From positions 202,154 to 266,153 of the IMG/VR virus record IMGVR_UViG_3300002092_001784: a stretch of 64,000 nucleotides of DNA; one strand, written 5' to 3'. A program made the translations under genes and the position numbers. A model generated the notes under the pieces. That model was not told where the DNA came from. It was given only the letters and a program-made list of their open reading frames with translations, and made no database searches. The stretch comes from a virus (lineage: Duplodnaviria > Caudoviricetes). Shown here one piece after another: positions 1-64,000 of the stretch; position 1 is the first letter of the stretch; every line of letters starts with the position of its first letter.

Positions 1-3000
1 AATGTGAAGCAATTATTGGGAATGGCAAACGCTGTATTTTCTGAAAACGATACCCAAATATCATTTCAATTAAAACTAATTCCATATAATGATAGTGGTG
101 TTGATGATGCCGTAGGGAAAGAAGAAGTTATTACTATTAAGTTTATTAAAGGTAGGGATACAATACCACGCCCAGTAGCTATTACAAGAATTGCCGAAGC
201 ATTTCAATTACAATTTGATACGATAGATGTAGATGATGAGGGTTCTAAATATCTTACACATCTTTTACATTTGGGGGATGGTAATAACAAAATAATTACA
301 ACGTGGACTGGTAGTAATGATTCTGTTATATTAAAACTATATGAACCACTACCAACTTCAGTTGATGTAAATCAATTAGTTTGGGTTTCCAAAATACAAT
401 CAAATACTACAATAGAATCGGTCACTCTTATCGGAGCTACGGCTTCGTATTGTGAACCGTTAAGAGGACCTAATTTTACAGTTGAACCGGATAATAGTAT
501 TGGATTTAAGGTATTTGATGATTTAATAGCAAGTGGATCGGCAACATCTACCGATTTATTAAATAAATATTCTGAAAAAGTAGGAATAGACACTAAACGA
601 TTTAATATACAATTTGTAAGTGGTTCTCAATATGTATTTGAAAACTTTGTAAATTTTAGTTCGGCTGAAGAACGTGTTAATAATTTTTATTACAAACTTC
701 AACTGATTGAAAATTATCAGAAACAATATAATTCATCAACGGGTAGTAGTTCAGCTATTTCTGGAATAAATGCACAAAGTGCATATGATTCATTAAATGG
801 TGTAATGCAAGGGTTTGATGCTTTTGAGGATTTCTTATACACAGATACTACTTCGGATTTATCATATCCTAAAGTTGATGGTAATCCAATACCATCCACA
901 ACGGATGATGCTCTTAATTGGTTGGATAACATAACAGCAACTGCTTCATATTTTGATAAGTACAATCCAAATTATTTGGCTAATAACTATCCTCAGTATG
1001 TAAAAGAAAACGTAGATCATGCTGATTTTGTGGTGTTTAATGATATGATCGGACAGCATTTTGATATAATATGGATGTATATCAATGCTATGAACAAAAA
1101 TAAACAAGTTGAAGCAATTCAATCCAAAGGTGGTATCATAAATGATATGGTATTCTATATGTTAGAATCTATGGGTTGGGGAGCTAAAATGGCTTATGAT
1201 TCGGAATATCTATGGGAACATGCATTTGGATTGTATAGAGATGGTACTCAAAAATATGTATCACCGTTGGTTCAAGCAAATGAACAGGTGTGGAGACGTA
1301 TTTTGTATAATTTACCATATCTTCTAAAACATAAAGGTACGGCAAGGGCATTAAAAGCAGCTATGGCGTGTTATGGTGTTCCACAATCATTACTCACTAT
1401 AATGGAATTTGGAGGACCTCAAAATCCTACTGGAGATGCTGTAACTCAATTCACATTTGAGGACAGGACTTGTGCAATATCGTTGGATACTAATTCAAGT
1501 ATAATTATTCCTTGGAAGCAAGTACCATCCACATCGGCGTACCCAGAATGTATTGAAATAAGAATAAAACCAAGCATTGTACAAAATTGCACTTTAATTA
1601 ATGTAAATCAATTTACACTTCAATTAATTCAAATAGTTGGAAATCTTTCAAAATTAAGATTGATATTCGATTCTATGATAATCGATAGCGATTCATTTAA
1701 TTTATCTACTGCGGATTATTCACAAATAGTAATAAATAGACATCAAGATGTTGGATTAAATTCTTTCTATGAAGTTATATTCCAAACAACAGATGGTACT
1801 AAAATTATAAATCCAATTACAGTGACACATGAACATTTGACATCTGTGTGGGAAGGTAGTGGGGTTGTGACTATTGGTGGTGATAATTATGTTGGGGTTA
1901 TTGATGAATTTAGACTATGGAAAGTACCATTACAAACTTCTAAATTAGATAATCATACATTATTTCCGGATGCTATTAATGGAAATTCATATACATCATC
2001 TACTTCTGATTTACTATTTAGATTGGATTTTGAATATCCAAAAAACAGAATAATAGACCCATATATTAAAAATGTGGCTATTAACACAGAATATGGTGCA
2101 ACTTATGCTACGGCAAGCAATTTTTGGTCTGCTCCAGCATATCCATATCAATATATTCCTTATGAAAGGGTTGTAACTGCAAATGTACCATCCGTTGGAT
2201 TTGGATATGCAAATAAAATACGATTTGAAACTCAAGAATTGATTGGTGATCTTTCATATAAAGTAAGGGCTACTAAAAAATCTTACGATAGGGGCCCGAT
2301 AGATTCATCTCGATTAGGATTTTTCCTATCCCCAACAAAGGAGTTAAATTTGGATATACTGAAAGCATTTGGTGAGTTTAATATAGATGATTATATTGGA
2401 GACCCATCGGATGAATATACTGATAAATATGCACAGTTAGATGAGTTAAGACATTACTACTTTGAAAGACTGGACAGAAATATTAATGAATACATTCAGT
2501 TGGTTAGGAATATTGATAAATCATTATATGATGTTCTTGAAGATTTATCACCGGCAAGAGCTAAAATATCCAAAGGATTACTAATTGAACCGCATTACTT
2601 AGAAAGAAATAAAACCAAATGGAAAAAAGTAGAATCGGACAAAGGTGATTATACCGGTACAGTAGATGCGGCAGAACATACTGATATTGCTTCAACTTAT
2701 AATACTGAAGATGCATTATTAGATGCAAGTGAAGTAGCAACATTTGATTTTCAAATGGATAACTATGATGGTATTATCACTTCAAATGATGTAATTCAGT
2801 TGGATGGTGACCAATCTGCACATGATGCCAATTTACAATATTTTGCTACTGATTTTATGGAAGTTACCGTTCCTACCTACGATAGTTCGATAACAGTCCC
2901 ATCTGGCGCATCATTAGTTGGTGAATTTGGATCATTGCCACTCACTGCAGTTGGTATGGAGCCGGACTCTCTTGCTAATGCCGGATATGGTTTATACGCA

Positions 3001-3471
3001 AACAATGGAGTTGGGAAGGTGACAACGATTGATAGTGCCGGAAATAAAATTTGGAGTAGACAAAACATATATTTGGTAACAGAACAATACCAAATAAATG
3101 TACCAACTCAAGTTTCTGGCAGTCCGGTGTTAGGTGCATTGCCGGGTGAGCAAGTAGTATATGCGGACAGACCTGTTACTAAAACAAAACATAAAGTGGT
3201 TACTTTACCTTGGGATATTAGTAACAGTATAACTTTAGGAAACGGTATAGTAGATGTACAAACTCTAAATGGTTACTTCCCTACACATCACAAATATACT
3301 AATAATTTATCGGAAGGATTGAAACGTTCATTGTATAAAGGTTCAGTTCAATCAGCAACTACAACTCCTGATGGATTGCCTGCGGTTGAAATCTTTACAA
3401 CTAATCCTAATATATTGAAGGTAGCTAATACAGGTAGAAGTTCGGGCGAACCAATTCTCGTAGTTTCATAA
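1..3471 (+). CDS. Large virion structural protein, probably baseplate wedge (5'-truncated by the window)
   Basis: The frame is open from base 1. LYNLPYLLKHKGT resembles baseplate wedge/sheath-initiator motifs, a LamG-like GVIDEFRLW segment is present, and it sits among tail genes. Confidence 0.55.
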   Translation, partial: NVKQLLGMANAVFSENDTQISFQLKLIPYNDSGVDDAVGKEEVITIKFIKGRDTIPRPVAITRIAEAFQLQFDTIDVDDEGSKYLTHLLHLGDGNNKIITTWTGSNDSVILKLYEPLPTSVDVNQLVWVSKIQSNTTIESVTLIGATASYCEPLRGPNFTVEPDNSIGFKVFDDLIASGSATSTDLLNKYSEKVGIDTKRFNIQFVSGSQYVFENFVNFSSAEERVNNFYYKLQLIENYQKQYNSSTGSSSAISGINAQSAYDSLNGVMQGFDAFEDFLYTDTTSDLSYPKVDGNPIPSTTDDALNWLDNITATASYFDKYNPNYLANNYPQYVKENVDHADFVVFNDMIGQHFDIIWMYINAMNKNKQVEAIQSKGGIINDMVFYMLESMGWGAKMAYDSEYLWEHAFGLYRDGTQKYVSPLVQANEQVWRRILYNLPYLLKHKGTARALKAAMACYGVPQSLLTIMEFGGPQNPTGDAVTQFTFEDRTCAISLDTNSSIIIPWKQVPSTSAYPECIEIRIKPSIVQNCTLINVNQFTLQLIQIVGNLSKLRLIFDSMIIDSDSFNLSTADYSQIVINRHQDVGLNSFYEVIFQTTDGTKIINPITVTHEHLTSVWEGSGVVTIGGDNYVGVIDEFRLWKVPLQTSKLDNHTLFPDAINGNSYTSSTSDLLFRLDFEYPKNRIIDPYIKNVAINTEYGATYATASNFWSAPAYPYQYIPYERVVTANVPSVGFGYANKIRFETQELIGDLSYKVRATKKSYDRGPIDSSRLGFFLSPTKELNLDILKAFGEFNIDDYIGDPSDEYTDKYAQLDELRHYYFERLDRNINEYIQLVRNIDKSLYDVLEDLSPARAKISKGLLIEPHYLERNKTKWKKVESDKGDYTGTVDAAEHTDIASTYNTEDALLDASEVATFDFQMDNYDGIITSNDVIQLDGDQSAHDANLQYFATDFMEVTVPTYDSSITVPSGASLVGEFGSLPLTAVGMEPDSLANAGYGLYANNGVGKVTTIDSAGNKIWSRQNIYLVTEQYQINVPTQVSGSPVLGALPGEQVVYADRPVTKTKHKVVTLPWDISNSITLGNGIVDVQTLNGYFPTHHKYTNNLSEGLKRSLYKGSVQSATTTPDGLPAVEIFTTNPNILKVANTGRSSGEPILVVS

Positions 3472-3523
3472 ACCTAAATTGATTGTTTATTAACGAAAAT
3501 TAAAGTTTAATATATTTATATGT

Positions 3524-4237
3524 ATGAAATATATTTTTACATATAAGACTATTAACTTGGTAAATAATAAAGTTTATATAGGGGTTCATTCAACTACAAA
3601 TTTGAATGATGGATATTTAGGGAGTGGATATAAATTACAAGATGCTATAAAAAAATATGGTAAACAATATTTTGAAATGAATCCTATACAATTTTTTAAT
3701 TCAATTGAAGAAGCTTACCAACACGAAGCTGAATTGGTTAATGAAAACTGGGTGCAATCAAACGGTAATTACAATACTGCTTTGGGTGGATTTGGCGGAT
3801 TTTATCATATAGATACGAAAGGTGAAAATAATCCAAATTATGGAAAACGATGGAATGATGAATGGAAAACAGCACAAAGAGAACGAATGAGAGAATACTA
3901 CAAAAACAACCCTGCTCCAAGAAAAGGAGCAACCCATTCGGATGAATCCAAAGAAAAAATGAGTAAATCAAAAACAGAATTTTATAAAGAGCACCCAAGT
4001 CCAATGAAAGGTACGATTATGTCAGTTGAAACAAAAAGAAAAATAAGTCAATCAAGAAAAGGATGTGGTGTTAAACCAGTCATACAATATACTAAAGAAA
4101 ATGAATTTATAAAAAGATGGGATAGTATTATCAGTGCTGCAACTTTTCTAAAAATACATTCGGCATCAATTAGTATATGTGTAAACGGAAAGAGTAAAAC
4201 ATCTGGCGGGTATATTTGGAAATATGCTGACAGTTAA
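3524..4237 (+). CDS. Free-standing GIY-YIG homing endonuclease (Seg-like, NUMOD3 plus C-terminal NUMOD1)
   Basis: FTYKTINLVNNKVYIG...YLGSG catalytic domain, HSDESKEKMSKS/MSVETKRKISQS NUMOD3 repeats, and a C-terminal KPVIQY...SGGYIWKY domain. Confidence 0.9.
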   Translation: MKYIFTYKTINLVNNKVYIGVHSTTNLNDGYLGSGYKLQDAIKKYGKQYFEMNPIQFFNSIEEAYQHEAELVNENWVQSNGNYNTALGGFGGFYHIDTKGENNPNYGKRWNDEWKTAQRERMREYYKNNPAPRKGATHSDESKEKMSKSKTEFYKEHPSPMKGTIMSVETKRKISQSRKGCGVKPVIQYTKENEFIKRWDSIISAATFLKIHSASISICVNGKSKTSGGYIWKYADS

Positions 4238-4309
4238 CTATTAAAATTCAAAAATAAAAATTGGTTATATTTATTAATAACAAACAAATAATTAAATACA
4301 ATACACAAA

Positions 4310-4933
4310 ATGGCATATTTGGACAATACAGAGATTACAGTAGACGCCATCCTTACAAAAAAGGGTAGACAGAAATTAGCATCAGGCCAATCTCTCAATA
4401 TAACAAAATTTGCGTTATCGGATGATGAAATTGATTACACATTGTATGAACCAGCACACCCAAAAGGTTCTGCTTATTATGATGCAGCAATTAGAGCAAT
4501 TCCAATTACAGAAGCAAGTCCTGATGAAACTCAAGTATTGAGATATAAATTAGTAACACTTCCAAAGGGAACTACACAAATTCCTGTCGTATCATTGGGT
4601 ATTGCTTCAATCGGAGCATATCAAAGTGATGGTGGAGTTGCTTTATCACCAACTACTTCTCCTGCTGGAAACCAAAATGCGGGATATACTACGGTTTTGG
4701 CAGATCAACGTGCTGGGACATTAACTGTAACACAGGGTGCAAATGCAGTTGGTAGTGTTCCTGTTTTCTTAGGAGAATCAATAACCACAACCGCACAAGT
4801 TGTTAGTGGATTACAATTCAGATTTACACCAAATCCGAACTTAACAACAAGCATAACCACAACTATTACTGTTTATGGAAATGAAACCGGTGGTTCTCAA
4901 ACTATACCTGTAATTATAACTTATAAAGCATAA
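4310..4933 (+). CDS. Virion structural protein (tail/baseplate)
   Basis: Beta-rich and Thr-rich 207-aa ORF beginning VDAILTKKGRQKLA...ITKFALSDDEIDY, in a structural context. Confidence 0.55.
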   Translation: MAYLDNTEITVDAILTKKGRQKLASGQSLNITKFALSDDEIDYTLYEPAHPKGSAYYDAAIRAIPITEASPDETQVLRYKLVTLPKGTTQIPVVSLGIASIGAYQSDGGVALSPTTSPAGNQNAGYTTVLADQRAGTLTVTQGANAVGSVPVFLGESITTTAQVVSGLQFRFTPNPNLTTSITTTITVYGNETGGSQTIPVIITYKA

Positions 4934-4939
4934 TAATAT

Positions 4940-6148
4940 ATGGCACTCATAACAGACCCATCAATAACATCACAAATATCAGCAGCAGCTAATTCTGGGG
5001 TAATTGATACCGCTCAAGTAATAGCAATTCTAAATTCTGTTCTACCTGCGGGTCAGCAGATTTCTACGGCAACCGCTGGTACTACAACGGGAATATATAA
5101 ACAGTTTGGGGATTTTGATATGGTTAATGCCAAAGTTGAGGTTGTAACAACTGGACTTTGGACAAACGGATCGGGATCATTAACTACATTCTTTACATCT
5201 TCCGCACAAACTGCATCAGTTAGTGGGCAGTATTATACAAATGTATATAATGCAAACCCAACAACCGATACAACTGCCGAAGTTCAATATGCAGTTGCAT
5301 ATGGACATGCATACGGAAGTGGTTCAGTATCTTTACAAGTTAGTGATAACGCATTGTTAGCAACAAAAAGTACATACGCACAGTATAGATCAATGTTGTT
5401 ACAACCAAATGATAACCTTTTCTCTTTTCAAAACGCATCAAATACTACAACTGATTCAAATGATATTTATGTAATTAACATTGCACGTTCAAGATACAAA
5501 GAATCAATGGATGCTGGTAACTGGGAATTATTATTGAGTGGTTCTAATGGTGTATTCCATTTCATTGATGATAGTGGTAAGAAATTTAGTGATACTGCTG
5601 GAAACCCCGGTAATGTGTTCAATGTAGTTAGTGGAGGGCTTAACTTAGGAACTCAATTAGATGCTACTATAAAAACAGCAACAGCAACAAACGGATTGGG
5701 ATATGGATTATTCTATCCTGATAGAGGAATAATTGTACTAAATCCTGCAGCAATAGGTAATACCGTTGGTAAAGTATTTATTGGTAATTCACTTGTGGAA
5801 TTGAGTGGTAGTTTAAGTACTGCGGCAGAACAATACAATCATATGAGATTGCACGCAGCAATTAGTGGAGCTGGTGATTTTGAGGCAAGAAGTACTGAAA
5901 ATGTATCTACTCAACATTTCTTTGTAAGAGCAACTAATAGAGAATTTAATTACTCAAACAATCCTACTTATGTGGATGGTAATGGTAATTTTATTGAACC
6001 ATCATTCCAAACAGACCCTAAAACATATATTACAACTGTTGGATTACTGAATGATTCAAATGAATTAATTGCGGTAGCAAAGACATCGCAACCAATTCCT
6101 AAATCATTTGATACAGAAACACTTATCAGGGTCAAATTATCGTTTTGA
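4940..6148 (+). CDS. Virion structural protein (baseplate/tail-collar-like C-terminus)
   Basis: C-terminal YITTVGLLNDSNELIAVAK motif typical of tail-collar/baseplate proteins, paralogous to the end of 7122..8069. Confidence 0.55.
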   Translation: MALITDPSITSQISAAANSGVIDTAQVIAILNSVLPAGQQISTATAGTTTGIYKQFGDFDMVNAKVEVVTTGLWTNGSGSLTTFFTSSAQTASVSGQYYTNVYNANPTTDTTAEVQYAVAYGHAYGSGSVSLQVSDNALLATKSTYAQYRSMLLQPNDNLFSFQNASNTTTDSNDIYVINIARSRYKESMDAGNWELLLSGSNGVFHFIDDSGKKFSDTAGNPGNVFNVVSGGLNLGTQLDATIKTATATNGLGYGLFYPDRGIIVLNPAAIGNTVGKVFIGNSLVELSGSLSTAAEQYNHMRLHAAISGAGDFEARSTENVSTQHFFVRATNREFNYSNNPTYVDGNGNFIEPSFQTDPKTYITTVGLLNDSNELIAVAKTSQPIPKSFDTETLIRVKLSF

Positions 6149-6229
6149 TGTAAATACTCTAATTAAAGTTAAAGTTAGATATGTTTTTGAAAGTTCCGTA
6201 TATTTATATGTATACGGAACTTTTTTATT

Positions 6230-7093
6230 ATGGAAAAAATTAAATGCCAATTGTGCCAAAACGAATTTAATCCCAAACAAATGGGTATGCATGTTACTCG
6301 TACTCATAAAATCACATACGATGAATATGCTACTATGTATTGGGAAACTTTACCAAATTATTCACCATGCAAAGTGTGTGGAACTATTTGTACAGGAACC
6401 TATTGTTCAATGGACTGCCAAAAAACCGGAGTGAGTTCTAAACTAAAAGGTATAAAACAACCACCAAGAACGAAAGAACATTGTGAAAAAATAAGTAAGG
6501 CGGCAAAGGAACGGCTTAAAGATAAAACTAAACATCCTTGGTTGGGTAGAAACCATTCCGATGAAACAATTAAAAAAATATCCAAATCGTGTAAAGAAAA
6601 ATATAAAGATGCAACTCATCAACCAAGATTAGGAAAACGGTTTACCGATGAATCCAAACAAAAGATAAGCAAATCTCAATCCAAATTTTACGAAACACAC
6701 GATTCTCCATTCAAGGGTAAAACACATACCCCGGAATCTATTCGTAAAATATTTGAAAATAAGCCAATGAACAAATTGGAAAAGCGGGTAGCCGATTGGT
6801 TCGATGCACGTGGCATTGGATACACATTTCAGTTTTTTATAAATTCTGATGGTATTTGTAAATCATATGATTTCAAATTAAAAGGTTCTAAAACTATTGT
6901 CGAAATTAACGGAGATTATTGGCACGGTGGTTCTGGTATTGAGAAGCATGTGTTTAATGTAGATGTTAATATTGAAAATGATAAATTGAAAAAGAAAATG
7001 GCAGAAGATTTGGGCTATCACGTTATTACGATTTGGGAACACGATATAAAGAATGATATAACAATATTAGAAAGTACATTAAATTTAACTTAA
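6230..7093 (+). CDS. Free-standing endonuclease with Zn-finger, NUMOD3 repeats and Vsr/DUF559-like (EDxHD-type) nuclease domain
   Basis: CQLC...H...H and CKVC...C...C fingers, HSDETIKKISKS/FTDESKQKISKS repeats, and YDF...VEINGDYWH...GYHVITIWEHD. Confidence 0.8.
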   Translation: MEKIKCQLCQNEFNPKQMGMHVTRTHKITYDEYATMYWETLPNYSPCKVCGTICTGTYCSMDCQKTGVSSKLKGIKQPPRTKEHCEKISKAAKERLKDKTKHPWLGRNHSDETIKKISKSCKEKYKDATHQPRLGKRFTDESKQKISKSQSKFYETHDSPFKGKTHTPESIRKIFENKPMNKLEKRVADWFDARGIGYTFQFFINSDGICKSYDFKLKGSKTIVEINGDYWHGGSGIEKHVFNVDVNIENDKLKKKMAEDLGYHVITIWEHDIKNDITILESTLNLT

Positions 7094-7121
7094 ACCGATA
7101 TTTATACATAAACAGTAATGT

Positions 7122-8069
7122 ATGCTTAAAGAAATTTCAAAATCAGATATCAATGTTCGTTCATTTCAAGTTTATAAAGAATGGACTGTGGATCAAAATG
7201 ATATATTGCCAGTATTTGGTAAGCATATAACTTCTTCTTTATTTGATCCGGAAACGGACGAGAAGAGTTGCGGTGTTTACAAGCGGTTGGTATACCAATC
7301 AGTAAAAACTCAATTTTATCACAATCCAGCAACGGCATCTGTATTATTTGAACAGGGATTAAGAAAATCATACGCATCAACGGATGAACGTGTTATTGGG
7401 GATGATATTGCTGTTATTGCAATACCGCAAGTTCAGTATGGAGAGAGTATAAAGATAGGTTCGGTTTCCCTAACAGATGGTTCTAAAACTTATATTGATG
7501 ATAGTAACTCGAATTTGGTATATAATAATACAATATATGGAAACGTTTTTTATGATAAAGGAATAATTGTATTGACTAATGAAATTGTAAGTGGTTCTAC
7601 TTTATCTGATTATTCATTAACGTATCGTTCTACAAAAACTATACATGAGAATGAAGTATTCATTGAAGTTCTACCTAATGAATTTAATGTATCAACAAAT
7701 CCATCCGCATATTATGAAGATGGGCAGAGCAGTTATCAAATGATAGTTAATAATTCAAACTATAAACCATATAGAGACCGAGAATTTAAGGGTACATATC
7801 TTAAAACATTTTACACATCGGGCATACGACATATCCGAAATACACAGTATCCGTACACATCTTCGTTAGACCCTACTAAATTTGGAAGTTTTGATGATTA
7901 TGAACTAAGTGGTTCTGCTGATATGACGGGTTCATATCTTGCACCATTTATAACAACGATTGGGTTGTATGATAACGAATTGAATTTAGTAGCAGTTGCT
8001 AAATTACCTCAACCTATTAAATCACTTCCTGATTATCCGGTTAACTTTATAATACGATTTGATAATTAA
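7122..8069 (+). CDS. Virion structural protein, paralog of 4940..6148
   Basis: C-terminal FITTIGLYDNELNLVAVAKLPQPIKS aligns by eye with YITTVGLLNDSNELIAVAKTSQPIPK. Confidence 0.55.
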   Translation: MLKEISKSDINVRSFQVYKEWTVDQNDILPVFGKHITSSLFDPETDEKSCGVYKRLVYQSVKTQFYHNPATASVLFEQGLRKSYASTDERVIGDDIAVIAIPQVQYGESIKIGSVSLTDGSKTYIDDSNSNLVYNNTIYGNVFYDKGIIVLTNEIVSGSTLSDYSLTYRSTKTIHENEVFIEVLPNEFNVSTNPSAYYEDGQSSYQMIVNNSNYKPYRDREFKGTYLKTFYTSGIRHIRNTQYPYTSSLDPTKFGSFDDYELSGSADMTGSYLAPFITTIGLYDNELNLVAVAKLPQPIKSLPDYPVNFIIRFDN

Positions 8070-8113
8070 AATAAAAAATAGTTATATTTATAATAAACTA
8101 AAACTTAATAACT

Positions 8114-8323
8114 ATGTCAAAGATACTTGATTTATACGGTAAGGGAACTATAACAGGAGCTCCTAATTTAACTGGATTAGATAAGACACCAATAGATACT
8201 AAAGAGTTAACACCTGCTGCAATTGATAAAGCAAACTTAGGAGTATTGGGAAGTGGCAATCCATCTGGCTATGGTGGATATGATAATGCAAAAACTTACG
8301 AATCACTGATTGGGGCAAAATAA
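8114..8323 (+). CDS. Small hypothetical protein
   Basis: 69-aa ORF preceded by the ATATTTATA motif and an A-rich start. Confidence 0.6.
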   Translation: MSKILDLYGKGTITGAPNLTGLDKTPIDTKELTPAAIDKANLGVLGSGNPSGYGGYDNAKTYESLIGAK

Positions 8324-8326
8324 ATA

Positions 8327-8785
8327 ATGAGTTGGATTTTTATGGATAAATTGGTTACAGAGGATAGCACCCCAGCGGGTGCTATTGGTTTTGTCTATAA
8401 GATTGTCCATATACCAACCGGAAAGTTTTACATAGGTAAGAAGAATTTAGTATCTACCCGAAGATTAAAAATTGGAAAACGTGAATTACAATCCATAAAA
8501 GAATCAAGAAAGGCAGATGGTATACTTGGTAGATTACCATCCAAAAAAACAGTAAAAACAGATAGTGATTGGGAAACTTATTATTCATCAAATGAGGAAT
8601 TAATTCAGATGGTGAAAGATGGTAAGGCAGATGAATTACGCAGAGAAATTATTCAATTTTGTTTTTCTAAAAAAGCATTATCCTATTACGAATTATATTG
8701 GCAATTCAAATACGATGTTCTTATCGTTGATGATTGCTATAACAATAACATCGGTGGAACTTACTACCGAAAAGATTTAATTTAA
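8327..8785 (+). CDS. Compact GIY-YIG superfamily nuclease
   Basis: GFVYKIVHIPTGKFYIGKK...DWETYYSS...LRREI...YNNNI, with no NUMOD DNA-binding repeats. Confidence 0.75.
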   Translation: MSWIFMDKLVTEDSTPAGAIGFVYKIVHIPTGKFYIGKKNLVSTRRLKIGKRELQSIKESRKADGILGRLPSKKTVKTDSDWETYYSSNEELIQMVKDGKADELRREIIQFCFSKKALSYYELYWQFKYDVLIVDDCYNNNIGGTYYRKDLI

Positions 8786-8800
8786 TTAATAACAAAAGTT

Positions 8801-9001
8801 ATGACAATTCCAGAAATAGCAAGAAAGTACAAAATTTCAGAAGCATTCCTAAATTCTAAGGATGATGGGTTAATGATTGCCGCAGAATCATTAATGGAAG
8901 TAAAAGAACAGGTATTGGGCGGAGCACCGCCTGATGTATTGGCTGCTAATTTACAAAAACTTATAGACTTTCTAGCCGATTGTAAAAATTCTAATCATTA
9001 A
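8801..9001 (+). CDS. Small hypothetical protein
   Basis: 66-aa ORF filling the gap in the operon with a good start context. Confidence 0.6.
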   Translation: MTIPEIARKYKISEAFLNSKDDGLMIAAESLMEVKEQVLGGAPPDVLAANLQKLIDFLADCKNSNH

Positions 9002-9033
9002 TTAGGATAATTCATTTATTTTTTGTATATTTG
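9002..9033 (+). promoter_or_regulatory. Bacteroidota-type primary sigma promoter (TTAG-N20-TATATTTG)
   Basis: TATATTTG at 9026-9033 matches TAnnTTTG, and TTAG at 9002-9005 is one mismatch from TTTG. It lies upstream of the primase gene. Confidence 0.6.
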
Positions 9034-9053
9034 TGTAGTTCAAAATTGAAACT

Positions 9054-9986
9054 ATGCTTTCTGGAAAAAATAAACTTGTTGTAATATCAATATTAGATAG
9101 TGTATTAGGTGTTGGTTCATCATTAAAACATAATGAACAGGTACACTTATGTCCATTCTGCCATCACCATAAACCAAAACTACAAGTAAACTTAGATACT
9201 CAAAAATGGCATTGCTGGGTTTGTAATGCTAAAGGTAAGAGAATCAAATCGTTACTTAACAGACTGAATACCGATGTAAGGGATATACAGAGGATTGTAG
9301 GGATTTATGGTGATGAAGATACCAATGTATCCACTGAAGAAATTGAAGTCAAATTATACCTTCCTAAAGAGTTTAAGCAGTTATACTTCAAACCAAAATC
9401 AATAAATCCTACATACAATCAAGCCATATTTTATTTGAAAGGTAGAGGTATCACTATGTCCGACATCGTTAAATATAATATCGGATATTGTGAAACTGGA
9501 ATATACGGCGGTAGGATTATCATACCTTCTTATGATGAAAACGGTGAACTTAATTATTTTATAGCTCGTTCATTTTATGAAGGTGAAGCACCTTATAAAA
9601 ATCCGCCTGTTAGTAGAAATGTAATTGTGTTTGAAAATCAAATAAATTGGAATGAACCTATTACATTGGTTGAGGGCGCCTATGATGCGTTTTCTGTAAA
9701 ACGAAATGTGATACCTTTGCTTGGTAAATTCCTATTAAGTAAATTGAAAGATAAAATTATTGAAAAGGGAGTTAAGGATATTACAATTCTTATGGATGCT
9801 GACGCTGTTAAACAAAGTACAACACATACAGATTATTTTATTAAAAACGATATACGAATACGAAATATTATTCCGGAAGGTGATGATGCAGGAAAGATGG
9901 GATTTACGAAAGTGAATGAACTAATTAAGAACGCAAAAGAAACCCGATGGGATGATAATATTTTGGCTAAACTAAACACGATATAA
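9054..9986 (+). CDS. dnaG: DNA primase (Zn-ribbon plus TOPRIM)
   Basis: CPFC...WHCWVC zinc site, RIIIP...YFIARS, and TOPRIM motifs LVEGAYDA and ILMDADA. Confidence 0.9.
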   Translation: MLSGKNKLVVISILDSVLGVGSSLKHNEQVHLCPFCHHHKPKLQVNLDTQKWHCWVCNAKGKRIKSLLNRLNTDVRDIQRIVGIYGDEDTNVSTEEIEVKLYLPKEFKQLYFKPKSINPTYNQAIFYLKGRGITMSDIVKYNIGYCETGIYGGRIIIPSYDENGELNYFIARSFYEGEAPYKNPPVSRNVIVFENQINWNEPITLVEGAYDAFSVKRNVIPLLGKFLLSKLKDKIIEKGVKDITILMDADAVKQSTTHTDYFIKNDIRIRNIIPEGDDAGKMGFTKVNELIKNAKETRWDDNILAKLNTI

Positions 9987-9989
9987 TTG

Positions 9990-12900
9990 ATGGGACTAAA
10001 GAAGATTTTTCATATAGCAGATATACACATACGAAATGTAAATAGACACGCTGAATACAGACAAGTTTTTGAAAAGATATTTGACGAAATCCGTAAAAGA
10101 GGAACTGATGATTCAATCATATATTTGGGAGGTGATATAGTTCATGCTAAGTTGGATTTATCACCGGAAATAATCCGTGAAGTAAGTTGGTTATTTACAG
10201 AGTGTTCTAACTTATGTACAACTATTTTAATAGCAGGAAACCATGATTGTAATATGAATAATATGGACAGGTTGGATGCACTTACTCCGATAGTAGATGC
10301 TCTAAATCTATCAAACTTTCATTATCTGCGTGATACTCAAGTTTACTCTATTGGTGGTGTTGATTTTGCAGTATTCAGTATTTTCGATAAAAGAATCAAT
10401 TGGCCAAAACCGGCAGAAATGTTTGGTAATAAGAAGATTGCTTTATTTCACGGACCTATTGATGCATCCACAACTGATGTGGGGTATGTTGTAAGTAGTA
10501 GACATTTTAAGCCAGAGATATTTGATGGGTTTGATGCTGCGTTGCTAGGTGATATACATAAAAGACAGATGATTATTTCTGAAACTGATTGTAAGATTGT
10601 ATATCCGGGTTCCCCTATTCAGCAAAATTTTGGTGAGAGTCTAAATGGGCATGGGTTTTTAGTTTGGGATTTGGATACATTTACCTATGAGGGAGTTGAT
10701 ATTCAAAATGACTATGGGTATTATACGTTGGATATTGATAATGGCGTTGTTCCTGATGTGGTGGATATACCAAAACACCCAAGGTTAAGAGTTAGATTAT
10801 CTAACACTTCTGCATCAGATACAAAACGTATAGTTACTGAAATTAAAATGAAGTATGGTGTGAATGATTTTACGATTGTTCGTACTGATTCATTTTCAAA
10901 GATGCGTTCTGGAAATCGTACTTCTAAGTTGGAATTTGATGATATAACTAATATTACCTACCAAAATGCTCTTATCACAGATTATGTTCAGAGAATGTTA
11001 CCGAACGCATCTGATTCTGATATTGCCGGATTGGAAACTATAAATACGGACATCAATGGTAGAATTTCTATGGATGATTTTCATCGAAATATAAGTTGGA
11101 AACCGATTCGATTTGAATTTGAAAATATGTTTTCCTATGGTACTGGTAATGTTGTTAATTTTGATAAGATAAGTGGGTTGATGGGATTATTTGCACCAAA
11201 TGCGCAAGGTAAATCTTCAATATTGGATGCTGTATCATTTTGTATATTCGACAAATGTAGTAGAACATTCAGAGCATCATCTATTCTTAATAACCGTGCA
11301 ACTTCTTTTTGGTGTGAATTGCAAGCAGAAATAAATGGAATTGAATACCATATCCGTAGGGAAGCAAAAACTGTTAATAAAGGTAAGAATGTAAAGGTAG
11401 ATGTTCAGTTTTGGAAAATGGAAGGTGGACAATCAGTATCATTAAATGGAACAGAACGTAGGGATACCGATTCCATAATCGAACAGTATTTTGGTAGATA
11501 TGAAGATTTTCTATTAACAGCATTATCCGTTCAAGGAAATAATGCACTTTTCATTGATAAATCACAAACAGAACGAAAGGATTTGTTGGCTCAGTTTATG
11601 GGTCTTAATATTTTTGATAAATTATATGAAACTGCAAGTGAAGATGTGAAAGAAGTAAGCACTCTTATTAAGAATTTCAAAAGAACTGATTTTACAACAG
11701 AACTCGCTGAAAAACAAATTGAATTAAAAAAGAAAAAACAGGAGTTTGGAGAACTTGACTTAAAAATTAAAGAAAAGGAACTAAGTATTGGGGAACTAAA
11801 TTCAGAAATAGTTGAACTTTCTAAAAATATTATACCGATTGATGATAATTTGGATATTGATGAATTAACTAAGAAAAAGAAAGGTATTCAATCAGAACTT
11901 ACAACTTTAACTGAAGCCAAATACACAAAAACTGAAAAATTAACCGAAACCAAACAGCAGATATTTGAAACAAGTGAAATTATAGAAAGTAAAAGTAAAT
12001 TGAATGGTATTGATATAACTACTGCAAAACAACAATGGGACAGTTATACCGATAAAATAGTAGAAATTACACATAAGATAGAATTATTAGCACAATCTAT
12101 AAGTTCTAATGTTGAAAAGTTATCTCATTTGGAAAAGCATGAATATGATCCAAATTGTAAATTCTGTATGAATAATGTATTTGTAACAGATGCGATTGCT
12201 ACTAAAGCTATTGTGGCTGAACAATATATTGAATTGGATGGGTTACGTTCGGCATCAAAATCATTCACAGATATTGCATATCCTTTTACCAATGCAAAGT
12301 CACAATGGAATGAGTGGTTAACATTAACTGAAACTAAAAAACGATTATCTACTGTTAGGGACAAGATACAATCCGAGTTAAAGAATTGTGACACTAAAGA
12401 AGAATTATTATTGCATCAATTAAAATCGGTAAATGATGATATTGATAGATACAATGATAATGAAGAATCAATTATAACCAATAAAGGTTTGAATAAACAA
12501 ATTTCTTTGATTAATGAATCACAGCGTGAGTTGGGAATTGAATTAAATGATTTGAAAAAACAGTTATTGAGAATAACGGCTGACACCGGTTCTATTAAAA
12601 CTTTTATTGATACTACAAAGGCTAAAATGAAAGAGGTAAAAGAATTGGAGATTAAAAATAGATTGTATACCTTTTATTTAGAGTCCGTCAAACGTGACGG
12701 TATTCCTTATGAATTGATTACCAAAGCATTGCCGGTTATAGAAGATGAAATAAACAACATCTTATCTCAGGTAGTTGATTTTCATATTGTGATGGATACG
12801 GATGGTAAAAACATAAACGCCAAAATAGTTTACGAAGATAATGAATGGGCTTTGGAAATGTGTAGTGGTATGGAAAAATTCATTAGTGGATTGGCAATCA

Positions 12901-13133
12901 GAGTTGCATTAATCAATATTTGTAATTTACCAAGACCTAACTTTTTGGTTATAGATGAAGGTTTTGGAACTTTGGATAGTGAAAACCTTTCATCGTTGTT
13001 TATGATGATGCAATATTTGAAAACACAATTTGATTTTATTTGGGTAATATCGCATTTGGATCAGATGCGTGATATTGTTGATGGTTTAATAGAAATTAAA
13101 AAGATTAACGGATACAGTAATATTAAATTTTAA
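9990..13133 (+). CDS. gp47-gp46: Fused Mre11/SbcD-Rad50/SbcC recombination nuclease (T4 gp47-gp46 equivalent)
   Basis: Phosphoesterase motifs DIH, GDIVH, GNHD, FHG and GDIH, then Walker A APNAQGKS, Zn-hook CKFC, signature CSGME, Walker B VIDEGFG and ISH. 9987 is a TTG and the ATG is at 9990. Confidence 0.92.
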   Translation: MGLKKIFHIADIHIRNVNRHAEYRQVFEKIFDEIRKRGTDDSIIYLGGDIVHAKLDLSPEIIREVSWLFTECSNLCTTILIAGNHDCNMNNMDRLDALTPIVDALNLSNFHYLRDTQVYSIGGVDFAVFSIFDKRINWPKPAEMFGNKKIALFHGPIDASTTDVGYVVSSRHFKPEIFDGFDAALLGDIHKRQMIISETDCKIVYPGSPIQQNFGESLNGHGFLVWDLDTFTYEGVDIQNDYGYYTLDIDNGVVPDVVDIPKHPRLRVRLSNTSASDTKRIVTEIKMKYGVNDFTIVRTDSFSKMRSGNRTSKLEFDDITNITYQNALITDYVQRMLPNASDSDIAGLETINTDINGRISMDDFHRNISWKPIRFEFENMFSYGTGNVVNFDKISGLMGLFAPNAQGKSSILDAVSFCIFDKCSRTFRASSILNNRATSFWCELQAEINGIEYHIRREAKTVNKGKNVKVDVQFWKMEGGQSVSLNGTERRDTDSIIEQYFGRYEDFLLTALSVQGNNALFIDKSQTERKDLLAQFMGLNIFDKLYETASEDVKEVSTLIKNFKRTDFTTELAEKQIELKKKKQEFGELDLKIKEKELSIGELNSEIVELSKNIIPIDDNLDIDELTKKKKGIQSELTTLTEAKYTKTEKLTETKQQIFETSEIIESKSKLNGIDITTAKQQWDSYTDKIVEITHKIELLAQSISSNVEKLSHLEKHEYDPNCKFCMNNVFVTDAIATKAIVAEQYIELDGLRSASKSFTDIAYPFTNAKSQWNEWLTLTETKKRLSTVRDKIQSELKNCDTKEELLLHQLKSVNDDIDRYNDNEESIITNKGLNKQISLINESQRELGIELNDLKKQLLRITADTGSIKTFIDTTKAKMKEVKELEIKNRLYTFYLESVKRDGIPYELITKALPVIEDEINNILSQVVDFHIVMDTDGKNINAKIVYEDNEWALEMCSGMEKFISGLAIRVALINICNLPRPNFLVIDEGFGTLDSENLSSLFMMMQYLKTQFDFIWVISHLDQMRDIVDGLIEIKKINGYSNIKF

Positions 13134-13291
13134 GAACCAACTTTCAAAACATTAGTAGGCATTTTTGTAGTTATAGATTGTTTAACAATTTTAGCTACGA
13201 AAGTGCTTATTTTTATGTCATGCTCTATACAATACAATTTCAATTCTTTATATAACTCGGTTTCTATCTGTATTGTGTTGTATTTTTTCAT
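13130..13291 (-). CDS. Small ribbon-helix-helix (CopG/Arc-like) DNA-binding protein, missed by the ORF track
   Basis: Hand translation gives MKKYNTIQIETELYKELKLYCIEHDIKISTFVAKIVKQSITTKMPTNVLKVGS (53 aa), a strand TIQI followed by two amphipathic helices. Confidence 0.75.
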   Translation of the reverse strand: MKKYNTIQIETELYKELKLYCIEHDIKISTFVAKIVKQSITTKMPTNVLKVGS

Positions 13292-13382
13292 AAAATATAT
13301 ATTCAATGAGTTTATATAGAATATATATTATAATTTCCATTTTTTGAATATTTATAAATAATCAATCGTAATATTCACAATA

Positions 13383-16300
13383 ATGGCAAGAATTAAGAAG
13401 TATTCACCAAACATAGACCCTCATCTAACAAACTATGCTACATTTATAGTAGATACAAACCCAAATTCGGATTACTTTAAGATTACCGAATTTAAGGAGG
13501 CGTTTACTGGTGGAAAGAACGGATTTTTAATTGAAGGTTCGGAACATCTATTAGAAACTACTGAAATCAAAATTGAAATTTTAGATGTAGATGGTAATCC
13601 TATATACTATGAACCTGGGCAAGGTGTTCCGGAATATTACGAAGGGTTATCCAAAGTTGTTGCCGTTTATATTTACGAAGATACTCCAATTGGGACAGCC
13701 AAAATAACAATACTTGGTGAATTAAAAACGTACAACACTAATGGTGTAGTACAAACAATTCCAGCCGAATGGCAAAATCTATACAATGTAAAATGGGAAA
13801 AAACATTCAAAGTAAATCGTTTACTTTCAAACGAAGATAAAGTACGATTCTATAAAAGACCTCAAGTACAAATTGAAGAACTTGTAAAACCGTTATATTC
13901 AACAACCTTAAATCAAATAACTCAAAATGGCATTGTTAATGGGACGCCGTTATCGCCGGTAGAAGGACAAGATTTAACCAATTACAAATTGGCAACCTTT
14001 TACAGATTGACAGCTACGGATACTACGGCTTGGACTGGCTCAATCGTTGGTACTTCATTATCATTCCCTGATATAAATTATTATCCATTAGCAGATGAGG
14101 TTATAAATACAAATGAGTTAATTGTCAGTACACCATACACCTCGGGTTCAATCGTACAATCATTTGTATCACAGAGTTATACAGCATCATTCAGTTTATT
14201 AAGTGGTATTAGTGCAAGTACTGTAACTGGTTCATTTGCTAAAATGACAATAAGTGATTTAACTACATTTGTTGGTGATGTTGCACGGGTAAAAGTATTT
14301 AGATTATCCGCATCTGATGTGGGAGACTATCAATTTGTACAAGAGGTAGTATTAGAATCAAATGAGTTACTTGTTGATTTGAATACAACAAATTCATTGC
14401 AGGAATATTATGGGATATTTACACAACCTATATTAGAAACGTATTGGGTAACCTCATCAAATAATTTGGTAACTACATTCGATCAAAGTTATCTTTATGA
14501 TTCGGCAAGATTCAATGGGACCGATATACCTAACTATTTTTATACAGTTGATACCATACCTATTACGGCTGGTGTTGAATACACATTAGATTTTAATGTA
14601 AGATTATCTCAAAATGTTTCATCAAGTTATTATATATCCGCATTTTTAAGCGGTTCTCGTCAAACTACTGTAAATGGTATTCCAACCACAATTCAGATAA
14701 ACCAACCGATAGCAACCATAAACTCATCGGATAGTTTACTTCAGAAAAGTACAAGTACAAGCAATATAAATGCGGAAAGCATTGATAATGCAAAATTGTA
14801 TTTTGAAATAGTTGGTAGTGGGTGGTATATAGCTAATGTTAGTTTTAAGGCATCCCAAGAAACAGCATTTTCGCCTGATGTGATAAGTTTTATCCAATCC
14901 GTACCAAGAAGTTTACCAACTGAAACTTTTAATTATCGTTTTGAGTTTTACGATATAAATAACAATTATATCCCTGTTAAAGTAGAAGCATCAAAAACTT
15001 TTACCGGTGGTAATCAGCAGGCGTTAACAAAAACATTACGGTTACTACCAAATAATTTATATTTCCAATTCGATTCGGCATCAAAGGCAGTTCCACCGAC
15101 TACAATTAACTTTAACATACAATCAACCGGTATTACCAGCTCTTTCAATTATACATCTCGATCATTTGATATATCGGGATTTCCGGTATCACAATCATTG
15201 TATATCGGAGGACAGTATCCGGGATTATTACAATTTGATAGTTCATCGAACGCATACCTAACCGTAGGTAATTTTACGGGATCGAATCCAGCCGTCAGTG
15301 TACAGTATATTGAATATACGGTAGAATCCGAAGGTGTGACAGATAGTACTGTAATTACTAAAATGGTTTCGGGTGCATCTGGTCTTCCGGGTGCAGATGG
15401 TGCGCCTGCTGTAACATATACGATTAGACCATATAATGGAACGGCAATTAGAAATAGTAGTACTGCAAGTTTAGAAGTACAGGCAGTAAAAACAATCGGT
15501 TCTGCTGATATTCTATTAAGTAGTACTGCGATTGATAATGCTGGAATTGTTAAATTACACGTATTATCTGGCTCAAAATATATTCCATTAGATAGTGCAT
15601 CTGCGGCGGGTTATGTTGTGGGGTTAAAAACGGGTTCTATTGGAACGCATGAAATAAATTACAATCCAATATTTTACAGAGAATCAATTACAAATGAGAT
15701 AGTTTTGTATCTTATGCCTGCTTCGGCAAATCCATTACCTTCTCAAATTTATACATCATTAACACTTCAAGACCTGCAAGATGGATTGAATCCCGGTTCT
15801 TTATCCACAACGGGAGATATGCTTACGAGTGATTATACGGTATCAACTGTATTTTCCCCAACAAAGGGTGCAGCAACTGCATCTTTCTTTCTGAGAGGAA
15901 CTACAACCAATCCAATAGTGGCATGTGTGGATGTATATCCATCTATGTCATATGATAGTAACTTTTTACCGAGATATTGGTTATATTATACAACAGGAAG
16001 TGTGAATCCTACTATTTCCGTTCAAGCGGTGGACGATAATAAAAATATTGTTCAAATGGGTGCACTGGGATCATATACTGCTGATTTGGCAAAACAAAGT
16101 AAAAATATATCATTTACATTTACTTATACAGAACCATATACACAGGCAACAGCAACCGCTAATAAAACATTTACAATCGTACCATCGGCAAGAGCGGGAT
16201 ACGATGCAGTTTCATTTGAATTAACACCACCAACCATTGTGTTAAATGCGGACGCGAAAGGTAATATATTGGATTATTCGCCTACTATTACAGATTTGAG

Positions 16301-19300
16301 AGTAAAGCAAGGTGTTAATTACCTAACATTTACAGGTTCTGGCGCAGGGGGGACATTTTATACATCAAGTGCAATCACTTCGGTTAACATAACTAAAGGT
16401 ACACTATCATCATCTACCGCATCTTTACATTTGGGAGTGGCATCTAATTCTACAAAATTAAGTGGTAGTATAACATATCCGATAACATATCATCCATTCT
16501 TTACACAATCATCGTACACTACTACAATTACACAACCAATTAGTACGGTATTGGCAGGTGCGCCACCTATTAATATTATAGTATCGCCATCCGCATATAA
16601 TTTTACTGGAGATCAAAATGGTGTTATTAATAATTATACGGGCTCAAACACTAAAATACAAATACAAGAAGGTACTGATTATTTAGTATATACCACAACT
16701 CCTGGGCCGGGAACATTTCAACTAAGTTCTGCCACATTTAATAATATTACAGCATCTTCTATTGTGGGAAGTGGTAACACTGTAAATGTAACGGGATTTT
16801 CAAATATGAATCCGTTAATAACAACCGCAAGTGTTAATTACAATTTTGTGGTACATCCATATTCGATATACCCCGGATATTCGATTGGTACATCTTCATT
16901 GAGTACAACTCAAATATTTACTCGTGTTAATGCAGGTCCTACTGGTAGTTCGGGAACGTCTGGAGCCGATCCTGTTGTAATTACTATTAATCCAACTACG
17001 GTAGTATTAGGTGCAGACCCGATGGGTGTTGTAACTGGTTCTGGGTATTTGCCAACGGTAACTGATATTACATTGATGCAGGGAACTCGTTATCTTGCAT
17101 TTACATCATCTAAACAAACCGGTTCGTTTTATACTTCTAGCGCAATTGTTGGGGCAGGTATCACCGTAGGACAATTATCGGGTTCATATACGGCTTCACT
17201 ACATTTGGGTACGGCATCGTTAATGGTTACCGGTAGTTCACTTACGGCAAGTATTACATATCCTTTGGTAATTTATCCATATAATTCATCATCATATACA
17301 ACAACTGTAACTCAACAAATTACAAAAGCCGTACAAGGTGGGTATCCAATAACTGTAAATCTTAATCCTACTGCCGTTTCACTTCCTGCTGATTATACTG
17401 GACATATAACAGATTATACACCGGCAAATACTCAAATAACCGTAACTGAAGGGCCTCACTCATCAGTATTTACTGCAAGTGGAGCACCCGGTACTTTCCA
17501 AATGTTGGCGGCAATAGCAGATGGGTGGTCATCGTATCCAAGTCCTGCTGTTGGTGATAATACACTTACTGCAAGTTATAGTGGCTCTACGGCAACTGGA
17601 AATTGGGTAATGGCTGATAATATTGATGCAGCATCTATAAATTATCTTATGTTGGTGTATCCATATTCATTAACATCATATGCCACTCTTGTATCAAAAA
17701 CTCAAACATTTAGTAAGAGTAAGGCCGGTGCAGCCGGTGTGTCTGGTACGAGTGGAAATTCTGCAAAAACATTAATGTTGAGTGCTACTTCTCAGATATT
17801 TACAAAATCTAAGACGGGTACGATTTCACCATCAGCAATTGGATTTACAGCTAAAAAACAAAATTTAACAGGCACAACTACATTTCAATCAAATCCTAGT
17901 GGATTACTATCATCGATTGTGGGTGATACTGCTGTTTTAACTTCTACCGATTTTGGATCAAATACATCGGTTGCAATAACCGCATCCGTAGTTGATGGCG
18001 CAACTACTTATTATGATTATATGACGGTTGCTTTGGTTTCTGATGGTGGTAACGCACTTACTGCGGTTTTATCAAATGAGGCAGTAGGTATTCCGGCGGA
18101 TTATTCTGGTAATGTTTTAAGTTATAATGGATCGGGTACTGTTATTTATTTATATGAAGGATCAACTCAATTAGATTATACGGCATCAAACTCGTTTAAT
18201 AATGGTAGTTGGACGGTAAGTGCAGCATCGGTTGGAATTAATGATGCAGTTATAACCGATACGGGAACAACTGCTACCGTTTCCGATTATACGCAAATGG
18301 GATATGGTATTAACAACGCAACTGTAACTTTTACGATTACCGGTAGAACTCAAAATGGTTCATTATTTTCAGCATTAAGTAAAACTCAAGTTATAACAAA
18401 AGTATTACAAGGAATTTCTGCTAAGAATTTATCAATAAATGCTTCTTCGTTTACATTTAGTAGTAATGCAGTTGGTGCAGTTACACCGACATCAATTTTG
18501 TTTTCAGCAACTAAACAAAATATAACAGCACCTGTAACATATACATCCGTGCCATCGGCAACTTTTACAAATTTGGTAAATGATACGGCTACATTAACTT
18601 ATAGTAATTTTAGTTCAGCAGTTGGTTCTGCTACATCATTGATTGTTACTGCCTCTTGTACGGATGGGGCTGTTACCTATTATGATTACACAACAATTAG
18701 TTTGATAAAGGATGGTACGAATACATTAACACCTGTATTATCAAACGAAGCAGTGGCAATACCCGTTGATTCTAGTGGTAATGTTATTAGTTACGCTGGT
18801 ACTGGAACTCAACTTTATGTATATCAGGGTACAACTCCATTAAATTATGTACTACAATTTCCAACGGCATCGGGGTATTGGACAGCAGTACCGATTGGAA
18901 CTAATATTATAGTATCATCGGGAGTATCAGGCGATATTTCCGCAAGTTATGCGGATTATAGTGGATTAACCGTAGGTGCTACTGGGGCTACTGTTAATTT
19001 TATTATTTCTGGGACAGGATTGAACGGAAGCAGTTTCAGTGGGTTATCAAAACTACAAACAATCGCAACTGTAAAATCAGGAACAAGCGGTACGGCAGGT
19101 AGTAGTGGTACAGCAGGTAGTAGTGGTACAGCAGGTAGTAGTGGTACAGCAGGTTTATCGGGTAGGGTTTTAAGATTAACAACACCATCGCAAGTGTTTA
19201 CCAAATTAAAGACCGGTGTAATTACACCAACTTCTATATCACTAACTGCCATTCCACAAAATATAGTAGGTACATCTGCATATGCCACATTCTATTCATC

Positions 19301-22300
19301 ATCGGTAGTACCTGCTGGACCAATGAGTGTTGTAGGAAATGTAGCAACAATTACTTCTGCAAACTTCACAGGAAGTTCTGGTACAAACGCATCTATGATT
19401 GTTACGGCATCTATGTACGATACCACAACTTTAACTACCTATTCGGATTATATGACCGTTGCTTTGGTTACGGAAGGTAGTGATGCTATTACAGCAGTAC
19501 TTTCAAACGAAGCAGTTGCATTTGCATCCGATATAAACGGTACTATTTCTCCTGCAAATTATGCTGGCAGTGGTACGAAAATATATGTATATCAGGGAGC
19601 AACTCAATTAGATTATACCGGCTCATCACCTACTGCAAGTTCATGGACTACGGTAGCTACTGTAAATGGTATAAATTCGCCAGTTATCACCGATGGTGGA
19701 ACTTTTGCGGTTATAGCTGATTATACATCTATGACTTCTGATGCAGCAAGCGCTTCATTTGCAATAACCGGTTACGGACAAAATGGAAGTAGTTTCTCAC
19801 CAATTACAAAAATTCAATCTTTTGTAAAGGCAAAATCGGGAACGAATGGTACGGCAGGTAGTAGTGGTACTGCTGGTTTATCGGGTAGAGTTTTAAGATT
19901 GGCATCCCCATCCCAAGTCTTTACCAAATTAAAGACCGGTGCAATTACACCAACCTCAATAACATTAACTGCTAATACACAAAACATAGCAGGTACAAAT
20001 AGTCCTTCGGGTTTGGCGGGAAAGACTCTGACATTGACGTCTGGAACAGTACCTCAGATATTTACTAAAACGGGTACAACACTTTCACCAACACAAATGG
20101 TTCTCACCGCAAATCCGCAAAATATAGTAAGTGCGTCTGGTACTTTTGTAACATTCACAACTTCATCGGTTGGTTCGGCTGGGCCGTTAACTATTGTAGG
20201 AAACGTAGCAACACTACCATCGGCATCAATGGGGGCTAATACATATATGGGTATTACTGCTTCAATGTATGATATTACAACGGGCGCAACTTATTCGGAT
20301 TACATAACAGTGCCTGTTGTTGTCAGTAGTGCTACTACAATTACACCAGTACTTACAAATGAATACCATTTAGTTCCTGTTGATAATAATGGTGGTGTTA
20401 TAAGTTTGGCAGGTAGTGGTACATCAATATATGTGTATCAGGGTGCAACGGCATTAACATATGTTACGGGCCCAACCACTGCAAATGGACAATGGACTAT
20501 GACAGCAGTTGCAAACGGTGTATCTTCACCCGTTATTGGTGGAAGTGGTACTACTTTCGCTACAATTGGTCAGTATTCATCAATGACAGCAAATACCGCT
20601 ACTGTTACCTTTACAATATCAGGAAAACAATCTGGAGGTACAGCATTTGGTCCGATTACAAAAACACAAACACTTCTACAAGTAAAATCGGATATATCGG
20701 ATGTTGCCACATTCACATTTTCTTCAATTACACCTGCCGGTCCGTTGAATATTATTGGAAACAATGCAACAATTACTTCCGCAAATTTCACAGGAAGTGC
20801 CGGTAATAATACTGCTATGGTTGTGACTGCTTCAATTTATGATACGGCTACCAATTCCAACTATTACGATTATATGACCGTTGCTTTGGTTAATGAAGGT
20901 ACAGATGGTATTACGGCAGTACTTTCAAACGAAGCACAAACATTCGCATCTGATATAAACGGTAATGTACTTGCCTCTAGTTTTGTTGGGAGTGGTACGA
21001 ACATTTATGTATATCAGGGAGCAACACAGTTACAATATACTGGTTCATCACCTACCGCAAGTTCATGGACTGTAGTAGCTACTCCAACCGGCATGAGTAC
21101 TCCATCGATTACAGATGGTGGAACTTTTGCGGTTGTGGCTGATTATACATCTATGACATCAACAGCAGATTCTGCTAGTGTTTCATTTGCAATAACCGGA
21201 TATGGTCAGAATGGAAGTAGTTTTTCACCGATTACAAAAATACAATCATTTACAAAAGCAAGGTCTGGTACGAACGGAACGGCAGGAACAGCAGGAACGG
21301 CAGGTGCAAATGCAGTTGTTATAACGATGACACCACCTGCACAAAGTGTACCATACAGTAGTAGTTATGGTACTCCAGTCACAGTACAAGTATCAGTTGT
21401 GGAAAACGGAACGGCATATACACCAACTACTGCAAATCCACTAACTGTAAATTCAACATATAGAATTACCGCAGTAAGTGGGTGTACTGTTAATGCGGTA
21501 ACTGGTGTAGTAACACCAACAACACCATCTGCATTGACAGGAACTACTGCTGTTTTTTCTGTTCAATACAGAGATAGTAAAGGTATTATTTCCGGAACAA
21601 TTAACCAAACACATATTGTTACCGTAGTTCCTAGTGGTGATCCGGGACCGGGTGTTGTTTATAGGGGTGCATATGTATCTACGGTTGTATATTATTACAC
21701 ACCGACCCGTAGAGATGTTGTTTCATATGGTGGGGTATATTATTTGGCAAATAATACAGCTAAAAGTGGTACTAACGGTTGGGCAACTCCAACTGGTACG
21801 GGTGATTGGGCTAATTTTGGTGCAACGTTTACATCTGTTGCTACTGATATTCTTTTTGCACAAGATGTATATGCAAATCGAACAATTAATATTGGGGCAA
21901 GTGGTGCAACTCCAGTAATTGCATTAAATTCCGATAATGCTGGTGCTGGCGCAAACCCATCTATTAGAATTAGTAATAGCGGATACAATACAACTGGGAT
22001 TTTCATAGGATATGATTTAACTGTTCCAAAGTTATCATTAAAGAGTGCTGGTGGTAGCTACTTAACATGGGATAATTCTTCTTTAACCATAAGTGGTAGT
22101 ATAACTGCTACAAATGGTACGGTTGGGGGTTGGACAATTGGTTCAACTGCATTACAATCACCGGCCGTAAGTCCTAAAGCAGTACTAACCGCAGGTTCTA
22201 CACCATCATTATCATTAGGACAATCAACTATTGGATATGGTAATGTTGGTGTGTTTTTAGGTTATACTGGAACTATTGCACAATTATCATTATCTGGTTC

Positions 22301-23816
22301 AACTGGAGGATTGACATGGGATGGTACATCATTAGCTATCACTGGGAGTATAAAATCAACGTCTGGTGTAATTGGTGGTTGGAATTTGGGAGTATCTACA
22401 TTATCAGGCACTAATATGGTTTTGACTTCTGGTACAACACCATCTATTTCAATCGCACAAGCTAGTCCAGCGTATAACACTAGTGGTGTATTTATGGGAT
22501 ATAATGGTACTAGTGGGTTATTATCATTGGTAGGTGGTTCTAATTCATTTGTATGGAATGGCTCAGCATTGGCTATAAATTCCGGCACATTCGCATTGGA
22601 TTCTACGGGAAAGGTGACCGCCACAAATGGTTCATTTTCGGGTACGGTGAATGCATCCAACGGTAGTTTTACTGGAACTGTTTTTGCATCTGGAGGTAAT
22701 ATTGGTGGTTGGAATATAAATTCAACTCAAATTACTATTCCAAACTCAATAACATTAGATTCATCAACAAAACAAATTATATTAAATGATTCGGCTGGGA
22801 CTCCGAGAGTTACATTGAGTACCAATGCAAGTTTATCTAATTTAATAGCAGGTGGAACTGGTGCTAGTGGTACTAAAACTTTAGGACAATTAGCTGCAAA
22901 TGCATCAACAAATGTAGAATACACTTCCGCTGCTGTTGCTACAATTACATCAACAACTTCCGGAAAGGTATATACCGTAACAGCCACAACGACAGGAAAT
23001 AATGGACAGACATTTTGGCAAATAACCGCACCAAGTACCACCGCAATGAGTACAAATGGTGGTTCGTATCGAATATATTTATTTAACGGTACTACAAGCA
23101 TTAATGTACTTACGTTTAATACTACTGGTTTGGCTGGCAATACACCACTTACTCAAACTTTTCAATCGGATGGAGCTACCAATACAGTATCATTTACTGG
23201 AGATGGTACAACATGGAATTTATATGTTGCCGCATCTATTATATTTTCACCAACAACCGGTGTAAATACATTATTAAACAATCCGGCATTTAATTGGTCT
23301 TGGGCAAATCCAATTGGAGCAACTGAAATATTGGCAGGCGGTATGCAAGTTGTATATGATTCGACTCACTATGTACAGATGCCACGTACCGGTGCAGCAA
23401 CAACTTTGGTAGTTGCCGGAAACATTACTGCAACTGGAACTATTACACCTGGGACATCTGATAGAAGATTAAAAACTAATATAATTAATATAGATGGCGC
23501 ACTTGATAAACTGAATAAAATAAATGGAATTTATTTTAATTTTAATGATATTGCAAATAATTTTGTACCATTTTATGGAAATAAAAAACAAATAGGTGTA
23601 ATCGCACAAGAAGTTAGTGAAATATTTCCTGATATTGATGGTATTGCACCACTTGCGCCATTTGATAATGATGGCAATGATAATTCTAAATCCGGTCAAA
23701 ACTATTTAACAGTTCAATATGAAAAAATAGTTCCACTTCTTATAGAAGGTATCAAAGAATTGTCCAAAAAAGTAGATGATTTACAATTTCAAATAATCAG
23801 TGGCTCAAAAATATAA
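13383..23816 (+). CDS. Giant tail fibre/adhesin with repeated beta modules and C-terminal peptidase S74 intramolecular chaperone
   Basis: 3477 aa, Ser/Thr/Gly-rich. It has repeated ~230-aa modules, GGW(T/N)I repeats and TSDRRLKTNI...IGVIAQEV...VQYEKIVPLLIEGIKEL at 23457-23816. Confidence 0.88.
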   Translation: MARIKKYSPNIDPHLTNYATFIVDTNPNSDYFKITEFKEAFTGGKNGFLIEGSEHLLETTEIKIEILDVDGNPIYYEPGQGVPEYYEGLSKVVAVYIYEDTPIGTAKITILGELKTYNTNGVVQTIPAEWQNLYNVKWEKTFKVNRLLSNEDKVRFYKRPQVQIEELVKPLYSTTLNQITQNGIVNGTPLSPVEGQDLTNYKLATFYRLTATDTTAWTGSIVGTSLSFPDINYYPLADEVINTNELIVSTPYTSGSIVQSFVSQSYTASFSLLSGISASTVTGSFAKMTISDLTTFVGDVARVKVFRLSASDVGDYQFVQEVVLESNELLVDLNTTNSLQEYYGIFTQPILETYWVTSSNNLVTTFDQSYLYDSARFNGTDIPNYFYTVDTIPITAGVEYTLDFNVRLSQNVSSSYYISAFLSGSRQTTVNGIPTTIQINQPIATINSSDSLLQKSTSTSNINAESIDNAKLYFEIVGSGWYIANVSFKASQETAFSPDVISFIQSVPRSLPTETFNYRFEFYDINNNYIPVKVEASKTFTGGNQQALTKTLRLLPNNLYFQFDSASKAVPPTTINFNIQSTGITSSFNYTSRSFDISGFPVSQSLYIGGQYPGLLQFDSSSNAYLTVGNFTGSNPAVSVQYIEYTVESEGVTDSTVITKMVSGASGLPGADGAPAVTYTIRPYNGTAIRNSSTASLEVQAVKTIGSADILLSSTAIDNAGIVKLHVLSGSKYIPLDSASAAGYVVGLKTGSIGTHEINYNPIFYRESITNEIVLYLMPASANPLPSQIYTSLTLQDLQDGLNPGSLSTTGDMLTSDYTVSTVFSPTKGAATASFFLRGTTTNPIVACVDVYPSMSYDSNFLPRYWLYYTTGSVNPTISVQAVDDNKNIVQMGALGSYTADLAKQSKNISFTFTYTEPYTQATATANKTFTIVPSARAGYDAVSFELTPPTIVLNADAKGNILDYSPTITDLRVKQGVNYLTFTGSGAGGTFYTSSAITSVNITKGTLSSSTASLHLGVASNSTKLSGSITYPITYHPFFTQSSYTTTITQPISTVLAGAPPINIIVSPSAYNFTGDQNGVINNYTGSNTKIQIQEGTDYLVYTTTPGPGTFQLSSATFNNITASSIVGSGNTVNVTGFSNMNPLITTASVNYNFVVHPYSIYPGYSIGTSSLSTTQIFTRVNAGPTGSSGTSGADPVVITINPTTVVLGADPMGVVTGSGYLPTVTDITLMQGTRYLAFTSSKQTGSFYTSSAIVGAGITVGQLSGSYTASLHLGTASLMVTGSSLTASITYPLVIYPYNSSSYTTTVTQQITKAVQGGYPITVNLNPTAVSLPADYTGHITDYTPANTQITVTEGPHSSVFTASGAPGTFQMLAAIADGWSSYPSPAVGDNTLTASYSGSTATGNWVMADNIDAASINYLMLVYPYSLTSYATLVSKTQTFSKSKAGAAGVSGTSGNSAKTLMLSATSQIFTKSKTGTISPSAIGFTAKKQNLTGTTTFQSNPSGLLSSIVGDTAVLTSTDFGSNTSVAITASVVDGATTYYDYMTVALVSDGGNALTAVLSNEAVGIPADYSGNVLSYNGSGTVIYLYEGSTQLDYTASNSFNNGSWTVSAASVGINDAVITDTGTTATVSDYTQMGYGINNATVTFTITGRTQNGSLFSALSKTQVITKVLQGISAKNLSINASSFTFSSNAVGAVTPTSILFSATKQNITAPVTYTSVPSATFTNLVNDTATLTYSNFSSAVGSATSLIVTASCTDGAVTYYDYTTISLIKDGTNTLTPVLSNEAVAIPVDSSGNVISYAGTGTQLYVYQGTTPLNYVLQFPTASGYWTAVPIGTNIIVSSGVSGDISASYADYSGLTVGATGATVNFIISGTGLNGSSFSGLSKLQTIATVKSGTSGTAGSSGTAGSSGTAGSSGTAGLSGRVLRLTTPSQVFTKLKTGVITPTSISLTAIPQNIVGTSAYATFYSSSVVPAGPMSVVGNVATITSANFTGSSGTNASMIVTASMYDTTTLTTYSDYMTVALVTEGSDAITAVLSNEAVAFASDINGTISPANYAGSGTKIYVYQGATQLDYTGSSPTASSWTTVATVNGINSPVITDGGTFAVIADYTSMTSDAASASFAITGYGQNGSSFSPITKIQSFVKAKSGTNGTAGSSGTAGLSGRVLRLASPSQVFTKLKTGAITPTSITLTANTQNIAGTNSPSGLAGKTLTLTSGTVPQIFTKTGTTLSPTQMVLTANPQNIVSASGTFVTFTTSSVGSAGPLTIVGNVATLPSASMGANTYMGITASMYDITTGATYSDYITVPVVVSSATTITPVLTNEYHLVPVDNNGGVISLAGSGTSIYVYQGATALTYVTGPTTANGQWTMTAVANGVSSPVIGGSGTTFATIGQYSSMTANTATVTFTISGKQSGGTAFGPITKTQTLLQVKSDISDVATFTFSSITPAGPLNIIGNNATITSANFTGSAGNNTAMVVTASIYDTATNSNYYDYMTVALVNEGTDGITAVLSNEAQTFASDINGNVLASSFVGSGTNIYVYQGATQLQYTGSSPTASSWTVVATPTGMSTPSITDGGTFAVVADYTSMTSTADSASVSFAITGYGQNGSSFSPITKIQSFTKARSGTNGTAGTAGTAGANAVVITMTPPAQSVPYSSSYGTPVTVQVSVVENGTAYTPTTANPLTVNSTYRITAVSGCTVNAVTGVVTPTTPSALTGTTAVFSVQYRDSKGIISGTINQTHIVTVVPSGDPGPGVVYRGAYVSTVVYYYTPTRRDVVSYGGVYYLANNTAKSGTNGWATPTGTGDWANFGATFTSVATDILFAQDVYANRTINIGASGATPVIALNSDNAGAGANPSIRISNSGYNTTGIFIGYDLTVPKLSLKSAGGSYLTWDNSSLTISGSITATNGTVGGWTIGSTALQSPAVSPKAVLTAGSTPSLSLGQSTIGYGNVGVFLGYTGTIAQLSLSGSTGGLTWDGTSLAITGSIKSTSGVIGGWNLGVSTLSGTNMVLTSGTTPSISIAQASPAYNTSGVFMGYNGTSGLLSLVGGSNSFVWNGSALAINSGTFALDSTGKVTATNGSFSGTVNASNGSFTGTVFASGGNIGGWNINSTQITIPNSITLDSSTKQIILNDSAGTPRVTLSTNASLSNLIAGGTGASGTKTLGQLAANASTNVEYTSAAVATITSTTSGKVYTVTATTTGNNGQTFWQITAPSTTAMSTNGGSYRIYLFNGTTSINVLTFNTTGLAGNTPLTQTFQSDGATNTVSFTGDGTTWNLYVAASIIFSPTTGVNTLLNNPAFNWSWANPIGATEILAGGMQVVYDSTHYVQMPRTGAATTLVVAGNITATGTITPGTSDRRLKTNIINIDGALDKLNKINGIYFNFNDIANNFVPFYGNKKQIGVIAQEVSEIFPDIDGIAPLAPFDNDGNDNSKSGQNYLTVQYEKIVPLLIEGIKELSKKVDDLQFQIISGSKI
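19089..19154 (+). repeat. 18-nt tandem repeat encoding (GTAGSS)n
   Basis: GGTAC(A/G)GCAGGTAGTAGT occurs three times plus a partial copy. Confidence 0.9.
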
Positions 23817-23859
23817 AACATATATATTTATATACAGTTATAACTAAAACAAATAATTT

Positions 23860-24147
23860 ATGGCATTAAAGACAGAAGAATTAAAAAGGGATATTTACGA
23901 AAAGATTATCTCAAACCAACAATCCGCAAATGAAGCAATTTCATTGTTAGGACAGATACATCTTAAAATTAAAGAATTGAAAGATGGTATCAAACAGTTG
24001 GAATCTGAACAGTTATCCAATGAATCTAAATTTATACAGTCAGACAAAACTCTAACTGAAATTATACGTTCTTTGGAATTAAAATATCCAAACGGAGAGA
24101 TTGATCTAAAAACAGGTACAGTAACTTACGATTCTGACCAACAATAA
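23860..24147 (+). CDS. Small coiled-coil protein, possible fibre-associated chaperone
   Basis: Heptad-rich 95-aa ORF directly after the tail fibre gene with its own late motif. Confidence 0.5.
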   Translation: MALKTEELKRDIYEKIISNQQSANEAISLLGQIHLKIKELKDGIKQLESEQLSNESKFIQSDKTLTEIIRSLELKYPNGEIDLKTGTVTYDSDQQ

Positions 24148-24179
24148 TTTGGAAATGTGAAATATTTTTAGTATCTTTG
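24148..24179 (+). promoter_or_regulatory. Consensus Bacteroidota primary sigma promoter (TTTG-N20-TATCTTTG)
   Basis: TTTG at 24148-24151 and TATCTTTG at 24172-24179 with a 20-nt spacer, 24 nt before the glycosyltransferase ATG. Confidence 0.8.
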
Positions 24180-24203
24180 TACTAATAACTATACTTAAAA
24201 TTT

Positions 24204-26378
24204 ATGCGCAAACAAAAGTTACTTTACGTTGCACCTCATTTATCTACGGGTGGACTTCCACAATATCTTTATAAACAAATAACACATTTTAGTGATGAAT
24301 TTGAAATCGAAGTTGTGGAAGTCCATAATATGGGCGGTGAGGTATTTGTAGTTCAAAAGAACCGAATACGAAATACCGTTCCACTTCACACTCTTGGTGA
24401 AAACAAATCTGAAATATTGGATATTATAACTCAGTTTCAACCCGATGTTATACATTTTCAAGAAATACCCGAATATGATATTGCTACTAATATTTTGGAT
24501 ACTATTTTCTCAAAAAATAGAAAGTATTTCATTATAGTAACCACACATGGTTCTAATACCAATCCAGAAACAATATCATACCACCCGGACAAATACGTTT
24601 TAGCATCCGAATGGAGTAGACGACGGTTTGAAATAACTGGAGTGCCAACCGATGTATGGGAGTATCCAATATATGATATTCGTACTGAAATTGGACTGAC
24701 CAAAGAAGAAGCACAACGGAAATTAGAATTAGACCCGACATGGAAGCATGTACTTAATGTTGGATTATTCACACAAGGTAAAAATCAGGCAGAGATATTT
24801 GCTATGGCTAGGCAGTTGGAAAAATATAAAATAAAATTCCACTTTGTTGGCAATCAGGCGGGTAATTTTGAATCATATTGGAAACCTCTAATGGATTATA
24901 AGCCAGATAATTGTGTTGTGTGGGGTGAACGAACTGATACTGATACATTTTATGCGGCATGTGATTTGTTTTACTTTAGTTCTAAATTGGAATTGAATCC
25001 GTTATCGGTTAAGGAAGCGCTTTCATTTGATATGCCATGCCTTTTCCGCAAATTAGAAACTTATTTGGACAGCTATGATAATAATGAACTTGTCACATAT
25101 ATAACAGATGATGTAAACATAACCAAACGAATCCTATTGGAAAAACTACAACCGGAATTAAATGAAGTTGTTGGGTGGTTTTCATATGATTATCTATATG
25201 ATAGTATGGTTAATTCTGTCAAAACTCCAGTTGAATTTGTTGAGGTTGGTGCATGGCTGGGTAAATCTACAAACTATATGGCAACTCGCATTAGGGAATC
25301 GGGAAAACCAATTCATTTTACAACAGTTGATACTTGGAAAGGTACGGATGATGAAGAACTACATCAGAATATAGTAAATACGTTTAACGGTGATATTTTT
25401 TATGAATTTATTGATAACACAGTTATATCTAAAAACTACGGAACATTTGATTGTATAAAAGATACATCGGAGAACGCTTCAAAACTGTTTGCAAATAATT
25501 CGATTGATTTTATTATGTTGGATGCTGGTCATTCATATGAATCGGTTAGAGATGATTTGAAATATTGGTATCGTAAAGTTAAACCCGGAGGAATTATTTC
25601 TGGAGATGATTATCGTATTATGTTTGAGGGAGTAACTAGGGCAGCCGATGAATACTTTTACGGACAAGTTGAACATTCAAACCTTCAATTTGTTAGAAAA
25701 AAACCAAAGATTCAAATTTTACACCTATTGACCAGACCCGATGATATGAGGGAGAGGGTTAGTATTGCTTCGTTAAAACAGTTGGAACAGTACGGTATGA
25801 AATATACTCAAATGGTTAATACACCTTATGATGGGTTGCCGCCAAAAGAACATTGTTCGAGACCCGATGCAATAAGTGATACTCCTAGGTACTTAGGAAA
25901 CGGATTTGGAACTATAACTGGTAGACACTATGGCTGTTATCTTGCTCATAGGGGAGCGTTAGAAGCAATGAGTGATGAGTATGATTATACTCTTATATTT
26001 GAAGCAGATGCTTTCATTTATACCGGTCTGGAAGAATTTGTGGATATTGTACATAAAGCCTGTTTCATATCTGAACGGGATAATGTACCTTATATCGGTT
26101 TGGCGAATAATCCATCGTGGAATAAATGGGAAGTTGATGGATTGTTTAGTAAAACAGATTACAATCAGGATTTAGCACACTGTTACCTAATACCAAATCG
26201 TGAAAAAGATTGGTGGATGGACAGAATTGAAGATATTCCTTGGGATGTGGCTGATTTATGGTATAATAATGTTTTTCTTAACAGACCACGTCCTCGTTAT
26301 ACTACAAATAAAATGTATAGTAAACAGGCAGAGGGATTTTCACTTTTAGATCAAACAGTTAAAACTTGGAATGAATGA
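24204..26378 (+). CDS. Three-domain protein: GT-B (GT4-like) glycosyltransferase, SAM methyltransferase, GT25-like glycosyltransferase
   Basis: HLSTGGLPQY...FYAACDLFYFSSKLELNPLSVKEA (GT4-like), FVEVGAWLGKST...MLDAGHSYE...PGGIISGDDY (class I methyltransferase), GCYLAH...LIFEADA (GT25-like). Confidence 0.75.
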   Translation: MRKQKLLYVAPHLSTGGLPQYLYKQITHFSDEFEIEVVEVHNMGGEVFVVQKNRIRNTVPLHTLGENKSEILDIITQFQPDVIHFQEIPEYDIATNILDTIFSKNRKYFIIVTTHGSNTNPETISYHPDKYVLASEWSRRRFEITGVPTDVWEYPIYDIRTEIGLTKEEAQRKLELDPTWKHVLNVGLFTQGKNQAEIFAMARQLEKYKIKFHFVGNQAGNFESYWKPLMDYKPDNCVVWGERTDTDTFYAACDLFYFSSKLELNPLSVKEALSFDMPCLFRKLETYLDSYDNNELVTYITDDVNITKRILLEKLQPELNEVVGWFSYDYLYDSMVNSVKTPVEFVEVGAWLGKSTNYMATRIRESGKPIHFTTVDTWKGTDDEELHQNIVNTFNGDIFYEFIDNTVISKNYGTFDCIKDTSENASKLFANNSIDFIMLDAGHSYESVRDDLKYWYRKVKPGGIISGDDYRIMFEGVTRAADEYFYGQVEHSNLQFVRKKPKIQILHLLTRPDDMRERVSIASLKQLEQYGMKYTQMVNTPYDGLPPKEHCSRPDAISDTPRYLGNGFGTITGRHYGCYLAHRGALEAMSDEYDYTLIFEADAFIYTGLEEFVDIVHKACFISERDNVPYIGLANNPSWNKWEVDGLFSKTDYNQDLAHCYLIPNREKDWWMDRIEDIPWDVADLWYNNVFLNRPRPRYTTNKMYSKQAEGFSLLDQTVKTWNE

Positions 26379-27532
26379 GTATTTACGATAACTTAAAAAA
26401 GAATAATAATAATATAGTTCAAGTTACAAAAGTAAACGATGCAACTATTCATTTTGTGAAAGGACCTTTTGTAGAAATTACAGGCCCAAAGCAAGCCGAT
26501 TATCGAATTGATTTTATTGATAATAATACGGGTAATATATTATATAGCGGAACGCAGAGTAATAATATGTGGTCTAAATGTAATATTGAATATTTTGTAG
26601 ATTGGAAGATTGTAATTTATGAAAATGGTGTATTATGGAAAGAATACCATTATGATGTAAACGGTAAGCATGTTTATATTGCATTGGATTCAAAAGCATT
26701 GGGTGATACGTTGGGCTGGTTTCCAATGGCTGATGAATTTAGAAAAAAACATAATTGCCGTTTAAGTGTATCCACATTCAACAATAAATTGTTTAGGGGT
26801 CAATACCCCGATATTAAATTTGTAGAACCGGGAGAAGTTGTAGATAATATTTACGCAATGTATACATTGGGATTGTTTTACAATGAAGATGGCTCGTTGA
26901 ATATGTTTATGCACCCTAATAATCCACGTGAACAACCAATGCAGAAAATGGCATCTGATATATTGGGATTAGAATATAAAGAGGTTCGTCCAAAGTTAAG
27001 AACTCGTCCAATCAATATAGATAAAGATTCTAAGCAGATTACGGTAGGTTTATTTGGAACGGCTCAAGCCAAATTTTGGAATAATCCAAACGGATGGCAA
27101 GAAGTTGTGGATTGGTTAAAGGGTAGAGGGTATACTGTTAGGGTATTATCCAAAGAACCTGATAACTATATGGGAAATCGAATACCAAAAGGTGTAATTC
27201 AACAGGGTGAAGCTCCATTGGTTGATTTAATGGATGAAATGCGGCAATCTAAAGCATTTATTGGAATCGGTAGTGGGTTGAGTTGGTTGAGTTGGGCATT
27301 GAATGTACCAACTGTTCTGATTAGTGGGTTTTCATACGATTGGGCTGAAATGCAAGATTGTATAAGAATATCAGCACCAGCTGGAAAATGCCAAGGTTGT
27401 TTTAATCGGTTGAGATTGGATGCCGGTGATTGGCATTGGTGTCCCGATCATAAAGATACGCCAAAACATTACGAGTGTACAAAAACCATAACAAGCGATA
27501 TGGTTATAAAAGAATTGGAAAAATTTCTATAA
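26375..27532 (+). CDS. aah: Aah/TibC-family protein O-heptosyltransferase
   Basis: N-terminal beta domain IDNNTGNILY, catalytic-type ALGDTLGWFP, FIGIGSGLSWLSWA, and four-Cys metal site C-x2-C-x13-C-x11-C (CQGC...WCPDH...YECTK). Confidence 0.85.
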   Translation: MSIYDNLKKNNNNIVQVTKVNDATIHFVKGPFVEITGPKQADYRIDFIDNNTGNILYSGTQSNNMWSKCNIEYFVDWKIVIYENGVLWKEYHYDVNGKHVYIALDSKALGDTLGWFPMADEFRKKHNCRLSVSTFNNKLFRGQYPDIKFVEPGEVVDNIYAMYTLGLFYNEDGSLNMFMHPNNPREQPMQKMASDILGLEYKEVRPKLRTRPINIDKDSKQITVGLFGTAQAKFWNNPNGWQEVVDWLKGRGYTVRVLSKEPDNYMGNRIPKGVIQQGEAPLVDLMDEMRQSKAFIGIGSGLSWLSWALNVPTVLISGFSYDWAEMQDCIRISAPAGKCQGCFNRLRLDAGDWHWCPDHKDTPKHYECTKTITSDMVIKELEKFL

Positions 27533-27533
27533 T

Positions 27534-27941
27534 ATGAAAGTGTGGATGAATGGTTGTTTTGATGTGTTAGGGCATGGACATTTCAAATTGATAAATCATG
27601 CAGCATCAATCGGAAATGAAGTTGTAATTGGTATTGATACGGATAGACGAGTAAAAATTCTAAAAGATGATACTCGTCCATACCATACAGCAGAAGAACG
27701 AAAGTTCAATTTATTATCAATACGAGGTGTTGATAGGGTAATCATATTCGATTCTGCTGAAGAATTGGCAGAACTTATAAAAACCGAAGCACCTGATATT
27801 TTTTTAATAGGCGAAGATTATATTGGAAAACCGATAGTAGGTGCCGAATACGCCAAAGAAATACATTATTTTCCTAGGCAAGAACGATTGAGTACAACAA
27901 AAATTTTACAAAATGGAAAAGAAAATATTAGTAATTGGTGA
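27534..27941 (+). CDS. rfaE2: HldE/RfaE domain II-like heptose-1-phosphate adenylyltransferase
   Basis: MNGCFDVLGHGH...GIDTD...K..RP...ER...VDRVIIF...IGEDY...STT. The HxGH motif is atypical. Confidence 0.75.
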   Translation: MKVWMNGCFDVLGHGHFKLINHAASIGNEVVIGIDTDRRVKILKDDTRPYHTAEERKFNLLSIRGVDRVIIFDSAEELAELIKTEAPDIFLIGEDYIGKPIVGAEYAKEIHYFPRQERLSTTKILQNGKENISNW

Positions 27942-28659
27942 ATCATGTACGGATGTATTTGTGTATGGTAGTTCAATCCGAAAATCACCTGAAGGTAAAG
28001 GACCAGTATTAGTTCCAACTTCAGAAGTTTATTATTCGGGTATGGCGGCAAATACCTATAATAATCTATTGGCATTGGGAATGGATGCTGCATTATTTTC
28101 TCAAAATTCAGAAATTATAAAAACAAGATATATTGATGATGCGAGTGGTGAATTGTATCTACGAATAGATGAATATGATTCGACAAATCCAATTCAAATG
28201 GAATATTTGCCTGATTTGTCCCAATATGATGCCATCGTTATTTCTGATTACAATAAAGGATTTTTAACAGAACAAAATATACAAACAATCGCATCTAAAC
28301 ACCCATTGGTAATATTGGATACAAAAAAACAACTAGGTGCTTGGTGTAAAGATGTTAAATTCATTAAATTGAATAGAACGGAAAGTGAAAAAAACTTACA
28401 AACTATTTTAAGTTATAATTGGTTGCGTGAGAAGGTGATAAGTACATTGGATAAGGATGGGGCATCATATATGAATAGATTGGTTACCGCAAAACCAGTA
28501 GATGTAGTAGATATATCGGGCGCAGGAGATACTTTTGTTGCTGGGTTTATTAAAGAATACTTAGAATCCAACGATGTATTCAAATCAATCGAATTTGCTA
28601 ATGAATGTGCGGCAATAGTAATTGCTCAAAGAGGTATTACTACCATACAAAAGGATTAA
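27913..28659 (+). CDS. rfaE1: HldE/RfaE domain I-like heptose-7-phosphate kinase (PfkB family)
   Basis: ILVIGESCTDVFVYG...R.SPE, GMAAN, IVISDYNKG, KLNRTE, DISGAGDTF. Confidence 0.85.
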   Translation: MEKKILVIGESCTDVFVYGSSIRKSPEGKGPVLVPTSEVYYSGMAANTYNNLLALGMDAALFSQNSEIIKTRYIDDASGELYLRIDEYDSTNPIQMEYLPDLSQYDAIVISDYNKGFLTEQNIQTIASKHPLVILDTKKQLGAWCKDVKFIKLNRTESEKNLQTILSYNWLREKVISTLDKDGASYMNRLVTAKPVDVVDISGAGDTFVAGFIKEYLESNDVFKSIEFANECAAIVIAQRGITTIQKD

Positions 28660-28705
28660 AATACTATTCTGATATATTTATACTCAAACATATTATGCTT
28701 AAAAT

Positions 28706-31700
28706 ATGAATGAGCTTGTAAAACATTTAGTTGAAACTATAATTTCGGAAGAAACTGAAAAAAATTATATTGTTGTATATTCCGGTAGATTTCAACCATT
28801 TCACAAAGGACATTATGCTACTTACTTAAATCTTACCAAAAAATTTGGAAAAGATAAAGTTTACATTGCTACGTCTAATGTAACTGATAATAAAAAATCA
28901 CCTTTTAATTTTGCAGAAAAAAAGGTTATAATGACTAGAATGTTCGATATTCCATCGGACAAAATAGTACAGATTAGAAACCCATATGCACCTACTGAAA
29001 TATTAAATAAATATGATCCAGAAAAGACAGGTGTTATTTTTGTTGTTGGTGAAAAGGATACTGCTAGACTTGGTGGTAAATATTTCACACCATATAAGGG
29101 TACGGTTGATGCTGGATATAAAGATAAAGGATATGTATATGCTTCACCTGCACAACCAAACGCAATAAGTGGTACTGATGTTCGTAATTGGTTAGGTAAC
29201 GGTACGGATGAAGAAAAGAGAGCCAATTTTCTGAAAGCATATCCAAAATTCGATGAGAAGATTTTCAAATTAATAACACTCAAGTTGAAAAAATTGGGTG
29301 AATCTATACGTGAGGAAATCAAAATCAATGTAAATGTTGGCGATACGGTGTTAATGGGAAAATTCAAAAACCATCCGGTTAAAGTTAAATCAATCGGTAA
29401 GGATGAACATGGTATGCCAACCATTAATGGAAAGAAAGCCGCTACATTCAGAATAGGTAATCATATAAATATATTTGATACTGCGGTCAATGAAGATGGT
29501 GCGGGCGCCGGAGGTGCTGCCGGGTTTGGAGGACAAGGTGGTGGAGCTGGTGTTGGGTTATCTTTACCCGGTGGATATATAAACGGAGCACCAAATCCAA
29601 AGGATGTTAAAAAGACAAGAAAGAAATTAAAACAAAAAGATGATGATATTTACACACCAGTAAATGAAGCATCTCTTGCTGGATATTATGCTGATAGCGG
29701 AGAACCAAATCCTAATTATGTAGCTGATGGACAAGAACGTATTTTAGATAAAGGAAAGCCAGAACCTTGGTTTACACAAGGAGGGTATACTCAATTACAT
29801 ATTCCAAAAGGTGATTGGATGAGAGGTAAGGCATTAAAAGATCGTGAAGATGATATGCAACTTCGTAAGGTATACTACAAAGTTCAAAATATTAAACAAA
29901 GTGCATTAAATCCGGCAGATGATCCACATACTACCGAAGATTGGCAAGTTGTTAATAGGGATACTCCGTTGGAAAAACCAAAAAGATTTTGGGAATTACC
30001 AAAAAATCAAAAGCCTGAAATAATAGATGATAAAGAAATTACTGAAATATTCAATCAGACCCTAAAAGAATTGGGATTGTTGGAATTTAGTGGTGGGCAC
30101 TCGTTTCCACATGATGGTAACGCAACAACAGGTCGTCAATGGAACAAATCATGGGAAGAATATGATAATCCGGATGCATATATTAAACACCTAATGGGAT
30201 GGTCTACTAAAGATGCCATACCAAGCGATAGGTTTAAGGATATTAAACATCAAGAAATTCCATTAAATCAATCCGGACAGGAAACAGGAATATACGATCA
30301 TACATTGGATTACAATATACTTGCTCCAAATGAATTTTTAGAAAAATCTGAAATTCAAAAGGGTGTGGTGAACGATGCTTCAGATGAAATGCATCGTCCT
30401 TTACATAATGGAATGGAATGGCCATCTATGGATGATATTAAAGCCAAACGAAAAAAAATAAAATCAAAACTTCGAAGTCCTAAAAATTCGTATTTGAGTG
30501 TGGATGCTCCAATCGTAGGTGAAACCGATTCCGAAGCATTAGATGAAATGGCAATGCCAGATATGAAATCGGTAGAAAAATACGCAGATCAACAGTTGAG
30601 TCCGGAAGATGTTGAATTAGGAAAGCAAACTGACCATTTTTTCCAACGATTAAATGATCCACGAAACGGAAAACCAATTTCGACAGCAGAAATGATAGGT
30701 TTCTTTAAGAGGTTGGGTAACAACAAAGAGAAATTTTTAGATTTTGTAAAGAAATATAGTGAATTTGTTGTAAAGGATAATAGAACAAATATCAATATCG
30801 CCTTTATGAAGCAGGCTAATAAACTTATTGCCAAAACGGTGATGAGAAAGCCTGATTTTAAGACAAGCAATCCAATATTTGTAGATGAAGCTGAACAATT
30901 GGATGAATTGGCATGGTCTACTAGTGCATTTAATTTTGTGCAAGATGTTGATGTACCATTTACACCAAAAGTTGCAAAAGCACTCTATGGTGATATGATA
31001 GTTACTACATTTCATGTTAGCGATTCTGATAATATTGATAATATTAAAAAGTTAATCGGTAAGAAAAAATCAGTGTCAACATTTACATATATGGCGCGAA
31101 CCGCTTTGCAGAATATGGATGGTATACAAACCGACGGTGGTATAATATATCAATTAGTTGGTAAGGTTTTAATAGATTCTGCGAATGATATTATGAGTAG
31201 ACCTGATGAACAGGGTAGACGGTGGGTAATGGGACGAGATTTGAATCCAGTTACCTATAAATTGTATCAGAAATTTTATAAGTATATGGGTTCTAAGAAA
31301 GAACTTCAAAAATACGATGAAAAATATGAATCAACTTATGATGCAGACACTGACTCTAGTTCATTAACCAATAAAGAAAAATCTGAATGGATAGCAGCAT
31401 ACATTCGATTGGCTGAAGAGTGGATTATTCAGCACGCCGATGAATTTAGGGATACTATGCGTAAGATGCCAATGGATGAATATTGGAATGAAGTAGTGGT
31501 ATACGATATACACATTAAAGATGTATTGTGGACAAACTCTGGGCAGTTTGGGACGGCTGACGAAGATGAATTGAATGAAATAAGTCATAAATTAAATACA
31601 ATCGCAACCGGAACTGTTTATTACACCGATGAACCTTCAGATGCATTGAAATTTGTAAAATCAAGAGGTGGACAATATGCCAAAGCAAATATCGGATTAC

Positions 31701-32173
31701 CATATAAAGGTGTGCCGGTTGGCAGTACAAATATTAATAGTATATTAAGTGCCGACGCATTTAACATGAAAGAATCGGTTCAACCAATTAGTATCAACGA
31801 AGCAACCGAAGCATTGAAGATGCACATACCATCGGATATTGAGCAAATATATAAAATGTTTCAAAAAAATGGTAAGAAATTGTATATTGTTGGTGGTGCT
31901 GTTAGGGATGCTATTTTGGGAAAGACACCAAAAGATTTTGATTTAGCAACCGATGCTACTCCTGATGAAGTTTTAGCTATGGCTAAAAAGGAAGGTATGC
32001 ATTCGACAGAAGTTGGAAAAGCATTTGGTGTGGTGATTGTTAATGGTAATGAAATAGCAACTTTCAGGAAAGATGTGAAATTAAAAGATAATGCAGATGA
32101 TTTTATAAAATATTTACAATATATTAATATACCGAATACTCGTATATCTACTTTCAAAAAAGAATTGAATTAG
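28706..32173 (+). CDS. Multidomain polyprotein A: NMNAT/NadM-like nucleotidyltransferase, small unknown modules, ART-like module, N-terminal half of class II CCA-adding enzyme
   Basis: SGRFQPFHKGH...SPF...ISGTDVR, then LYIVGGAVRD...KDFDLATD...EIATFRKD near the C-terminus. Modules are bounded by VNE/LDE/INE linkers. Confidence 0.8.
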   Translation: MNELVKHLVETIISEETEKNYIVVYSGRFQPFHKGHYATYLNLTKKFGKDKVYIATSNVTDNKKSPFNFAEKKVIMTRMFDIPSDKIVQIRNPYAPTEILNKYDPEKTGVIFVVGEKDTARLGGKYFTPYKGTVDAGYKDKGYVYASPAQPNAISGTDVRNWLGNGTDEEKRANFLKAYPKFDEKIFKLITLKLKKLGESIREEIKINVNVGDTVLMGKFKNHPVKVKSIGKDEHGMPTINGKKAATFRIGNHINIFDTAVNEDGAGAGGAAGFGGQGGGAGVGLSLPGGYINGAPNPKDVKKTRKKLKQKDDDIYTPVNEASLAGYYADSGEPNPNYVADGQERILDKGKPEPWFTQGGYTQLHIPKGDWMRGKALKDREDDMQLRKVYYKVQNIKQSALNPADDPHTTEDWQVVNRDTPLEKPKRFWELPKNQKPEIIDDKEITEIFNQTLKELGLLEFSGGHSFPHDGNATTGRQWNKSWEEYDNPDAYIKHLMGWSTKDAIPSDRFKDIKHQEIPLNQSGQETGIYDHTLDYNILAPNEFLEKSEIQKGVVNDASDEMHRPLHNGMEWPSMDDIKAKRKKIKSKLRSPKNSYLSVDAPIVGETDSEALDEMAMPDMKSVEKYADQQLSPEDVELGKQTDHFFQRLNDPRNGKPISTAEMIGFFKRLGNNKEKFLDFVKKYSEFVVKDNRTNINIAFMKQANKLIAKTVMRKPDFKTSNPIFVDEAEQLDELAWSTSAFNFVQDVDVPFTPKVAKALYGDMIVTTFHVSDSDNIDNIKKLIGKKKSVSTFTYMARTALQNMDGIQTDGGIIYQLVGKVLIDSANDIMSRPDEQGRRWVMGRDLNPVTYKLYQKFYKYMGSKKELQKYDEKYESTYDADTDSSSLTNKEKSEWIAAYIRLAEEWIIQHADEFRDTMRKMPMDEYWNEVVVYDIHIKDVLWTNSGQFGTADEDELNEISHKLNTIATGTVYYTDEPSDALKFVKSRGGQYAKANIGLPYKGVPVGSTNINSILSADAFNMKESVQPISINEATEALKMHIPSDIEQIYKMFQKNGKKLYIVGGAVRDAILGKTPKDFDLATDATPDEVLAMAKKEGMHSTEVGKAFGVVIVNGNEIATFRKDVKLKDNADDFIKYLQYINIPNTRISTFKKELN

Positions 32174-32211
32174 CCACATTTCGTTTATTTTATTAATTAA
32201 TATTTATATGT

Positions 32212-32964
32212 ATGATTATATACAAAGTAACAAATAAAATAAATAAAAAGATATATATTGGACAAACTATACGTTCAATGACGGAACGTAAATATGGACA
32301 TATAAAATCTGTTAGAATGGGAAGTACTTCGTTGTTTCATAATTCTATTAGAAAATATGGAATTGATAATTTTACATGGGAAGTAATAGACACGGCACAT
32401 TGTATAGAAAAGTTAAATGAATTAGAAATTAGTTATATTGCAAAATTTAATTGTTTTATTGATTTTCAAAATAGTAATGGGTATAATATGAATACTGGTG
32501 GTGGTAATTATATAACATCACATTTAACTAAACAAAAACTTAGTATTATAAATACCGGTAAAATTTTATCAACCGAAACTAAAGAGAAAATCAGTAAAGG
32601 TAACCTTGGAAAATCAGTAACCGAATCATTTCGAAAAACTATGAGTGAGTTAAATAAAGGTAGAGTTGCTAGTTTGGAAACTAGAGAAAAAATAAGTAAA
32701 TCTTTGCAAGGCAAGCCGGGTAGAAATACCGGTAATACGCATACTCAAGAAACTAAAGAAAAAATATCGAATACAAAAAAAGGAACGGTTTCTTGGAATG
32801 CATCGCCAGTTATACAACTAACGATGGACGGCGAATTTGTTAGAGAATGGCGAAGCGCAGCATTTGCCGCATCCCAATTAAAGTTAAGTCAAGGCAATAT
32901 AACATCATGTATACATGGTAAACGAAACAGTACTGGTAACTACAAATGGATTAAAAAAATATGA
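32212..32964 (+). CDS. GIY-YIG homing endonuclease inserted into the CCA-enzyme coding region
   Basis: IIYKVTNKINKKIYIGQT...GYN, several NUMOD3 repeats and C-terminal NUMOD1. The stop overlaps the next start (ATGA). Confidence 0.92.
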   Translation: MIIYKVTNKINKKIYIGQTIRSMTERKYGHIKSVRMGSTSLFHNSIRKYGIDNFTWEVIDTAHCIEKLNELEISYIAKFNCFIDFQNSNGYNMNTGGGNYITSHLTKQKLSIINTGKILSTETKEKISKGNLGKSVTESFRKTMSELNKGRVASLETREKISKSLQGKPGRNTGNTHTQETKEKISNTKKGTVSWNASPVIQLTMDGEFVREWRSAAFAASQLKLSQGNITSCIHGKRNSTGNYKWIKKI

Positions 32965-35900
32965 AAAATTGGAAAGAAATTGCTAAGCAGTATTTTGCGG
33001 ATGAATATATTGATTTTCAAAAATTAATAAGTGGTACTGGTGCAAATATAAACGTTAAACGGGGGGCTCAGATTGTAGATTATACGGATATTGAGGGTGA
33101 TGTCAAACGACGTGACTTGACAATTAATGCGTTATTTTATGATATTGATAGAGGTGAAATCGTAGATTTAGTTGGTGGTATAGCAGATTTACATAAAAAG
33201 AAAATACGAACCGTTGGTAACGCAACTGAAAGATTTGATGAAGACCCTCTTCGGAAATTAAGAGCGTTGAGATTTTACAGTCAACTGGGTGGTAATATGG
33301 ATGTTGAAACTCTTAAAGCATTAAAAGATAACCCATCATTGGAAGGTGTAAGTGCGGAAAGGATTCGTGACGAATTTATAAAAACACTTAATAAAGCAAA
33401 ATCCGAAAAGAGATACCTTCAAATGCTGCAAGCTCTTAAATTCTTAAATCAAATTCTACCCGATTTGGTGGTGGCTAAACCGTATGTAGATGAAAATGAT
33501 TACATTGTATTACTTGCGTATTTGCTTAGAGAAAATGATACTCAAACTCTAATACGTCAACTAAATAAGTTGAAGTATACAAACGATGAATGTAAAGATA
33601 TAACTTTTTTGGTATCGCTACAATCATTCACCGCAGATAAAATTGCCAATTACAAAAAAAACCAATCTGTTACTACATTAAGTGATAATCAAATATTGGA
33701 ATTTGGGAAATTGATCGGAAAGAACTTCAATAAATTTGTGAAATTTCAATTAGCTATAAAAGGTTCAGATGTACCTGCTGGATTAAAAGGTAAAGATATT
33801 GGAAATTGGATGGGTGATGCTGAATCAAAACGATTTTTGAATGAAGCAGTAGTGATTAAAAATTTCAAAGATATATTCAGTAAATTACCAACTGAAGTTC
33901 AGAAAAAAATATATTCACTAAAAGATGCACCGCAAAACCCAAAACATCATCCGGAAGGTAATACATTAAAGCACACTATTATGGTGGTGAATCGTGCATT
34001 GAAGTATTTTCCGAATGATATTGATTTAATAATAGCAGCAATATTTCACGATATAGGTAAAGCTGATACGATGAGTATTCATCCAAAGACCGGTGGTATA
34101 ACTCATTATGGGCATGAAGATGTATCTACCGAATGGGTTAACCGATATAGTAATTGGATTGAATCTATGGGTGGAAACGCTGAAGATGTACGATATATTG
34201 TACAGAACCATATGAAAATGCATAATTTTGATATAATGCGATTGGCAAAACAACGTGCATTACAATCGCATCCTGCATTTGATAAATTATATGGATTTTC
34301 CCAAAAAATGGATAAGGGTGGATTCGGTGAGGGAATACATGAGGGAGTAAGTGAGGGTATAAATAATCCAAAAATTACATTTCTAATCGGACCTCCTGCT
34401 TCTGGAAAAAGTACTTGGGTTAGTAATAACTCAAAAGGTGCTATTATCATTTCACGTGACGATATTGTAGACCGTTTAAGAAAACCATTGGGATTATCGT
34501 ATGGTGAGGCATTTAGTAATGATGAGTTACAAAATAAAGTTAATTCTGAGCTACAATCCCATATTACACAGACACTTACTTCTGGCAAGGATATAGTTGT
34601 GGATATGACTAATATGACCAAAAAAGGTAGACATAAAATATTATCAAGAGTACCAAAAAACTATACAAAAAATGCGGTAGTGTTTAGTGTTGGTCGTGAT
34701 GAATTACTTAAACGATTAAAATCAAGGGAAGAAGAAACTGGGAAAACTGTACCTGTTTCGGTTGTAGACCAAATGATTAGGAATTTTCAGAAGCCAGATA
34801 CCGGAGAATTTGATAACATTACAAATGAGGGAATAACTGAGGGTGTAATCAATGAATTGGCTTGGCAAGGCAAAGCAATGGATCGGATACAGGAATTGGG
34901 ATTCCCATTGACACCTAAAATTGGTAAGGAAGTATATGGTGATACAGTTGTTACTACATTTCATGTAAGCGATGTAAACCATATTGATGATATTAAAAAA
35001 ATAATCGGTAAAAAGAAATCCATATCAACATTCAAATATATGAATGATATGATGCTGAAAAATATGGATGGCATTAGAACCGTCGGTGGTATTATTTATG
35101 AATTGCGAGGAAATATAGTAGCAGATTCAACCAAAGATATAGGTAGTGCCCCAGATGAACAAGGACGTAGATGGGTGATGCTATATTCATCGGCACCGGG
35201 TATATATAAATTTACATATGGGTTCAAACAGAAATTAAAATCCAATCCAATAACAGGTCCTATTTTTGAGTATTTTTGGAAAAATGGTATAATGCCGGAA
35301 ATGGATAATACTAATAAAGCAAAATTCATAGCAGCATATATTTCTACGGCAGAAAAATACATAATTGAAAATCAAGATGATTGGGTACAACTATTGCTTT
35401 CACCGCAAACTAATAATGCTTGGAATGAAGTATTGGTAAATAATATACAAGTTAATGATATAATTTGGACAAATAAATTTTATCAATATAGTAAAGAACA
35501 ATTAGCTGAATATTCTAAAAAATTAGAAGTAATTGCAAAGGGTAAAGTATATTTTACAATGGATTCAAAAGATACCATTGAATTTGTTAAATCACGCGGT
35601 GGCTTTACTGGTAATATTAATGCCACACCAAAAGAATATATGGGAGCGGCAGTTGGAAGTGAAGATGCAATGAAATTTATGAAAGAAGAAGTGCTGAATG
35701 AATTGGCTTGGGAGGCTGGTGTTAATAAATTTATAACACAAATGAATTTTCCGTTTACACCAAAAGTTGGGAAAGCATTATATGGTGACGCGGTTGCTAC
35801 TACATTTCATATAACAGATGCTGACAACTTTTCTAAAATAAAATCTCTTATCGGCAAAAAGAAATCCATTTCTTCGTTTACCTTTATGGGTGATGATATG

Positions 35901-37844
35901 TTAGATGATATAAGGGGAATACAGACCGTAGGTGGTATTTTATTTCAATTAGAAGCAAAAATAGTACTAGATTCCGCGGTAGATGCGATGAGTCAACCGG
36001 ATACAGAAGGTAGACGTTGGTCAATCGAACCAACAACATTGAGAAAACAATTCAAACAGGAAATATATGATGATGCCAAGTTTTATAAACGATTTAATTT
36101 ATATTGGGCTGGCGGAAAGGCAATGACTCAAAGTGAAAAGGGTAAGTTTGTAGCGGATTATATCACACGAGCTGAAAAGTTTTTAATTAAAAATAAAAAT
36201 AAAGTTATAAAAGAGTTAAGATCGCATGGGTTGGTGGGTGATTGGAATGAAGTTATTGTATATGATATAAAGGTAAAGGATGTATTATGGACAAATACTT
36301 CCAATAATTATTATACCGATAGAATACGACATAGTGATGCTGAAATAAAGCGTATTGCTAGTGAACTAAAACAAATAGCAACTGGTACTGTATATTTTAC
36401 TGAAAATCCTAAAGATGCTATTGAATTTGTGAAAAGTAGAGGTGGTTTTGTTGGTGGCAGTGGCTGGGACTCTACTGGTGAATATAAAGGAGCTGCTGTT
36501 GGCAGTACAAATCCAAAAATTATTATGAAAGAAGGAAATATGAAAACTATAATGGAAGGCTTGAGTAAAAAAGATTTACTAATCGAAGAACTGATGGTTC
36601 AAAGACAATACGGATTACTTGCTAATAACCAAAAGGTATTACTACAATGTGGTGGGGCCTACGGACATATGCATCACCCATTTGATACCGAAATCAATCT
36701 TACATTTGGGGATTTGAAAGATATAGTAAAGAAAGCGTTAACTGGTGAATTGGAACTTACTCGTGAAAAAACAGATGGTCAGGCTCTCGCAATTAGTTGG
36801 GTAGACGGTAGATTGGTTGCTGCTCGTAATAAATCACATCTTAAAAACAAAGGAAAGGATGCAATGACTTTACAAGCCGTTGCTGATAAATTTGGTGGGC
36901 GTGGTGGATTATCCGATGCATACAATTTTGCAATGCAAGACCTTTCAAATGCAATTAGTGCATTATCAGAAGCACAAAGACAACTTATATTCAAAGATGG
37001 GACATGTTTTATGAATTTGGAAGTAATATATCCAACTTCGGTAAATGTAATACCATACAATCAGGCACTATTGGTATTTCATGGAACATTTGAATACGAC
37101 GAGAGTGGAAACATAATTGGTGAAAATCAACCCGCAGCTCGTGTATTGGCAGGTATGATTAAGCAGGTAAACCAGAATGTTCAAACGAAATACAAAATAC
37201 AAGGACCACCGGTTATTCAATTACCAAAATCGGCAGATTTGACAGACCTTCAATCAAAATATTTGGCAATGGTTTCAAAATTACAATCAGAATTTGGATT
37301 ATCAGATTCAGATGGTGTTGCTGATTATCATCAGGCATGGTGGAGGTATTACATCGATGTTAACGCACATTCATTGCCGGAAGAACAAAAGAAAGCACTA
37401 ACAAAAAGATGGGCATTTTACGATAAATCATTTAGGTTGAAGGATATTCAAGATGATACAGTTAGAGCTTGGGCTGAAAAAATAGATAAGCAAGATCAAG
37501 CAAAAATTGCGAAAGATAATCTAATGAGGTTTGAACAGATATTTTTAGGAGTGGGTTCAGATGTACTTTCATTTATGAAATCAGTTCTTACCGCAAATCC
37601 TGATGAAGCAAAACGACAGATGGTTAGTAAATTAGATCAAACGATTAAAGATGTAAAAAACAGTGGTGATCCGAAAAAGATAGAAAAACTAAAATTAGAA
37701 TTACAGAGATTACAATCGGTAGGTGGGTTTGATAAAATTGTACCAATCGAAGGTATTGTTTTTGTATATAAAGGTAACGTAATGAAGCTAACAGGCGCTT
37801 TTGCTGCATGCAATCAAATTAACGGTATCTTTTTTTCAAAATAG
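32961..37844 (+). CDS. Multidomain polyprotein B: C-terminal part of CCA enzyme, HD domain, P-loop PNK-like kinase, two ART-like modules, RNA-ligase-like domain
   Basis: DVKRRDLTINA and FDEDPLRKLRALRF, HHPEG...FHDIGK...HYGHE, GPPASGKST...VVDMTN, EKTDG...NLEVI...EGIVF...MKL. Confidence 0.82.
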   Translation: MKNWKEIAKQYFADEYIDFQKLISGTGANINVKRGAQIVDYTDIEGDVKRRDLTINALFYDIDRGEIVDLVGGIADLHKKKIRTVGNATERFDEDPLRKLRALRFYSQLGGNMDVETLKALKDNPSLEGVSAERIRDEFIKTLNKAKSEKRYLQMLQALKFLNQILPDLVVAKPYVDENDYIVLLAYLLRENDTQTLIRQLNKLKYTNDECKDITFLVSLQSFTADKIANYKKNQSVTTLSDNQILEFGKLIGKNFNKFVKFQLAIKGSDVPAGLKGKDIGNWMGDAESKRFLNEAVVIKNFKDIFSKLPTEVQKKIYSLKDAPQNPKHHPEGNTLKHTIMVVNRALKYFPNDIDLIIAAIFHDIGKADTMSIHPKTGGITHYGHEDVSTEWVNRYSNWIESMGGNAEDVRYIVQNHMKMHNFDIMRLAKQRALQSHPAFDKLYGFSQKMDKGGFGEGIHEGVSEGINNPKITFLIGPPASGKSTWVSNNSKGAIIISRDDIVDRLRKPLGLSYGEAFSNDELQNKVNSELQSHITQTLTSGKDIVVDMTNMTKKGRHKILSRVPKNYTKNAVVFSVGRDELLKRLKSREEETGKTVPVSVVDQMIRNFQKPDTGEFDNITNEGITEGVINELAWQGKAMDRIQELGFPLTPKIGKEVYGDTVVTTFHVSDVNHIDDIKKIIGKKKSISTFKYMNDMMLKNMDGIRTVGGIIYELRGNIVADSTKDIGSAPDEQGRRWVMLYSSAPGIYKFTYGFKQKLKSNPITGPIFEYFWKNGIMPEMDNTNKAKFIAAYISTAEKYIIENQDDWVQLLLSPQTNNAWNEVLVNNIQVNDIIWTNKFYQYSKEQLAEYSKKLEVIAKGKVYFTMDSKDTIEFVKSRGGFTGNINATPKEYMGAAVGSEDAMKFMKEEVLNELAWEAGVNKFITQMNFPFTPKVGKALYGDAVATTFHITDADNFSKIKSLIGKKKSISSFTFMGDDMLDDIRGIQTVGGILFQLEAKIVLDSAVDAMSQPDTEGRRWSIEPTTLRKQFKQEIYDDAKFYKRFNLYWAGGKAMTQSEKGKFVADYITRAEKFLIKNKNKVIKELRSHGLVGDWNEVIVYDIKVKDVLWTNTSNNYYTDRIRHSDAEIKRIASELKQIATGTVYFTENPKDAIEFVKSRGGFVGGSGWDSTGEYKGAAVGSTNPKIIMKEGNMKTIMEGLSKKDLLIEELMVQRQYGLLANNQKVLLQCGGAYGHMHHPFDTEINLTFGDLKDIVKKALTGELELTREKTDGQALAISWVDGRLVAARNKSHLKNKGKDAMTLQAVADKFGGRGGLSDAYNFAMQDLSNAISALSEAQRQLIFKDGTCFMNLEVIYPTSVNVIPYNQALLVFHGTFEYDESGNIIGENQPAARVLAGMIKQVNQNVQTKYKIQGPPVIQLPKSADLTDLQSKYLAMVSKLQSEFGLSDSDGVADYHQAWWRYYIDVNAHSLPEEQKKALTKRWAFYDKSFRLKDIQDDTVRAWAEKIDKQDQAKIAKDNLMRFEQIFLGVGSDVLSFMKSVLTANPDEAKRQMVSKLDQTIKDVKNSGDPKKIEKLKLELQRLQSVGGFDKIVPIEGIVFVYKGNVMKLTGAFAACNQINGIFFSK

Positions 37845-37908
37845 TACCTGTAATTTTGTATAAAAATATTATTTCTTTATATTTATATATGAATATAAAC
37901 CAATAACT

Positions 37909-38751
37909 ATGATTATATATAAAGCTACAAACAAAGTAAGTGGTAAGTGCTATATTGGGCAAACTGTTAAGACTTTAGAAAATAGAATATATCATCACAT
38001 TTCTAATTCTAAATCTGCAATACATAAAAGTATTTTTCACAATGCTTTGAAATCTTATGGTTCTGATAATTTTGAATGGGAAGTTATAGCAACGGCCGAT
38101 ACAAAAGAACAACTTAATGAATTGGAAATATACTATATAACAAAATATGATAGTATAAATACCGGTTATAATATGGTTGAAGGTGGGACTGGTGGTTACA
38201 ACCAATTTGCGGTAGATGCAAACAAATTAAAAAGAGCAGGTAAAACTTGGAATGAAATATATTCAGATACGGGGTTGGCTGTTATGAAAAATGCATTATC
38301 TACTTTTACTAAAGCTGGGGTTGAATATATTAAAAATTTACCAAAAGAACAAAGAATTATTAATGCAAAACGAGCTAACAAAGCCAGAACTGATATGGGA
38401 TATAAACATAGTGATGCAACAAAAGATAAAATGAGTAAAGCTCAAAAAGGTATAACCAATACAGACCGATATGGTGAAGATGCTGCCAGCGAACTAAAAA
38501 AGAAAATATCCGAAGCAACTAAAGAAGCTATGAAAAAAGTGGACAGGGATTTAATCGGAAGAAAATCAGTTGAAGCTCGTACACCATTTTGGAATAAAAA
38601 ACACGAAAATGATAGAAATGTGATATTAGAGATGACAAAACTGGGTAGTAAAATTAAAGATATAATGTTTGCTATAAATGTATCACCACCGACTTATTAT
38701 AAACGAGTTAATGAATTGAAAAATATGGGATACTCCAATTTGTTTGAATAA
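37909..38751 (+). CDS. Free-standing GIY-YIG homing endonuclease
   Basis: IIYKATNKVSGKCYIGQT...GYN, NUMOD3 HSDATKDKMSKA, C-terminal HTH-like segment. Confidence 0.88.
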   Translation: MIIYKATNKVSGKCYIGQTVKTLENRIYHHISNSKSAIHKSIFHNALKSYGSDNFEWEVIATADTKEQLNELEIYYITKYDSINTGYNMVEGGTGGYNQFAVDANKLKRAGKTWNEIYSDTGLAVMKNALSTFTKAGVEYIKNLPKEQRIINAKRANKARTDMGYKHSDATKDKMSKAQKGITNTDRYGEDAASELKKKISEATKEAMKKVDRDLIGRKSVEARTPFWNKKHENDRNVILEMTKLGSKIKDIMFAINVSPPTYYKRVNELKNMGYSNLFE

Positions 38752-38771
38752 ACAAATCAACTTATAACTTC

Positions 38772-38801
38772 AAAGGGTAGCAGAAATGTTACCCTTTTTT
38801 T
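38772..38801 (+). terminator. Intrinsic terminator
   Basis: AAAGGGTAGCA-GAAA-TGTTACCCTTT stem-loop followed by a T run. Confidence 0.9.
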
Positions 38802-38850
38802 ATGTTTTTAATTTTCGATATATTTATATATATTAACTATAATATACAAT

Positions 38851-39531
38851 ATGACAAAAGAATTTAATAAAGGTTATATGCATCCAACTCGTAGAAAACT
38901 TGTGGATATGGTTCTATCCGGCGGAGAATACGATGGTGATGCTACATTTGGGTACAGAGATATTCAACAGGAAGTTAAACATGCTGTTGGCGAACGGTGG
39001 ACTGATTCTGATGGAAAGAAATGGAAGCAAACAGATGGTGGTAGAGTTGCGGACTCCGAATTAAGTGATATTATGGCAGATGCTCGTGCATATTTAGGTA
39101 AAATGAAATCATGCGCATCTAAAGATTGTAAAACTATAAAATTAGGCAGAGTAGATAAGAAATTGGTAGCAAAAACTGGATATTGTTTACATTGCCTTAC
39201 AATAAAAGAAGCACAGATAAGATATGATGGGTTATGGGAGGTATATGCGGATTATAAGATATATTCAAATATGGTTGGGCACGGTAGAGATGTTTTGGCA
39301 AATCTAAACCAATCATTAAAGGATGTTAAACAAACATACGAATATGTAAATGCCGATGGTAAGTTAGAAACTTGGACTATGGATAGAGATGCTAATGAAT
39401 TAAGAGCAGAAATTCTAATAGATATAACCAATGTTGAAAGAGAACTTGATGAGGTAATAGAATTACGAAATACGGCATGGGACAAACTTAAAGATAAAGG
39501 TTACGATTTAGTAAAAGCACCAACTGACTGA
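38851..39531 (+). CDS. Hypothetical protein upstream of terminase (CxxxxC/CxxC motifs)
   Basis: 226-aa ORF ending 2 nt before terL, containing CASKDC and CLHC. Confidence 0.6.
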   Translation: MTKEFNKGYMHPTRRKLVDMVLSGGEYDGDATFGYRDIQQEVKHAVGERWTDSDGKKWKQTDGGRVADSELSDIMADARAYLGKMKSCASKDCKTIKLGRVDKKLVAKTGYCLHCLTIKEAQIRYDGLWEVYADYKIYSNMVGHGRDVLANLNQSLKDVKQTYEYVNADGKLETWTMDRDANELRAEILIDITNVERELDEVIELRNTAWDKLKDKGYDLVKAPTD

Positions 39532-39533
39532 TT

Positions 39534-41129
39534 ATGAATCAACCAATAGTACAAAAGAAATCCCTAAAGGATATTATAGCAGAGGAATATAAAAAATGTG
39601 CGGTAGACCCGATACATTTTATGAAAAAGTATTGTATGATACAGCACCCTGTTAAGGGAAAAATACCATTTCAATTATTTCCATTTCAAGAAAAGACATT
39701 AACCGAATTTAATGCAAACCGTTTTAATGTGGTTCTAAAATCCAGACAAACTGGTATTTCTACATTATGTGCCGGATATGCATTATGGAAGATGTTATTC
39801 AATACGGATTTTAATGTATTGGTAATCGCTACAAAACAAGAAGTTGCTAAAAACCTTGTTACGAAAGTACGTGTAATGCATCAATTACTACCTGCATGGT
39901 TACGAGGTGGTAGTTTGGAAGATAATAAACTTTCATTGGGATTGCATAACGGTTCACAAATTAAAGCAATCGCATCATCGCCTGACGCAGGACGTTCTGA
40001 GGCATTATCGTTACTGATATTTGATGAGGCGGCATTTATTGATGATATTGATGAGATATGGAAATCTGCACAATCTACATTATCAACGGGAGGTAGCTGT
40101 ATATCATTATCAACTCCAAACGGTGTGGGTAATTGGTTTCATAAAACATGGGTAGGTGCGGAAGAAGGTACAAATCCGTTTGTTCCTATAAAATTACATT
40201 GGACTGTTCATCCAGAAAGAGATCAAAAGTGGAGAGATGAGCAAGAAGAACTCTTAGGAACTAAAGGTGCAGCTCAGGAGTGTGATTGTAACTTTGTAAG
40301 TTCGGGTGATACTGTTATTGATCCTGCGTTATTGATGTTTTATAAAGAAACTTATGTAATGGAGCCAATTGAAAAGGGTGGGATTGATGGAAACTTATGG
40401 CGGTGGGAATTTCCCGATTTCACTAAATCCTATATGATAGTAGCTGACGTTGCGCGTGGTGATGGTGCTGACTTTTCAACGGCTCATGTTATTGATATTA
40501 TAAATTCGGTTCAAGTTGCAGAATACCGTGGAAAAATGGAAACTAAAGATTTTGGAAACTTTTTAGTGGCTTTGGCAACTGAATATGGTGATGCGCTTCT
40601 CGTAATTGAAAACGCAAATGTTGGATGGGCGTGTATTCAGCAGGTAATAGATAGAGGGTATCGTAATCTATTCTATATGTCCAAAGACTTAAAATATGTG
40701 GATACTGAAAATCAATTTACAAACCGATACAGAGCAGAAGACAAGGGATTGGTTGCTGGATTTTCAACTACTTCTCGGACAAGACCGTTGATTATTTCAA
40801 AATTAGATGATTATTTCAGAGATAAATCTATAATCATACACTCATCGAGAACAATAGATGAATTATTTACATTTATTTTCAAAAATGGAAGAGCAGAAGC
40901 AATGCAAGGGTATAACGATGACTTGGTTATGGCTTTAGCTATTGGGTTATGGGTAAGAGATACTGCACTTCGCTTGAGACAAGAAGGTATTGATTTAACA
41001 CGAAAGGCAATAGGTGGTATTTCAAACCAAACCTATTCGGGCATTTATGGTGGTAATTTTAACAGAGATAAAGACCCTTGGAAGATGAGAGTTGGTGATA
41101 ATTATGAAGATTTATCTCAATGGTTGTAG
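39534..41129 (+). CDS. terL: Terminase large subunit (T4 gp17-like)
   Basis: LKSRQTGIST Walker A, LIFDEAAF Walker B, STPNG, nuclease motifs VADVARG and NDDLVMA. Confidence 0.95.
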   Translation: MNQPIVQKKSLKDIIAEEYKKCAVDPIHFMKKYCMIQHPVKGKIPFQLFPFQEKTLTEFNANRFNVVLKSRQTGISTLCAGYALWKMLFNTDFNVLVIATKQEVAKNLVTKVRVMHQLLPAWLRGGSLEDNKLSLGLHNGSQIKAIASSPDAGRSEALSLLIFDEAAFIDDIDEIWKSAQSTLSTGGSCISLSTPNGVGNWFHKTWVGAEEGTNPFVPIKLHWTVHPERDQKWRDEQEELLGTKGAAQECDCNFVSSGDTVIDPALLMFYKETYVMEPIEKGGIDGNLWRWEFPDFTKSYMIVADVARGDGADFSTAHVIDIINSVQVAEYRGKMETKDFGNFLVALATEYGDALLVIENANVGWACIQQVIDRGYRNLFYMSKDLKYVDTENQFTNRYRAEDKGLVAGFSTTSRTRPLIISKLDDYFRDKSIIIHSSRTIDELFTFIFKNGRAEAMQGYNDDLVMALAIGLWVRDTALRLRQEGIDLTRKAIGGISNQTYSGIYGGNFNRDKDPWKMRVGDNYEDLSQWL

Positions 41130-41184
41130 GGTTTTGTTGTTTTACAATATTTATACTATATGAAATCAAATCACACCGTATTTT

Positions 41185-41613
41185 ATGAAAAAAACTATGA
41201 AAGAAGATATAACCACTGATAAATTGTATAAGAGAGGTGAACAACCAATAGATAATCCATTGGATGACTATGATGAATTGGATGTTGAACAATCGGATAT
41301 GGATGATTTTGTTAGGTTTTTGAAGATATACAATAACCAAATGAATGAAGCAACTTGCAGATGTATAACTGAAGCCGAATATAAAGGTAGAGATGTTAAA
41401 TTGGGTAAACCAATGCAAGGTGATGTAAAGAAATTTAAGGTATATGTCAGAAATCCAACAACCGGCAAAGTAGTCAAAGTAAATTTTGGACAAAAGGGCA
41501 TGGTTATTAAAAAGAATAATCCAGAACGTAGAAAATCATTCAGAGCTAGAATGAATTGCGATGAACCGGGGCCAAGAACAGGAGCTCGTTACTGGTCATG
41601 CAGAAAATGGTAA
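41185..41613 (+). CDS. Conserved phage protein with basic C-terminal RKSFRAR...C...YWSC.KW module
   Basis: An acidic N-terminal part ends at ITE and is followed by a basic Cys-containing module. Confidence 0.6.
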   Translation: MKKTMKEDITTDKLYKRGEQPIDNPLDDYDELDVEQSDMDDFVRFLKIYNNQMNEATCRCITEAEYKGRDVKLGKPMQGDVKKFKVYVRNPTTGKVVKVNFGQKGMVIKKNNPERRKSFRARMNCDEPGPRTGARYWSCRKW

Positions 41614-41638
41614 TCATACAAAACAATAAGTAAAAAAA

Positions 41639-43417
41639 ATGGGAGAAAACGAATTAGATGATAGAAGTTTTTTTGGTAGGCTAAAGAAACTATTTTCTAC
41701 AACTGCCATTGTCCGTATGGATAAAGATGGTAAACGGAAAGTAGTTGATACGGATGACCGCCAATATATGACTAATTTCACAAATCTTAGGGATCGTTAT
41801 TCTAAGTTACAGCGTTCATATTATGAGCAACAGGGTGGTGCACAATCAATGGCATATCATCAAGTCCGTAGGGAATTGTTCAGAGATTATGATGCTATGG
41901 ATAATGACCCTATTATTGCATCCGCATTGGATATTTATGCGGACGAAAGTACTACTAAAGATGAGTATGGTGATGTACTTCAAATAAAATCAACAAACGA
42001 ACAAGTTAGAGATATTCTTAATAATCTTTTTTATGATATTATGAATATTGAATTTAATTTATGGCCTTGGACTAGAAACCTTGTTAAATACGGTGACTTC
42101 TTTTTGGCATTGGAAATAGCCGAAGATCAAGGTATTATAAATGTAATGCCTTATTCTGTTTATAATACAGAACGTATAGAAGGTAGTGATCCAAACAATC
42201 AAAATTATATAAAATTTAGAGTAGAAGTAGACCGTTTTGGTAAAAAAGAGTATGAGAACTATGAGATGGCTCATTTTAGATTACTGTCTGATACAAATTT
42301 TCTACCATATGGTAAAGCTATGATTGAAAACGGTCGTAGAGTGTGGAAACAATTATCATTAATGGAAGATGCTATGATGATACATCGTATTATGAGAGCA
42401 CCTGAGAAAAGAGTATTCAAAATTGATATTGGTAACATTCCACCTACTGAAGTTGATAACTATATGCAAAAGATTATCAACAAAATGAAAAAAGTACCAT
42501 TTTTAGACCACAATACAGGAGAATATAATCTGAAATACAATATGCAGAATATTGCTGAAGATTTTTATCTACCGGTTCGTGGTGGTGATAGTGGAACTTC
42601 GATTGATAACCTAGCTGGATTGGAATATGCGGCAATTGAGGATATTGATTATCTAAAAGCAAAACTATTTGCTGCACTTAAAGTACCAAAGGCTTATTTA
42701 TCTTACGATGAAAATGTAAACGGTAAAGCAACACTTGCAGCAGAAGATGTTCGATTCGCTAGAACTATTGAAAGAATACAAAGAACGATAGTTAGTGAAT
42801 TGACTAAAATAGCAATAGTACATTTGGCAGCACAGGGTATAACTGATGCAGAAATGACAAACTTTGAATTAAGTTTAACAAATGCATCCACTATCTACGA
42901 ACAAGAAAAGGTAAATCTTTGGGCTGAAAAAGTTAATTTGGCTACTAATATCAAATCATTGAATATGTTATCCGATGATTGGCAGTATCATAATGTGTTT
43001 GGTATGAGTGATGATGAAATTGATGTAGAACGTGCAAAAATAGTTCTTGACTTAAAACAAAGATTCAGATATACATCAATTGAACAACAAGGGCAAGACC
43101 CAGCAAATCCACCACAACAAACCGATGTTGAAGGTGAATTGGAAGAGATGCAAACTAAAATGGGTAATAAAGGTGGTAGACCGCAGGAAGGAAATACTTA
43201 TGGTAAAGATAAACACCCATATGGTAGAGACCCACTTGGAAACAAAGAAAACGAAAAGGAGAGAAAGCGAGAAACCCGCCCAAATAGTGTAATTGGTAGT
43301 AAACTGGCTCGTGAATACAAAGAAAGTATTTCATCTAAGAATAACCGCAAATCTATTTTATCGGAAAAACGAGACCTATTAAGTGAAGATAATATATTAG
43401 ATGACACCAAAATTTAA
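41639..43417 (+). CDS. gp20: Portal protein (T4 gp20-like)
   Basis: LEDAMMIHRIMRAPEKRVFKIDIGN, EDFYLPVRGG, IEDIDYL...LFAALKVP, EDVRFARTIERIQ. Confidence 0.95.
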   Translation: MGENELDDRSFFGRLKKLFSTTAIVRMDKDGKRKVVDTDDRQYMTNFTNLRDRYSKLQRSYYEQQGGAQSMAYHQVRRELFRDYDAMDNDPIIASALDIYADESTTKDEYGDVLQIKSTNEQVRDILNNLFYDIMNIEFNLWPWTRNLVKYGDFFLALEIAEDQGIINVMPYSVYNTERIEGSDPNNQNYIKFRVEVDRFGKKEYENYEMAHFRLLSDTNFLPYGKAMIENGRRVWKQLSLMEDAMMIHRIMRAPEKRVFKIDIGNIPPTEVDNYMQKIINKMKKVPFLDHNTGEYNLKYNMQNIAEDFYLPVRGGDSGTSIDNLAGLEYAAIEDIDYLKAKLFAALKVPKAYLSYDENVNGKATLAAEDVRFARTIERIQRTIVSELTKIAIVHLAAQGITDAEMTNFELSLTNASTIYEQEKVNLWAEKVNLATNIKSLNMLSDDWQYHNVFGMSDDEIDVERAKIVLDLKQRFRYTSIEQQGQDPANPPQQTDVEGELEEMQTKMGNKGGRPQEGNTYGKDKHPYGRDPLGNKENEKERKRETRPNSVIGSKLAREYKESISSKNNRKSILSEKRDLLSEDNILDDTKI

Positions 43418-43483
43418 TAAACATTAAGATGTTTATATTTATATGTGTTACTTTACATAGATAAGTAAATATAATAAAAAAAT

Positions 43484-44359
43484 ATGAAGAAACTGAGCCA
43501 TTCAAAGTATAAAAATACAGGCATATTATTTGAACTTTTGGTTAGAGAAATAACGCTGGAGGTTCTAAATGGTGATAAGACTGAAAACGCCAAACGAATT
43601 GTGAAGGAATTTTTTGCAAATGGTACTGAGCTAAATAAGGAATTACGTCTGTATGAACTATTACTAAAAGAAAAGTATAATTCGGAAAATAGGGCTGAAA
43701 AATTCGTTGATGCTATATGCCAAAGGCATTCCAAACTCAATGAAGTTAAACTTTCTAAAGAAAAATATACACTTATAAAAGAAATAGCTTCTAATTTTGA
43801 TATTGAGAGATTTTTATCATCACCCATATCCAATTATAAAGTATTGGCATCAATTTATAAAGTATTTGAAGCCAAAAAATCGGAAAATTATGATATTAAA
43901 GATATTTTCAATTCTAAAATTACATTGGTAGAAAATATAATTTCCAAACCTGCCAAAAGACAAACAACTACTCACATAGAAGATGCAAAATTATTAGAGG
44001 CATATAAACAGCAAGATAAAGATATTAGAATGCTTACCTATAAAATTCTTGTTGAAACATTCAATAAAAAATATACTAATTTAGATACAAAGCAAAAAAC
44101 TTTGCTCAAAGAGTATATTAACAATATGAATAATACTTCTAAATTTAGTGAGTATGTATCTGCGGAAATACCAAAGATAGCAAAAGGACTTAAACTCATT
44201 GAATCAAAACTAACAGATGGTGTTACTAAAATTAAATTAAACGAAACTATTTCAGTTTTACAGAAAATGAAAATCGGTAAAACTATATCAGATAGTCAAG
44301 TTTCATCTATAATGCTTTCTTACGAATTGATAAAGGAGTTAAAAACTAAAATAAAATGA
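43484..44359 (+). CDS. Helical head-region protein of unknown function
   Basis: 291-aa helical ORF directly after portal with a late motif upstream. Confidence 0.6.
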   Translation: MKKLSHSKYKNTGILFELLVREITLEVLNGDKTENAKRIVKEFFANGTELNKELRLYELLLKEKYNSENRAEKFVDAICQRHSKLNEVKLSKEKYTLIKEIASNFDIERFLSSPISNYKVLASIYKVFEAKKSENYDIKDIFNSKITLVENIISKPAKRQTTTHIEDAKLLEAYKQQDKDIRMLTYKILVETFNKKYTNLDTKQKTLLKEYINNMNNTSKFSEYVSAEIPKIAKGLKLIESKLTDGVTKIKLNETISVLQKMKIGKTISDSQVSSIMLSYELIKELKTKIK

Positions 44360-44922
44360 ATCGAAACCAATTAAAAGTTGAAATGCGGAAGATTTTCCAA
44401 GAAATCAAAGATGATAGTGAATTGGAAGAGATGACCGGAACTGGTGCAGTAGCTGGATATAATACACCTGCTGCATTTAGTGCAGACCCAACGGCGGCAA
44501 AAAAGAAAAACAAACGATTGGCAGCTGTTTCTGGTGGTGAGATTGTTGATGAGGCAAAGAAATCCAAAAAACTGAAAGAATCTGATATTCTGAATCTAAA
44601 ACAAGAGAAACCAAAACCTACTGCCGGTAAAGAATGTGAAAAATGTGACCAACAAATTGCAGATATTTCTGGTATGGAATTGACTGAAAATCGTTGGTTG
44701 GCTTTGAAAAACGAAGATGGTTCTCCTAAACAAAAAGTTGGTAAAGGTGTCCGTAATATAAAAACACAACTGGCAGAAATTGAAAAATTCGTAAATTGGT
44801 ACGGAAAGATTAAAAACGAAGGCGGACTTAAAAAAGAAGATTATTGGAAACGTACACAAAAACATCTAAATTCAATAAAGGAAAGGCTTATGAATCTTTC
44901 CGATAAAATCAGAACATTATAA
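44356..44922 (+). CDS. Putative internal head protein
   Basis: Leader ending LEE, then MTGTGAVAGYNTPAAF, with further VDE/LTE sites. Confidence 0.55.
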   Translation: MNRNQLKVEMRKIFQEIKDDSELEEMTGTGAVAGYNTPAAFSADPTAAKKKNKRLAAVSGGEIVDEAKKSKKLKESDILNLKQEKPKPTAGKECEKCDQQIADISGMELTENRWLALKNEDGSPKQKVGKGVRNIKTQLAEIEKFVNWYGKIKNEGGLKKEDYWKRTQKHLNSIKERLMNLSDKIRTL

Positions 44923-44929
44923 CATAATT

Positions 44930-45727
44930 ATGAAAACAAAATCTAATATCGGAAAATTACGTGAAGCCATTAGAGCTATGGTACTTGCTGAAGTGAAATC
45001 CTTAAAACAGGAAGATATATCTGATTTACCTAAAGTATCAATTCCCGCAAATGTAAACACAAAATTGCAGTTGGCATTGACTCAAATTAGAGATGCAAAA
45101 TTATCATTCAACCAAAAAATACAGTTAGTTGGTATGGTTATCGATAGTTTGGGAATAGATAAATCTGAATTAAGTAAGATTGATACAAAAATCAAATCAG
45201 TAATGGGTGGTACTAATGATTATGCAGCAGGTGCCGCAGATTATAAAACCAAATATGAAGGTAAACAATCTACTAAAAAGGCAGTTAACGAAGCCAGACA
45301 AATTCCAATCGAAAAAGTAAAGGTGGGGCAGGAAGTTATGTATAGAAATGATATGAACGCTGTTCCGTTTGTGGTTAAGACTATTGAAAAATCACATTCT
45401 GACGGTAAGGAGTATATCATATTAAAAGGTAGTAAAGGTACTCAAGTTCTAAAAAGAATAAAAGGTAATCCGGTATTATTGTTATCAGAAACCACTAAAT
45501 TAAAAGAATCCAAACATAAATCTATGTTAAAGGAAGGTTCTGATTGGATTTTATTACCATCAATCAATAAAATGGTTGACAGTTATGAAGGACATTTTTA
45601 TGATGCTAAAAATCCTATGTTTGGTGAGGAAGTATTATACAATACATCTAAATGGAAGCAACTTTATAAAAAACTAAAAGGTGATGATAAAGAAACAGTT
45701 GATTCTATTGTAAAGGAATTAAGATAA
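44930..45727 (+). CDS. Putative internal head polyprotein (helical module plus KOW/SH3-like module)
   Basis: Shares a 60-aa module with 45773..47095 and has VNE/LSE/LKE linkers. Confidence 0.6.
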   Translation: MKTKSNIGKLREAIRAMVLAEVKSLKQEDISDLPKVSIPANVNTKLQLALTQIRDAKLSFNQKIQLVGMVIDSLGIDKSELSKIDTKIKSVMGGTNDYAAGAADYKTKYEGKQSTKKAVNEARQIPIEKVKVGQEVMYRNDMNAVPFVVKTIEKSHSDGKEYIILKGSKGTQVLKRIKGNPVLLLSETTKLKESKHKSMLKEGSDWILLPSINKMVDSYEGHFYDAKNPMFGEEVLYNTSKWKQLYKKLKGDDKETVDSIVKELR

Positions 45728-45772
45728 TCTAAAGTTTTTTATAGTAACATTACAAAAACATAATTATAAGAT

Positions 45773-47095
45773 ATGAAACCACAATTAAGAGAAAAACTTA
45801 AAGAAATTGCTAAAGAAGTAATGGCAGAAGATTCTGAATACCAAGATTTCTTCCAAAAGGCATTAGAAAAAGCCGGAAAATCAATCCCTTCTATGTCCGA
45901 TGAGGAAAAGAAAGCATTTTTTAATAAAATAGATTCTGCATGGGATGCTAAAGGTGAAAAACGTGAAGTTAACGAAGATGTGGCAGCTGAATTACCATCG
46001 GCAAGTATTCCTATGAATGTAAAAACAAGATTACAGCAAGCTATTCAGCAAATATCTAATTCAAATCTTAGTTTTAATCAAAAAATCCAAGTAGTTGCCA
46101 AAGTTGTAGATGCGATGGGTATTGACCGTTCGGAGTTGGGCAAGATTGATTCAAAGATAAAAAGTAAAATGACAACAGCCACCGAAGGTGTAAAAAAAAA
46201 AATAAAATTTGAAGCATGGGATACTACTACTCCAATTAAAAAAACTGGAGAATATGCAGGTAAGACAATAGATCAACTTCAAAGTGAATTATCCGCACTA
46301 AAAGCTCGTAGTAAAACATATCAAGATAAAGGAGAAGCTGTTCCTGAAGATATTAAAACAAAAGAACACCAATTAAATTTTGCTATTCGTGCAAAACGTA
46401 ATTGGAAAGGTGGGGCATCAAACGAAGCCATTACTGAAATGGGAGAAGGCGATGTTTTCTATAAGAGAATAATGAAATTATACGATAAGGGTGGCGAGTT
46501 TACTAAAAAGAAAGTAGCAGCTGCCGTATCGCATAACCCAAATGCTACTCGTAATGAAATTATAAAGGATTTGCGTGATATGGATCACGATGCTATTACC
46601 AAATCTGCGGACAAACTTCGTATTGAATCCTTAATTAAGGAAGATACTGGTAAACTATTAAAAGTGGGTGAATTAGTTGATTTACCTGCTAAACCATCAT
46701 ATCAAGCTAAAGCTGGTACATATAAATTGACATCGATAGATAAAAATCCAAATGGATATTATATGTATGAGTTCACAAAGAACGGACGTACCGTAATATT
46801 TGGTGAATCTGAGTTGAAATCTATATTAATGAAAGAATCGATTGTAAACGAAGCAGTTTCTCAATCGGATTTGAATAGGATTAAACAAATAGTTCAAGAC
46901 CATGTTGATGCTGGTGGTACATTTATTGGATTGGGGGATACGTTAAAGAAATCGTTTAAGACCGATTTTTCTACGGCAATGGGTACTCCGATGTTTACTA
47001 TAAAATTAGGTTCTAATATTTTTGCTATTCTTAACAAAAAATATGTAGATGATGCCGATTTTGTAATAGGTGACATAGCAGGCGGAACATTATAA
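45773..47095 (+). CDS. Putative internal head polyprotein of about six small modules
   Basis: Modules are separated by MAE, VNE, KFE, ITE, IKE and VNE. Confidence 0.6.
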   Translation: MKPQLREKLKEIAKEVMAEDSEYQDFFQKALEKAGKSIPSMSDEEKKAFFNKIDSAWDAKGEKREVNEDVAAELPSASIPMNVKTRLQQAIQQISNSNLSFNQKIQVVAKVVDAMGIDRSELGKIDSKIKSKMTTATEGVKKKIKFEAWDTTTPIKKTGEYAGKTIDQLQSELSALKARSKTYQDKGEAVPEDIKTKEHQLNFAIRAKRNWKGGASNEAITEMGEGDVFYKRIMKLYDKGGEFTKKKVAAAVSHNPNATRNEIIKDLRDMDHDAITKSADKLRIESLIKEDTGKLLKVGELVDLPAKPSYQAKAGTYKLTSIDKNPNGYYMYEFTKNGRTVIFGESELKSILMKESIVNEAVSQSDLNRIKQIVQDHVDAGGTFIGLGDTLKKSFKTDFSTAMGTPMFTIKLGSNIFAILNKKYVDDADFVIGDIAGGTL

Positions 47096-47106
47096 AATAT
47101 AAAAAA

Positions 47107-47706
47107 ATGCAACCAAAACTATTAATTGAAACAAGACTATTTGAAGGACGAGTACAAGAAGATTCTGGCGGAAGGACTCTTGTAAAGGGTATTCTTCAGA
47201 GAGCTGATGCTGAAAACCAAAACGGTAGAAAGTACCCACGTCAGGTATTAATGCGTGAAGCCAAAAAATACGAAACTCTAATTAAAGAACGTAGGGCTCT
47301 TGGTGAATTAGACCACCCAGATTCAACGGTTATCAATCTAAAGAACGTATCTCACAATATTAGAGAAATACATTGGGATGGGGATGATTTGTGTGGTACT
47401 ATTGAAATTTTACCAACACCATCCGGCAATATTTTGAAGGAACTTCTTAAAGCAGGTATTCTATTGGGAATTTCTTCAAGAGGTATGGGTTCTACTCGTC
47501 AGTTAGAAGGTACAACAGTGGAAGTGCAAGATGATTTTGAATTAATTGCATGGGACTTTGTATCAAATCCATCTACACAAGGAGCATTTATGACGCCTGT
47601 AAATGAATCAGTAAATAGAGGACTTCAACAAATTGGAACTGATATTTGCGGAGAATATTGCAGAGCACAGGATTTAATGAGAGAAATTATAACAGAAATA
47701 TCATAA
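47107..47706 (+). CDS. gp21: Prohead maturation protease (T4 gp21-like)
   Basis: ENQNGRKYP, RALGELDHP, GISSRGMGS, DFVSNPS. Confidence 0.95.
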   Translation: MQPKLLIETRLFEGRVQEDSGGRTLVKGILQRADAENQNGRKYPRQVLMREAKKYETLIKERRALGELDHPDSTVINLKNVSHNIREIHWDGDDLCGTIEILPTPSGNILKELLKAGILLGISSRGMGSTRQLEGTTVEVQDDFELIAWDFVSNPSTQGAFMTPVNESVNRGLQQIGTDICGEYCRAQDLMREIITEIS

Positions 47707-48332
47707 TGAAAAAACCATTTGACATATACGACTATGTGCATAACACTAAGATAACTTTCAAAGTAGATGCACCGGAGAACGCAACTCATGTATCCAAAGG
47801 ATATAATGATATTCGTAAAACCACACTAAAAGAAGCAAAGATTGTAAACGGTAAGTTCAGTCTTTCAGAAAGTCTAAAAAATGAAACCGATAACAGACCG
47901 TTAAGTACGGAAGTTAAAAGACATTTCTTGGAAATCATATCTACTTACAATACTTACCAAGACCAAATGCGTAGACCTTCGGATTTAACCGAAATATCAG
48001 AAACATTAGGTGGTATTGTGGAAGCCGCTAAAGAATTGGCAACCCGTGAATCGCCGGACTGGTTTGATGGTGTTACCGTAAAACGTAATATGCAAGAACT
48101 TCAAAAGTTGGACATTCAGTTTGAAAAATTTGCAATAGAAGCCAAAGCAATGGATGAAAGATTGCACGCATTGTATGAAGATATGGGAAACATTTTATCA
48201 AGATACTATAAGATAGCTGATATTCCAACCGATACTATGAAAGAGAGACTTGCTATTAAAGAAACAAAAAAACCAATTAAAGAAGCAAAAAGTTCTCAAC
48301 TTAAAAACGCAATATTCGGTAAAAGCAAATAA
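47706..48332 (+). CDS. Helical head-region protein of unknown function
   Basis: The ATG at 47706 overlaps the protease TAA (TAATG), and the protein is coiled-coil-like. Confidence 0.6.
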   Translation: MKKPFDIYDYVHNTKITFKVDAPENATHVSKGYNDIRKTTLKEAKIVNGKFSLSESLKNETDNRPLSTEVKRHFLEIISTYNTYQDQMRRPSDLTEISETLGGIVEAAKELATRESPDWFDGVTVKRNMQELQKLDIQFEKFAIEAKAMDERLHALYEDMGNILSRYYKIADIPTDTMKERLAIKETKKPIKEAKSSQLKNAIFGKSK

Positions 48333-48334
48333 CT

Positions 48335-48718
48335 ATGAAAAAGCAAAATTCGTATCTAATAATGGAAGGTAGTGCTAATCCTAAAAATTTGAAAGAATCA
48401 GTGTTAACCGAAGATATTACACATGAAGTAATTTTACCATTATTACCACTACTTAGTGTTATAGCTGGAGTGGGTATCGGCAGTTTTATCGGTGATTTGG
48501 ACCTTGATAGGGGTATCATACAATCCTTAAAAGATTCTTGGAATGGATATTTTAGAAACCGAGCTGTCAAAAAGATAGTGGACCGCATTAAAGATGATAA
48601 AGATGTTCAAGAATTTCTAAACCATCCAAGTAAACCCGGTTGGACAAAAATGCTAGTTACCAAACTTACATCTGAAGAAAAAAAATACCTATACAGTTTA
48701 ACTCGAAATAAATTTTAA
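48335..48718 (+). CDS. Putative internal head protein with targeting leader and hydrophobic helix
   Basis: Leader MKKQNSYLIMEGSANPKNL is shared with the next gene, followed by VILPLLPLLSVIAGVGIGSFIG. Confidence 0.65.
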   Translation: MKKQNSYLIMEGSANPKNLKESVLTEDITHEVILPLLPLLSVIAGVGIGSFIGDLDLDRGIIQSLKDSWNGYFRNRAVKKIVDRIKDDKDVQEFLNHPSKPGWTKMLVTKLTSEEKKYLYSLTRNKF

Positions 48719-48720
48719 CT

Positions 48721-49254
48721 ATGAAAACGCAAAATTCGTATCTAATAATGGAGGGTAGTGCTAACCCTAAGAACTTGGTAAGTACTAAAACTAAAAAAGT
48801 TATCAAAGAAGGTGAAGACCACGAAGTATCTATGGCAGGAAACCAATTAGATACTATTATAAAAGCAGCAACCGAATTGAAAGCCAAAATCGGAACTGAT
48901 GAAAAAAATCTACCGGGATGGGTACAAGACCATATTTCTCAATCTGAAAACTTTATATCTCAAGCTAATAACGGTTATGGTGAAACTAATGAAGTAATTA
49001 AAAAGGGTAAATTTAACGAAGTATCTAATGGTGATTTTATAACACTTGATGTAAACGTTGGAGATACGGTAAAATTTTATACAAATACACCTGTGCAGAA
49101 TGTTGGAACAACCGGAAAGGCTCAAACTGGAAAGGTTGTTAAAGTAGATTCAACTACATTTACCGTAAAGGGTAATGATGGTAAGGAACATAAACTTCCA
49201 AAGAAATGGTACAAACATGCTACTTATTTACCATCTATTCTTAAAAAGGGGTAA
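48721..49254 (+). CDS. Putative internal head protein with targeting leader, helical module and KOW/SH3-like module
   Basis: Leader MKTQNSYLIMEGSANPKNL, module EVSMA..QL...LPGWVQDHISQS, and VNVGDTVKF...GKVVKVD. Confidence 0.65.
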   Translation: MKTQNSYLIMEGSANPKNLVSTKTKKVIKEGEDHEVSMAGNQLDTIIKAATELKAKIGTDEKNLPGWVQDHISQSENFISQANNGYGETNEVIKKGKFNEVSNGDFITLDVNVGDTVKFYTNTPVQNVGTTGKAQTGKVVKVDSTTFTVKGNDGKEHKLPKKWYKHATYLPSILKKG

Positions 49255-49265
49255 TACTATAAAAC

Positions 49266-50093
49266 ATGGCAAAACTATTAAACGAATGTATAATTGTTTC
49301 TAAGAAATTTGGAAACGATATGGTTTTGGCAAAAAACAGAGATAGAGCATATAAGCCGCTCATAGAAGTGGTTCATACTTTGATGAATGGTATTGAAGTT
49401 GTGTATTTACATGATATTACAACCGATTGGAGTGAAGGTATGAATGAATTGGGTATCGGTGTTGTTAATACTTCGTTGTTGGTAGGATATGATGAAAAAG
49501 AAAAACAAATCATATCTAAAACCGGTAAGAAATCAAAAGATGGTATTAAGATAAGAACTGCTCTTGGACAAAAAACATTATCAAAGGCATTATTATCGGT
49601 GGTTAAGTTTAATGGTGGTGTAAAGGGACACACTTTTGTGGCAGACCCTAACCATCTGATTACAGTAGAAATGACTTCGAAACATGCTCCTATAATCAAA
49701 CAGCAAGACCCAACCAAATCATATGTAAGAACGAATCATGGACTAGCACATCCAGATGCCGGATATACTGAAGGACCTGATTATAAAAGTTCAATAGTTC
49801 GTAGAGCATCTGCAAAGGCTGCAATTACAAAATTGAAAGATTGGAGAGATGAATTGAAAGCATTGAGAACTAATCGGTATTCGCATGATAATCCGAATAA
49901 TATGAGTAGAGATACGGATAAAATGATGACAACCACACAGATGCAATTAAATCTAACCCGTAAAATATTTACTCTAAACTATTTTGGAGACAGAGTTGAA
50001 GGATTCAAAGGAATACGAAGTGAATTACCATCGGATTATATGCCAAAAATACAAATAAAAATAAAAGATTTATCAGAAACTCAGAATAATTGA
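49266..50093 (+). CDS. Ntn-hydrolase (peptidase C45/C69/CBAH-like) with 7-aa propeptide
   Basis: MAKLLNE followed by CIIV...LAKNRDR...EGMNELGI...VRTNH. Confidence 0.75.
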   Translation: MAKLLNECIIVSKKFGNDMVLAKNRDRAYKPLIEVVHTLMNGIEVVYLHDITTDWSEGMNELGIGVVNTSLLVGYDEKEKQIISKTGKKSKDGIKIRTALGQKTLSKALLSVVKFNGGVKGHTFVADPNHLITVEMTSKHAPIIKQQDPTKSYVRTNHGLAHPDAGYTEGPDYKSSIVRRASAKAAITKLKDWRDELKALRTNRYSHDNPNNMSRDTDKMMTTTQMQLNLTRKIFTLNYFGDRVEGFKGIRSELPSDYMPKIQIKIKDLSETQNN

Positions 50094-50125
50094 TATTTAT
50101 TCATATATAACTTAAATTAAACAAT

Positions 50126-50602
50126 ATGCCCGCAGTATCAAAAGCACAACAACATTTTATGGGTATGGTTCATGCTGCACAGAAAGGTGAAGAACCTGCA
50201 AGTCCCGAAGTAGCAAAAGTAGCTAAATCAATTGAGCCAAAAGCAGCAAAGGATTATGCATCAACATCAACTAAAAATCTACCAGACCATAAACTAAAAG
50301 AAGCGATTCGTAAGATATATAGAGAATATTTAAGGGAATGTTCAATGACAGAATCACTAAACGAAGATGTTTCAGATATAAAAACTCCTATTTATTTCAA
50401 ATCAAAAAAAGGAGTAAGTGGATTTGATACCGATACTACATTTTTTGTAAAAGATATGCCCGATTATGGAAATGTTAAGGTTTATCATTACCGTGGACGT
50501 TTGGAACAATTTATTTGGTTTGAAAAAGATAAATTAATAAGGCAATTTAAGAGTGGAGATTTCTATAAAGTTGATAAAAACGAATATAAACCCAATAACT
50601 AA
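50126..50602 (+). CDS. Putative internal head protein with DUF3008-like N-terminus
   Basis: MPAVSKAQQHFMGMVHAAQKG...AKDYAST...LP, then LKE/LNE linkers and a beta-rich module. Confidence 0.55.
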   Translation: MPAVSKAQQHFMGMVHAAQKGEEPASPEVAKVAKSIEPKAAKDYASTSTKNLPDHKLKEAIRKIYREYLRECSMTESLNEDVSDIKTPIYFKSKKGVSGFDTDTTFFVKDMPDYGNVKVYHYRGRLEQFIWFEKDKLIRQFKSGDFYKVDKNEYKPNN

Positions 50603-50608
50603 TATTTT

Positions 50609-50636
50609 AAGCCCAAACACCGGTTTGGGCTTTTTT
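50609..50636 (+). terminator. Intrinsic terminator
   Basis: AAGCCCAAAC-ACCG-GTTTGGGCTT followed by a T run. Confidence 0.9.
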
Positions 50637-50822
50637 ATGTCATTTTTTATGGTTTTTCAAAAATCATATATTTATTCATAACTTAATAACCTATTTCTTT
50701 TAGGTTCAAGTAATTGGTAATGAATACTCACGACCCATGTGATGTGACCAAAACGCCAATAAACACGATTGAAGTTGAAAACTCTAATAACTTCAGAAAT
50801 CCTATAAAATAAAGGAAAACAA

Positions 50823-51977
50823 ATGGCAAGTTCAAAACTATTAAAAGAAGCAATTGCTGATGCTAAAGCTGTGCGTGAAACTGCTATTGCCAATGCCAAA
50901 ATCGCTCTCGAAGAAGCGTTTACTCCAAGACTTCAATCTATTCTTTCAAGAAAGCTACAAGCTGAAATTGAAGATAACGATGATGAAGATTTGGATGATG
51001 TAAACGAAGAAAATGATGCATCAAGCGAAATCGGAAAAGGTGATAACAAAACTCCGGCTATTAAAGCAAATTCAGCACAAACAGACCTAAGTGGTATTTC
51101 TAAAACAGGAGATGCACAGGGTAGTGAATTAGATGATTATGACAAAGTTAAAGACCTTACTGAAGGTGATGATGACTTTGGAGATGATGACACTGATTTG
51201 GATACCGATGATGACACTGATTTGGATACCGATGGTGATGACACCGATTGGGATGCTGATGATACCGATGATGACCAAGACGAAGATGATTTAGATTTAG
51301 AATCTATTATTAGAGAATTGGAAGATGGTATGGATGATGATACCGATGGGTATTCGGATGATACTGAAGTAGATGAAGCAGATGAAAATGAAGATGGCGT
51401 AACCGATGATGTAACTGGTGCAACAAATCCATACACAGAAGGTGATGACACTGATTTTGATACCGATGGTGACACCGAAGGCGAAGATGATGATATTGAT
51501 TTAGATGAAATTCTTCGTGAAATGGGATATGGTGATGATGAAGATGGTGAAGAAGCTCCTGTTGAGGATGATGATACTGCTGAAGAATTAGCAGCTACTC
51601 AAAATGAATTAAAAGAAGCTATGAAAACTATTCATTCATTACGCAAAACCATCAATGAAGTGAATTTATTGAACGCAAAATTATTATTCGCAAACAAATT
51701 GTTCCGTGGTTATAATCTAACTAACGAACAAAAAGTAAAAGTTGTTGAAAACTTGGACAGAACTTCATCTGTAAGAGAAGTTAAGTTAGTTTATTCAACT
51801 CTTTGTGAATCAATGAAATTCTCTGGTACTCAAAAGAAACAATCTGTAAAGAGAACTATTTCTGAAGGATTGGCTTCTAAACCACAGAAATCTACCGCAC
51901 CTAAAAAAGAAATTCTTTCAGAGGGTGACATGATGGCTAAAAGATTCCAAGAATTAGCAGGAATCACTTCAAAATAA
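50823..51977 (+). CDS. gp22: Prohead scaffolding/core protein (gp22-like)
   Basis: LLKEAIADAKAVRETA N-terminus, very acidic middle and coiled coil, directly before the major capsid gene. Confidence 0.8.
   Translation: MASSKLLKEAIADAKAVRETAIANAKIALEEAFTPRLQSILSRKLQAEIEDNDDEDLDDVNEENDASSEIGKGDNKTPAIKANSAQTDLSGISKTGDAQGSELDDYDKVKDLTEGDDDFGDDDTDLDTDDDTDLDTDGDDTDWDADDTDDDQDEDDLDLESIIRELEDGMDDDTDGYSDDTEVDEADENEDGVTDDVTGATNPYTEGDDTDFDTDGDTEGEDDDIDLDEILREMGYGDDEDGEEAPVEDDDTAEELAATQNELKEAMKTIHSLRKTINEVNLLNAKLLFANKLFRGYNLTNEQKVKVVENLDRTSSVREVKLVYSTLCESMKFSGTQKKQSVKRTISEGLASKPQKSTAPKKEILSEGDMMAKRFQELAGITSK
51183..51230 (+). repeat. Exact 24-nt tandem duplication (DDDTDLDT x2) in scaffold gene
   Basis: GATGATGACACTGATTTGGATACC occurs twice. 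Confidence 0.85.
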
Positions 51978-52001
51978 CAAACTTAAAAAAACAAATAAAC
52001 A

Positions 52002-53633
52002 ATGGCAAATTTTGACTTATCTAAATTGATGGAAGGCAAAAACCCACAAAGCGTAATGTTGGCAGAAACTCGTCAACTTAAAGGTAAATGGGCGAAAACA
52101 GGTCTTCTTGAAGGATTGAAAGAAAGAGATCAACACTCTATGGCAGTGTTGTTAGAAAACCAAGCAAAACAATTGCTTGATGAGGCAACCCAAACTGGTA
52201 CATCTGCACACTCAGAAGAGTGGAGTGGTGTAGCTCTTCCTTTGGTTCGCCGTATTTTTGGTGAAATTGCATCGAAAGAGTTCGTTTCGGTTCAACCTAT
52301 GAACTTACCTTCCGGTCTTATTTTCTACCTTGACTTCAAATATGGTTCTGCACAAGGAGCACCTGGACAATATGGTGGAAAATCACTTTTTGGTGGTACT
52401 AACATAACCGGTTCAGCAACTAACTTTGGTAGAACTAACGCAGCTGTTAATGGTTTATACGGTGAAGGTCGTTATACCTATTCAGTAAATGATGGAACTG
52501 CCGCTACAGTAGCTATTGCTTCTGCTGCTTCTGCTTCTTGGGCAGATGTAGGTTTTAACAATACGTTATCAGCTTCTATTGCTGCTAATCAAATTGCTAA
52601 ACTTTCTATTACAAAATCAGCTATTAGTGCAACCGCTGATGTTGATGCAGTTCGTGCATACACCGCAACTGATTCACTTATCGTTGCCAATCTTAACGAA
52701 TTTAACTATTACAACGCATCTTTAGATAATATCGTACTTTTTGTATCTGCATCTAAAACAGATATGGCTGCATTGGTTAATGGTACTATTGATTCAATTG
52801 ATTATTCAGTTGTTCCTACCGATTACAATCGTGGTGACTTTGAAGATAAAACCGCACCAAGTGCAGGTAACACAACAACTGCATTGGATATTCCAGAAAT
52901 TGATCTTGAATTGAAATCAGAGGCCATCGTTGCTAAGACTCGTAAGTTGAAAGCAGTATGGACACCTGAACTTGCACAGGACTTAAACGCTTACCACTCA
53001 ATCGATGCTGAAGCAGAATTAACTTCAATGTTATCCGATTATATTTCTTTGGAAATTGATTTGGAAATCCTTGATATGTTAAAATCTAACGCTTTAACTA
53101 CTGATTACTGGTCAGCAACAGTTGGTGAAGAATACAATAACGGTGTTTGGACTGGTGGACAATCTTCAATGGCATACCAAAAATCAACTTGGTTTCAAAC
53201 CCTTGGAATCAAATTGAACAAAGTATCTAATAAGATTCACCAATTAACACTTCGTGGTGGAGCTAACTTCGTAGTTGCTTCTCCTGATGTATGTACTATT
53301 TTGGAATCTATTCCTGGATTCTTAGTAAGTGCTGAGAAAGATGCATTACAGTTCGCTGCAGGTGTATCTCAAGTAGGTGCATTGAGCAATCGCTACACCA
53401 TCTACAAAAATCCTTATATGACTTCTAACGAAATCTTAATGGGATACAGAGGAAACAACTTCCTTGAGACAGGTGCAGTTTACGCTCCATATGTACCATT
53501 GATTATGACTCCTTTGGTTTACGATCCTCAAAATTTTACTCCGAGGAGGGGTGTCATGACTCGTTACGCCAAGAAAATGGTGAGAAGCGAGTACTACGGA
53601 AAAATCTACATCAAAGATTTGAACACTATCTAA
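52002..53633 (+). CDS. gp23: Major capsid protein (T4 gp23-like)
   Basis: LLENQ propeptide, VQPMNLPSGLIFYL, AKTRKLKA.WT.ELAQDL.AYH..DAEAEL, YAPYVPL, TRY. Confidence 0.97.
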   Translation: MANFDLSKLMEGKNPQSVMLAETRQLKGKWAKTGLLEGLKERDQHSMAVLLENQAKQLLDEATQTGTSAHSEEWSGVALPLVRRIFGEIASKEFVSVQPMNLPSGLIFYLDFKYGSAQGAPGQYGGKSLFGGTNITGSATNFGRTNAAVNGLYGEGRYTYSVNDGTAATVAIASAASASWADVGFNNTLSASIAANQIAKLSITKSAISATADVDAVRAYTATDSLIVANLNEFNYYNASLDNIVLFVSASKTDMAALVNGTIDSIDYSVVPTDYNRGDFEDKTAPSAGNTTTALDIPEIDLELKSEAIVAKTRKLKAVWTPELAQDLNAYHSIDAEAELTSMLSDYISLEIDLEILDMLKSNALTTDYWSATVGEEYNNGVWTGGQSSMAYQKSTWFQTLGIKLNKVSNKIHQLTLRGGANFVVASPDVCTILESIPGFLVSAEKDALQFAAGVSQVGALSNRYTIYKNPYMTSNEILMGYRGNNFLETGAVYAPYVPLIMTPLVYDPQNFTPRRGVMTRYAKKMVRSEYYGKIYIKDLNTI

Positions 53634-53654
53634 TCTGTAAAGATTATAAATTAG

Positions 53655-53682
53655 AAAAGGGAAGATTTTTCTTCCCTTTTTT
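53655..53682 (+). terminator. Intrinsic terminator after capsid gene
   Basis: AAAAGGGAAGA-TTTT-TCTTCCCTTTT followed by TT. Confidence 0.9.
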
Positions 53683-53759
53683 ATGCTCTTTTATTTTGAT
53701 ATTATATTTATAGTCGTATTGGTTATACACTATACTAATAAAATTAAAATAAAAGAAAA

Positions 53760-54179
53760 ATGGGAAGACATCAAGATTCAACACCGGTAATGATACCAGC
53801 CGATACTGATTTAACTACGGTTATTGACGCAACATTTGCGTTAGATACAGATTTGACAGATAGTTCAATCGATGCTATATTTAACACAGTTCAAGCAACG
53901 GTAAATGGAACTGGTACTAACGTCAAAGTTGGTGATGATGCATATATTGGTGATATAAATGTATCAAACCACATACAAATAGCAGGCGTGCAAGATATGA
54001 CAAAAGGATTTATTCAATTTGGAAGTGGTTCTGCTATGCCTAGGATTGGTGGAAACGGTGCAAATCACTTAAACATTGCAAATATCCCATCATACGCATC
54101 AAACGCAGCAGCATTGAGTGGTGGGTTGGTAGCAGGTGATGTTTATAGAAGTGTTGATAATTTGGCAATCGTTCACTAA
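53760..54179 (+). CDS. Small virion protein, candidate capsid decoration
   Basis: Has its own promoter and terminator, ends in YASNAAALSGGLVAGDVY. Confidence 0.5.
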   Translation: MGRHQDSTPVMIPADTDLTTVIDATFALDTDLTDSSIDAIFNTVQATVNGTGTNVKVGDDAYIGDINVSNHIQIAGVQDMTKGFIQFGSGSAMPRIGGNGANHLNIANIPSYASNAAALSGGLVAGDVYRSVDNLAIVH

Positions 54180-54203
54180 TTATACAATAATAGCTAAAAG
54201 TAT

Positions 54204-54235
54204 AAAGAGATGATAGAAATATCATCTCTTTTTTT
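54204..54235 (+). terminator. Intrinsic terminator
   Basis: AAAGAGATGATA-GAAA-TATCATCTCTTT followed by a T run. Confidence 0.92.
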
Positions 54236-54321
54236 ATGCCCAAATTTTAGTTAGGACACACCAAATAATATATCTTTTACACTTCTTTATATTTATAGAT
54301 AACAACTATAAAATAACAGAT

Positions 54322-54705
54322 ATGTCGGCAGCGAAATACTCATTTGTAATAGAGCAAGGAGCAACATTTACCTTAGAAGTTGCATGGGAAGATCAAACCT
54401 GTGTTCCAATAGATTTAACAGGCTATTCCGCAAGGATGCAGATTAGACCTGCTGTTGAATCTGAAACCGTTTACATATCATTGTTGTCAGATTTACAACC
54501 AGATGGGACTGGATTAAACCTAAGTGGGAGTAATGGTATGACTCCATTGGAATCGGGTTCTATTGGTATTTACATATCAGCATATTCATCATCGGTTTTG
54601 AATTTCGAACAGGCACGATATGATTTGGAATTGGTAAGTGGTGGTGGTGAAGTTACACGGTTATTAGAAGGATTTGTTCAACTTTCTAAAAATGTGACAA
54701 GATAA
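54322..54705 (+). CDS. Fibre-attachment/BppU-like virion protein
   Basis: IEQGATF...DLTGYSARMQIR...YDLELV...RLLEG.V pattern. Confidence 0.6.
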   Translation: MSAAKYSFVIEQGATFTLEVAWEDQTCVPIDLTGYSARMQIRPAVESETVYISLLSDLQPDGTGLNLSGSNGMTPLESGSIGIYISAYSSSVLNFEQARYDLELVSGGGEVTRLLEGFVQLSKNVTR

Positions 54706-55511
54706 TGTTAGAAAACGATTTCCATGATTATATAGAGGATGATGGTGATTCTCGCATTGTAGTAACACGAAAACTAAATAAAGTTATCGTATCATCACAA
54801 GGACCACAGGGTATACCCGGTCCACGTGGTTTTGATACAGGTACGTCTGGAACATCGGGCACTAGCGGTACATCTGCATCGGATGGAAGTAGTGGTACAA
54901 GTGGAACTGCGGGTAGTAGTGGGACATCGGCAAGAGATGGTAGTAGTGGGACATCCGGTCAAAGAGGTTTCTCTGGGACATCGGGAAGTAGTGGAACTCG
55001 TGGTACAAGTGGTACATCGGGAACTTCTGCACTATACGCATCGGTTGCTATTTCAGAAACAGCCCCAACTAGCGGTACAAGTGGTAAATTATGGTTCAAC
55101 AGTAATGAGGGTACTCTTTATGTACAATATCAGGATATCAATGGAATCCATTGGATACCTACAAACGATTTAGTTGGCGCAGATGGTACTAACGGTACAT
55201 CGGGGGTATCAAGTGATGCATTATCTGTTACTGCTTGGTATAGTGGCAGTATTGTTACTGTTAGGGAGTTTGAAGAACTTACATTTTCGGGTGATTATGT
55301 TTTACAAAATTCTCAATTAGTAGTATCCGGTAGTTCATATGAAATACAATTTGAATCCGGTAGTTCATTCAAAAAAATAGGAAGAATATTTATAGGTGGT
55401 AATTTTTTAATTAAAGACAGTTATGTATATAATAATGGTGAGATATATGTAGGTGGTGAAACCATATTATTAGGAGATTCAATAATAACAGGCACAGGAA
55501 TATTAATATAA
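54705..55511 (+). CDS. Collagen-like fibre protein (Pro-type then Ser/Thr-type Gly-X-Y)
   Basis: GPQGIPGPR then (GTS/GSS)n at 54801-55028, followed by GKLWFNSNEGTLYVQY. Confidence 0.75.
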   Translation: MLENDFHDYIEDDGDSRIVVTRKLNKVIVSSQGPQGIPGPRGFDTGTSGTSGTSGTSASDGSSGTSGTAGSSGTSARDGSSGTSGQRGFSGTSGSSGTRGTSGTSGTSALYASVAISETAPTSGTSGKLWFNSNEGTLYVQYQDINGIHWIPTNDLVGADGTNGTSGVSSDALSVTAWYSGSIVTVREFEELTFSGDYVLQNSQLVVSGSSYEIQFESGSSFKKIGRIFIGGNFLIKDSYVYNNGEIYVGGETILLGDSIITGTGILI

Positions 55512-55518
55512 GAGATAT

Positions 55519-58194
55519 ATGCAATATATACAATTACAAGGGCAAGATGCAAATTCAGTAGGATTACCATTAGATGGTAGTTATAATCTATTCATAGATG
55601 TATCAGACAATTCTATTAAAGCAAAAGATGTCGATGGGCATATGCACGGCGGCGGTGGTTTATCATTAACCGAAATTACCAGAGAAGAAATACAAACTTT
55701 AGTAGATACTGCAAATTTAACACCGGGTGCATTTTATAAAATTACAAATGCGGCATCTCGTTCGTTTTTAGATACTAATAGTATTGGATATTATAACTGG
55801 AATAATGGTACATATTCCGGTGGTGGTAATGAAATTCAAGATGGTGGTACTACTGTTATTTTACAGGCTACTACTGATAAAACCTTATCCAAACGGGGTA
55901 TTGGTTTATTTTATGTTCCTAATTACGAAAATCCTAGTTTCCCAACTTTACCTCCCGATACAAATTATAAAACTTGGGATAAATTTCATAGAATATATCT
56001 TACAAATATAACTGGAAGATTTCAAAATGGCGAACCAATCTTATTAACTTCAATGGAAACATCCGCAACGGCTACGGGATATTTGCAAGGAAGTTGTTAT
56101 AATAGTGGTAGTAATGGGGCAATAACATTTCAATTAGTAAATGGTGATTCACATTTCTTTGATACTGCTGATAATTTGCTTGGATTGATTATTGATGGAG
56201 AAAACGCAGGAGCTAATGCAGGATTTGATGGTATTGATTATACATCTTCTTACAACCCCGGAGATTGTGTAATTTACGGAGGCAGAGTTTGGCAAAATCT
56301 TTCTGGTAGCATTGGATATTCCGATGGTGGATGGCCTGATGAAGAATTATATCTGAACCCAGAAGATTGGGAATTAGTTCCCTTTGATGAGGTACATTAT
56401 ACAATTCAAGCTCATACAATTGAATATGAATTTGAATACGATAATATCTCTTATAGAAATGATGGTGTAAATGAAGTATTTTCAGATTGGAAATGGTGGG
56501 ATAACGCTTGGGGATATAATATGATTAAATTCTTTCCTTGGGGACATACTCAAATAGAAAGAGTTAGTTTTTCAAATTCATACTTAAATCACTTTGTAAA
56601 CTTTCCACATGATTCATATGCATGGAACATTAAATTCGAAGATGAGGGTGGATTTAACGCACATAGTTGGGGACATCAAAGTGGTTTCTATGATATTCAG
56701 GGTGATAAAGGTGCACACTTTACAGGACACGATTTTGGTAGAGGTACTGACATTTATAATATTAAATTGGGAATTAACTCATATATGAGTGGTATAAACA
56801 CCAATGATAATGGGAATCAAGAGTGGTCTCAGATATATGAAGTAACTTTAGCAAACAATGCATACTTTGGTGATTTTACTATGTATTGGGGTTCTTACAT
56901 TGAATATGTGGAAATTGGTACTGAAGCTAATTACCAAAGTTTCACAATGTATGAATATTCAAGAATAAGAAATGTTAACTTAGACATTAATTCTTATTTT
57001 GGTGAGTATACCTTATGGAATGAAGCAGAAATAAAATATGTAAAAATAGGAATTAATTCTTGGATAGAATATTTTGATTTATATTATTCATCGTGCTTAA
57101 AAAGAACAACAATCGGAAGTGATGCATGGATATATAACTTTGAAGTTGGTATAAACTCATTCATTAGACAAGTAAATCTTTCCGAACGAGCATATATTGA
57201 AAATTTTACTATTGGTGATTATTCAAATTTACAAAACATTGATTTGGGTGCATATTCGTATATGCATGATTTCAATGGTGGGTACTCCACCGACTTCCAA
57301 AACATACGATTGGATGCAAGTGCAGGTGTTTGGGGTATTCAATTAGGATATGATGGTGGATTTAGTGAAATACAAATAGCCCCGAATAGTTCATTATATA
57401 ACATATATGCGGGTGGGTATAGTGGAGGATTTACTTCATCGTATATCAGTGGTATTACTATTGAACCTCATTCTGTTATTGGTAGTATTGCATTGGGTAG
57501 TTATTCATCGTTCCAAAACATTTATTTAGGAACTGATGTGGGTGTTGGCAATATCACTTTAGAAGAAAGTTCTAATATGGGTGATATTAATGTAATGGGT
57601 GATACTGAATTTGGTAGTATATTAATAGCTAGCGGTTCTGAGATTACTAATTTACAACTCGGATTTAACGCTGGTATTGGTCAGTTGATTATAACAGGTT
57701 CTGCCACCTTAAATAACTTTGAAATTGGAAATGGTCAAGGATTTAGTGATATGACAATCGATTCATCGATTTCAAATGTTACAATGAATAGAACATTAAA
57801 TAACTTCCAAGTAAACACTCCGATAATGGGCACTACCGGTTCATTGAGTTGGGCAGATAGTAAGACAAGTTTGGATGGTAATAAATCATTCTATATATTA
57901 AATACTACCGATTGGGATGCATCTGCTACGGGTCTAAATTATTATTTACCTGATGGAACTTTTGATGGACAGACTGCTAAATTTTTTCACACAAATGGAG
58001 GAACTAATTTAGGTGGAAATTATATTGGAAACCTTACTATATGGTTGCATATGACTGATGCTACTAATTTTGATAGTGCTGGCGATTATCCTTGGTATCC
58101 ATTTGTTGACCAAAACGGTACGCCAAGAGTAGATATTCCAACCACAATTTGGTTAGATGGAAAATGGATAATTGATAATAGTGTTTATAATTAA
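55519..58194 (+). CDS. Virion protein with long 11-residue beta-solenoid repeat
   Basis: About 27 11-mers between 56830 and 57771 (e.g. EIKYVKIGINS, WIYNFEVGINS). Confidence 0.7.
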   Translation: MQYIQLQGQDANSVGLPLDGSYNLFIDVSDNSIKAKDVDGHMHGGGGLSLTEITREEIQTLVDTANLTPGAFYKITNAASRSFLDTNSIGYYNWNNGTYSGGGNEIQDGGTTVILQATTDKTLSKRGIGLFYVPNYENPSFPTLPPDTNYKTWDKFHRIYLTNITGRFQNGEPILLTSMETSATATGYLQGSCYNSGSNGAITFQLVNGDSHFFDTADNLLGLIIDGENAGANAGFDGIDYTSSYNPGDCVIYGGRVWQNLSGSIGYSDGGWPDEELYLNPEDWELVPFDEVHYTIQAHTIEYEFEYDNISYRNDGVNEVFSDWKWWDNAWGYNMIKFFPWGHTQIERVSFSNSYLNHFVNFPHDSYAWNIKFEDEGGFNAHSWGHQSGFYDIQGDKGAHFTGHDFGRGTDIYNIKLGINSYMSGINTNDNGNQEWSQIYEVTLANNAYFGDFTMYWGSYIEYVEIGTEANYQSFTMYEYSRIRNVNLDINSYFGEYTLWNEAEIKYVKIGINSWIEYFDLYYSSCLKRTTIGSDAWIYNFEVGINSFIRQVNLSERAYIENFTIGDYSNLQNIDLGAYSYMHDFNGGYSTDFQNIRLDASAGVWGIQLGYDGGFSEIQIAPNSSLYNIYAGGYSGGFTSSYISGITIEPHSVIGSIALGSYSSFQNIYLGTDVGVGNITLEESSNMGDINVMGDTEFGSILIASGSEITNLQLGFNAGIGQLIITGSATLNNFEIGNGQGFSDMTIDSSISNVTMNRTLNNFQVNTPIMGTTGSLSWADSKTSLDGNKSFYILNTTDWDASATGLNYYLPDGTFDGQTAKFFHTNGGTNLGGNYIGNLTIWLHMTDATNFDSAGDYPWYPFVDQNGTPRVDIPTTIWLDGKWIIDNSVYN

Positions 58195-58213
58195 TAAATA
58201 AAATAAGAATAAG

Positions 58214-58477
58214 ATGGTAAAAACATACACAAACCCAGACCCAAAGAGAAACAATACAGGTTTAGTTGTAACATTTGAAGGTGTAACTCCACCAAAAGCA
58301 AATATTACGATTGAATCGTTTAGTGATAATCCAATATCGAAAGTAGTATTGGCACGAACTAATGATGGTATGTATACTTTATGGGTAGATGCGGCTTATG
58401 ATACAATCGGAGATTGGACATCGGATCAGGCAATAGCAAGAGTTAAAGAATTGGCATTAGCAGGTAAGAAAAAATAA
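58214..58477 (+). CDS. Small hypothetical protein
   Basis: 87-aa ORF within the fibre operon. Confidence 0.6.
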   Translation: MVKTYTNPDPKRNNTGLVVTFEGVTPPKANITIESFSDNPISKVVLARTNDGMYTLWVDAAYDTIGDWTSDQAIARVKELALAGKKK

Positions 58478-58486
58478 TAACCAACA

Positions 58487-60562
58487 ATGTTTGAAAGCAA
58501 AATAAATAGAGGTAGACTAAATGGTTATGCTCCATTGGATAGTGGTAGTAAAGTTCCACTAATTCATTTACCGGATATATTTAACGTAGCTGGTACATCG
58601 GGTACTTCTGGTAGAGATGGTTCTCAAGGAAGTAGTGGAGCAAGCGGTACGGGTGGGACTTCCGGTACTTCTGGAATTTCTGCTTTTGATGGTGTTGATA
58701 CCGGCTCATTTGCAACTACGGGTTCAAATCAATTTAATGGAAATCAATCTATAAGTGGTTCTCTAATCGTATCATCTACCGTTATCAACAACGCAGAAGT
58801 CTATTTAACTGGAAGTGATCTAATGATAGATAGCGGTTCATTGATAATAACAGGTTCGCTAATCCTAACAGGCTCTTTTATCACATCGTTGCCAGATGGA
58901 TATATGTGGGTGGGTGGAAATGATAATACCAATCAAATTATACCAACTTCATCACTTATAGTTGATGGTAATGGAACTTCGGGTACAAGTGGAATTTCTG
59001 GGACAAACGGTATAAATGGGGTTTCAAACAATTTCTTTTTATATAAAGCAAATACAGTATCGCAATCGGGAGAACCGGGGACAACATACATTGCTTGGGA
59101 TAATATTGAACAAACAGGTTCGGCAAATTTAATAATTAGCCATCTTACAAATACCGGTGTGGATATTGATATATTTTTATCACTATTACAATCCACACAA
59201 CAAATAACAATACAAGACCAAAACGATTCAAATAATTATCAAATATGGGATATAACAGATGCCCCGATGGAAACTTCTGTTAATAATTATTGGACTGTAC
59301 CAGTAACTATAATAAGCGCAGCTGGAACTGGTGCATCTAACTTTGATAATGAACACGAGATATTTTTATCTATAATATCACCATCTGGTACATCTGGTTC
59401 AAGCGGAAGTAGTGGTGTGTCGGGTTCTAACGGATCATCTGGAAGTAGTGGTGTGTCGGGTTCTAACGGATCATCGGGAAGTAGTGGTGTATCGGCAACG
59501 AACGGATCATCGGGAAGTAGTGGTACGTCGGGATCAAGCGGAAGTAGTGGTACGTCGGGATCAAGCGGAAGTAGTGGTACATCGGGATCAAGCGGAAGTA
59601 GTGGTACATCGGCATCAAGCGGAAGTAGCGGAACATCGGGATCAAGCGGAAGTAGTGGTGTATCGGCAACGAACGGATCATCGGGAAGTAGTGGAACATC
59701 TGCTACCAACGGTTCAAGCGGAAGTAGTGGAACATCTGGCTCTACAATAAATTATAAAGGTACATCTACGGATTCGATAAATCTTTCCACTTTGGTATTG
59801 GGTACTAATAAATCATTAACAACTTCTATTGGACTATCATATAGTATTGCCCAACATCTAATCATAGCAAATAGTAATCAATATCATTTTCACGGAGATG
59901 TGGTATCATATAATGTAAATACCGGCGTATTAGTGGTTAATGTAACTAACATAAATGATACCTCAAATATTACATTAACAAGTTGGACAACCAATTTAGA
60001 TGGTGCCGCTGGTGGAGATGGTACATCAGGTAGTAGTGGTTCTAGTGGTACTTCTGGGTTATTAACATTAGCAGGTACTACTGATAATGGAATTATAACT
60101 TTGAATGGAAGTAGTCCAAACGGAACTGTGGAAAGCAATTTGAACTTTGATGGTTCTACCTTAAAAGTAACTGGTTCTGTAATTATAAGTGGTTCAATGG
60201 TAATTCAAGGTGTTACGGAAAAAGTTGAAGTGAGAAGAGCTTTAGGTAGCGGAACGAATGTATTTGATTACAATAGTGGTTCAGTACAATACATAAATCA
60301 ACCAACCGCAAATAGTACTTGGAATATTACCAATGTACCTACTACGGAAGGAAGTGTGACAACATTTACGATTGTAGTATTGCAAGGTTCAACTGGGTAT
60401 TCGGCATCCGCGTGGCAATTAAATGGTTCTGGCGTAACTCCAAAATGGCCTGATGGAATATACCTAACAGGTTCAGCAAATATTACCGATGCGTTTGGTA
60501 TAACTGCATTTAGAAGTGGTTCTACTTGGAATGTACTTAATTCATTAACACATTTCTATTAA
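58487..60562 (+). CDS. Fibre protein with Ser/Thr-rich Gly-X-Y repeats
   Basis: GYAPLDSGSKVP N-terminus, about 120 residues of G-S/T-S at 59387-59740, beta-rich C-terminal domain. Confidence 0.75.
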   Translation: MFESKINRGRLNGYAPLDSGSKVPLIHLPDIFNVAGTSGTSGRDGSQGSSGASGTGGTSGTSGISAFDGVDTGSFATTGSNQFNGNQSISGSLIVSSTVINNAEVYLTGSDLMIDSGSLIITGSLILTGSFITSLPDGYMWVGGNDNTNQIIPTSSLIVDGNGTSGTSGISGTNGINGVSNNFFLYKANTVSQSGEPGTTYIAWDNIEQTGSANLIISHLTNTGVDIDIFLSLLQSTQQITIQDQNDSNNYQIWDITDAPMETSVNNYWTVPVTIISAAGTGASNFDNEHEIFLSIISPSGTSGSSGSSGVSGSNGSSGSSGVSGSNGSSGSSGVSATNGSSGSSGTSGSSGSSGTSGSSGSSGTSGSSGSSGTSASSGSSGTSGSSGSSGVSATNGSSGSSGTSATNGSSGSSGTSGSTINYKGTSTDSINLSTLVLGTNKSLTTSIGLSYSIAQHLIIANSNQYHFHGDVVSYNVNTGVLVVNVTNINDTSNITLTSWTTNLDGAAGGDGTSGSSGSSGTSGLLTLAGTTDNGIITLNGSSPNGTVESNLNFDGSTLKVTGSVIISGSMVIQGVTEKVEVRRALGSGTNVFDYNSGSVQYINQPTANSTWNITNVPTTEGSVTTFTIVVLQGSTGYSASAWQLNGSGVTPKWPDGIYLTGSANITDAFGITAFRSGSTWNVLNSLTHFY

Positions 60563-61359
60563 TGATTAGTAAGGTAACAACTCATTTGAATAGATATAAT
60601 CCGTTTCTTTGGGGACCTACGGGGCATGGTTCAAATTTAGGAGTTGCTCCGGTTGTAACTGACCCTTCACTTACTGTTTGGTTTGATGCGGTAAACTCAA
60701 CGTATTCACCATCAAATCCAACAACTGGAACTAGTCTTACGGCGTGGGGTGATAAATCATCGGCAGCACACGATGCAAATACAAGTGGAAATACAACCGT
60801 TCAACCGAAATATCAAACAAATATTCAAAATGGATTGCCAAATATTTATTTTGATGGTGTAAATGATTTATTTACAGTAAATCCGTTTGGAACTATGCAA
60901 AGTTTGAATGGTTATACCTATTTTATTGTTGGTAAAACATCCATAACAACACAGCAAGTTATTACTGTTATGAAAGCAAATAGTGGTGGCGACGTTAGAG
61001 AATTGTATTTGTCGGTAAATGCAAGTGGTAAATGGGCAGTTGGTGCTGGTACTGGTTTGGCTAGTTCGGCAACAGTAGATACTAACTATCATATTCATAC
61101 CATTGTTTATGATGGTACATTGGGTGGTAATACAAGATTAAGACACAGACTTGATGGGGTGGAGCAAGCGTTAACATTTTCAAACACACCAACATCCCTT
61201 TCAACTACAAATACTACATATCTATACATTGGTACAGATACTTCTGGTAACAATGATTTTAATGGTTATTTAGGTGATGTTGCAATTTATACAAAAACTT
61301 TAGCAGATGCTGATATACAAAATGTAGAGAAGTATTTCAAAAACAAATGGGCTATTTAA
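60562..61359 (+). CDS. LamG/concanavalin-A-like lectin domain virion protein
   Basis: VWFDA...WGDKS...IYFDG...YIG...FNGYLGDVAIY...L...VEKYFKNKW. Confidence 0.75.
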   Translation: MISKVTTHLNRYNPFLWGPTGHGSNLGVAPVVTDPSLTVWFDAVNSTYSPSNPTTGTSLTAWGDKSSAAHDANTSGNTTVQPKYQTNIQNGLPNIYFDGVNDLFTVNPFGTMQSLNGYTYFIVGKTSITTQQVITVMKANSGGDVRELYLSVNASGKWAVGAGTGLASSATVDTNYHIHTIVYDGTLGGNTRLRHRLDGVEQALTFSNTPTSLSTTNTTYLYIGTDTSGNNDFNGYLGDVAIYTKTLADADIQNVEKYFKNKWAI

Positions 61360-61383
61360 TATTATTTTATAATAAAAACAAAT

Positions 61384-62181
61384 ATGTCAATTACATTTAC
61401 AAACGGATTTACAATTACATCAAAACCAAAAGATGGTACAACTACGGAAAGAGCAGGTATATCCGCATATCAAATAAAACAGCAGTATCCCGCATCAACC
61501 GATGGTTTGTATTGGATTAAAAACTCAAATATAAACGATAATATTCCATTTCAAATTTACGCAGATATGACAACCGCAGGTGGTGGTTGGACATTATTAA
61601 TGCAAAATAACTATAATGGTAATACTTGGAATGAAACTAATGGTATTCTGAAGAATGAAACAACGCCACCAATGGCATTGCAAACTGGAATTGGTATTGA
61701 TGATACTAATAATTACAGTATCATCCAATGGGCAGACTATATAAAAAGTTCACCATCCGGCTTTCAATATATGTTAGAAGCCAATAGTAGAGGACATTAT
61801 GGTGGAATTTGGCAAGCAAATGAAGAATATAGTTTTACAGGTTCTGTTGATTTGATACAGTACTTGTCATCGGGTTCTGCTTATTTTGGAACAGATGTGA
61901 TAGCCGGTTCAGATGGTTTTAGACAAAATATAACAGAAATACAAAAATTTCCCACAAATACTGGAACTTGGAACTATGATAATAATGGGTTAGAACATAG
62001 AATGCCTTGGTATTCACATCGTTCAAATTTTTATATTGGTAACGCAATTATTACTACAACTCACGATGATAACAACAGTTGGTGGGGAACTTTAATTACT
62101 GATAATGGTTGGAGTCCAACACCTTGGCAATATGATGCGGGTATGGCTGATCCGGGTATTGTTTGGTATTGGGTACGGTAA
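61384..62181 (+). CDS. Fibrinogen C-terminal/intelectin-like domain protein
   Basis: SAYQIK...DGLYWI...QIYADMTTAGGGWTLLM...WYWVR. Confidence 0.7.
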   Translation: MSITFTNGFTITSKPKDGTTTERAGISAYQIKQQYPASTDGLYWIKNSNINDNIPFQIYADMTTAGGGWTLLMQNNYNGNTWNETNGILKNETTPPMALQTGIGIDDTNNYSIIQWADYIKSSPSGFQYMLEANSRGHYGGIWQANEEYSFTGSVDLIQYLSSGSAYFGTDVIAGSDGFRQNITEIQKFPTNTGTWNYDNNGLEHRMPWYSHRSNFYIGNAIITTTHDDNNSWWGTLITDNGWSPTPWQYDAGMADPGIVWYWVR

Positions 62182-62306
62182 TATAAATTTGATCTCATTA
62201 CTAATGCCGACATATTAATTTTTAATATTCAAAATCGTATTCTTTATCTTTTTAATATTTATAACTATAATAGGTTTTTCAAAATATCTATAAAAAATAA
62301 ACAAAA

Positions 62307-64000
62307 ATGGCATTAGTATTTCCAGCATCACCTCATACCGGACAAACATATCAAAGTGGTAGTAGTAATACCTATGAATGGACCGGCACATATTGGAAAA
62401 TACAAAATATAACTTCAGCTAATTTCGTAACAACTGCTGTATTTAATGAGTTTTCATCATCAGTGGTAAGTGGTACATTTGGTACTAGCGGTACTTCGGG
62501 TTATAATGGAAGTGTAGGCAGTAGTGGAAGTGCTGGTACTAGCGGTACTTCGGGAAGTAGTGGAACATCATCTACTAGCGGTAGTCACGGTACAAGCGGA
62601 AGTAGTGGTGTATCCGGCACACAGGGTGTATCTGGTTCAAACGGAAGTAGCGGTTCATCGGGAACTAGCGCAACGAATGGTACTGGCGGAACTAGCGGAA
62701 CTCGTGGTAGTGGTGGGACATCGGGCTCAAGCGGAAGTAGTGGTACATCTGCTACCAACGGAACAGCAGGTAGCGGTGGTTCTTCGGGAACTAGCGGAAC
62801 TCGTGGTAGTGGCGGTTCTTCGGGAACTAGCGGAACTCGTGGTAGTGGTGGAACATCGGGTTCTAGCGGAAGTAGTGGTACATCCGCTACCAACGGTTCA
62901 CATGGAAGTAGTGGAACATCGGGTTCAAGCGGAAGTAGTGGTACATCGGCTACCAGCGCAACTGCAGGTAGTAGCGGTACATCTGGGACTAGCGGAACGC
63001 ATGGAAGTAGTGGAACATCAGGTTCAAGCGGTAGTAGCGCAACATCCGGCTCAAGTGGAAGTAGTGGTACATCTGCTACCAACGGAACAGCGGGTAGTGG
63101 TGGTTCGAGTGGAAGTAGTGGAACATCAGGTTCAAAAGGAAGTAGTGGAACATCGGGTTCTAGTGGAAGTAGCGGCACATCAGCTACCAACGGTTCGCAC
63201 GGAAGTAGTGGTACATCGGGTTCGAACGGAAGTAGTGGAACATCTGCTACCAACGGAACGGCAGGTAGTGGTGGTTCATCGGGAACATCTGGATCAAAAG
63301 GAACTTCGGGTTCTAGCGGAAGTAGTGGAACCTCGGGTTCTAGCGGAAGTAGTGGAACATCTGCTACCAACGGATCATCGGGAAGTAGTGGAACATCGGG
63401 TTCAAAAGGAAGTAGTGGAACTTCGGGTTCAAGCGGAAGTAGTGGTACATCGGCTACCAACGGTTCTTCGGGAAGTAGCGGAACTTCAGGTTCAAGAGGA
63501 AGTGGAGGAACATCAGGATCATCCGGAAGTAGTGGAACATCGGCAACGAATGGTTCAAATGGAAGTAGTGGAACTTCGGGTTTATCGGGAAGTAAAGGAA
63601 CTTCGGGATCATCGGGAAGTAGTGGTACATCTGCTACTAACGGTTCGCATGGAAGTAGTGGAACATCCGCTACCAACGGAACGGCAGGTAGCGGTGGTTC
63701 ATCGGGAACTTCGGGTTCATATGGAAGTAGTGGAACTAGCGGAAGTAGTGGTACATCTGCTACGAACGGAACTGCCGGAAGTAGTGGAACTTCGGGTTCA
63801 AGCGGAAGTAGCGGTACATCTGCTACCAACGGATCGTCTGGAAGTAGTGGTACAACGGGATTGGATGGTACAAATGGAACATCGGGATCATCGGGAAGTA
63901 GTGGTACATCTGCTACTAACGGATCATCGGGAAGTAGTGGTACATCTGCTACTAACGGATCATCGGGAAGTAGCGGTACATCTGCTACCAACGGGTCATC
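62307..64000 (+). CDS. Very long Ser/Thr-rich Gly-X-Y fibre protein, runs off the window (absent from the ORF track)
   Basis: Hand translation gives MALVFPASPHTGQTYQSGSSNTYEWTGTYWK... then G-X-Y repeats from 62472 with no stop seen to 64000. A late motif lies at 62255. Confidence 0.88.
   Translation, partial: MALVFPASPHTGQTYQSGSSNTYEWTGTYWKIQNITSANFVTTAVFNEFSSSVVSGTFGTSGTSGYNGSVGSSGSAGTSGTSGSSGTSSTSGSHGTSGSSGVSGTQGVSGSNGSSGSSGTSATNGTGGTSGTRGSGGTSGSSGSSGTSATNGTAGSGGSSGTSGTRGSGGSSGTSGTRGSGGTSGSSGSSGTSATNGSHGSSGTSGSSGSSGTSATSATAGSSGTSGTSGTHGSSGTSGSSGSSATSGSSGSSGTSATNGTAGSGGSSGSSGTSGSKGSSGTSGSSGSSGTSATNGSHGSSGTSGSNGSSGTSATNGTAGSGGSSGTSGSKGTSGSSGSSGTSGSSGSSGTSATNGSSGSSGTSGSKGSSGTSGSSGSSGTSATNGSSGSSGTSGSRGSGGTSGSSGSSGTSATNGSNGSSGTSGLSGSKGTSGSSGSSGTSATNGSHGSSGTSATNGTAGSGGSSGTSGSYGSSGTSGSSGTSATNGTAGSSGTSGSSGSSGTSATNGSSGSSGTTGLDGTNGTSGSSGSSGTSATNGSSGSSGTSATNGSSGSSGTSATNGS
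62472..64000 (+). repeat. Degenerate 9-nt-based coding tandem repeat (GGAAGTAGT/GGTACATCG/GCTACCAAC units)
   Basis: Direct reading shows units encoding GSS, GTS and ATN. Confidence 0.9.

Follow-up and report, generated by a model that had tools for sequence, protein, structure and literature searches.

The four genes at positions 24204-28659 (+ strand) of the stretch of 64,000 nucleotides analyzed here (the window) probably make up an operon by which the phage O-glycosylates the proteins of its virion fibres, as judged from sequence comparisons and structural models. The window belongs to the 266 kb genome of a freshwater phage (CheckV completeness of 100%). The operon comprises ORFs of 724 aa (24204-26378), 385 aa (26375-27532), 135 aa (27534-27941), and 248 aa (27913-28659), in exact agreement with the content and coordinates given in a preliminary description of this DNA. 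The junctions between consecutive genes are of -4, +1, and -29 nt, hence the genes form one translationally coupled operon. In the mechanism we propose, the 385-aa protein, an enzyme of the TibC/Aah family, would modify the phage's own Ser/Thr-rich fibres, foremost their Pro-free Gly-Ser/Thr-Ser/Thr collagen-like tracts. The 724-aa protein would then extend the glycan by up to two sugars and O-methylate it. The small kinase and nucleotidyltransferase would turn heptose 7-phosphate made by the host into NDP-heptose, with a host phosphatase of the GmhB type trimming the 1,7-bisphosphate intermediate.

By sequence and predicted fold, the 385-aa protein (26375-27532, + strand) is a glycosyltransferase of the TibC/Aah family (BAHT, bacterial autotransporter heptosyltransferases, which link heptose to adhesins) and a predicted protein O-heptosyltransferase. 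It scores 275.8 bits (E 5e-82) against TIGR04414 (hepto_Aah_TibC), whose cut-off is 200 bits, and matches TibC (4RAP) with an E-value of 2e-51. Its model (pLDDT 92.5) superposes on TibC with a TM-score of 0.85 and an rmsd of 2.5 A, versus a TM-score of ~0.45 for the next-best GT9 protein, the LPS heptosyltransferase WaaC. It has in common with TibC/Aah (PDB 4RAP/4RB4) the N-terminal beta-barrel, the GT-B core, the catalytic Asp, the Thr/Lys/Trp donor contacts, and the four-Cys iron finger. The preliminary description had noted an Aah/TibC-like gene retaining LGDxxxW and the four-Cys site, and the alignment bears this out: LGDTLGW (residues 109-115) aligns with LGDLLGW of TibC, the site of Asp-110, and C339, C342, C356, and C368 align with Cys-339/342/358/370. 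The TibC counterparts of these cysteines and of D111, T229, K233, and W304, all conserved in the phage enzyme, are essential (Yao et al. 2014, PMC4358343). The Thr, Lys, and Trp are phosphate and sugar contacts, the Trp being the one to heptose O4. In contrast, the adenine contact of TibC, Arg-286, whose alanine mutant loses activity, is replaced by Leu-285, at a position that varies across the subfamily. The stereoselectivity residue Pro-300 is a Gly. Hence, the ADP specificity of the transferase is not secured, and we infer the identity of its donor. The phage enzyme also differs from TibC/Aah in having a thumb segment shorter by 3 residues and in being phage-encoded and coupled to three additional glycan-tailoring domains. 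Our literature search found no paper on phage TibC-like enzymes.

The genes that accompany TibC homologues point to the acceptor. We compared two sets of IMG/VR records of similar total size, and found a TibC homologue in 12 of the 44 records with (Gly-Ser/Thr-Ser/Thr)x8 collagen-like repeats and in 0 of the 46 with Pro/Gln-type collagen repeats (Fisher p = 7.7e-5, uncorrected for phylogeny and with most records being fragments). The co-occurrence with such repeat genes across phages, suggested as a check in the preliminary description, is thus observed. In seven unrelated and diverse phage loci, the TibC homologue and the repeat gene lie 1.5-4 kb apart. The pairing extends to bacteria, where such repeats occur within 8 kb of 26 of the 42 nearest bacterial/MAG TibC homologues versus 3 of 38 that are more distant. 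The TibC homologue of Methylobacter luteus has a Collagen-Pfam gene directly 5' of it, with housekeeping genes around the two. The phage's own Ser/Thr-rich fibres, the target put forward initially, are thus the best supported, whereas the ADP-heptose donor that accompanied this proposal is not secured given the Leu in place of Arg-286.

It is very unlikely that the enzyme acts instead on a non-fibre protein, be it another one of the virion, e.g., a capsid decoration, or one of the host, e.g., a defence or receptor protein that heptosylation would inactivate. The acceptor is assigned from gene linkage only, a second large cluster of sugar genes is present in the genome, and bacterial protein-modifying glycosyltransferases do serve as effectors against foreign proteins. 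Yet the association is specific to the Ser/Thr-type of collagen-like repeats and is missing for the Pro/Gln-type, and the two-gene cassette of M. luteus points to the neighbouring collagen-like protein as the substrate.

Several fibres of the phage are candidate acceptors. The giant tail fibre (13383-23816, + strand, 3477 aa), assigned by PHROG tail fibre families, has 27% of Ser+Thr and carries a C-terminal Peptidase_S74 intramolecular chaperone (PF13884, E 1e-13, residues 3359-3417). The preliminary description placed the operon right after this gene; its identity as a tail fibre holds, but a conserved ORF of 95 aa (23860-24147, + strand) lies in between. The collagen-like runs of this candidate acceptor (Gly-Thr/Ser-Ala/Ser) are short and only four in number (residues 1449, 1900, 2153, and 2629), and richer candidates are found 26-38 kb downstream and at the start of the genome. 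These include, all on the + strand, a collagen-like tail fibre of 268 aa (54705-55511; 10 Gly-Ser/Thr-Ser/Thr triplets, PHROG tail fibre families) and another of 691 aa (58487-60562; 32% of Ser+Thr, PF01391 Collagen E 1e-16, PHROG tail fibre and collagen-like minor tail families). The richest candidate is a collagen-like fibre gene that runs off the end of the record (62307-64000; PF01391 173 bits, PHROG tail fibre families), with 53% of Ser+Thr and 15 Pro-free Gly-Ser/Thr-Ser/Thr blocks. Fibre genes of the Gly-Ser/Thr-Ser/Thr type number at least six in this genome. As in TibC/Aah, the predicted enzyme is soluble and cytoplasmic and its gene adjoins one for a repetitive Ser/Thr-rich surface protein, but the genome has no autotransporter, and the enzyme likely modifies a collagen-like or Ser/Thr-rich fibre as opposed to a beta-helical adhesin.

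The order fibre, 95-aa ORF, glycosyltransferase/methyltransferase, and TibC homologue is kept across 80 related loci. The 95-aa ORF had no match in Pfam, NCBIfam, or PHROG, and has a homologue in 74 of these loci. It is preceded by its own ATATTTATA motif (at 23824), and so is the giant fibre gene (at 13348). Of the 16 sites of this phage promoter-like motif in the window, 14 precede a start by no more than 80 nt. The operon lacks it, even if neighbouring genes have one. A putative Bacteroidota -7-like motif, TATCTTTG (TAnnTTTG; 24172-24179, + strand), lies 32 nt 5' of the operon start; only 3 of the 53 TAnnTTTG sites in the window precede a start so closely. This hints weakly that the operon is timed apart from its neighbours. 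The absence of their late-type motif would also fit an operon that remodels the host surface (envelope proteins or lipopolysaccharide), e.g., blocking superinfection by rival phages. Such a role was proposed for rfaE and glycosyltransferases encoded close to tail fibre genes in SAR11 phages (host-recognition clusters of pelagimyophages; PMC7029224), and LPS/LOS synthesis is where the GT25 and GT9 folds are best known. We consider it unlikely, since the enzyme is structurally much closer to the protein-modifying TibC than to LPS heptosyltransferases, tracks the Gly-Ser/Thr-Ser/Thr repeat genes in phages and bacteria, and is kept beside the fibre gene in the 80 loci.

The 724-aa protein had been described as a fusion of a glycosyltransferase, a methyltransferase, and another glycosyltransferase, which agrees with our assignments, the first two by Pfam and the third by fold. 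The GT4 (GT-B) domain (24204-25178, + strand, residues ~1-325) matches Glycos_transf_1 (PF00534, E 6e-9), PF13692, and, at residues 3-322, the glycosyltransferase family phrog_2170. The SAM-dependent methyltransferase domain (25200-25673, + strand, residues 333-490) is by sequence of the Methyltransf_24/TylF-like sugar O-methyltransferase type (PF13578, E 7e-19, residues 346-470; PF05711, E 2e-6). It also matches phrog_2675, labelled DNA methyltransferase, and phage clusters of glycosyltransferases and methyltransferases often act on DNA. Even so, it is extremely unlikely that the glycosyltransferases hypermodify the phage DNA, as in the glucosyl-hmC of T4: the TibC family targets protein Ser/Thr, the families matched by the methyltransferase are those of sugar O-methyltransferases, the operon is in a structural rather than a replication region, and DNA modification would not account for the link to repeat proteins.

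The third domain (25671-26378, + strand, residues 490-724) had no sequence match in Pfam or PDB, but the Protein Atlas relates it to PF01755 clusters. Its AF2 model (pLDDT 78) suggests a GT-A, GT25-like glycosyltransferase, since Foldseek matches it to COLGALT1, a collagen hydroxylysine galactosyltransferase (9evk, E 1.6e-7, TMq 0.59), to LgtB/LgtE, and to Mimivirus R655. The identity to GT25 proteins is only 14-17%, and the likeness to a collagen-modifying enzyme may be a coincidence. The fold matches also include PDB 2P72/2P73, which we take to be A064R of the chlorovirus PBCV-1. A064R is a three-domain GT-GT-methyltransferase protein involved in capsid glycosylation. It is also a viral multi-domain glycosyltransferase/methyltransferase fusion, with a methylated glycan made in the cytoplasm on a virion protein. 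However, it comes from a eukaryotic virus, with an N-linked capsid glycan, other GT families, and no heptose. Among phages, mycobacteriophage glycosyltransferases O-glycosylate virion proteins (Freeman et al. 2023, cited in PMC12619734). As presented there, the glycans are on the C-termini of capsid and tail-tube proteins, and the system uses different GT families, with neither a TibC homologue nor donor synthesis genes.

The transferases of the operon seem to act in one pathway, since, besides the order kept in 80 loci, the GT4-methyltransferase protein and the TibC domain are one polypeptide in the Microcystis phage Mel-JY01, and the TibC domain is fused to GT4 in 27 and to a methyltransferase in ~20 of the 60 nearest cluster representatives.

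By sequence, both small genes are HldE-like, since the best family of each is the corresponding HldE domain. The nucleotidyltransferase (27534-27941, + strand, 135 aa; phrog_7878, E 2e-36) resembles domain II (TIGR02199, 85.9 bits), is 29% identical to residues 343-474 of E. coli HldE, and has the HxGH-type GHGH and STT motifs. The shortened PfkB sugar kinase (27913-28659, + strand, 248 aa) resembles domain I (TIGR02198, 104.3 bits; next best, ribokinase, 44.7 bits), aligns to residues 13-303 of HldE (23% identity), and retains the SPE and GAGDT motifs. Both are far below the curated cut-offs (181.5 and 345 bits, respectively). As initially described, this is a split and order-swapped HldE, with the nucleotidyltransferase first and the kinase second. 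In E. coli, HldE is a bifunctional heptose 7-phosphate kinase/heptose 1-phosphate adenylyltransferase. The phage pair shares with it and with the split HldA/HldC a PfkB kinase and a nucleotidyltransferase of the cytidylyltransferase fold, but the phage kinase is ~60 residues shorter than that of HldE.

The pair might activate another sugar or polyol phosphate, with a TibC-like enzyme of shifted donor attaching a non-heptose sugar to proteins. Low scores, the loss of Arg-286 and Pro-300, the sequence RQERLSTT departing from (F/L)xxGxSTT, and a 68-bit match of the nucleotidyltransferase to TagD, its best solved relative, are compatible with this; it resembles a glycerol-3-phosphate cytidylyltransferase. 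Moreover, GmhA and GmhB are absent from the entire 266-kb genome. We regard a sugar other than heptose as rather unlikely, because both genes score best against HldE domains, the kinase matches rfaE_dom_I better than ribokinase (104 versus 45 bits) and retains an SPE segment of the HldE type, a PfkB kinase with such a nucleotidyltransferase is the architecture of HldE, and the Trp contacting heptose O4 and the phosphate contacts are conserved in the transferase.

The absence of GmhA and GmhB, noted initially for the window, thus extends to the complete genome, where our search for gmhA, gmhB, and hldD revealed no clear HldD partner either. Hence, if the donor is heptose, the phage depends on a host already making heptose 7-phosphate. 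The pair is also accessory, being present in 38 of 80 close relatives, nearly all of which have the transferases. On both counts, the earlier idea that the phage supplies the donor because its host may not make it is not supported. With the start of the pathway and the phosphatase coming from the host, the pair would boost or redirect the supply of donor during infection, not create the pathway. The activation of ALPK1 by ADP-heptose, also raised initially, is irrelevant to a freshwater phage.

Viral heptose kinases and nucleotidyltransferases were reported to be functional, with no phosphatase encoded alongside (Tang et al., Science 2024), according to two commentaries that leave their role open (PMC11461863, PMC11573728). 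The phage pair has the same composition, although, relative to the enzymes presented there, its nucleotidyltransferase lacks the promiscuity motif (F/L)xxGRSTT and the genes share an operon with a predicted protein heptosyltransferase. This shared operon suggests a use for such enzymes. The glycan, for which stability, shielding, and adhesion were suggested initially as benefits, might shield the fibres from proteases or defences, contribute to their solubility or stiffness, or participate in receptor binding.

The window is the terminal 64 kb of a 266,153-bp virus record, rated 100% complete by CheckV, from a distant T4-like myophage of freshwater metagenomes. All the runs listed by a sequencing-run search were freshwater DNA metagenomes, with no RNA run among those listed. 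The four genes at 24204-28659 encode a 724-aa protein with two predicted glycosyltransferase domains and a methyltransferase domain (24204-26378), a 385-aa TibC-like transferase (26375-27532), a 135-aa nucleotidyltransferase (27534-27941), and a 248-aa kinase (27913-28659). These ORFs overlap or abut, with junctions of -4, +1, and -29 nt, and make up one coupled operon. On its 5' side lie a 3477-aa gene (13383-23816, hereafter the giant fibre) and a conserved 95-aa ORF (orf95, 23860-24147). The giant fibre is a tail fibre gene, with PHROG tail-fibre matches, a Peptidase_S74 chaperone at the C-terminus, and a Ser+Thr content of 27%. The position of the orf95 homologue varies among the relatives, where it is found either ahead of the glycosyltransferase/methyltransferase gene or behind that for the kinase or TibC. 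No match to the operon came from a megablast search of 50,697 phage records. We hold it to be fairly probable that this operon adds O-linked sugars, in the cytoplasm, to the Ser/Thr-rich collagen-like fibres of the phage itself. A first heptose would be attached to fibre Ser/Thr by the TibC-like enzyme, and further sugars by the GT4 and GT25-like domains; the methyltransferase domain would methylate the glycan, and the kinase and nucleotidyltransferase would top up the donor supply.

The 385-aa protein is a member of the bacterial autotransporter heptosyltransferase family (TibC, Aah), because of its profile score, its fold match to TibC, and the conservation of essential residues. Against the equivalog model TIGR04414, which has a cut-off of 200, it reached 275.8 bits in an alignment spanning positions 16-373 of the 374 in the model, in agreement with a six-frame search of the genome; against TibC, the E value was 2e-51. 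Its AF2 model, built with a 30-sequence alignment (pLDDT 92.5), has strands at residues 22-92 forming an N-terminal beta-barrel, followed by the two Rossmann-like lobes of a GT-B catalytic domain. Foldseek placed this model on the TibC structures 4RAP and 4RB4 with a TM of 0.85 and an rmsd of 2.5 Å over 374 columns. The next-best folds were LPS heptosyltransferases, at ~0.45-0.5; next to these values, the alternative that the operon remodels the host surface seems to us decidedly unlikely. A homodimer prediction gave a score of 0.01, which counts neither for nor against a dimer. The family around this protein is large, as 1,490 clusters at 50% identity reach E <= 1e-3.

We mapped onto the protein the essential residues of TibC established by Yao et al. 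2014 (PMC4358343). The catalytic base and donor contacts are kept, i.e., Asp-110 corresponds to D111 (within LGDTLGW), Thr-226 to T229, Lys-230 to K233, and Trp-305 to W304, all of them invariant or nearly so in 30 homologues. The predicted iron finger also appears to be retained, with TibC Cys-339/342/358/370 at C339/C342/C356/C368, conserved in 29 of the 30 homologues. The deviations concern the acceptor type and the adenine contact. In TibC, Arg-286 touches adenine N1 and is the basis of ADP specificity, the R286A mutant being inactive (PMC4358343). The phage protein has Leu-285 at this position, and the column contains V, T, R, L, I, or A among the 30 homologues. Pro-300, a determinant of D,D-heptose selectivity in TibC that is Ser in Aah (PMC4358343), is replaced by Gly-299. 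TibC has a beta-hairpin thumb and forms a dodecameric ring. In the phage protein, the thumb segment counts 19 residues instead of 22 and has Tyr-265/Met-266 at the tip where TibC has Phe-265/Val-266; the model contains a minimal hairpin only. With these replacements on one side and the conserved catalytic base and donor contacts on the other, we regard protein O-glycosylation with a sugar other than heptose as unlikely; it would itself be compatible with a fibre target.

The preliminary description was correct in calling the 724-aa protein a GT-MT-GT fusion. Pfam identified a GT4 domain and a TylF/Methyltransf_24-type methyltransferase, and the third domain is a GT-A transferase by predicted fold. 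No family could be assigned by sequence to the last 235 residues: residues 483-724 gave no Pfam match at E <= 0.01, PF01755 (GT25) included, and a sequence search of the domain against the PDB returned nothing even at E 10. The model of these residues (pLDDT 78) is nearest to the GT25 enzymes COLGALT1, LgtB/LgtE, and Mimivirus R655 (E ~1e-7, TMq ~0.6), so that the likeness to GT25 is one of fold and language-model similarity only. The 724-aa protein would work together with the TibC-like enzyme, since both are joined in a single 1226-aa polypeptide in Microcystis phage Mel-JY01, since the TibC domain is fused to GT4 in 27, and to a methyltransferase in about 20, of the 60 nearest 50%-cluster representatives, and since the two genes are adjacent in 77 of the 80 related loci. 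For an operon that pairs these proteins next to a tail fibre gene, glycosylation of the phage DNA as a form of DNA modification is barely credible.

The kinase and nucleotidyltransferase resemble the two domains of E. coli HldE, in swapped order. The 135-aa protein matched best HldE domain II (TIGR02199; 85.9 bits, under the cut-off of 181.5), with TagD as runner-up at 68 bits. It is 29% identical to HldE residues 343-474 and keeps the HxGH and STT motifs. The promiscuity motif (STTR5) (F/L)xxGRSTT is absent from it, the sequence being RQERLSTT instead. For the 248-aa protein, the best family was HldE domain I (TIGR02198; 104.3 bits, under the cut-off of 345), ahead of ribokinase (45 bits); it aligns with HldE residues 13-303 at 23% identity and keeps SPE and GAGDT. 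We searched the rest of the genome for the other steps of the pathway. There was no match to GmhA (TIGR00441, SIS_2) and no credible candidate for GmhB in the whole genome, the best HAD match having an E value of 0.05. The single candidate for HldD is an SDR epimerase of generic type, encoded in a sugar cluster elsewhere in the genome, with 90 bits on heptose_epim and equal scores on dTDP-glucose dehydratase and GalE. This gene set fits the published account (PMC11461863) in which viruses are reported to carry heptose enzymes without the phosphatase.

The donor genes are also unevenly distributed. Of the 80 related loci, 38 carry the nucleotidyltransferase and 37 the kinase, and in three large relatives without the pair beside TibC, 72-133 kb of sequence contain no kinase at all. 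This patchy presence and the lack of GmhA and GmhB suggest that the pair is a dispensable aid to donor supply, dependent on the host for GmhA and for a phosphatase. The earlier proposal that the phage supplies a donor its host may not make is therefore not upheld: absent GmhA and GmhB, and found in only 38 of 80 relatives, the pair is no substitute for a missing host pathway. As to the host, capsid similarity is 50.5% to Flavobacterium phage immuto and 50.6% to Mel-JY01, and is among the grounds for suspecting the order Flavobacteriales, which we take as a lead only. The heptose pathway is patchy within this order. A stand-alone HldE-type kinase (257-334 bits) and GmhA occur together in 32 of 81 sampled genomes, mostly ones of 1.6-2.5 Mb, and both are missing from 44.

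At least six candidate acceptors are encoded in the genome; they share collagen-like Gly-Ser/Thr-Ser/Thr runs that lack proline, and all are tail-fibre-like by PHROG or Pfam Collagen. One is the giant fibre, whose runs are short and four in number; the others are the genes at 54705-55511 and 58487-60562, the gene from 62307 to the end of the window (Ser+Thr 53%, 15 blocks), and two genes at genome positions 199-2799 and 4304-6430. The acceptors of TibC and Aah are autotransporter adhesins with a strand-loop-strand motif. No autotransporter beta-domain (PF03797) occurs in the 266 kb of this genome, and the repetitive proteins linked to the TibC-like enzyme are tail fibres and collagen-like proteins. 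A protein target other than the fibres is very improbable in our judgement.

To assess the association across phages, we scanned IMG/VR for (GGN WSN WSN)x8 and, as control, with a generic collagen-like repeat scan restricted to Pro/Gln-type repeats (2.39 vs 2.24 Mb in total). TIGR04414 matches were present in 12 of the 44 Ser/Thr-repeat records and in none of the 46 Pro/Gln-type ones (Fisher p = 7.7e-5, a value that ignores shared ancestry and includes many records that are fragments), and 10 of the 12 matches exceed the cut-off. They are mostly fusions of 680-1380 aa and differ in architecture from the window's clade, where the gene stands alone. Seven Ser/Thr-repeat loci have a TibC homologue (36-50% identical) 1.5-4 kb or less from the repeats. 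The predicted co-occurrence with GSS-repeat genes across phages was thus found, both in these counts and as physical linkage. In 80 bacterial or MAG loci with homologues, repeats occur within 8 kb in 26 of the 42 nearest and in 3 of the 38 more distant ones, again ignoring shared ancestry. In Methylobacter luteus (L319, 6980-9182), a 287-aa Collagen-Pfam gene lies directly 5' of the TibC homologue, and the pair is flanked by mfd and ordinary metabolic genes, hence it is not a prophage. In Bordetella sputigena (L362, 7860-10432), the homologue adjoins a (GSSGSG)n protein ending in a PA-IIL fucose-binding lectin domain. The TibC homologue thus appears to be tied to Gly-Ser/Thr-Ser/Thr repeat genes; judged from sequence, the direction of the evidence is clear, in samples that ignore shared ancestry.

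Mel-JY01 (PP395634.1) shows the pairing in a cultured phage. Plus-strand ORFs with Gly-Thr/Ser-Ser collagen-like repeats, at 635-3052 and 9152-9658, lie on either side of its fused GT4-MT-TibC gene (4747-8430), which has the same orientation. The GenBank annotation places minus-strand hypothetical ORFs over both collagen-like stretches, which is probably a strand mis-call due to the repeats. As this cultured carrier has the fused enzyme between two collagen-like ORFs, the idea of fibre glycosylation is directly testable.

A broader proposal, for which we see the chances as evenly balanced, is that one branch of the TibC/Aah family serves, in many aquatic phages and in some bacteria, specifically to start methylated, heptose-first O-glycans on proline-free Gly-Ser/Thr-Ser/Thr collagen-like fibres. 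This would amount to a virion glycocalyx system not described so far and would explain the viral NDP-heptose enzymes, the kinase/nucleotidyltransferase pair being gained and lost between close relatives. Autotransporter heptosyltransferases, HldE, viral heptose enzymes, and phage virion glycosylation are each already known; our literature search found no paper on phage TibC/Aah homologues, on heptosylated phage fibres, or on the joining of these elements. If true, a glycosylation system known only from enterobacterial virulence adhesins would reach phage particles, and bacterial-type collagen-like repeats would be a new acceptor class for it. This would also offer an answer to what viruses use heptose for, a question that the 2024 cross-kingdom work on NDP-heptose enzymes left open. 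A glycan coat on the fibres would bear on how the phage recognises its host, how it withstands proteases and grazers, and how defence systems detect it, with relevance to lake phage ecology and phage fibre engineering.

The operon differs from its neighbours in its upstream sequence. The motif ATATTTATA has 16 copies in the window (e.g., at 13348, 23824, 28674, 32200, and 37879), of which 14 lie 11-56 nt before a start codon, and it is likely a phage (late?) promoter element. It precedes the giant fibre gene, where the copy is the palindromic TATTTATAAATA, as well as orf95 and the gene after the operon. None precedes the operon itself, which has instead a TAnnTTTG site 32 nt upstream of its start; this weakly hints at a timing different from that of the neighbours. 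Sigma-70 promoter and terminator scans were not enriched over shuffles (82 vs 79 promoter-like and 12 vs 8 terminator-like sites), and no terminator was found between the giant fibre gene and the operon.

Downstream, at 28706-37844, two ORFs of 1155 and 1627 aa each carry part of a CCA-adding nucleotidyltransferase (PolyA_pol head domain), at the end of the first and the start of the second. The 1627-aa ORF also has HD, P-loop kinase, and RNA-ligase-like parts. The two ORFs are separated by a GIY-YIG/NUMOD3 homing endonuclease gene (32212-32964), and a second GIY-YIG endonuclease lies at 37909-38751. An Rfam scan of 23-39 kb gave no match, not even to a group I intron next to the homing endonuclease gene. 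The middle of this polyprotein gene is highly variable among the relatives. At the other end of the window, the very Ser/Thr-rich fibre gene (62307-64000) crosses the record end, and the genome start (1-7000) has collagen-like fibre genes too. Joining the record ends did not keep the reading frame of the crossing gene, so the record is probably cut or short of sequence in the repeat region despite its CheckV rating. Outside the window, a second and larger sugar gene cluster (genome 62001-81000) comprises a GT4, three or four GT2, a UDP-GlcNAc 2-epimerase, a DegT-type aminotransferase fragment, a class I methyltransferase, and an SDR epimerase/dehydratase, together with a fusion of a beta-phosphoglucomutase-like HAD to a sugar-1-phosphate nucleotidyltransferase.

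Follow-up and report, generated by a model that had tools for sequence, protein, structure and literature searches.

A two-piece tRNA CCA-adding enzyme in a large freshwater phage and the recurrent endonuclease cassette that appears to divide it

A large freshwater T4-like phage appears to produce its tRNA CCA-adding enzyme as two separate polypeptides, because a selfish endonuclease gene occupies the catalytic loop. In the reading that we favour, to which we assign a probability of roughly 0.78, a class II enzyme is interrupted by a cassette that brings a tail, a promoter-like spacer, a nuclease and a leader, and the two halves would rejoin non-covalently with nothing spliced, neither RNA nor protein. 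Rescue of a split enzyme by added tails is rare and has so far been demonstrated experimentally for one phage ribonucleotide reductase only. The window analysed here is a stretch of 64,000 nucleotides, and all coordinates are counted from its first letter.

A catalytic head divided between two giant ORFs

Pfam searches place the cut in the head domain (PolyA_pol, PF01743) between profile positions 76 and 79. Residues 1059-1130 of ORF A match positions 1-76 of 126 (E 3.3e-13). Positions 79-126 are found in residues 37-83 of ORF B (E 9.9e-13), after which come PolyA_pol_RNAbd and HD domains. The parts are:

28706..32173, + strand: ORF A, 1155 aa, giant and multidomain, with the N-half at its end
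31790..32074, + strand: N-half, a CCA head fragment forming the last ~95 core residues of ORF A; PF01743 positions 1-76; phrog_2244, tRNA nucleotidyltransferase
31892-31909, + strand: motif A, GGAVRD, in the N-half
31934-31942, + strand: DFD, the DxD carboxylates, in the N-half
32066-32074, + strand: BxA motif, RKD, in the N-half
32961..37844, + strand: ORF B, 1627 aa, giant and multidomain, with the C-half at its start
33078..33845, + strand: C-half, the remainder of the enzyme (head from DYTDIEGD, neck and body); PF01743 positions 79-126 plus PF12627
33108-33116, + strand: motif B, RRD, in the C-half
33237-33254, + strand: DEDPLR (motif D, EDxxR), in the C-half
33846..37844, + strand: rest of ORF B, joined to the C-half, with HD and an AAA_33 P-loop kinase (Pfam), a ~285-aa module present twice and a C-terminal domain
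36762-36779, + strand: KxDG motif, REKTDG, read from the sequence, in the C-terminal domain of ORF B

The N-half is 66-76% identical to uninterrupted relatives, and its homology to them stops at RKD[VI]; the C-half (33078..33845) is 56-65% identical to 59 viral loci and matches CCA-adding enzymes in the PDB with E about 1e-17. BxA motif, loop, RRD and EDxxR keep their order, though spread over two polypeptides; no catalytic motif is damaged, and the two giant reading frames are open. A poly(A)-polymerase signature between motif A and the loop serves as a discriminator in this family (PMC2910056), and in the corresponding segment, LATDATPDEVLAMAKKEGMHSTEVGKAFGVVIVNGNEIATF, the signature [LIV][LIV]G[RK][RK]Fx[LIV]h[HQL][LIV] is absent. 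Searched over the whole genome, PF01743 matched the same two pieces and no others, so that this search found no second CCA-family gene able to supply a missing activity.

The halves are parts of much larger proteins. The ~285-aa module of ORF B occurs twice according to BLASTP, and the C-terminal domain with the KxDG motif is a candidate ligase. The N-half, for its part, remains attached to some 1030 residues of upstream protein if the product of ORF A is not processed.

Composition of the insert

The insert follows the BxA motif directly and consists of four parts, a 32-aa tail on the N-half, a promoter-like spacer, a GIY-YIG gene and a 24-aa leader on the C-half, all four of which are missing from uninterrupted relatives:

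32075/8-33077, + strand: cassette, ~1 kb, directly after RKD at the N-terminal base of the flexible loop
32075..32173, + strand: C-terminal tail of the N-half, 32 aa (V1124-N1155, VKLKDN...KKELN and stop), absent from uninterrupted genes
32174-32211, + strand: spacer of 38 nt between the stop of ORF A and the ATG of the endonuclease, with the promoter-like element CATTTCG ... ATATTTATAT
32212..32964, + strand: endonuclease gene, 250 aa, free-standing, GIY-YIG/NUMOD3/I-HmuI-like, in a third reading frame
32961..33032, + strand: N-terminal leader of the C-half, 24 aa, MKNWKEIAKQYFADEYIDFQKLIS, whose ATG overlaps the endonuclease stop (ATGA)
33033..33077, + strand: modified flexible loop on the C-half, GTGANINVKRGAQIV, in place of GKGRRPSSV of uninterrupted genes
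3524..4237 and 37909..38751: paralogues of the endonuclease in the window

The preliminary description had given the tail and the spacer these same lengths; its leader of 38 aa resolves into the 24-aa leader and the enzyme's own modified loop. Tail and leader are both net basic (pI 8.3-10.0).

For the endonuclease, NUMOD3 (53.6 bits, E 2e-14) and I-HmuI_NUMOD-like (32.9 bits) exceed their Pfam cut-offs. The GIY-YIG domain scores 21.8 bits, just below the cut-off of 22.6, with the IIY...YIG, R, E and N motifs visible, and homologues of the protein (P0004-P0009) carry PF01541. Its closest homologues, at 42-54% identity, are all located between CCA halves.

The element in the spacer also precedes the endonuclease in L123, L125, L128, L131, L134 and L135, and in the endonuclease-less L129 it sits upstream of the C-half. 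A scan with the sigma-70 consensus did not pick it; it may serve as a promoter of the cassette. The AAAGGA Shine-Dalgarno-like stretch of L123 and L125 is missing before the endonuclease in the window's phage, and no ribosome-binding site is obvious ahead of ORF B. The halves would be translated separately, the C-half from the ATG that overlaps the endonuclease stop, possibly through translational coupling or from the cassette's own promoter, and this overlap may also make expression of the enzyme depend on the selfish gene being translated.

Empty sites, recurrence and turnover of the nuclease

All related viral contigs that cover the site (57/57) are uninterrupted and read ATFRKD-IGKGRRPSSV-DYTDIEGD, so that the split did not arise as a fortuitous feature. 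Together with the two Pfam pieces on separate ORFs, this comparison with continuous homologues, which the preliminary description had proposed, bears out its claim that a GIY-YIG endonuclease splits the gene in the flexible-loop region. The empty site is also found close by: a lake-metagenome contig 97.6% identical to 33078-33247 has IGKGRRPDSV just upstream. Similarly, the uninterrupted P0126 shares 92% and 88% identity with the respective halves of L123, with GKG as the sole replaced part, and L123 is placed in the tree as sister to the uninterrupted L052/L053 (support 100/96). Monophyly of the split genes is rejected (AU test, p=0.00018).

The occupant of the site varies between a classical GIY-YIG nuclease, a LEM-3-type GIY-YIG nuclease and no nuclease, the domain being swapped in L131, L134 and L135. 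In L129 the nuclease has been lost, and a spacer of 62 nt lies between an N-half with tail and a C-half with leader. Across the loci, tail and leader are always gained, kept and lost together. The comparison of loci shows that the cassette recurs at one site in diverged phages with a pattern of gain and loss that does not track the host gene tree, and that the nuclease is exchangeable or losable while split, tail and leader persist. The tail-endonuclease-leader unit behaves as a recurrent mobile cassette; this and the position of both halves inside giant multidomain ORFs go beyond the preliminary description.

These loci bear on the possibility that the insertion killed the gene and that the halves form a young pseudogene, open by chance or as part of larger ORFs. 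A near-identical relative has an empty site, which would allow a recent insertion in this lineage, and the loop is altered in the window's clade. However, ten diverged loci share the same split with homologous tails and intact GGAVRD/DxD, RRD and EDPLR, their proteins are conserved while synonymous sites between split loci are near saturation, and in L129 the split has outlasted its nuclease. Small free-standing genes of 128-145 aa and 295-303 aa encode the halves in L131, L132, L134 and L135, and no neighbouring domain therefore holds their frames open. We consider decay of the gene quite improbable.

Tail and leader as translated peptides

Homologous tails and leaders occur in 10 independent split loci and were found only in split loci. 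Differences by codon position (104/63/217 for the leader, 125/72/175 for the tail) follow a coding pattern, and tail and leader together give dN/dS of 0.12-0.38 in all 10 pairs of the five closest loci, with pS of 0.48-0.73 (NG86). Taken separately, the leader gives 0.06-0.26 where computable, and the tail mostly 0.25-0.43, with values of about 1 in some pairs (L123/L128, L124/L128). The columns that are conserved correspond to hydrophobic or charged positions of a helix. These substitution patterns show tail and leader to be translated sequence under purifying selection.

This result weighs against a group I (or II) intron that carries the endonuclease ORF, in which tail and leader would be open intron RNA and splicing would restore the mRNA. 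Such an intron would not look out of place by size, as the non-ORF parts of the insert total about 210-250 nt, roughly that of a small group I core; splice sites can be drawn by eye (5' after U, GAUGU/G; 3' after G, AAACG/UU), and several sources name the homologous endonucleases 'group I intron endonuclease'. Yet cmscan against Rfam gave no match of any kind at E<=10 in 31500-33600, introns of groups I and II included. RF00028 (group I intron) had no match in the whole 266-kb genome at the same threshold, and no intron was found in L058/L060, in agreement with the earlier remark that no intron is visible. A covariance model can miss a group I core that is interrupted by a 750-nt ORF, and the coding signature of the flanks is therefore the stronger argument: they evolve as protein, with third-position excess and synonymous changes at invariant residues. 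Moreover, L129 retains tail and leader as the ends of ORFs only 62 nt apart, and the conserved IGKGRRPSSV cannot be restored by any joining of the flanks. An intron is thus very improbable.

Alternatively, tail and leader could be the halves of a split intein that rejoin the enzyme by protein trans-splicing, as in the 'fractured genes', whose order of half, free-standing endonuclease and half is the same as here; an origin of the Aeh1 tails from a degenerate intein was raised by Crona et al. (PMC3045599). The two peptides, however, amount to only about 56 aa, far under a minimal intein. The tail opens V/I/E/G-x, lacking Cys or Ser at the first residue, and the leader ends S-G-x-G, lacking His-Asn, with no Cys, Ser or Thr at +1; neither junction has a conserved Cys, Ser or Thr. 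The conserved columns are those of helices, as described above, and neither ORF A nor ORF B has a Hint or intein match in Pfam. Protein splicing is scarcely credible on these grounds.

Predicted assembly of the halves

The favoured two-polypeptide reading asks that the halves find each other. A predicted fold (P0001 with P0002:1-300) gave an ipSAE of 0.70 (0.70-0.71 in three runs) versus 0.01 for the best of 3 controls, a score that expresses the model's own confidence and not measured binding. Of 78 solved complexes 51 attained this level, as did 2 of 108 mismatched pairs. Between runs at least 92% of the contacts were shared, with partner pLDDT of at least 82. About half of the interface belongs to the head domain; this part is like that in single-chain CCA enzymes of known structure, and the model may owe its score to having memorised them, whereas no solved structure corresponds to the contact of tail and leader. 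There, tail residues 98-126 are predicted to lie against leader residues 2-23, with low-error pairs between leader positions 4, 8, 12, 15 and 19 and tail positions 102, 105, 108, 109 and 112 and expected errors of 1.0-1.4 A. The model and the conservation of both peptides as protein in 10 split loci lend support to the earlier proposal of reassembly through added peptides: the two conserved peptides supplied by the insert probably hold the halves together.

A different role is conceivable for them. The halves may join by the head-domain sheet alone, with tail and leader serving oligomerisation, as in Aeh1, or stability, targeting or regulation of the endonuclease. In Aeh1, tail deletions still gave the a/b heterodimer, the tails being dispensable for its formation and needed for higher-order assembly (PMC3045599), and therefore the tails here may not serve to join the halves either. 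Likewise, the enzyme of L060 is split at another site essentially without added tails. Against this stand the predicted packing of tail on leader and their joint gain, retention and loss, and we regard a sheet-only junction as distinctly unlikely.

Probable activity of the two-piece enzyme

Since the whole loop with its conserved Arg remains on the C-half, the two-piece enzyme probably still adds full CCA. Arg34 of the loop aligns with the initial Arg of RHAEVEF in the loop of human TRNT1, and the stretch between BxA and RRD on the C-half is no shorter than in uninterrupted relatives, meaning that the loop is present; in CC-adding enzymes it is deleted. The suggestion of a CC-only enzyme in the preliminary description is not favoured, because the flexible loop is undeleted and stays whole on the C-half.

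The broader possibility is that the halves assemble with changed specificity, CC-adding only or A-adding only, the cut at the base of the loop having disabled the switch from CTP to ATP. The loop is a lever that depends on its context, and its point mutation or replacement by Gly10 restricts enzymes to CC addition (PMC2910056). In the window's clade the loop itself is altered, with KRGA for RRP and a 6-residue insertion, so activity could differ there. The 5 closest split loci all carry this form, N[IV]N[VI]KRGA, unchanged, although their K, R and G codons differ synonymously. On the other side, the full loop is kept on the C-half, with native G(K)GRRPDSV directly after the leader in 5/10 split loci, the more distant ones; the Arg aligned with the human loop Arg is invariant; and the genome offers no second PF01743 gene to share the work. 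Changed specificity seems unlikely overall.

A cassette that may supply its own repair

In the mechanism that we propose, the two halves would re-form the head-domain beta-sheet non-covalently, and the amphipathic helices of tail and leader would pack on each other and aid reassembly. The endonuclease would spread the whole unit by cutting the conserved GAT-ATT-GGT-AAA-GGT-AGA-CG of empty alleles. A more far-reaching reading, to which we give even odds, is a self-contained 'cut-and-clasp' cassette that homes into the loop codons of CCA genes and, bringing its own clasp peptides, would leave the interrupted enzyme working; it would outlive its nuclease and leave behind a lineage of two-piece enzymes. 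If true, introns and inteins would be joined by a third general means of keeping a homing endonuclease in a conserved gene from doing harm.

Comparison with known systems

The closest precedent is the arrangement NrdA-a / mobE / NrdA-b of Aeromonas phage Aeh1, reportedly described by Friedrich et al. in 2007. Several other systems share single features with the split CCA gene. The 'fractured genes' (Dassa et al. 2009, PMC2677866) have the same order of half, endonuclease and half, but there split-intein domains ligate the protein, whereas the peptides here are too short and lack intein nucleophiles. Bacterial pairs of CC-adding and A-adding enzymes (Neuenfeldt et al. 2008, as cited in PMC2910056) likewise comprise two class II polypeptides with the flexible loop at issue; as that citation presents them, they are two complete paralogues with divided activities, unlike the one cut catalytic domain here. 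The topoisomerase of T4, gp39 / mobA / gp60, is again an enzyme of the T4 family interrupted by a cassette with a mob-type endonuclease, and Crona et al. remarked on its tail-like extensions (PMC3045599); gene 60 has a translational bypass of 50 nt, whereas the insert here measures 1 kb and gives no sign of bypass.

The comparison with Aeh1 nrdA and mobE drawn in the preliminary description is apt (PMC3045599). Both cases concern a T4-like phage with a free-standing homing endonuclease in a conserved catalytic region, the endonuclease overlapping the start of the downstream half. The Aeh1 gene undergoes no RNA or protein splicing, and probably neither does the CCA gene. In both, tails absent from continuous homologues are found on the two halves; those of Aeh1 are essential for activity (Crona et al. 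2011, PMC3045599), and those described here have a putative role in assembly, hinted at by the fold, in an enzyme whose function is likewise inferred. The systems differ in that a ribonucleotide reductase with an HNH nuclease is replaced by a CCA-adding enzyme with a GIY-YIG nuclease, and oppositely charged tails by tails that are both basic and amphipathic. Crona et al. predicted that such tails might be general (PMC3045599). Whereas the Aeh1 case is that of a single phage, tails occur here in at least 10 lineages, with the nuclease exchanged or lost and the cassette polymorphic among close relatives.

The split gene and its genomic context

The class II CCA-adding enzyme of this phage is distributed over two giant open reading frames: positions 1-76 of the 126-position PolyA_pol head form the end of ORF A, and positions 79-126 open ORF B, followed there by PolyA_pol_RNAbd, HD and AAA_33 kinase domains. 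A 38-nt spacer separates ORF A from a GIY-YIG/NUMOD3/I-HmuI-like ORF of 250 aa, the stop of which overlaps the start of ORF B; each of the three ORFs is in a different frame. This placement of the head on separate ORFs bears out the preliminary description of a CCA gene in two pieces around a GIY-YIG gene. Spacer and endonuclease gene, together with a 32-aa tail ending ORF A and a 24-aa leader opening ORF B, neither found in uninterrupted genes, are referred to here as the cassette.

Features of the window
3524..4237, homing-endonuclease-like gene, directly after giant ORF 1..3471
6230..7093, homing-endonuclease-like gene
8327..8785, homing-endonuclease-like gene, SegE type
13383-23816, 3477-aa ORF with terminal Peptidase_S74 intramolecular chaperone domain (tail-fibre type)
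24204-28659, after the 3477-aa ORF, glycosyltransferase, methyltransferase, heptosyltransferase, cytidylyltransferase-like and PfkB-kinase genes
28706..32173, ORF A (1155 aa), N-half
30878-31765, ~285-aa module copy (ORF A aa 725-1020)
32212..32964, cassette endonuclease
32961..37844, ORF B (1627 aa), C-half
34833-35675, ~285-aa module copy (ORF B aa 625-905)
35673-36560, ~285-aa module copy (ORF B aa 905-1200)
37909..38751, homing-endonuclease-like gene, directly after giant ORF 32961..37844

The window is the final 64 kb of a 266,153-bp IMG/VR virus record assembled from freshwater metagenomes and judged complete by CheckV. A T4-type portal (E 2.7e-67) and a large terminase mark a T4-like phage. 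Homing-endonuclease-like genes are abundant, with five in the window alone: besides the one in the cassette there are two GIY-YIG/NUMOD3 paralogues, one NUMOD3-only gene and the SegE-type gene.

Across the two giant ORFs run cytidylyltransferase-like, unknown and repeat modules, the CCA, HD and P-loop kinase domains and a KxDG ligase-like end, joined by linkers in which [LIV]xE motifs abound (IHEGVSEG and ITEGVINEL are examples). Relatives carry these modules either as separate genes or fused, in combinations that vary, within open frames of 383 to 1916 aa. One module of ~285 aa is present in three diverged copies (37-42% identity), one in ORF A and two in ORF B, and certain relatives encode it as a separate gene of ~320 aa immediately upstream of the CCA gene (e.g. 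locus L014, 4703-5671). It found no Pfam, PHROG or Atlas match and no Foldseek match in the PDB at E<=0.001. The best VIA-align match of its AF2 model (pLDDT 78) is a weak one to yeast tRNA 2'-phosphotransferase Tpt1 (7yw4; Z 5.3, rmsd 4.0, 104 aligned residues), followed by DarT (Z 3.6) and the ADP-ribosyltransferase CteC (Z 3.4); these modelled similarities hint at most faintly at an ADP-ribosyltransferase/Tpt1-like fold.

Uninterrupted relatives and empty sites

A scan of viral contigs yielded 59 relatives with 56-65% identity. All 57 that cover the site are continuous at the split point, which supplies the proposed comparison with uninterrupted homologs: the matches to the N-half and C-half abut in one frame (EIATFRKD-IGKGRRPSSV-DYTDIEGDVKRRD). 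Against these relatives, homology of the window ends after RKD-V (32077) and restarts at D-Y-T-D (33078). The empty site of a close relative is seen in a lake-metagenome contig of 363 nt: it is 97.6% identical to 33078-33247, and its upstream sequence is ATTGGAAAAGGTAGACGGCCGGATTCGGTT, which encodes IGKGRRPDSV. In empty alleles of the L053 and P0126 types the site region lies around GATATTGGTAAAGGTAGACG. P0126, an uninterrupted protein of 457 aa, is 92% identical to the N-half of the split locus L123 up to RKD and 88% identical to its C-half from the loop Arg onward, the cassette replacing only GKG.

Among cultured-phage records, megablast with 28706-37844 gave no match, and tblastn with leader and head returned uninterrupted genes only. 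The one match that appeared to include the leader, in Phaeobacter phage MD18, falls within an unbroken CCA gene. Profile scans of viral_contigs and metagenome_contigs with the leader alone gave no match, which says nothing about rarity, since a 39-aa query probably fails at the tblastn confirmation step.

A second position in the CCA gene, after EDPLRMLRFLRF, is interrupted in L060 (2519-8511) and also in L058 by a different endonuclease-like ORF (5135..6025 in L060) with NUMOD-like repeats and a C-terminal VIECDGDYWH Vsr/DUF559-like motif. Added tails are essentially absent at this second split, and a scan of both loci for introns gave nothing relevant. The downstream ORF of L060 carries an apparent intein whose insertion point directly follows the ligase-motif Lys (REK, then CVYGD...).

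Tail and leader are conserved protein

An endonuclease gene within an enzyme gene could reside in a spliced intron. Rfam covariance models (cmscan, E<=10) detected neither a group I nor a group II intron in 31500-33600, where the only matches were two chance ones, rox2 and ceN109, and RF00028 had zero matches across the whole genome; the earlier statement that no intron is visible therefore stands after the Infernal search it had called for. As a covariance model may miss an intron core broken by a 750-nt ORF, a positive signal was sought in the flanks.

The nearest homologues of the window endonuclease (42-54% identity; loci L123, L124, L125-127 and L128) each sit between two CCA halves, in assemblies independent of one another. 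The tail (consensus D[VI]xLKDNxxDF[IV]K[YF]LxY...I..FK...) and the leader (MxxWKxIAKxYFxxE...F..L[IL]xGxG) in these loci are better conserved than the endonuclease between them, and across the wider set of split loci ten of ten can be aligned in both. Differences are in excess at third codon positions (positions 1/2/3: 104/63/217 in the leader, 125/72/175 in the tail), and invariant residues are encoded by differing synonymous codons, Arg34 by CGG, CGT, AGA, AGG and CGT. Nei-Gojobori dN/dS for tail plus leader is 0.12-0.38 in all ten pairs among the five closest loci, with synonymous sites near saturation. Judged by these codon patterns, tail and leader are translated sequence under purifying selection.

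Three other explanations were rejected on features of the sequence. For a split intein, the tail and leader peptides are too short and lack any intein nucleophile, and there is no Hint domain; against translational bypass stands the insert size of ~1 kb; and programmed DNA excision would find no flanking direct repeat beyond G-T-x-A-A-A.

In five more distant split loci the native loop G(K)GRRPDSV follows directly after the leader, which places the cut between RKD[IV] and GKG and leaves the whole flexible loop on the C-half. The clade of the window has a derived loop, G[KT]G-xN[IV]N[VI]K-RGAxxV, with an invariant core.

Gain, loss and exchange of the cassette

Using the stand-alone C-half of L123 as query, further C-halves with the same leader at their start were found. 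Locus L132 has another GIY-YIG nuclease between the halves, and in L131, L134 and L135/136 the place is taken by a LEM-3-type GIY-YIG nuclease together with a small ORF. These LEM-3-type nucleases are 58-64% identical to the window endonuclease in the C-terminal DNA-binding part and have a different catalytic domain. In L129 (75-2461) only 62 nt and no nuclease separate the tailed N-half from the leadered C-half, which is preceded by a GGAGG ribosome-binding site. L129 is a relic, and the split outlives the selfish nuclease gene.

The three full-length split genes fail to form one group in a tree built from the CCA core, where the sister of L123 is the uninterrupted L052/L053 (support 100/96) and the window lies elsewhere. 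Forcing the three together, a group fixed before the tree was viewed, costs 41 log-likelihood units (AU p=0.00018). Tail and leader always accompany the split site, and homing, or precise loss through recombination, would produce the observed pattern of cassette presence and absence. The cassette tails are under purifying selection over deep divergence, travel with the endonuclease and stay after its exchange or loss.

Reassembly, activity and expression

A predicted fold pairing the 127-aa N-half piece with residues 1-300 of ORF B gave an ipSAE of 0.70 (runs 0.71, 0.70, 0.70), whereas the best of three controls gave 0.01. Among reference cases, 51 of 78 solved complexes attain this 0.70 mark, as do 2 of 108 mismatched pairs. 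At least 92% of contacts recur between runs, with partner pLDDT of at least 82. The interface includes the re-formed head-domain sheet (N-half 30-43 with C-half 55-70), a part that may come from model memory because single-chain CCA enzymes have been solved. A second part joins tail residues 98-126 to leader residues 2-23 with expected errors of 1.0-1.4 A and is without solved counterpart. As a prediction, the model supports binding of the halves through the added helices.

The flexible loop, located between the BxA motif and motif B, is required for A addition and deleted in CC-adding enzymes (PMC2910056). The split enzyme of the window retains it. Loop residue Arg34 aligns with the Arg opening RHAEVEF in the human enzyme and is, we assume, probably the loop arginine modelled in a salt bridge by Hoffmeier et al. 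Since the genome has no match to PF01743 beyond the two halves, there is no second enzyme to complete a partial activity. With loop and aligned Arg retained and no second CCA enzyme, full CCA addition by the two-piece enzyme is favoured, at low certainty, because the cut removes the N-terminal covalent anchor of the loop and the clade's loop is altered. The earlier proposal that the halves rejoin via the added helices is thus supported by the predicted fold, while its suggestion of a CC-only enzyme is disfavoured by the retained loop.

The ATG of the C-half precedes the end of the endonuclease ORF by 4-8 nt in the five closest loci. Most split loci have a conserved AT-rich element of ~40 nt (C-A-T-T-Y-C-G ... 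A-T-A-T-T-T-A-T-A) upstream of the endonuclease, composed of CATTYCG, about 17 nt and ATATTTATA, in the stretch that separates the N-half stop from the following gene. L129, without a nuclease, has it upstream of the C-half. The spacer regions with the element are 32176-32211 in the window, 3304-3359 in L123 and 1509-1570 in L129. The element may be a cassette-borne phage promoter; a sigma-70 scan did not single it out.

Implications and comparison with known systems

The main value of this system is a natural two-piece CCA-adding enzyme, and evidence for clasp-carrying endonuclease cassettes as a recurrent strategy. Its chain is cut exactly between the primer-positioning BxA motif and the flexible loop that switches from CTP to ATP, offering a ready-made test of the loop's need for covalent anchoring. 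Such halves are readily mis-called pseudogenes or intron-split genes in annotation.

A literature search for split phage tRNA nucleotidyltransferases found no paper describing one; the Certrevirus CB7 paper mentions an endonuclease insertion that is not spliced, in another gene. The closest known case is nrdA of Aeromonas phage Aeh1, split by mobE, where it was established in one phage that a fragmented enzyme can be rescued by peptides that the insertion of a homing endonuclease contributed, and where Crona et al. guessed that such rescue might be general (PMC3045599). Similarly to the CCA endonuclease and the start of the C-half, mobE overlaps nrdA-b. In contrast, the CCA case involves a second, unrelated enzyme family and a different endonuclease family, and adds the comparative evidence that the Aeh1 case lacks.

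Follow-up and report, generated by a model that had tools for sequence, protein, structure and literature searches.

We judge it somewhat probable that the C-terminal domain of a 1627 aa ORF (32961..37844) belongs to a new clade of RNA-ligase-like lysine adenylyltransferases and seals RNA as part of a tRNA-repair polyprotein. The ORF lies in the window, the 64,000-nucleotide stretch of viral DNA analysed here, and this and all other features described below are on the plus strand. The domain spans residues 1231-1627 of the ORF (36651..37844), as supported by the homology footprint, the AlphaFold2 (AF2) model and the structural matches. Nucleotide 36651 falls on the first G of a conserved element, GGAYGHMHHPFD, and 37844 is the end of the stop codon.

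The motifs of a covalent nucleotidyltransferase, as claimed by the sequence-only reading, were each found once in the ORF and in canonical order. Motif I, EKTDG (aa 1269-1273, 36765..36779), contains K1270, the predicted AMP acceptor. It is followed by motif Ia, AARNK (aa 1287-1291, 36819..36833), with R1289 and K1291, and by motif III, NLEVI (aa 1352-1356, 37014..37028), with E1354 and next to it an Rnl1-like stretch, YPTSVNVIPY. Motif IIIa, LVFHG (aa 1371-1375, 37071..37085), includes F1373 and H1374. After an all-helical insert of ~170 aa (37230..37736, from the AF2 model), motif IV, EGIVF (aa 1597-1601, 37749..37763), provides E1597 and G1598, and motif V, MKLTG (aa 1608-1612, 37782..37796), provides K1609. 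Motif V has this single lysine, with Thr1611 at the position of the second lysine of other ligases. Motif I of the form KxDG and collinear motifs Ia, III, IIIa, IV and V place the domain among the covalent lysine nucleotidyltransferases, a superfamily that includes ATP/NAD ligases and capping enzymes. Upstream of motif I, the N-terminal element GGAYGHMHHPFD (36651..36686; H1236, H1239 and D1242) is specific to this family. The proposed absence of an OB domain was borne out, as the C-terminus lies 18 residues past the motif V lysine, the ORF has no match to any OB family and the module upstream of the domain is a different repeat.

The motif set is beyond chance because it is near-invariant in 146 aligned homologues, the overall identity among which is only ~40-70%. 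R1289, E1354, E1597 and G1598 are each present in 146/146, K1609 in 145, D1272, G1273 and H1374 in 144, K1270 in 143, T1611 in 142 and K1291 in 133. The GGAYGHMHHPFD element is similarly retained (H1236 in 140/146, H1239 in 136/146 and D/E1242 in 143/146). Conserved positions were also seen in the helical insert, namely W1461, L1480, R1483, W1484 and K1489, together with the element KRWAFxDKS. In two homologue clusters, P0358 and P0364, inteins are located within motif I, between the K and TDG.

The family comprises at least 1719 cluster representatives, the homology footprint of which corresponds to residues 40-441 of the sequence P0003, and at least 547 IMG/VR loci on viral contigs. A tblastn search of 50,697 phage records gave matches in only three. 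Pfam, PHROG and NCBIfam gave zero matches to the ligase-like domain, and the source annotations of the family are 'hypothetical' or 'cytidyltransferase-like', the latter label being due to the partner domain described below. Family size, an NMNAT-like partner, kinship to DUF6267 and signs of capsid packaging are all observations beyond the sequence-only reading.

The fold was predicted with AF2 for P0003, giving pLDDT values >90 from residue 51 onwards and >94 in the insert helices; a single-sequence AF2 run gave a pLDDT of 35 and was unusable. In the model the domain adopts the nucleotidyltransferase core known from ATP-dependent ligases, with two antiparallel sheets that make up the nucleotide pocket. 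The long helical insert expected before motif IV was present in the model as helices at approximately residues 240-408 of P0003, and its structural matches were generic helical hairpins only. In a structural search against the PDB, the top matches were all ligases, with RNA ligases leading; for the modelled domain, Foldseek against the PDB returned nothing at E <= 1e-3, and the head of its list consisted entirely of RNA ligases. A non-ligase fold had been named in advance as the outcome that would speak against the assignment, and when this was checked on the predicted model the fold came out ligase-type.

Sequence searches against known ligases gave weaker signals. Once the insert was taken out, the family profile aligned collinearly with T4 Rnl1 over motifs I-V by hhalign (P = 0.0025, the best of three deletions). 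This was an improvement on the full domain, which gave P = 0.047. The full-domain result and that against T4 Rnl1 as a single sequence (E = 0.12) are both marginal. The T4 Rnl1 counterparts were K99 for K1270, K119 for K1291, E159 (in NFEFVAPTNRIVLAY) for E1354, E227 and G228 for E1597 and G1598, and, in motif V, K240 for K1609 and K242 for T1611. The alignments began at T4 residue 92, and counterparts of the Rnl1 N sub-domain residues R54, K75 and F77 were not identified in them. As only ~38 residues separate the domain start from motif I, an Rnl1-type N sub-domain appears to be missing. PF09511 (RNA_lig_T4_1) gave no match at E <= 1 in the protein and none in the genome, and phmmer and hmmsearch against PDB sequences retrieved no ligase, only low-complexity helical matches to eS6. 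PF09414 (RNA_ligase) did not match the window domain; weak sub-threshold matches were seen in 4/45 relatives (best E = 0.0057). In the genome, searches for Rnl1, RtcB and DNA ligases of the ATP- or NAD-dependent type came back empty. The same genome encodes a second ligase, which is Rnl5-like, at another location. Taken with the family-invariant motifs and the predicted fold, the T4 Rnl1 alignment supports the initial suggestion of a divergent RNA ligase or protein/RNA adenylyltransferase.

The ligase-like domain ends a chain with several RNA-related modules. In the ORF, the latter half of a CCA-adding/PolyA_pol head domain is followed by an HD domain (33966-34226), a P-loop polynucleotide-kinase-like domain (34377-34796), two repeats of ~270 aa and the ligase-like domain. 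The upstream ORF of 1155 aa (28706..32173) corresponds to what was ancestrally the N-terminal half of this polyprotein; it carries an NMNAT-type CTP_transf_like domain (28706-29305) and has the opening half of the PolyA_pol head domain at its end. Between the two, a GIY-YIG/NUMOD3 homing endonuclease ORF (32212..32964) splits the polyprotein gene within the CCA-adding domain. RNA-healing modules occur in only a minority of homologues: among 36 long homologues, AAA_33 was found in six, PolyA_pol in five, HD in three and a 2H phosphoesterase in one.

In the proposed mechanism, K1270 would attack ATP at its alpha-phosphate and so become the lysyl-AMP adduct of the enzyme, with E1354 and E1597 predicted to hold the catalytic metal and R1289/K1291 and K1609 to contact the nucleotide. 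H1374 is the predicted adenine stacker, as the motif IIIa histidine of fungal Trl1 stacks on adenine (PMC6379707). The AMP would then be passed to a 5'-phosphate end and the break sealed by the 3'-OH. The HxxH..D element before motif I, GGAYGHMHHPFD, may handle metal or pyrophosphate and in this way substitute for the apparently missing Rnl1-type N sub-domain. Substrate recognition would most likely fall to the ~170-residue helical insert and not to a domain after motif V. On this model the domain would do the sealing in a tRNA-repair set whose other members, on the same polyprotein, are the HD phosphoesterase, the kinase-like P-loop domain and the CCA-adding enzyme.

The location and processing signals of the polyprotein suggest that it is packaged into the capsid. 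The upstream ORF has a capsid-targeting-like leader, MNELVKHLVE/TIISE, and standalone homologues start with MIRLKKILNE/VLLNE/GG (slashes mark candidate cuts). In the T4 capsid-targeting sequence position 8 is L and position 10 is E, and the polyprotein and standalone leaders agree with this (PMC9026906). An h-x-E immediately ahead of GG, before the domain, was found in 210/239 homologues. In the window protein the residues directly before the domain are instead LLQC/GG; candidate prohead-protease sites are present in the preceding linker (36549..36650), at IME/G (aa 1197-1199) and LIE/E (aa 1207-1209). This linker is of low confidence (pLDDT <50, P0003 residues 30-50). A T4 gp21-type prohead protease (Peptidase_S77) is encoded at 47107..47706, with PF03420 matching at E = 8.4e-28 over window positions 47176-47610 (genome 249329-249763), and is a candidate enzyme for releasing the ligase-like domain. 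Downstream of the ligase-like gene, the conserved neighbours are a 226-aa protein, p226 (38851-39531), and the large terminase TerL (39534-41129), and nearly every one of 80 IMG/VR loci shows this gene order. The portal and major head protein genes also lie downstream. Packaging and release are suggested by the leaders, the h-x-E sites, the gp21-type protease and the terminase synteny together. Judged from these sequence features, the polyprotein would probably be directed into the prohead, where the gp21-type protease would cleave it at h-x-E sites, and would enter the host together with the DNA.

A possible relative was recognised in DUF6267 (PF19782, 'T4-GC 71'), known from 469 phage records, the great majority of them T4-like cyanophages. 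DUF6267 resembles the window family in its architecture, in a Foldseek match and in a shared partner enzyme. It is likewise ~400 aa in size, and its elements follow the same order as in the window domain (KHLEHIED, TKWDG, GTKSVFNK, a helical middle, PEGYV and MIKLV), with KHLEHIED at the place of GGAYGHMHHPFD. Foldseek matched the window domain to the S-PM2 DUF6267 member at E = 1.3e-6, and the nearest protein-atlas cluster of the window domain carries DUF6267. Like the window family, DUF6267 is fused to or adjoins a CTP_transf_like enzyme. The DUF6267 Pfam model gave no match to the window protein at E <= 1 and none in the genome; profile-profile comparison by hhalign was not significant (P = 0.06), nor was hhalign against the single S-PM2 and P-HM1 proteins. 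The two families differ in that DUF6267 has QGDLLF at motif III, lacks an h-x-E leader and lies in the cyanophage replication gene cluster (gp41, gp43, UvsX, gp61 and nrd). Searches of the literature found no paper on DUF6267, on Microcystis phage Mel-JY01, a cultured relative (WWT39297), or on an NMNAT-RNA ligase fusion.

The NMNAT-like enzyme is the universal partner of these proteins. In both the ligase-like and DUF6267 families, an NMNAT-type nucleotidyltransferase is either fused to the protein or encoded next to it. Of 150 homologues of the ligase-like domain, 103 have the NMNAT-type domain (GRFQPFHxGH ... ISGTxVR) in one chain with it. The domain order is reversed in P0146 and in S-PM2, and in P-HM1 and 69/69 related loci the two genes are adjacent and overlapping. 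Fusion in either order combined with adjacency is a classic mark of functional coupling. The ligase-like domain could accordingly be one half of a two-enzyme system that takes AMP from NAD+ or another dinucleotide produced by the neighbouring enzyme, or that adenylylates polynucleotide 5' ends or caps them in the manner of NAD instead of just closing breaks, and the single lysine of motif V is in keeping with this. We consider this system unlikely. Making NAD+ merely to adenylylate a lysine would offer no gain over using ATP directly, cleavage of the polyprotein would part the two domains, and what the NMNAT-like domain acts on is itself putative. The weak matches to PF01653 (LigA adenylation), the adenylation domain of NAD-dependent ligases, were found in 4/45 members but at noise level (best E = 0.025); PF01653 did not match the window domain, its sole match genome-wide scored 13.7 bits and was broken by stops, and LigA domain Ia (NMN-binding) has no counterpart. 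A wider form of this idea, to which we give rather little credence, is an obligate ligase-like and NMNAT-like machine across aquatic T4-like phages, including the DUF6267-cytidyltransferase pair, with NAD+ or the partner's product as donor or with an RNA/DNA end cap as product, and delivered pre-made in the capsid in the present lineage. If it were true, it would constitute a novel class of system that modifies nucleic-acid ends or ligates RNA in an NAD-dependent way.

An alternative that we regard as improbable is a phage DNA ligase that seals nicks in replication or makes repairs before packaging or after injection. It would fit a genome in which neither PF01068 nor PF01653 detects a DNA ligase, the position of the ligase-like gene beside the terminase and the occurrence of the sister family DUF6267 among cyanophage replication genes. 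The window domain shows neither the PF01068-type adenylation match nor the C-terminal OB domain of ATP-dependent DNA ligases. KTDG is also motif I of several capping enzymes, and adenylylation of proteins had been put forward in the sequence-only reading; in silico, nothing spoke for an adenylyltransferase that acts on proteins, and a GTP-dependent capping-type or protein-modifying enzyme was rejected as very improbable. The head-module location and capsid-targeting-like leaders would also suit a degenerate, non-catalytic ligase fold whose sole role is that of a structural or internal head protein. This was rejected as scarcely credible, given that the catalytic positions are kept in 143-146 of the 146 homologues at ~40-70% identity and that an intein targets motif I.

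Several observations count against an RNA-sealing adenylyltransferase as the best explanation. Similarity in sequence to known ligases stays below threshold, motif V has a Thr, no counterpart of R54 and K75 was identified, the LLQC site is atypical and the genome has its second, Rnl5-like ligase. Healing modules are confined to a minority of homologues, and a plain ATP-dependent RNA ligase leaves the universal NMNAT-like partner unexplained.

If active, the family would form a seventh RNA ligase clade, and new RNA ligases serve as laboratory reagents. The analysis also offers a first functional hypothesis for DUF6267. From the conserved NMNAT-like pairing and the packaging signs come two testable ideas, that an RNA-repair kit is injected with the genome and pre-empts host anticodon nucleases, and that NAD metabolism is linked to nucleic-acid end joining.

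The closest parallels for the proposed delivery are the T4 internal head proteins and Alt. The window system shares with them leaders of 10-16 residues in which position 8 is hydrophobic and position 10 is Glu, as well as h-x-E sites, a genome-encoded gp21-type protease and a head-module location. The T4 proteins are capsid-targeted, cut by gp21 and injected, a fate that is predicted for the window protein. None of the T4 head proteins is known to be a ligase or RNA-repair enzyme.

Among RNA ligases, the six clades Rnl1-6 are told apart by which domains are attached to the core that they share (PMC6379707). T4 Rnl1 (RnlA, gp63; PF09511 and PF20819) has a C-terminal tRNA-binding domain, which the window domain lacks; the window family has instead the ~170-residue helical module between motifs IIIa and IV, its own HxxH..D element and a Thr in place of the second lysine of motif V. 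The appended domains of fungal Trl1 (Rnl6), the Naegleria RNA ligase (Rnl5) and T4 Rnl2 and REL1 (Rnl2) are likewise absent from the window protein. In contrast to these clades, the extra module of the window family sits within the core, and this helical module, the new HxxH..D element and the single-lysine motif V together give the family its distinct build.

The last 397 codons of the 1627-aa ORF (32961-37844, + strand) form the ligase-like domain (36651-37844), for which a sequence-only reading had claimed six nucleotidyltransferase motifs. Each of these was found once, in canonical order, between nt 36765 and 37796, and the domain start coincided with an additional conserved element, GGAYGHMHHPFD. 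In an alignment of 146 domains, R1289 (motif Ia), E1354 (motif III) and E1597 and G1598 (motif IV) were kept in every sequence; K1270, the predicted AMP-accepting lysine of motif I, was kept in 143, D1272 and G1273 in 144, H1374 (motif IIIa) in 144, and K1609 and T1611 (motif V) in 145 and 142, respectively. Since the overall identity of these homologues was just ~40-70%, the motif pattern has been selected and is not due to chance. Inteins are usually located in the catalytic motifs of important enzymes. Two homologue clusters (P0358 and P0364) carried an intein (PF07591/PF14890) directly after the motif I lysine and ahead of TDG, with ELTREK before it, a Cys at its start and TDGQ after it. 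Very probably, the domain truly belongs to the covalent nucleotidyltransferase superfamily and is catalytically conserved.

No match to the domain was obtained among curated families and PDB sequences, and only 4 of 45 relatives gave matches to PF09414, all sub-threshold. The AlphaFold2 model of the query protein P0003, built with a 45-sequence alignment, had a pLDDT of 89.9 and a pTM of 0.84 and was ordered from residue 51 to the C-terminus, with residues 30-50 as a low-confidence linker. The long helical insert before motif IV that had been read from the sequence was borne out by this model, as the structural alignments (P0003 ~46 to ~438) span a helix block at residues 240-408 (nt 37230-37736). 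Foldseek ranked T4 Rnl1 and Trl1 at the top, though only at E ~3e-3; all 50 rows of its list were ligases, with scores of 8.0-9.2 for RNA ligases and 5.5-7.3 for DNA ligases. In a viral model library, RnlA-type ligases were present from E = 1.7e-5. A profile of the family aligned to one of 120 T4 Rnl1 homologues with motifs I to IIIa in register (P = 0.047), and with the helical insert deleted, motifs I to V came into register (P = 0.0025, the best of three deletion variants). The T4 Rnl1 equivalents were K99 for K1270, K119 for K1291, E159 for E1354, E227/G228 for E1597/G1598, K240 for K1609 and K242 for T1611. The segment following motif III was notably Rnl1-like (YPTSVNVIPY, compared to APTNRIVLAY in T4 Rnl1).

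A PolyA_pol/CCA-adding head domain, of which only the second half is present, opens the 1627-aa ORF together with its RNA-binding domain. After these come an HD domain and a P-loop kinase of the AAA_33 type, which also matches polynucleotide-kinase families (phrog_505 and, from bacterial Pnkp, the kinase portion of TIGR04075); two repeats of ~270 aa then precede the ligase-like domain. The upstream 1155-aa ORF (28706-32173) starts with an NMNAT-type CTP_transf_like domain (28706-29305) and ends with the first half of the head domain, which is therefore divided over two ORFs (profile positions 1-76 and 79-126). Between the halves lies a GIY-YIG/NUMOD3 homing endonuclease ORF (32212-32964). The same NMNAT-type domain was N-terminal in 103 of the best 150 homologues; by this conservation it is judged to belong to the polyprotein family and not to the sugar-related genes upstream, and the two ORFs with their endonuclease insert derive from a single ancestral gene with an NMNAT-like start, a variable middle and a ligase-like end. 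A second GIY-YIG/NUMOD3 homing endonuclease (37909-38751) separates the polyprotein gene from a conserved 226-aa gene; related loci have no such spacer. The region 5' of the polyprotein (24204-28659) encodes a glycosyltransferase/methyltransferase fusion, a GT9 heptosyltransferase-like protein and a PfkB kinase.

An exhaustive HMMER search returned at least 1719 cluster representatives at E <= 1e-3, 538 of them at <= 1e-30. The footprint always covered query residues ~40-441 and was nearly always C-terminal in the homologues; standalone forms of ~410 aa also exist. In all public sources these relatives were 'hypothetical' or named for another domain. Pfam CTP_transf_like was detected in 22 of 36 long members, and a protein of Microcystis phage Mel-JY01 (639 aa) represents the minimal two-domain form. 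The variable middle of the polyproteins held DUF5661 (often directly 5' of the ligase-like domain), ROS/MucR, GNAT, cupin, 2H phosphoesterase and zeta-toxin-like kinase modules. Given this diversity, the middle may be a cargo cassette flanked by two constant end domains.

A structure match to Synechococcus phage S-PM2 led to DUF6267 (PF19782), present in 469 phage records, mostly of T4-like cyanophages. Its elements KHLEHIED, TKWDG, GTKSVFNK, a helical middle, PEGYV and MIKLV share the layout of the ligase-like domain. Profile-profile comparison of the two families was not significant (P = 0.06); the case for their kinship is thus made by structure, architecture and the partner they have in common. 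In S-PM2, p141 and p142 are pieces of one gene (NC_006820, 103025-104804) encoding DUF6267 and then CTP_transf_like, the opposite order to the window family. As this span of 1780 nt is not divisible by three, there is a frameshift in the record; a 591-aa S-PM2 protein of this kind is listed in UniProt. In phage P-HM1, the cytidyltransferase gene begins within a 401-aa DUF6267 gene (the pair lies at 3989-5751 of the extracted locus). A CTP_transf_like gene lay 3' of DUF6267, at a gap of -12 to +3 nt, in 69/69 cyanophage-type IMG/VR loci with enough downstream sequence, all relatives of P-HM1 and so not independent. DUF6267 and CTP_transf_like are a conserved, uncharacterised gene pair of T4-like cyanophages. 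Within the window's own family, the domain order is reversed in one homologue (P0146). Fusion in both orders, together with adjacency, argues that the ligase-like and NMNAT-like enzymes work together.

The most economical reading, and somewhat the likeliest, is that the domain is a lysine adenylyltransferase predicted to seal RNA. This is favoured because in structure it lies nearer to RNA ligases than to DNA ligases, because an OB domain and motif VI are absent, and because an HD phosphoesterase, a polynucleotide-kinase-like domain and a CCA-adding enzyme share the chain. With these modules, the chain would follow the scheme of phage tRNA repair, in which ends are healed and sealed and the CCA is restored. 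Searches of the complete 266 kb genome (window, 202154-266153) for Rnl1, RtcB and ATP-dependent and NAD-dependent DNA ligases found none. The only other ligase candidate was a separate 439-aa Rnl5-like ORF outside the window (genome 165784-167103), with a PHA02142 OB-fold domain and a weak RNA_ligase (PF09414) match.

The main weakness of the RNA-sealing reading is that the healing modules are absent from most relatives (among the 36 long members, AAA_33 in six, PolyA_pol in five, HD in three and 2H phosphoesterase in one), whereas all have the NMNAT-like partner. For this reason the preference for RNA sealing is a modest one, and a chemistry coupled to the NMNAT-like enzyme is given a smaller though real chance. 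A DNA ligase is improbable, and the remaining readings carry little weight.

Several features of the putative RNA-sealing enzyme and its genomic setting hint at packaging in the capsid. Of 80 IMG/VR loci, nearly all had the ligase-like gene followed by the 226-aa protein (38851-39531 in the window) and then the large terminase. The 226-aa protein had no match in Pfam or PHROG and may be the small terminase subunit. Downstream in this genome are the portal, the major head protein and a T4 gp21-type prohead protease (47107-47706; PF03420, E = 8e-28). Related proteases cleave after Glu in x-X-E motifs, and T4 capsid-targeting sequences are leaders of 10-20 residues in which positions 8 and 10 govern processing (PMC9026906, PMC5694885). 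The leaders observed here, with a slash at each candidate cleavage site, were MNELSKFLVE/SILLE in polyproteins, MNELVKHLVE/TIISE in the upstream window ORF and MIRLKKILNE/VLLNE/GGAYGH in standalone ligase-like proteins. A hydrophobic-x-Glu triplet immediately preceded the GG of the domain in 210/239 homologues. The window protein has LLQC at this point, with IME/G 31 residues and LIE/E 21 residues before the GG, inside the low-confidence linker; in further members of the 'LLQC/LLLM' type, INE/S occurs at a similar distance. These features fit a scheme in which the prohead protease would free the domain and the domain would enter the host along with the DNA, in the manner of T4 Alt and the internal proteins.

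The ligase-type identity itself will not surprise a specialist. In a literature search, which one relevant survey lay outside, no paper describing the family was found, and the new clade, the DUF6267/cyanophage link, the NMNAT coupling and the probable packaging had not been described before; each is directly testable. The ligase-like enzymes are a new, very large and unannotated clade of unusual topology, with an obligate partner. RNA ligases are assigned to clades Rnl1-6 according to which domains are attached to the nucleotidyltransferase core (PMC6379707). Compared to these clades, the ligase-like domain has nothing after motif V, just ~38 residues with a conserved HxxH..D element ahead of motif I, and an extra module of ~170 residues between motifs IIIa and IV, in which W1461, L1480 and W1484 are invariant and R1483 and K1489 near-invariant. 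Unlike in known ligases, Thr replaces the second lysine of motif V. On these four differences in build, the domain was placed in none of the existing Rnl clades.

What the first reader, a model, noticed from the sequence alone, without database searches (positions are those of the whole stretch)
49266..50093. Ntn-hydrolase zymogen apparently activated by the capsid maturation protease
Seen: MAKLLNE is followed immediately by Cys8 (49287) and the pattern C...LAKNRDR...GMNELG...RTNH. Established: Ntn-hydrolases (C45, C69, bile salt hydrolase, acid ceramidase) need a free N-terminal Cys. Inference: cleavage at LNE-C switches the enzyme on only inside the maturing head, which independently supports the cleavage model. 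Possible substrates are amide-linked Bacteroidota lipids, peptidoglycan cross-links or isopeptide conjugates made by ubiquitin-like defences.
Basis: partly seen in the sequence, partly recalled or inferred. Interest (0 to 1): 0.82.

Follow-up and report, generated by a model that had tools for sequence, protein, structure and literature searches.

The report
Phage Ntn-hydrolase masked by head-protease site
A T4-like jumbo phage encodes an amide-cleaving enzyme whose catalytic first residue is hidden behind a 7-residue leader ending in the cut site of the phage's own head-maturation protease, a layout kept in about 200 related phage sequences, which suggests but does not prove that the enzyme is switched on inside the maturing capsid.

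Summary
AlphaFold2 (pLDDT 93.7) gives a Cys-Ntn hydrolase fold. Cys8 superposes on the nucleophile of isopenicillin-N acyltransferase (C45), NAAA, acid ceramidase, BSH and PVA (Z 17-21).

The family is almost virus-only: over 500 viral contigs against 3 MAG contigs in 185,579 species genomes. It splits by what precedes the Cys:
- [L/I/V]-x-E|C: 197 unique sequences, P3 = L/I/V in 137 of 139 distinct leaders, other positions free. Every near-complete carrier genome has a gp21-type S77 protease.
- [K/R]-x-[A/S/G]|C: giant non-T4 phages, mostly as one module of long "polyvalent" cargo proteins.
- M|C: nested at least 6 times inside the Glu clade, also in S77 phages.

Having the T4 gp21 motif (L/I-X-E) exactly against the nucleophile supports unmasking by the prohead protease (about 0.55). 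Autoprocessing, the norm for C45 enzymes, is not excluded (about 0.3). The M|C forms show that the leader is dispensable.

Head packaging and the substrate remain inferences. The position inside the head module is special to this phage. First readers of this scan noted the same layout on other genomes.

The parts
49266..50093 (+). Ntn-hydrolase gene (275 aa, P0001), single copy in the 266-kb genome
49266..49286 (+). 7-codon leader MAKLLNE; L5-N6-E7 is an L/I-X-E prohead-protease-type site at P3-P1
49287..49289 (+). Cys8 codon (TGT); predicted N-terminal nucleophile after leader removal
   Evidence: invariant; aligns to AAT C103, NAAA C126-131, acid ceramidase C143, BSH C2, PVA C1
49326..49346 (+). 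LAKNRDR (residues 21-27); K23, R25 and D26 invariant, in the position of the Arg/Asp pair of Cys-Ntn hydrolases
49437..49454 (+). GMNELG (residues 58-63); G58 and N60 invariant, E57 just upstream also invariant
49728..49739 (+). RTNH (residues 155-158); N157, H158 and the following G159 invariant
47107..47706 (+). gp21-type prohead core serine protease (Peptidase_S77); own N-terminal LIE-8 and C-terminal ITE-197 sites
   Evidence: Pfam PF03420 7.9e-27 and phrog_207 1.6e-52
48335..48718 (+). internal-protein-like gene with the leader MKKQNSYLIME|G, resembling a T4 capsid-targeting sequence
   Evidence: T4 capsid-targeting sequence in PMC9026906
48721..49254 (+). second internal-protein-like gene, leader MKTQNSYLIME|G; a homologue lies next to the Ntn gene in the closest relatives
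50126..50602 (+). DUF3008-type protein; a homologue accompanies the Ntn gene in several of the closest relatives
50823..51977 (+). acidic scaffold-like protein with 16 [LIV]xE sites
52002..53633 (+). gp23-type major capsid protein; six [LIV]xE sites in residues 1-61 (the last is LDE61|A62), then none until residue 233
   Evidence: Pfam PF07068 2.5e-75
28706..37844 (+). context: split cargo-type polyprotein (cytidylyltransferase-like, CCA-adding nucleotidyltransferase, HD, AAA_33/Zeta kinase); the same domains are fused to the Ntn module in other phages

Best explanation
The gene encodes a compact (about 263-aa mature) cysteine N-terminal-nucleophile amidohydrolase. It belongs to a virus-restricted clade nearest to peptidase family C45 (isopenicillin-N acyltransferase-like). 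As translated it is inactive, because seven residues (MAKLLNE) block the alpha-amino group of Cys8. The leader ends in L-x-E, the recognition motif of T4-type (S77, gp21) prohead proteases, placed exactly against the nucleophile. The most likely mechanism has three steps. The protein enters the prohead core like T4 Alt and the internal proteins. The phage's gp21 homologue (47107-47706) cuts E7|C8 during head maturation. The now-active enzyme stays in the capsid and enters the next host with the DNA as one module of the phage's cargo repertoire. Shown: the fold, nucleophile equivalence, motif conservation, co-occurrence with S77, and the fusions. Inferred: head incorporation, the protease as the cutting agent, and injection. 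The substrate is unknown. A non-peptide or short-peptide C-N amide is expected by analogy with all characterised relatives.
For: Fold and nucleophile: the model has pLDDT 93.7. Foldseek's top PDB match is AAT 2x1c at 2.5e-9. VIA gives Z 20.8 to 16 against 3gvz, NAAA, AAT, acid ceramidase, C69, BSH and PVA, and model residue 8 aligns to the first residue of each mature chain. AFDB cluster neighbours are named C45. NCBIfam C45_proenzyme matches at 1.5e-9, and relatives pass PF03417.
Motif: in 139 distinct leaders of the Glu class (P1 is Glu by definition of the class), P3 is L 89, I 38, V 10, T 1, M 1. P2 and P4-P7 have high entropy, and leader length runs from 3 to about 25 residues. No spacer between the site and the Cys was seen.
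gp21 rule: gp21 cuts after L/I-X-E; the processing determinants of the IPIII leader are P3 and P1; T4 Alt has a 7-residue N-propeptide (PMC9026906).
Protease of this phage: the capsid protein has six sites in its first 61 residues and none until residue 233; gp21 has LIE-8 and ITE-197; neighbouring genes carry MK(K/T)QNSYLIME|G leaders.
Genome-level co-occurrence: all near-complete genomes with E-class or M|C genes have S77, and so does cultured phage MA9V-1, whose homologue has LNE|C. Contigs of the sister clade with [KR]x[ASG]|C show no S77, S80 or gp23.
Cargo link: the domain is fused, also at internal [LIV]xE|C junctions, to CTP_transf, Zeta/AAA_33 kinase, CCA-NTase, 2H, TopoIB, ART-PolyVal and InPase. 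It lies within 4 kb of a cytidylyltransferase-led polyprotein in 42 of 96 E-class loci.
Against: There are no proteomic or biochemical data for any member; the MA9V-1 and MA9V-2 papers contain no virion mass spectrometry. C45 and related Cys-Ntn enzymes normally autoprocess, including ones with short leaders. Leaderless M|C forms arose at least 6 times inside the clade, in S77 phages and in the same genomic positions, so neither the leader nor protease gating is essential. A populated variant has LND|C and another LGQ|C; Asp at P1 blocks gp21 processing of the T4 IPIII leader. Leaders as short as M-I-N-E are much shorter than the 10-residue T4 capsid-targeting sequence. About half of the loci place the gene just upstream of a baseplate-proximal block (GH19 lysozyme, gp25), not near head genes. 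The link between motif class and protease type rests on a single deep split in the tree, that is, on one evolutionary contrast. The class 2 records are only 6-79% complete.
Confidence: 0.55

Rival explanations
1. Autoprocessing Ntn hydrolase. The leader is removed by the enzyme's own N-to-S acyl shift, as in C45 acyltransferase, penicillin V acylase, NAAA and C69 dipeptidase. The [LIV]xE residues are kept for that reaction or for precursor folding, and the prohead protease plays no part. The enzyme may act in the infected cell late in infection, whether or not it is packaged.
For: The best family match is literally 'C45 family autoproteolytic acyltransferase/hydrolase'. Solved relatives include precursor forms that self-cleave (2x1c, 6dxw, 2iwm, 5u84). 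Natural LND|C and LGQ|C variants exist. The leader has been lost repeatedly. The sister clade has small P1 residues (A/S/G), typical of self-cleaving Ntn junctions. Very short leaders such as MINE and MLTE occur.
Against: Self-cleavage gives no known reason for a hydrophobic P3 plus Glu P1 with a free P2, which is precisely the gp21 rule. M|C forms fold and persist without these residues, so they are not structural. The motif occurs only in the lineage that owns an S77 protease.
Confidence: 0.3
2. Tail- or baseplate-associated, or free late, envelope amidase. The enzyme helps penetration or lysis by cutting an amide in peptidoglycan or in an envelope lipid. Its activation is unrelated to the head.
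For: In 46 of 96 E-class and 13 of 18 M|C loci the gene sits directly upstream of a conserved block that leads to a GH19-like lysozyme and gp25 baseplate genes. Relatives such as NAAA, acid ceramidase, BSH and PVA cut lipid-like or small amides. Fusion partners include PAP2 and phosphatidylserine decarboxylase.
Against: The conserved neighbours have no recognisable function. Most fusion partners are cytoplasm-directed nucleic-acid or nucleotide enzymes of polyvalent cargo proteins. In this phage the gene lies between gp21 and the scaffold gene, among leader-bearing internal-protein-like genes. No signal peptide or cell-wall-binding domain was detected.
Confidence: 0.1
3. Head-internal clean-up peptidase. 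Once unmasked by gp21, the enzyme acts inside the prohead on scaffold or propeptide fragments (C69-dipeptidase-like) to help empty the large capsid, and is not an injected effector.
For: C69 dipeptidases are structural neighbours (Z about 17). Protease-gated activation would confine activity to the head. The gene lies next to the scaffold gene here.
Against: M|C forms and non-head gene positions are common. Fusion to effector-type domains in polyvalent proteins argues for delivery to the host. The nearest family is C45, not C69.
Confidence: 0.05

Closest known systems
Peptidase family C45 / isopenicillin-N (acyl-CoA:6-APA) acyltransferase, Pfam PF03417, NCBIfam NF040521
   Same: Alpha-beta-beta-alpha Ntn fold. 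The Cys nucleophile is at the start of the mature chain. It is the best sequence-profile and fold match, and relatives pass the Pfam threshold.
   Different: Identity is only about 14%. The window protein itself is below both curated thresholds. It is much smaller (263 aa against about 250 plus a 100-aa alpha chain). It has a 7-aa leader instead of a 102-aa alpha subunit. P1 is Glu, not Gly. The clade is virus-restricted.
T4 Alt and internal proteins IPI-III (capsid-targeting leaders removed by gp21)
   Same: Short N-terminal leader ending in L/I-x-E. Alt is an enzyme with a 7-residue propeptide. These proteins are packaged in the head core and ejected with the DNA (PMC9026906). The neighbouring genes here carry CTS-like leaders.
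   Different: In T4, as far as is known, the cut only releases the protein from the core. Here the cut would also create the catalytic N-terminus, so the leader would act as an activation switch. Packaging of the Ntn protein is not shown.
Polyvalent proteins of phages and conjugative elements (Iyer et al. 2017, PMC5512222)
   Same: In relatives the Ntn domain is one module of 500-2,800-aa proteins that contain ART-PolyVal, InPase, TopoIB, RNA-repair and other effector domains. PHROG matches include minor head, virion and DarB-like proteins.
   Different: That paper's text contains no mention of Ntn, N-terminal nucleophile or acylase. Here the module stands alone.
NAAA / acid ceramidase / bile-salt hydrolase / penicillin V acylase (Cys-Ntn linear amide hydrolases)
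   Same: Same fold and the same nucleophile position; conserved Arg/Asp after the Cys and an Asn-containing motif.
   Different: No significant sequence similarity. Those enzymes self-activate or use Met removal. Their substrates are lipids or bile salts, and nothing here indicates these.

Membership tests
Ntn-hydrolase superfamily (Cys-nucleophile branch) | Four-layer alpha-beta-beta-alpha fold | tested here: met
   AF2 pLDDT 93.7, pTM 0.92. Foldseek gives 108 PDB matches at E <= 0.001, and the top 50 by VIA are Ntn hydrolases or Ntn-fold proteins at Z up to 20.8.
Ntn-hydrolase superfamily (Cys-nucleophile branch) | Nucleophile (Cys) is the first residue of the mature chain, at the start of a central beta-strand | tested here: met
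   Cys8 is invariant and begins strand E8-15. It aligns to AAT 103, NAAA 126-131, acid ceramidase 143, BSH 2 and PVA 1.
Ntn-hydrolase superfamily (Cys-nucleophile branch) | The precursor is actually processed to expose the nucleophile, and the enzyme is catalytically active | not testable with these tools
   Needs protein chemistry. No proteomics exist for cultured carriers.
Peptidase C45 / AAT (PF03417; NF040521) | Score above the curated family threshold | tested here: not met
   P0001 has no Pfam hit at E <= 1. NF040521 scores 37.7 bits against a cut-off of 85. Relatives P0158 (30.9 bits) and P0155 (25.0 bits) pass PF03417's 23.2 bits. The protein is therefore a divergent sister clade rather than a scored member.
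Peptidase C45 / AAT (PF03417; NF040521) | Autoproteolytic activation | not testable with these tools
   The junction is [LIV]xE|C, unlike the Gly|Cys of AAT (my recollection of AAT, not checked here). No experiment is available.
T4-type gp21 substrates (CTS-bearing head cargo) | L/I-X-E motif at the processing site | tested here: met
   L5-N6-E7; conserved in 137 of 139 distinct leaders. The rule is from PMC9026906.
T4-type gp21 substrates (CTS-bearing head cargo) | The genome encodes an S77 prohead protease | tested here: met
   Window 47107-47706, PF03420 at 7.9e-27. All near-complete carrier genomes of the E and M|C classes have it.
T4-type gp21 substrates (CTS-bearing head cargo) | Incorporation into the prohead core and presence of the cleaved form in virions | not testable with these tools
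   Needs virion mass spectrometry.
Polyvalent (multi-effector cargo) proteins | Several unrelated effector domains in one polypeptide | tested here: not met
   The window protein is a single domain of 275 aa. Relatives do meet this feature, so it is a free-standing version of a polyvalent-protein module.

The most novel reading that the evidence does not exclude
Phage lineages have wired the unmasking of an Ntn nucleophile to the specificity of their own head-maturation protease: [L/I/V]-x-E|Cys in S77 (T4-like) phages, and [K/R]-x-[A/S/G]|Cys, often after an RVAxR[F/Y] tag, in giant non-T4 phages. The capsid protease would then act as the obligatory trans-activator of a packaged effector enzyme. 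This would be a trans-activated Ntn hydrolase, which I know of no precedent for. The exact junction would also serve as a built-in read-out of otherwise unknown head-protease specificities.
Probability: 0.3. Interest if true: 0.8.

Novelty: new variant of a known kind. Interest (0 to 1): 0.6.

Why it matters
If the protease makes the cut, this would be an Ntn hydrolase whose obligatory N-terminal unmasking is handed to a second, viral protease. That would couple enzyme activation to capsid maturation and keep a potentially harmful amidase silent in the producing cell. It would extend the T4 leader-plus-gp21 paradigm from release of cargo to switching cargo on. It would also add a new, virus-restricted enzyme family (over 500 viral contigs) to the repertoire of injected phage effectors and polyvalent proteins. 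Independently of the mechanism, the lineage-specific residues before the invariant Cys give a simple sequence handle for inferring head-protease specificity in uncultured jumbo phages. A cultured pair of Chryseobacterium phages (MA9V-1 and MA9V-2) carries an LNE|C homologue, so the idea can be tested directly.

Tried and rejected
- Pfam and PHROG scans of the protein gave no hit.
- Sequence searches of the PDB gave nothing meaningful: the single-sequence search returned only chance matches (E >= 1.3) and the 64-sequence profile none. Only fold comparison links the protein to solved enzymes.
- 'Gene position in the head module implies head cargo' is rejected as a general argument. In 80 related viral loci gp21 and gp23 are usually not within 10 kb. 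In some, gp21, scaffold and gp23 are contiguous and the Ntn gene lies about 8 kb away.
- The conserved downstream neighbours (130, 411 and 382 aa) have no family match, so they give no functional clue.
- Searches for S80 and gp23 families in five class 2 records found nothing, and the controls did not ring either, so this is weak negative evidence.
- The literature searches found no paper describing a phage Ntn hydrolase, or one activated by a prohead protease.
- The MA9V-1 and MA9V-2 papers contain SDS-PAGE or genomics only, no mass spectrometry.
- A complex prediction of protease with substrate was not run, because the tool is stated to be uninformative for enzyme-substrate pairs.
- Whether [KR]x[ASG] is the cleavage rule of the class 2 lineage could not be settled. 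The RVAxR[FYW] tag is enriched genome-wide, but it is not followed by that site at a fixed spacing outside the Ntn junction.

Full report
OBSERVATION. Window 49266-50093 (+) is a 275-codon ORF that begins MAKLLNE and continues with Cys8 (TGT, 49287-49289). It starts 11 nt after the preceding gene, and no other in-frame ATG lies before the Cys. In a 64-sequence alignment of relatives (A1) the invariant columns are C8, K23, R25, D26, Y29, D50, E57, G58, N60, N68, D76, G121, N157, H158, G159, G166, S175, R179 and R215. The motifs therefore mark the conserved core.

SETTING. The gene lies in a T4-type head module:
- portal, PF07230 (41639-43417);
- gp21-type Peptidase_S77 (47107-47706; PF03420 7.9e-27, phrog_207 1.6e-52);
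- an acidic scaffold-like protein (50823-51977);
- gp23 major capsid protein (52002-53633; PF07068 2.5e-75).
Between the protease and the scaffold gene are five small genes. Two adjacent ones begin MK(K/T)QNSYLIME|G, which resembles the T4 capsid-targeting sequence. The genome is a 266-kb virus record rated 100% complete and has a single copy of the Ntn gene.

WHAT THE PROTEIN IS. Pfam and PHROGs give nothing for it. NCBIfam C45_proenzyme matches below threshold (1.5e-9; 37.7 bits against 85). Several relatives carry PF03417, the AAT/C45 family. AlphaFold2 with the alignment gives pLDDT 93.7 and pTM 0.92. Foldseek's best PDB match is isopenicillin-N acyltransferase (2x1c, 2.5e-9), followed by bile-salt hydrolases, penicillin V acylase and NAAA. 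VIA-align gives the following Z-scores:
- 3gvz: 20.8
- NAAA: 19.9
- AAT: 19.5
- acid ceramidase: 18.7
- C69 dipeptidase: 17.6
- BSH and PVA: about 17
In every mature chain the aligned range starts at model residue 8 and at the enzyme's own nucleophile: AAT 103, NAAA 126-131, acid ceramidase 143, BSH 2, PVA 1. AFDB cluster neighbours are named 'Peptidase C45 hydrolase domain', and Swiss-Prot neighbours are AAT, secernins, Tan and NAAA. This is a Cys-Ntn hydrolase, and the seven residues before Cys8 must be removed for catalysis. The last point follows from established knowledge of Ntn hydrolases.

THE FAMILY AND THE JUNCTION. The word-index search found 644 relatives. The exhaustive search found 474 cluster representatives. 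IMG/VR holds at least 539 contigs that encode a relative. One genome from each of 185,579 prokaryote species yielded only 3 short MAG contigs, and these show the same junction types. The family is thus essentially viral. Among 312 unique sequences there are three junction classes.
- Class E (197 sequences): [L/I/V]-x-E|C. In 139 distinct leaders P3 is L 89, I 38, V 10, T 1, M 1. P2 entropy is 2.7 bits and P4-P7 entropy is 3.3-3.6 bits. Leader length runs from 3 to about 25 residues.
- Class 2 (82 sequences): [K/R]-x-[A/S/G]|C.
- Class 3 (28 sequences): M|C.
- Five sequences fall outside these classes. Two of them are regex artefacts that are really MINE|C; the others include LND|C and LGQ|C.
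A tree built from the domain alone, without leaders, has two deep clades, class 2 against class E. M|C forms are nested in at least six places, mostly inside the E clade. There are 12 state changes over 312 tips.

WHY THE PROTEASE IS THE LEADING CANDIDATE. gp21 cleaves after L/I-X-E. In the IPIII leader the processing determinants are residues 8 and 10, that is P3 and P1. T4 Alt, a packaged enzyme, loses a 7-residue N-propeptide (PMC9026906). Class E keeps exactly P3 and P1, leaves everything else free, and never places a spacer between the site and the Cys. That is what is expected if the cut itself must create the N-terminal Cys. If the enzyme self-cleaved, a targeting or cleavage site could lie anywhere upstream.
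This phage's protease very probably has T4-type specificity:
- The capsid protein has six [LIV]xE sites in residues 1-61 (the last is LDE61|A62) and none again until residue 233.
- gp21 has LIE-8 and ITE-197, as noted for T4 gp21.
- The scaffold-like protein has 16 sites.
The background rate is 1.5% per position, and only 2 of 90 Cys residues in the window's long ORFs are preceded by the motif.
At genome level, S77 was found in all near-complete E-class records (G001, G002, G003, G007, G027) and in several partial ones. It was also found in cultured Chryseobacterium phage MA9V-1, whose homologue reads ...FLNE|C. Class 2 records gave no S77 (0 of 9; 6-79% complete; up to 288 kb). The five largest also gave no S80 or gp23. 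In one of them a different head-maturation-protease family (phrog_18299, 1.4e-8) lies two genes downstream of the Ntn-bearing protein.

WHY IT IS NOT PROVEN.
1. C45-type enzymes normally self-cleave, and computation cannot exclude that here.
2. M|C forms occur in S77 phages (G023-G026; two are at least 96% complete) and in the same genomic positions as E forms. The leader and the gating are therefore dispensable.
3. An LND|C variant with 69 member sequences exists, and Asp at P1 blocks gp21 processing of the T4 IPIII leader.
4. Some leaders are only M-I-N-E.
5. The link between motif and protease type rests on one deep split in the tree and is not replicated.
6. The head-module position is peculiar to this phage. 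In the closest relatives (80% identity) an ipB-like gene, and in several a DUF3008-like gene, travel with the Ntn gene, but gp21 and gp23 are not within 10 kb. In other relatives gp21, scaffold and gp23 are contiguous and the Ntn gene is about 8 kb upstream.
7. Of 96 E-class loci, 46 lie just upstream of a conserved block that leads to a GH19-like lysozyme and gp25. Another 42 lie within 4 kb of a cytidylyltransferase-led polyprotein, and 19 lie near TerL and the portal gene.
8. No virion proteomics exist for any carrier phage.

FUNCTIONAL CONTEXT. In many relatives the domain is one module of proteins of 500-2,800 aa, N-terminal or internal, and internal junctions again read [LIV]xE|C or [KR]xA|C. 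The fusion partners are:
- topoisomerase IB (the most frequent, 18 proteins);
- DUF5661, CCA/poly(A) nucleotidyltransferase, 2H/LigT and RNA ligase;
- HAD_SAK_1 and Zeta/AAA_33 kinase;
- cytidylyltransferase-like domains;
- ART-PolyVal and InPase;
- GNAT, PAP2, Ham1, ChaC, phosphatidylserine decarboxylase and Fe/Mn SOD.
PHROG matches of one such protein include minor head protein, virion structural protein and DarB-like antirestriction. These are hallmarks of the polyvalent proteins of Iyer et al. 2017 (PMC5512222). A term search of that paper found no mention of an Ntn domain.
The window itself carries a split polyprotein at 28706-37844 with cytidylyltransferase-like, CCA-NTase, HD and AAA_33 kinase domains. 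These are the same partners. Earlier notes of this scan read that polyprotein as head cargo. I verified its domain content but not its cleavage. The Ntn protein here is therefore best seen as a free-standing member of the phage's cargo and effector repertoire. Its substrate is unknown. All characterised relatives hydrolyse non-peptide or very short C-N amides. The many invariant charged residues (K23, D50, E57, D76, H158, R179, R215) suggest a polar ligand, but this is inference only.

COMPARISON AND NOVELTY. The protein works like a Cys-Ntn amidase and, on present evidence, like a T4 Alt/IP-type leader-bearing head protein. It is not a scored member of C45, being below both curated thresholds. 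It is a divergent, virus-restricted sister clade. Using a head-protease site as the activation switch of an Ntn enzyme has no precedent that I could find. I rate it a new variant of known kinds. First readers of this scan noted the same layout on other genomes (MLNE|C, and RQA|C after an RVAxR[YF] tag). My family-wide data agree with those notes, but they are not independent evidence.

VERDICT.
- Observation: confirmed.
- Interpretation: partly supported.
- Fold and nucleophile: about 0.95.
- Protease-mediated unmasking: about 0.55.
- Autoprocessing: about 0.3.
- Interest: 0.6.

Noticed in passing
P0121-P0269 (class 2 relatives); G015 = IMGVR_UViG_3300028177_000001 (loci L151-L166): A short linear motif [RK][VIL][AVS]x[RK][FYHW][LVM..] ('RVAARHL', 'RVASRYL'), often preceded by S/P-rich residues, recurs about 55 times in 80 class 2 proteins, against roughly 1-2 expected. 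It appears at N-termini, at extreme C-termini, between domains, in tandem, and 4-8 residues before the [KR]xA|Cys junction. In one 288-kb genome it occurs 22 times against 7 expected, in more than 15 different proteins. It may be a capsid-targeting or docking tag of a giant non-T4 phage lineage.
   Followed up: partly
L087:7203-16348 and L087:18261-19763: The class 2 giant phage encodes three genes close together: an RNA-repair polyprotein (CCA-NTase + HAD_SAK_1 + 2H); a 2,130-aa polyvalent protein (Ntn + topoisomerase IB + InPase); and, two genes downstream, a 501-aa protein that matches a head-maturation-protease PHROG (phrog_18299, 1.4e-8). No S77, S80 or gp23 family hit was found in the record.
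   Followed up: partly
window 47107-47706: The gp21 homologue has [LIV]xE sites clustered at its N-terminus (LIE-8, LFE-13, VQE-18) and one three residues from its C-terminus (ITE-197). This parallels the proposed self-processing of T4 gp21 (LIE-9).
   Followed up: no
window 50076-50093 (residues 269-275 of the Ntn protein): The disordered C-terminal tail contains LSE271|TQNN, a further protease-type site that could trim four residues, as gp21 trims the C-terminus of T4 Alt. Its conservation was not examined.
   Followed up: no
window 47706-50602, compared with L027, L034 and L038-L042: In related phages gp21, scaffold and gp23 are contiguous. In this phage five genes (a 208-aa ORF, two leader-bearing internal-protein-like genes, the Ntn gene and a DUF3008 gene) sit between gp21 and the scaffold gene. 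In the closest relatives an ipB-like gene, and in several a DUF3008 gene, lie next to the Ntn gene, away from the head genes.
   Followed up: partly
L001 / OR050627.1 126501-130544 (MA9V-1 ORF151): In Chryseobacterium phage MA9V-1 the S77 protease domain is the N-terminal part of a 1,349-aa open frame, which is an unusually long fusion for a prohead protease.
   Followed up: no
L004:10845-15734 and equivalent positions in about 60 loci: A conserved gene block of unknown function (about 130, 411 and 382-720 aa) follows the Ntn gene in about half of the related phages and leads into GH19-lysozyme and gp25 baseplate genes. None of the three has a Pfam or PHROG match.
   Followed up: partly
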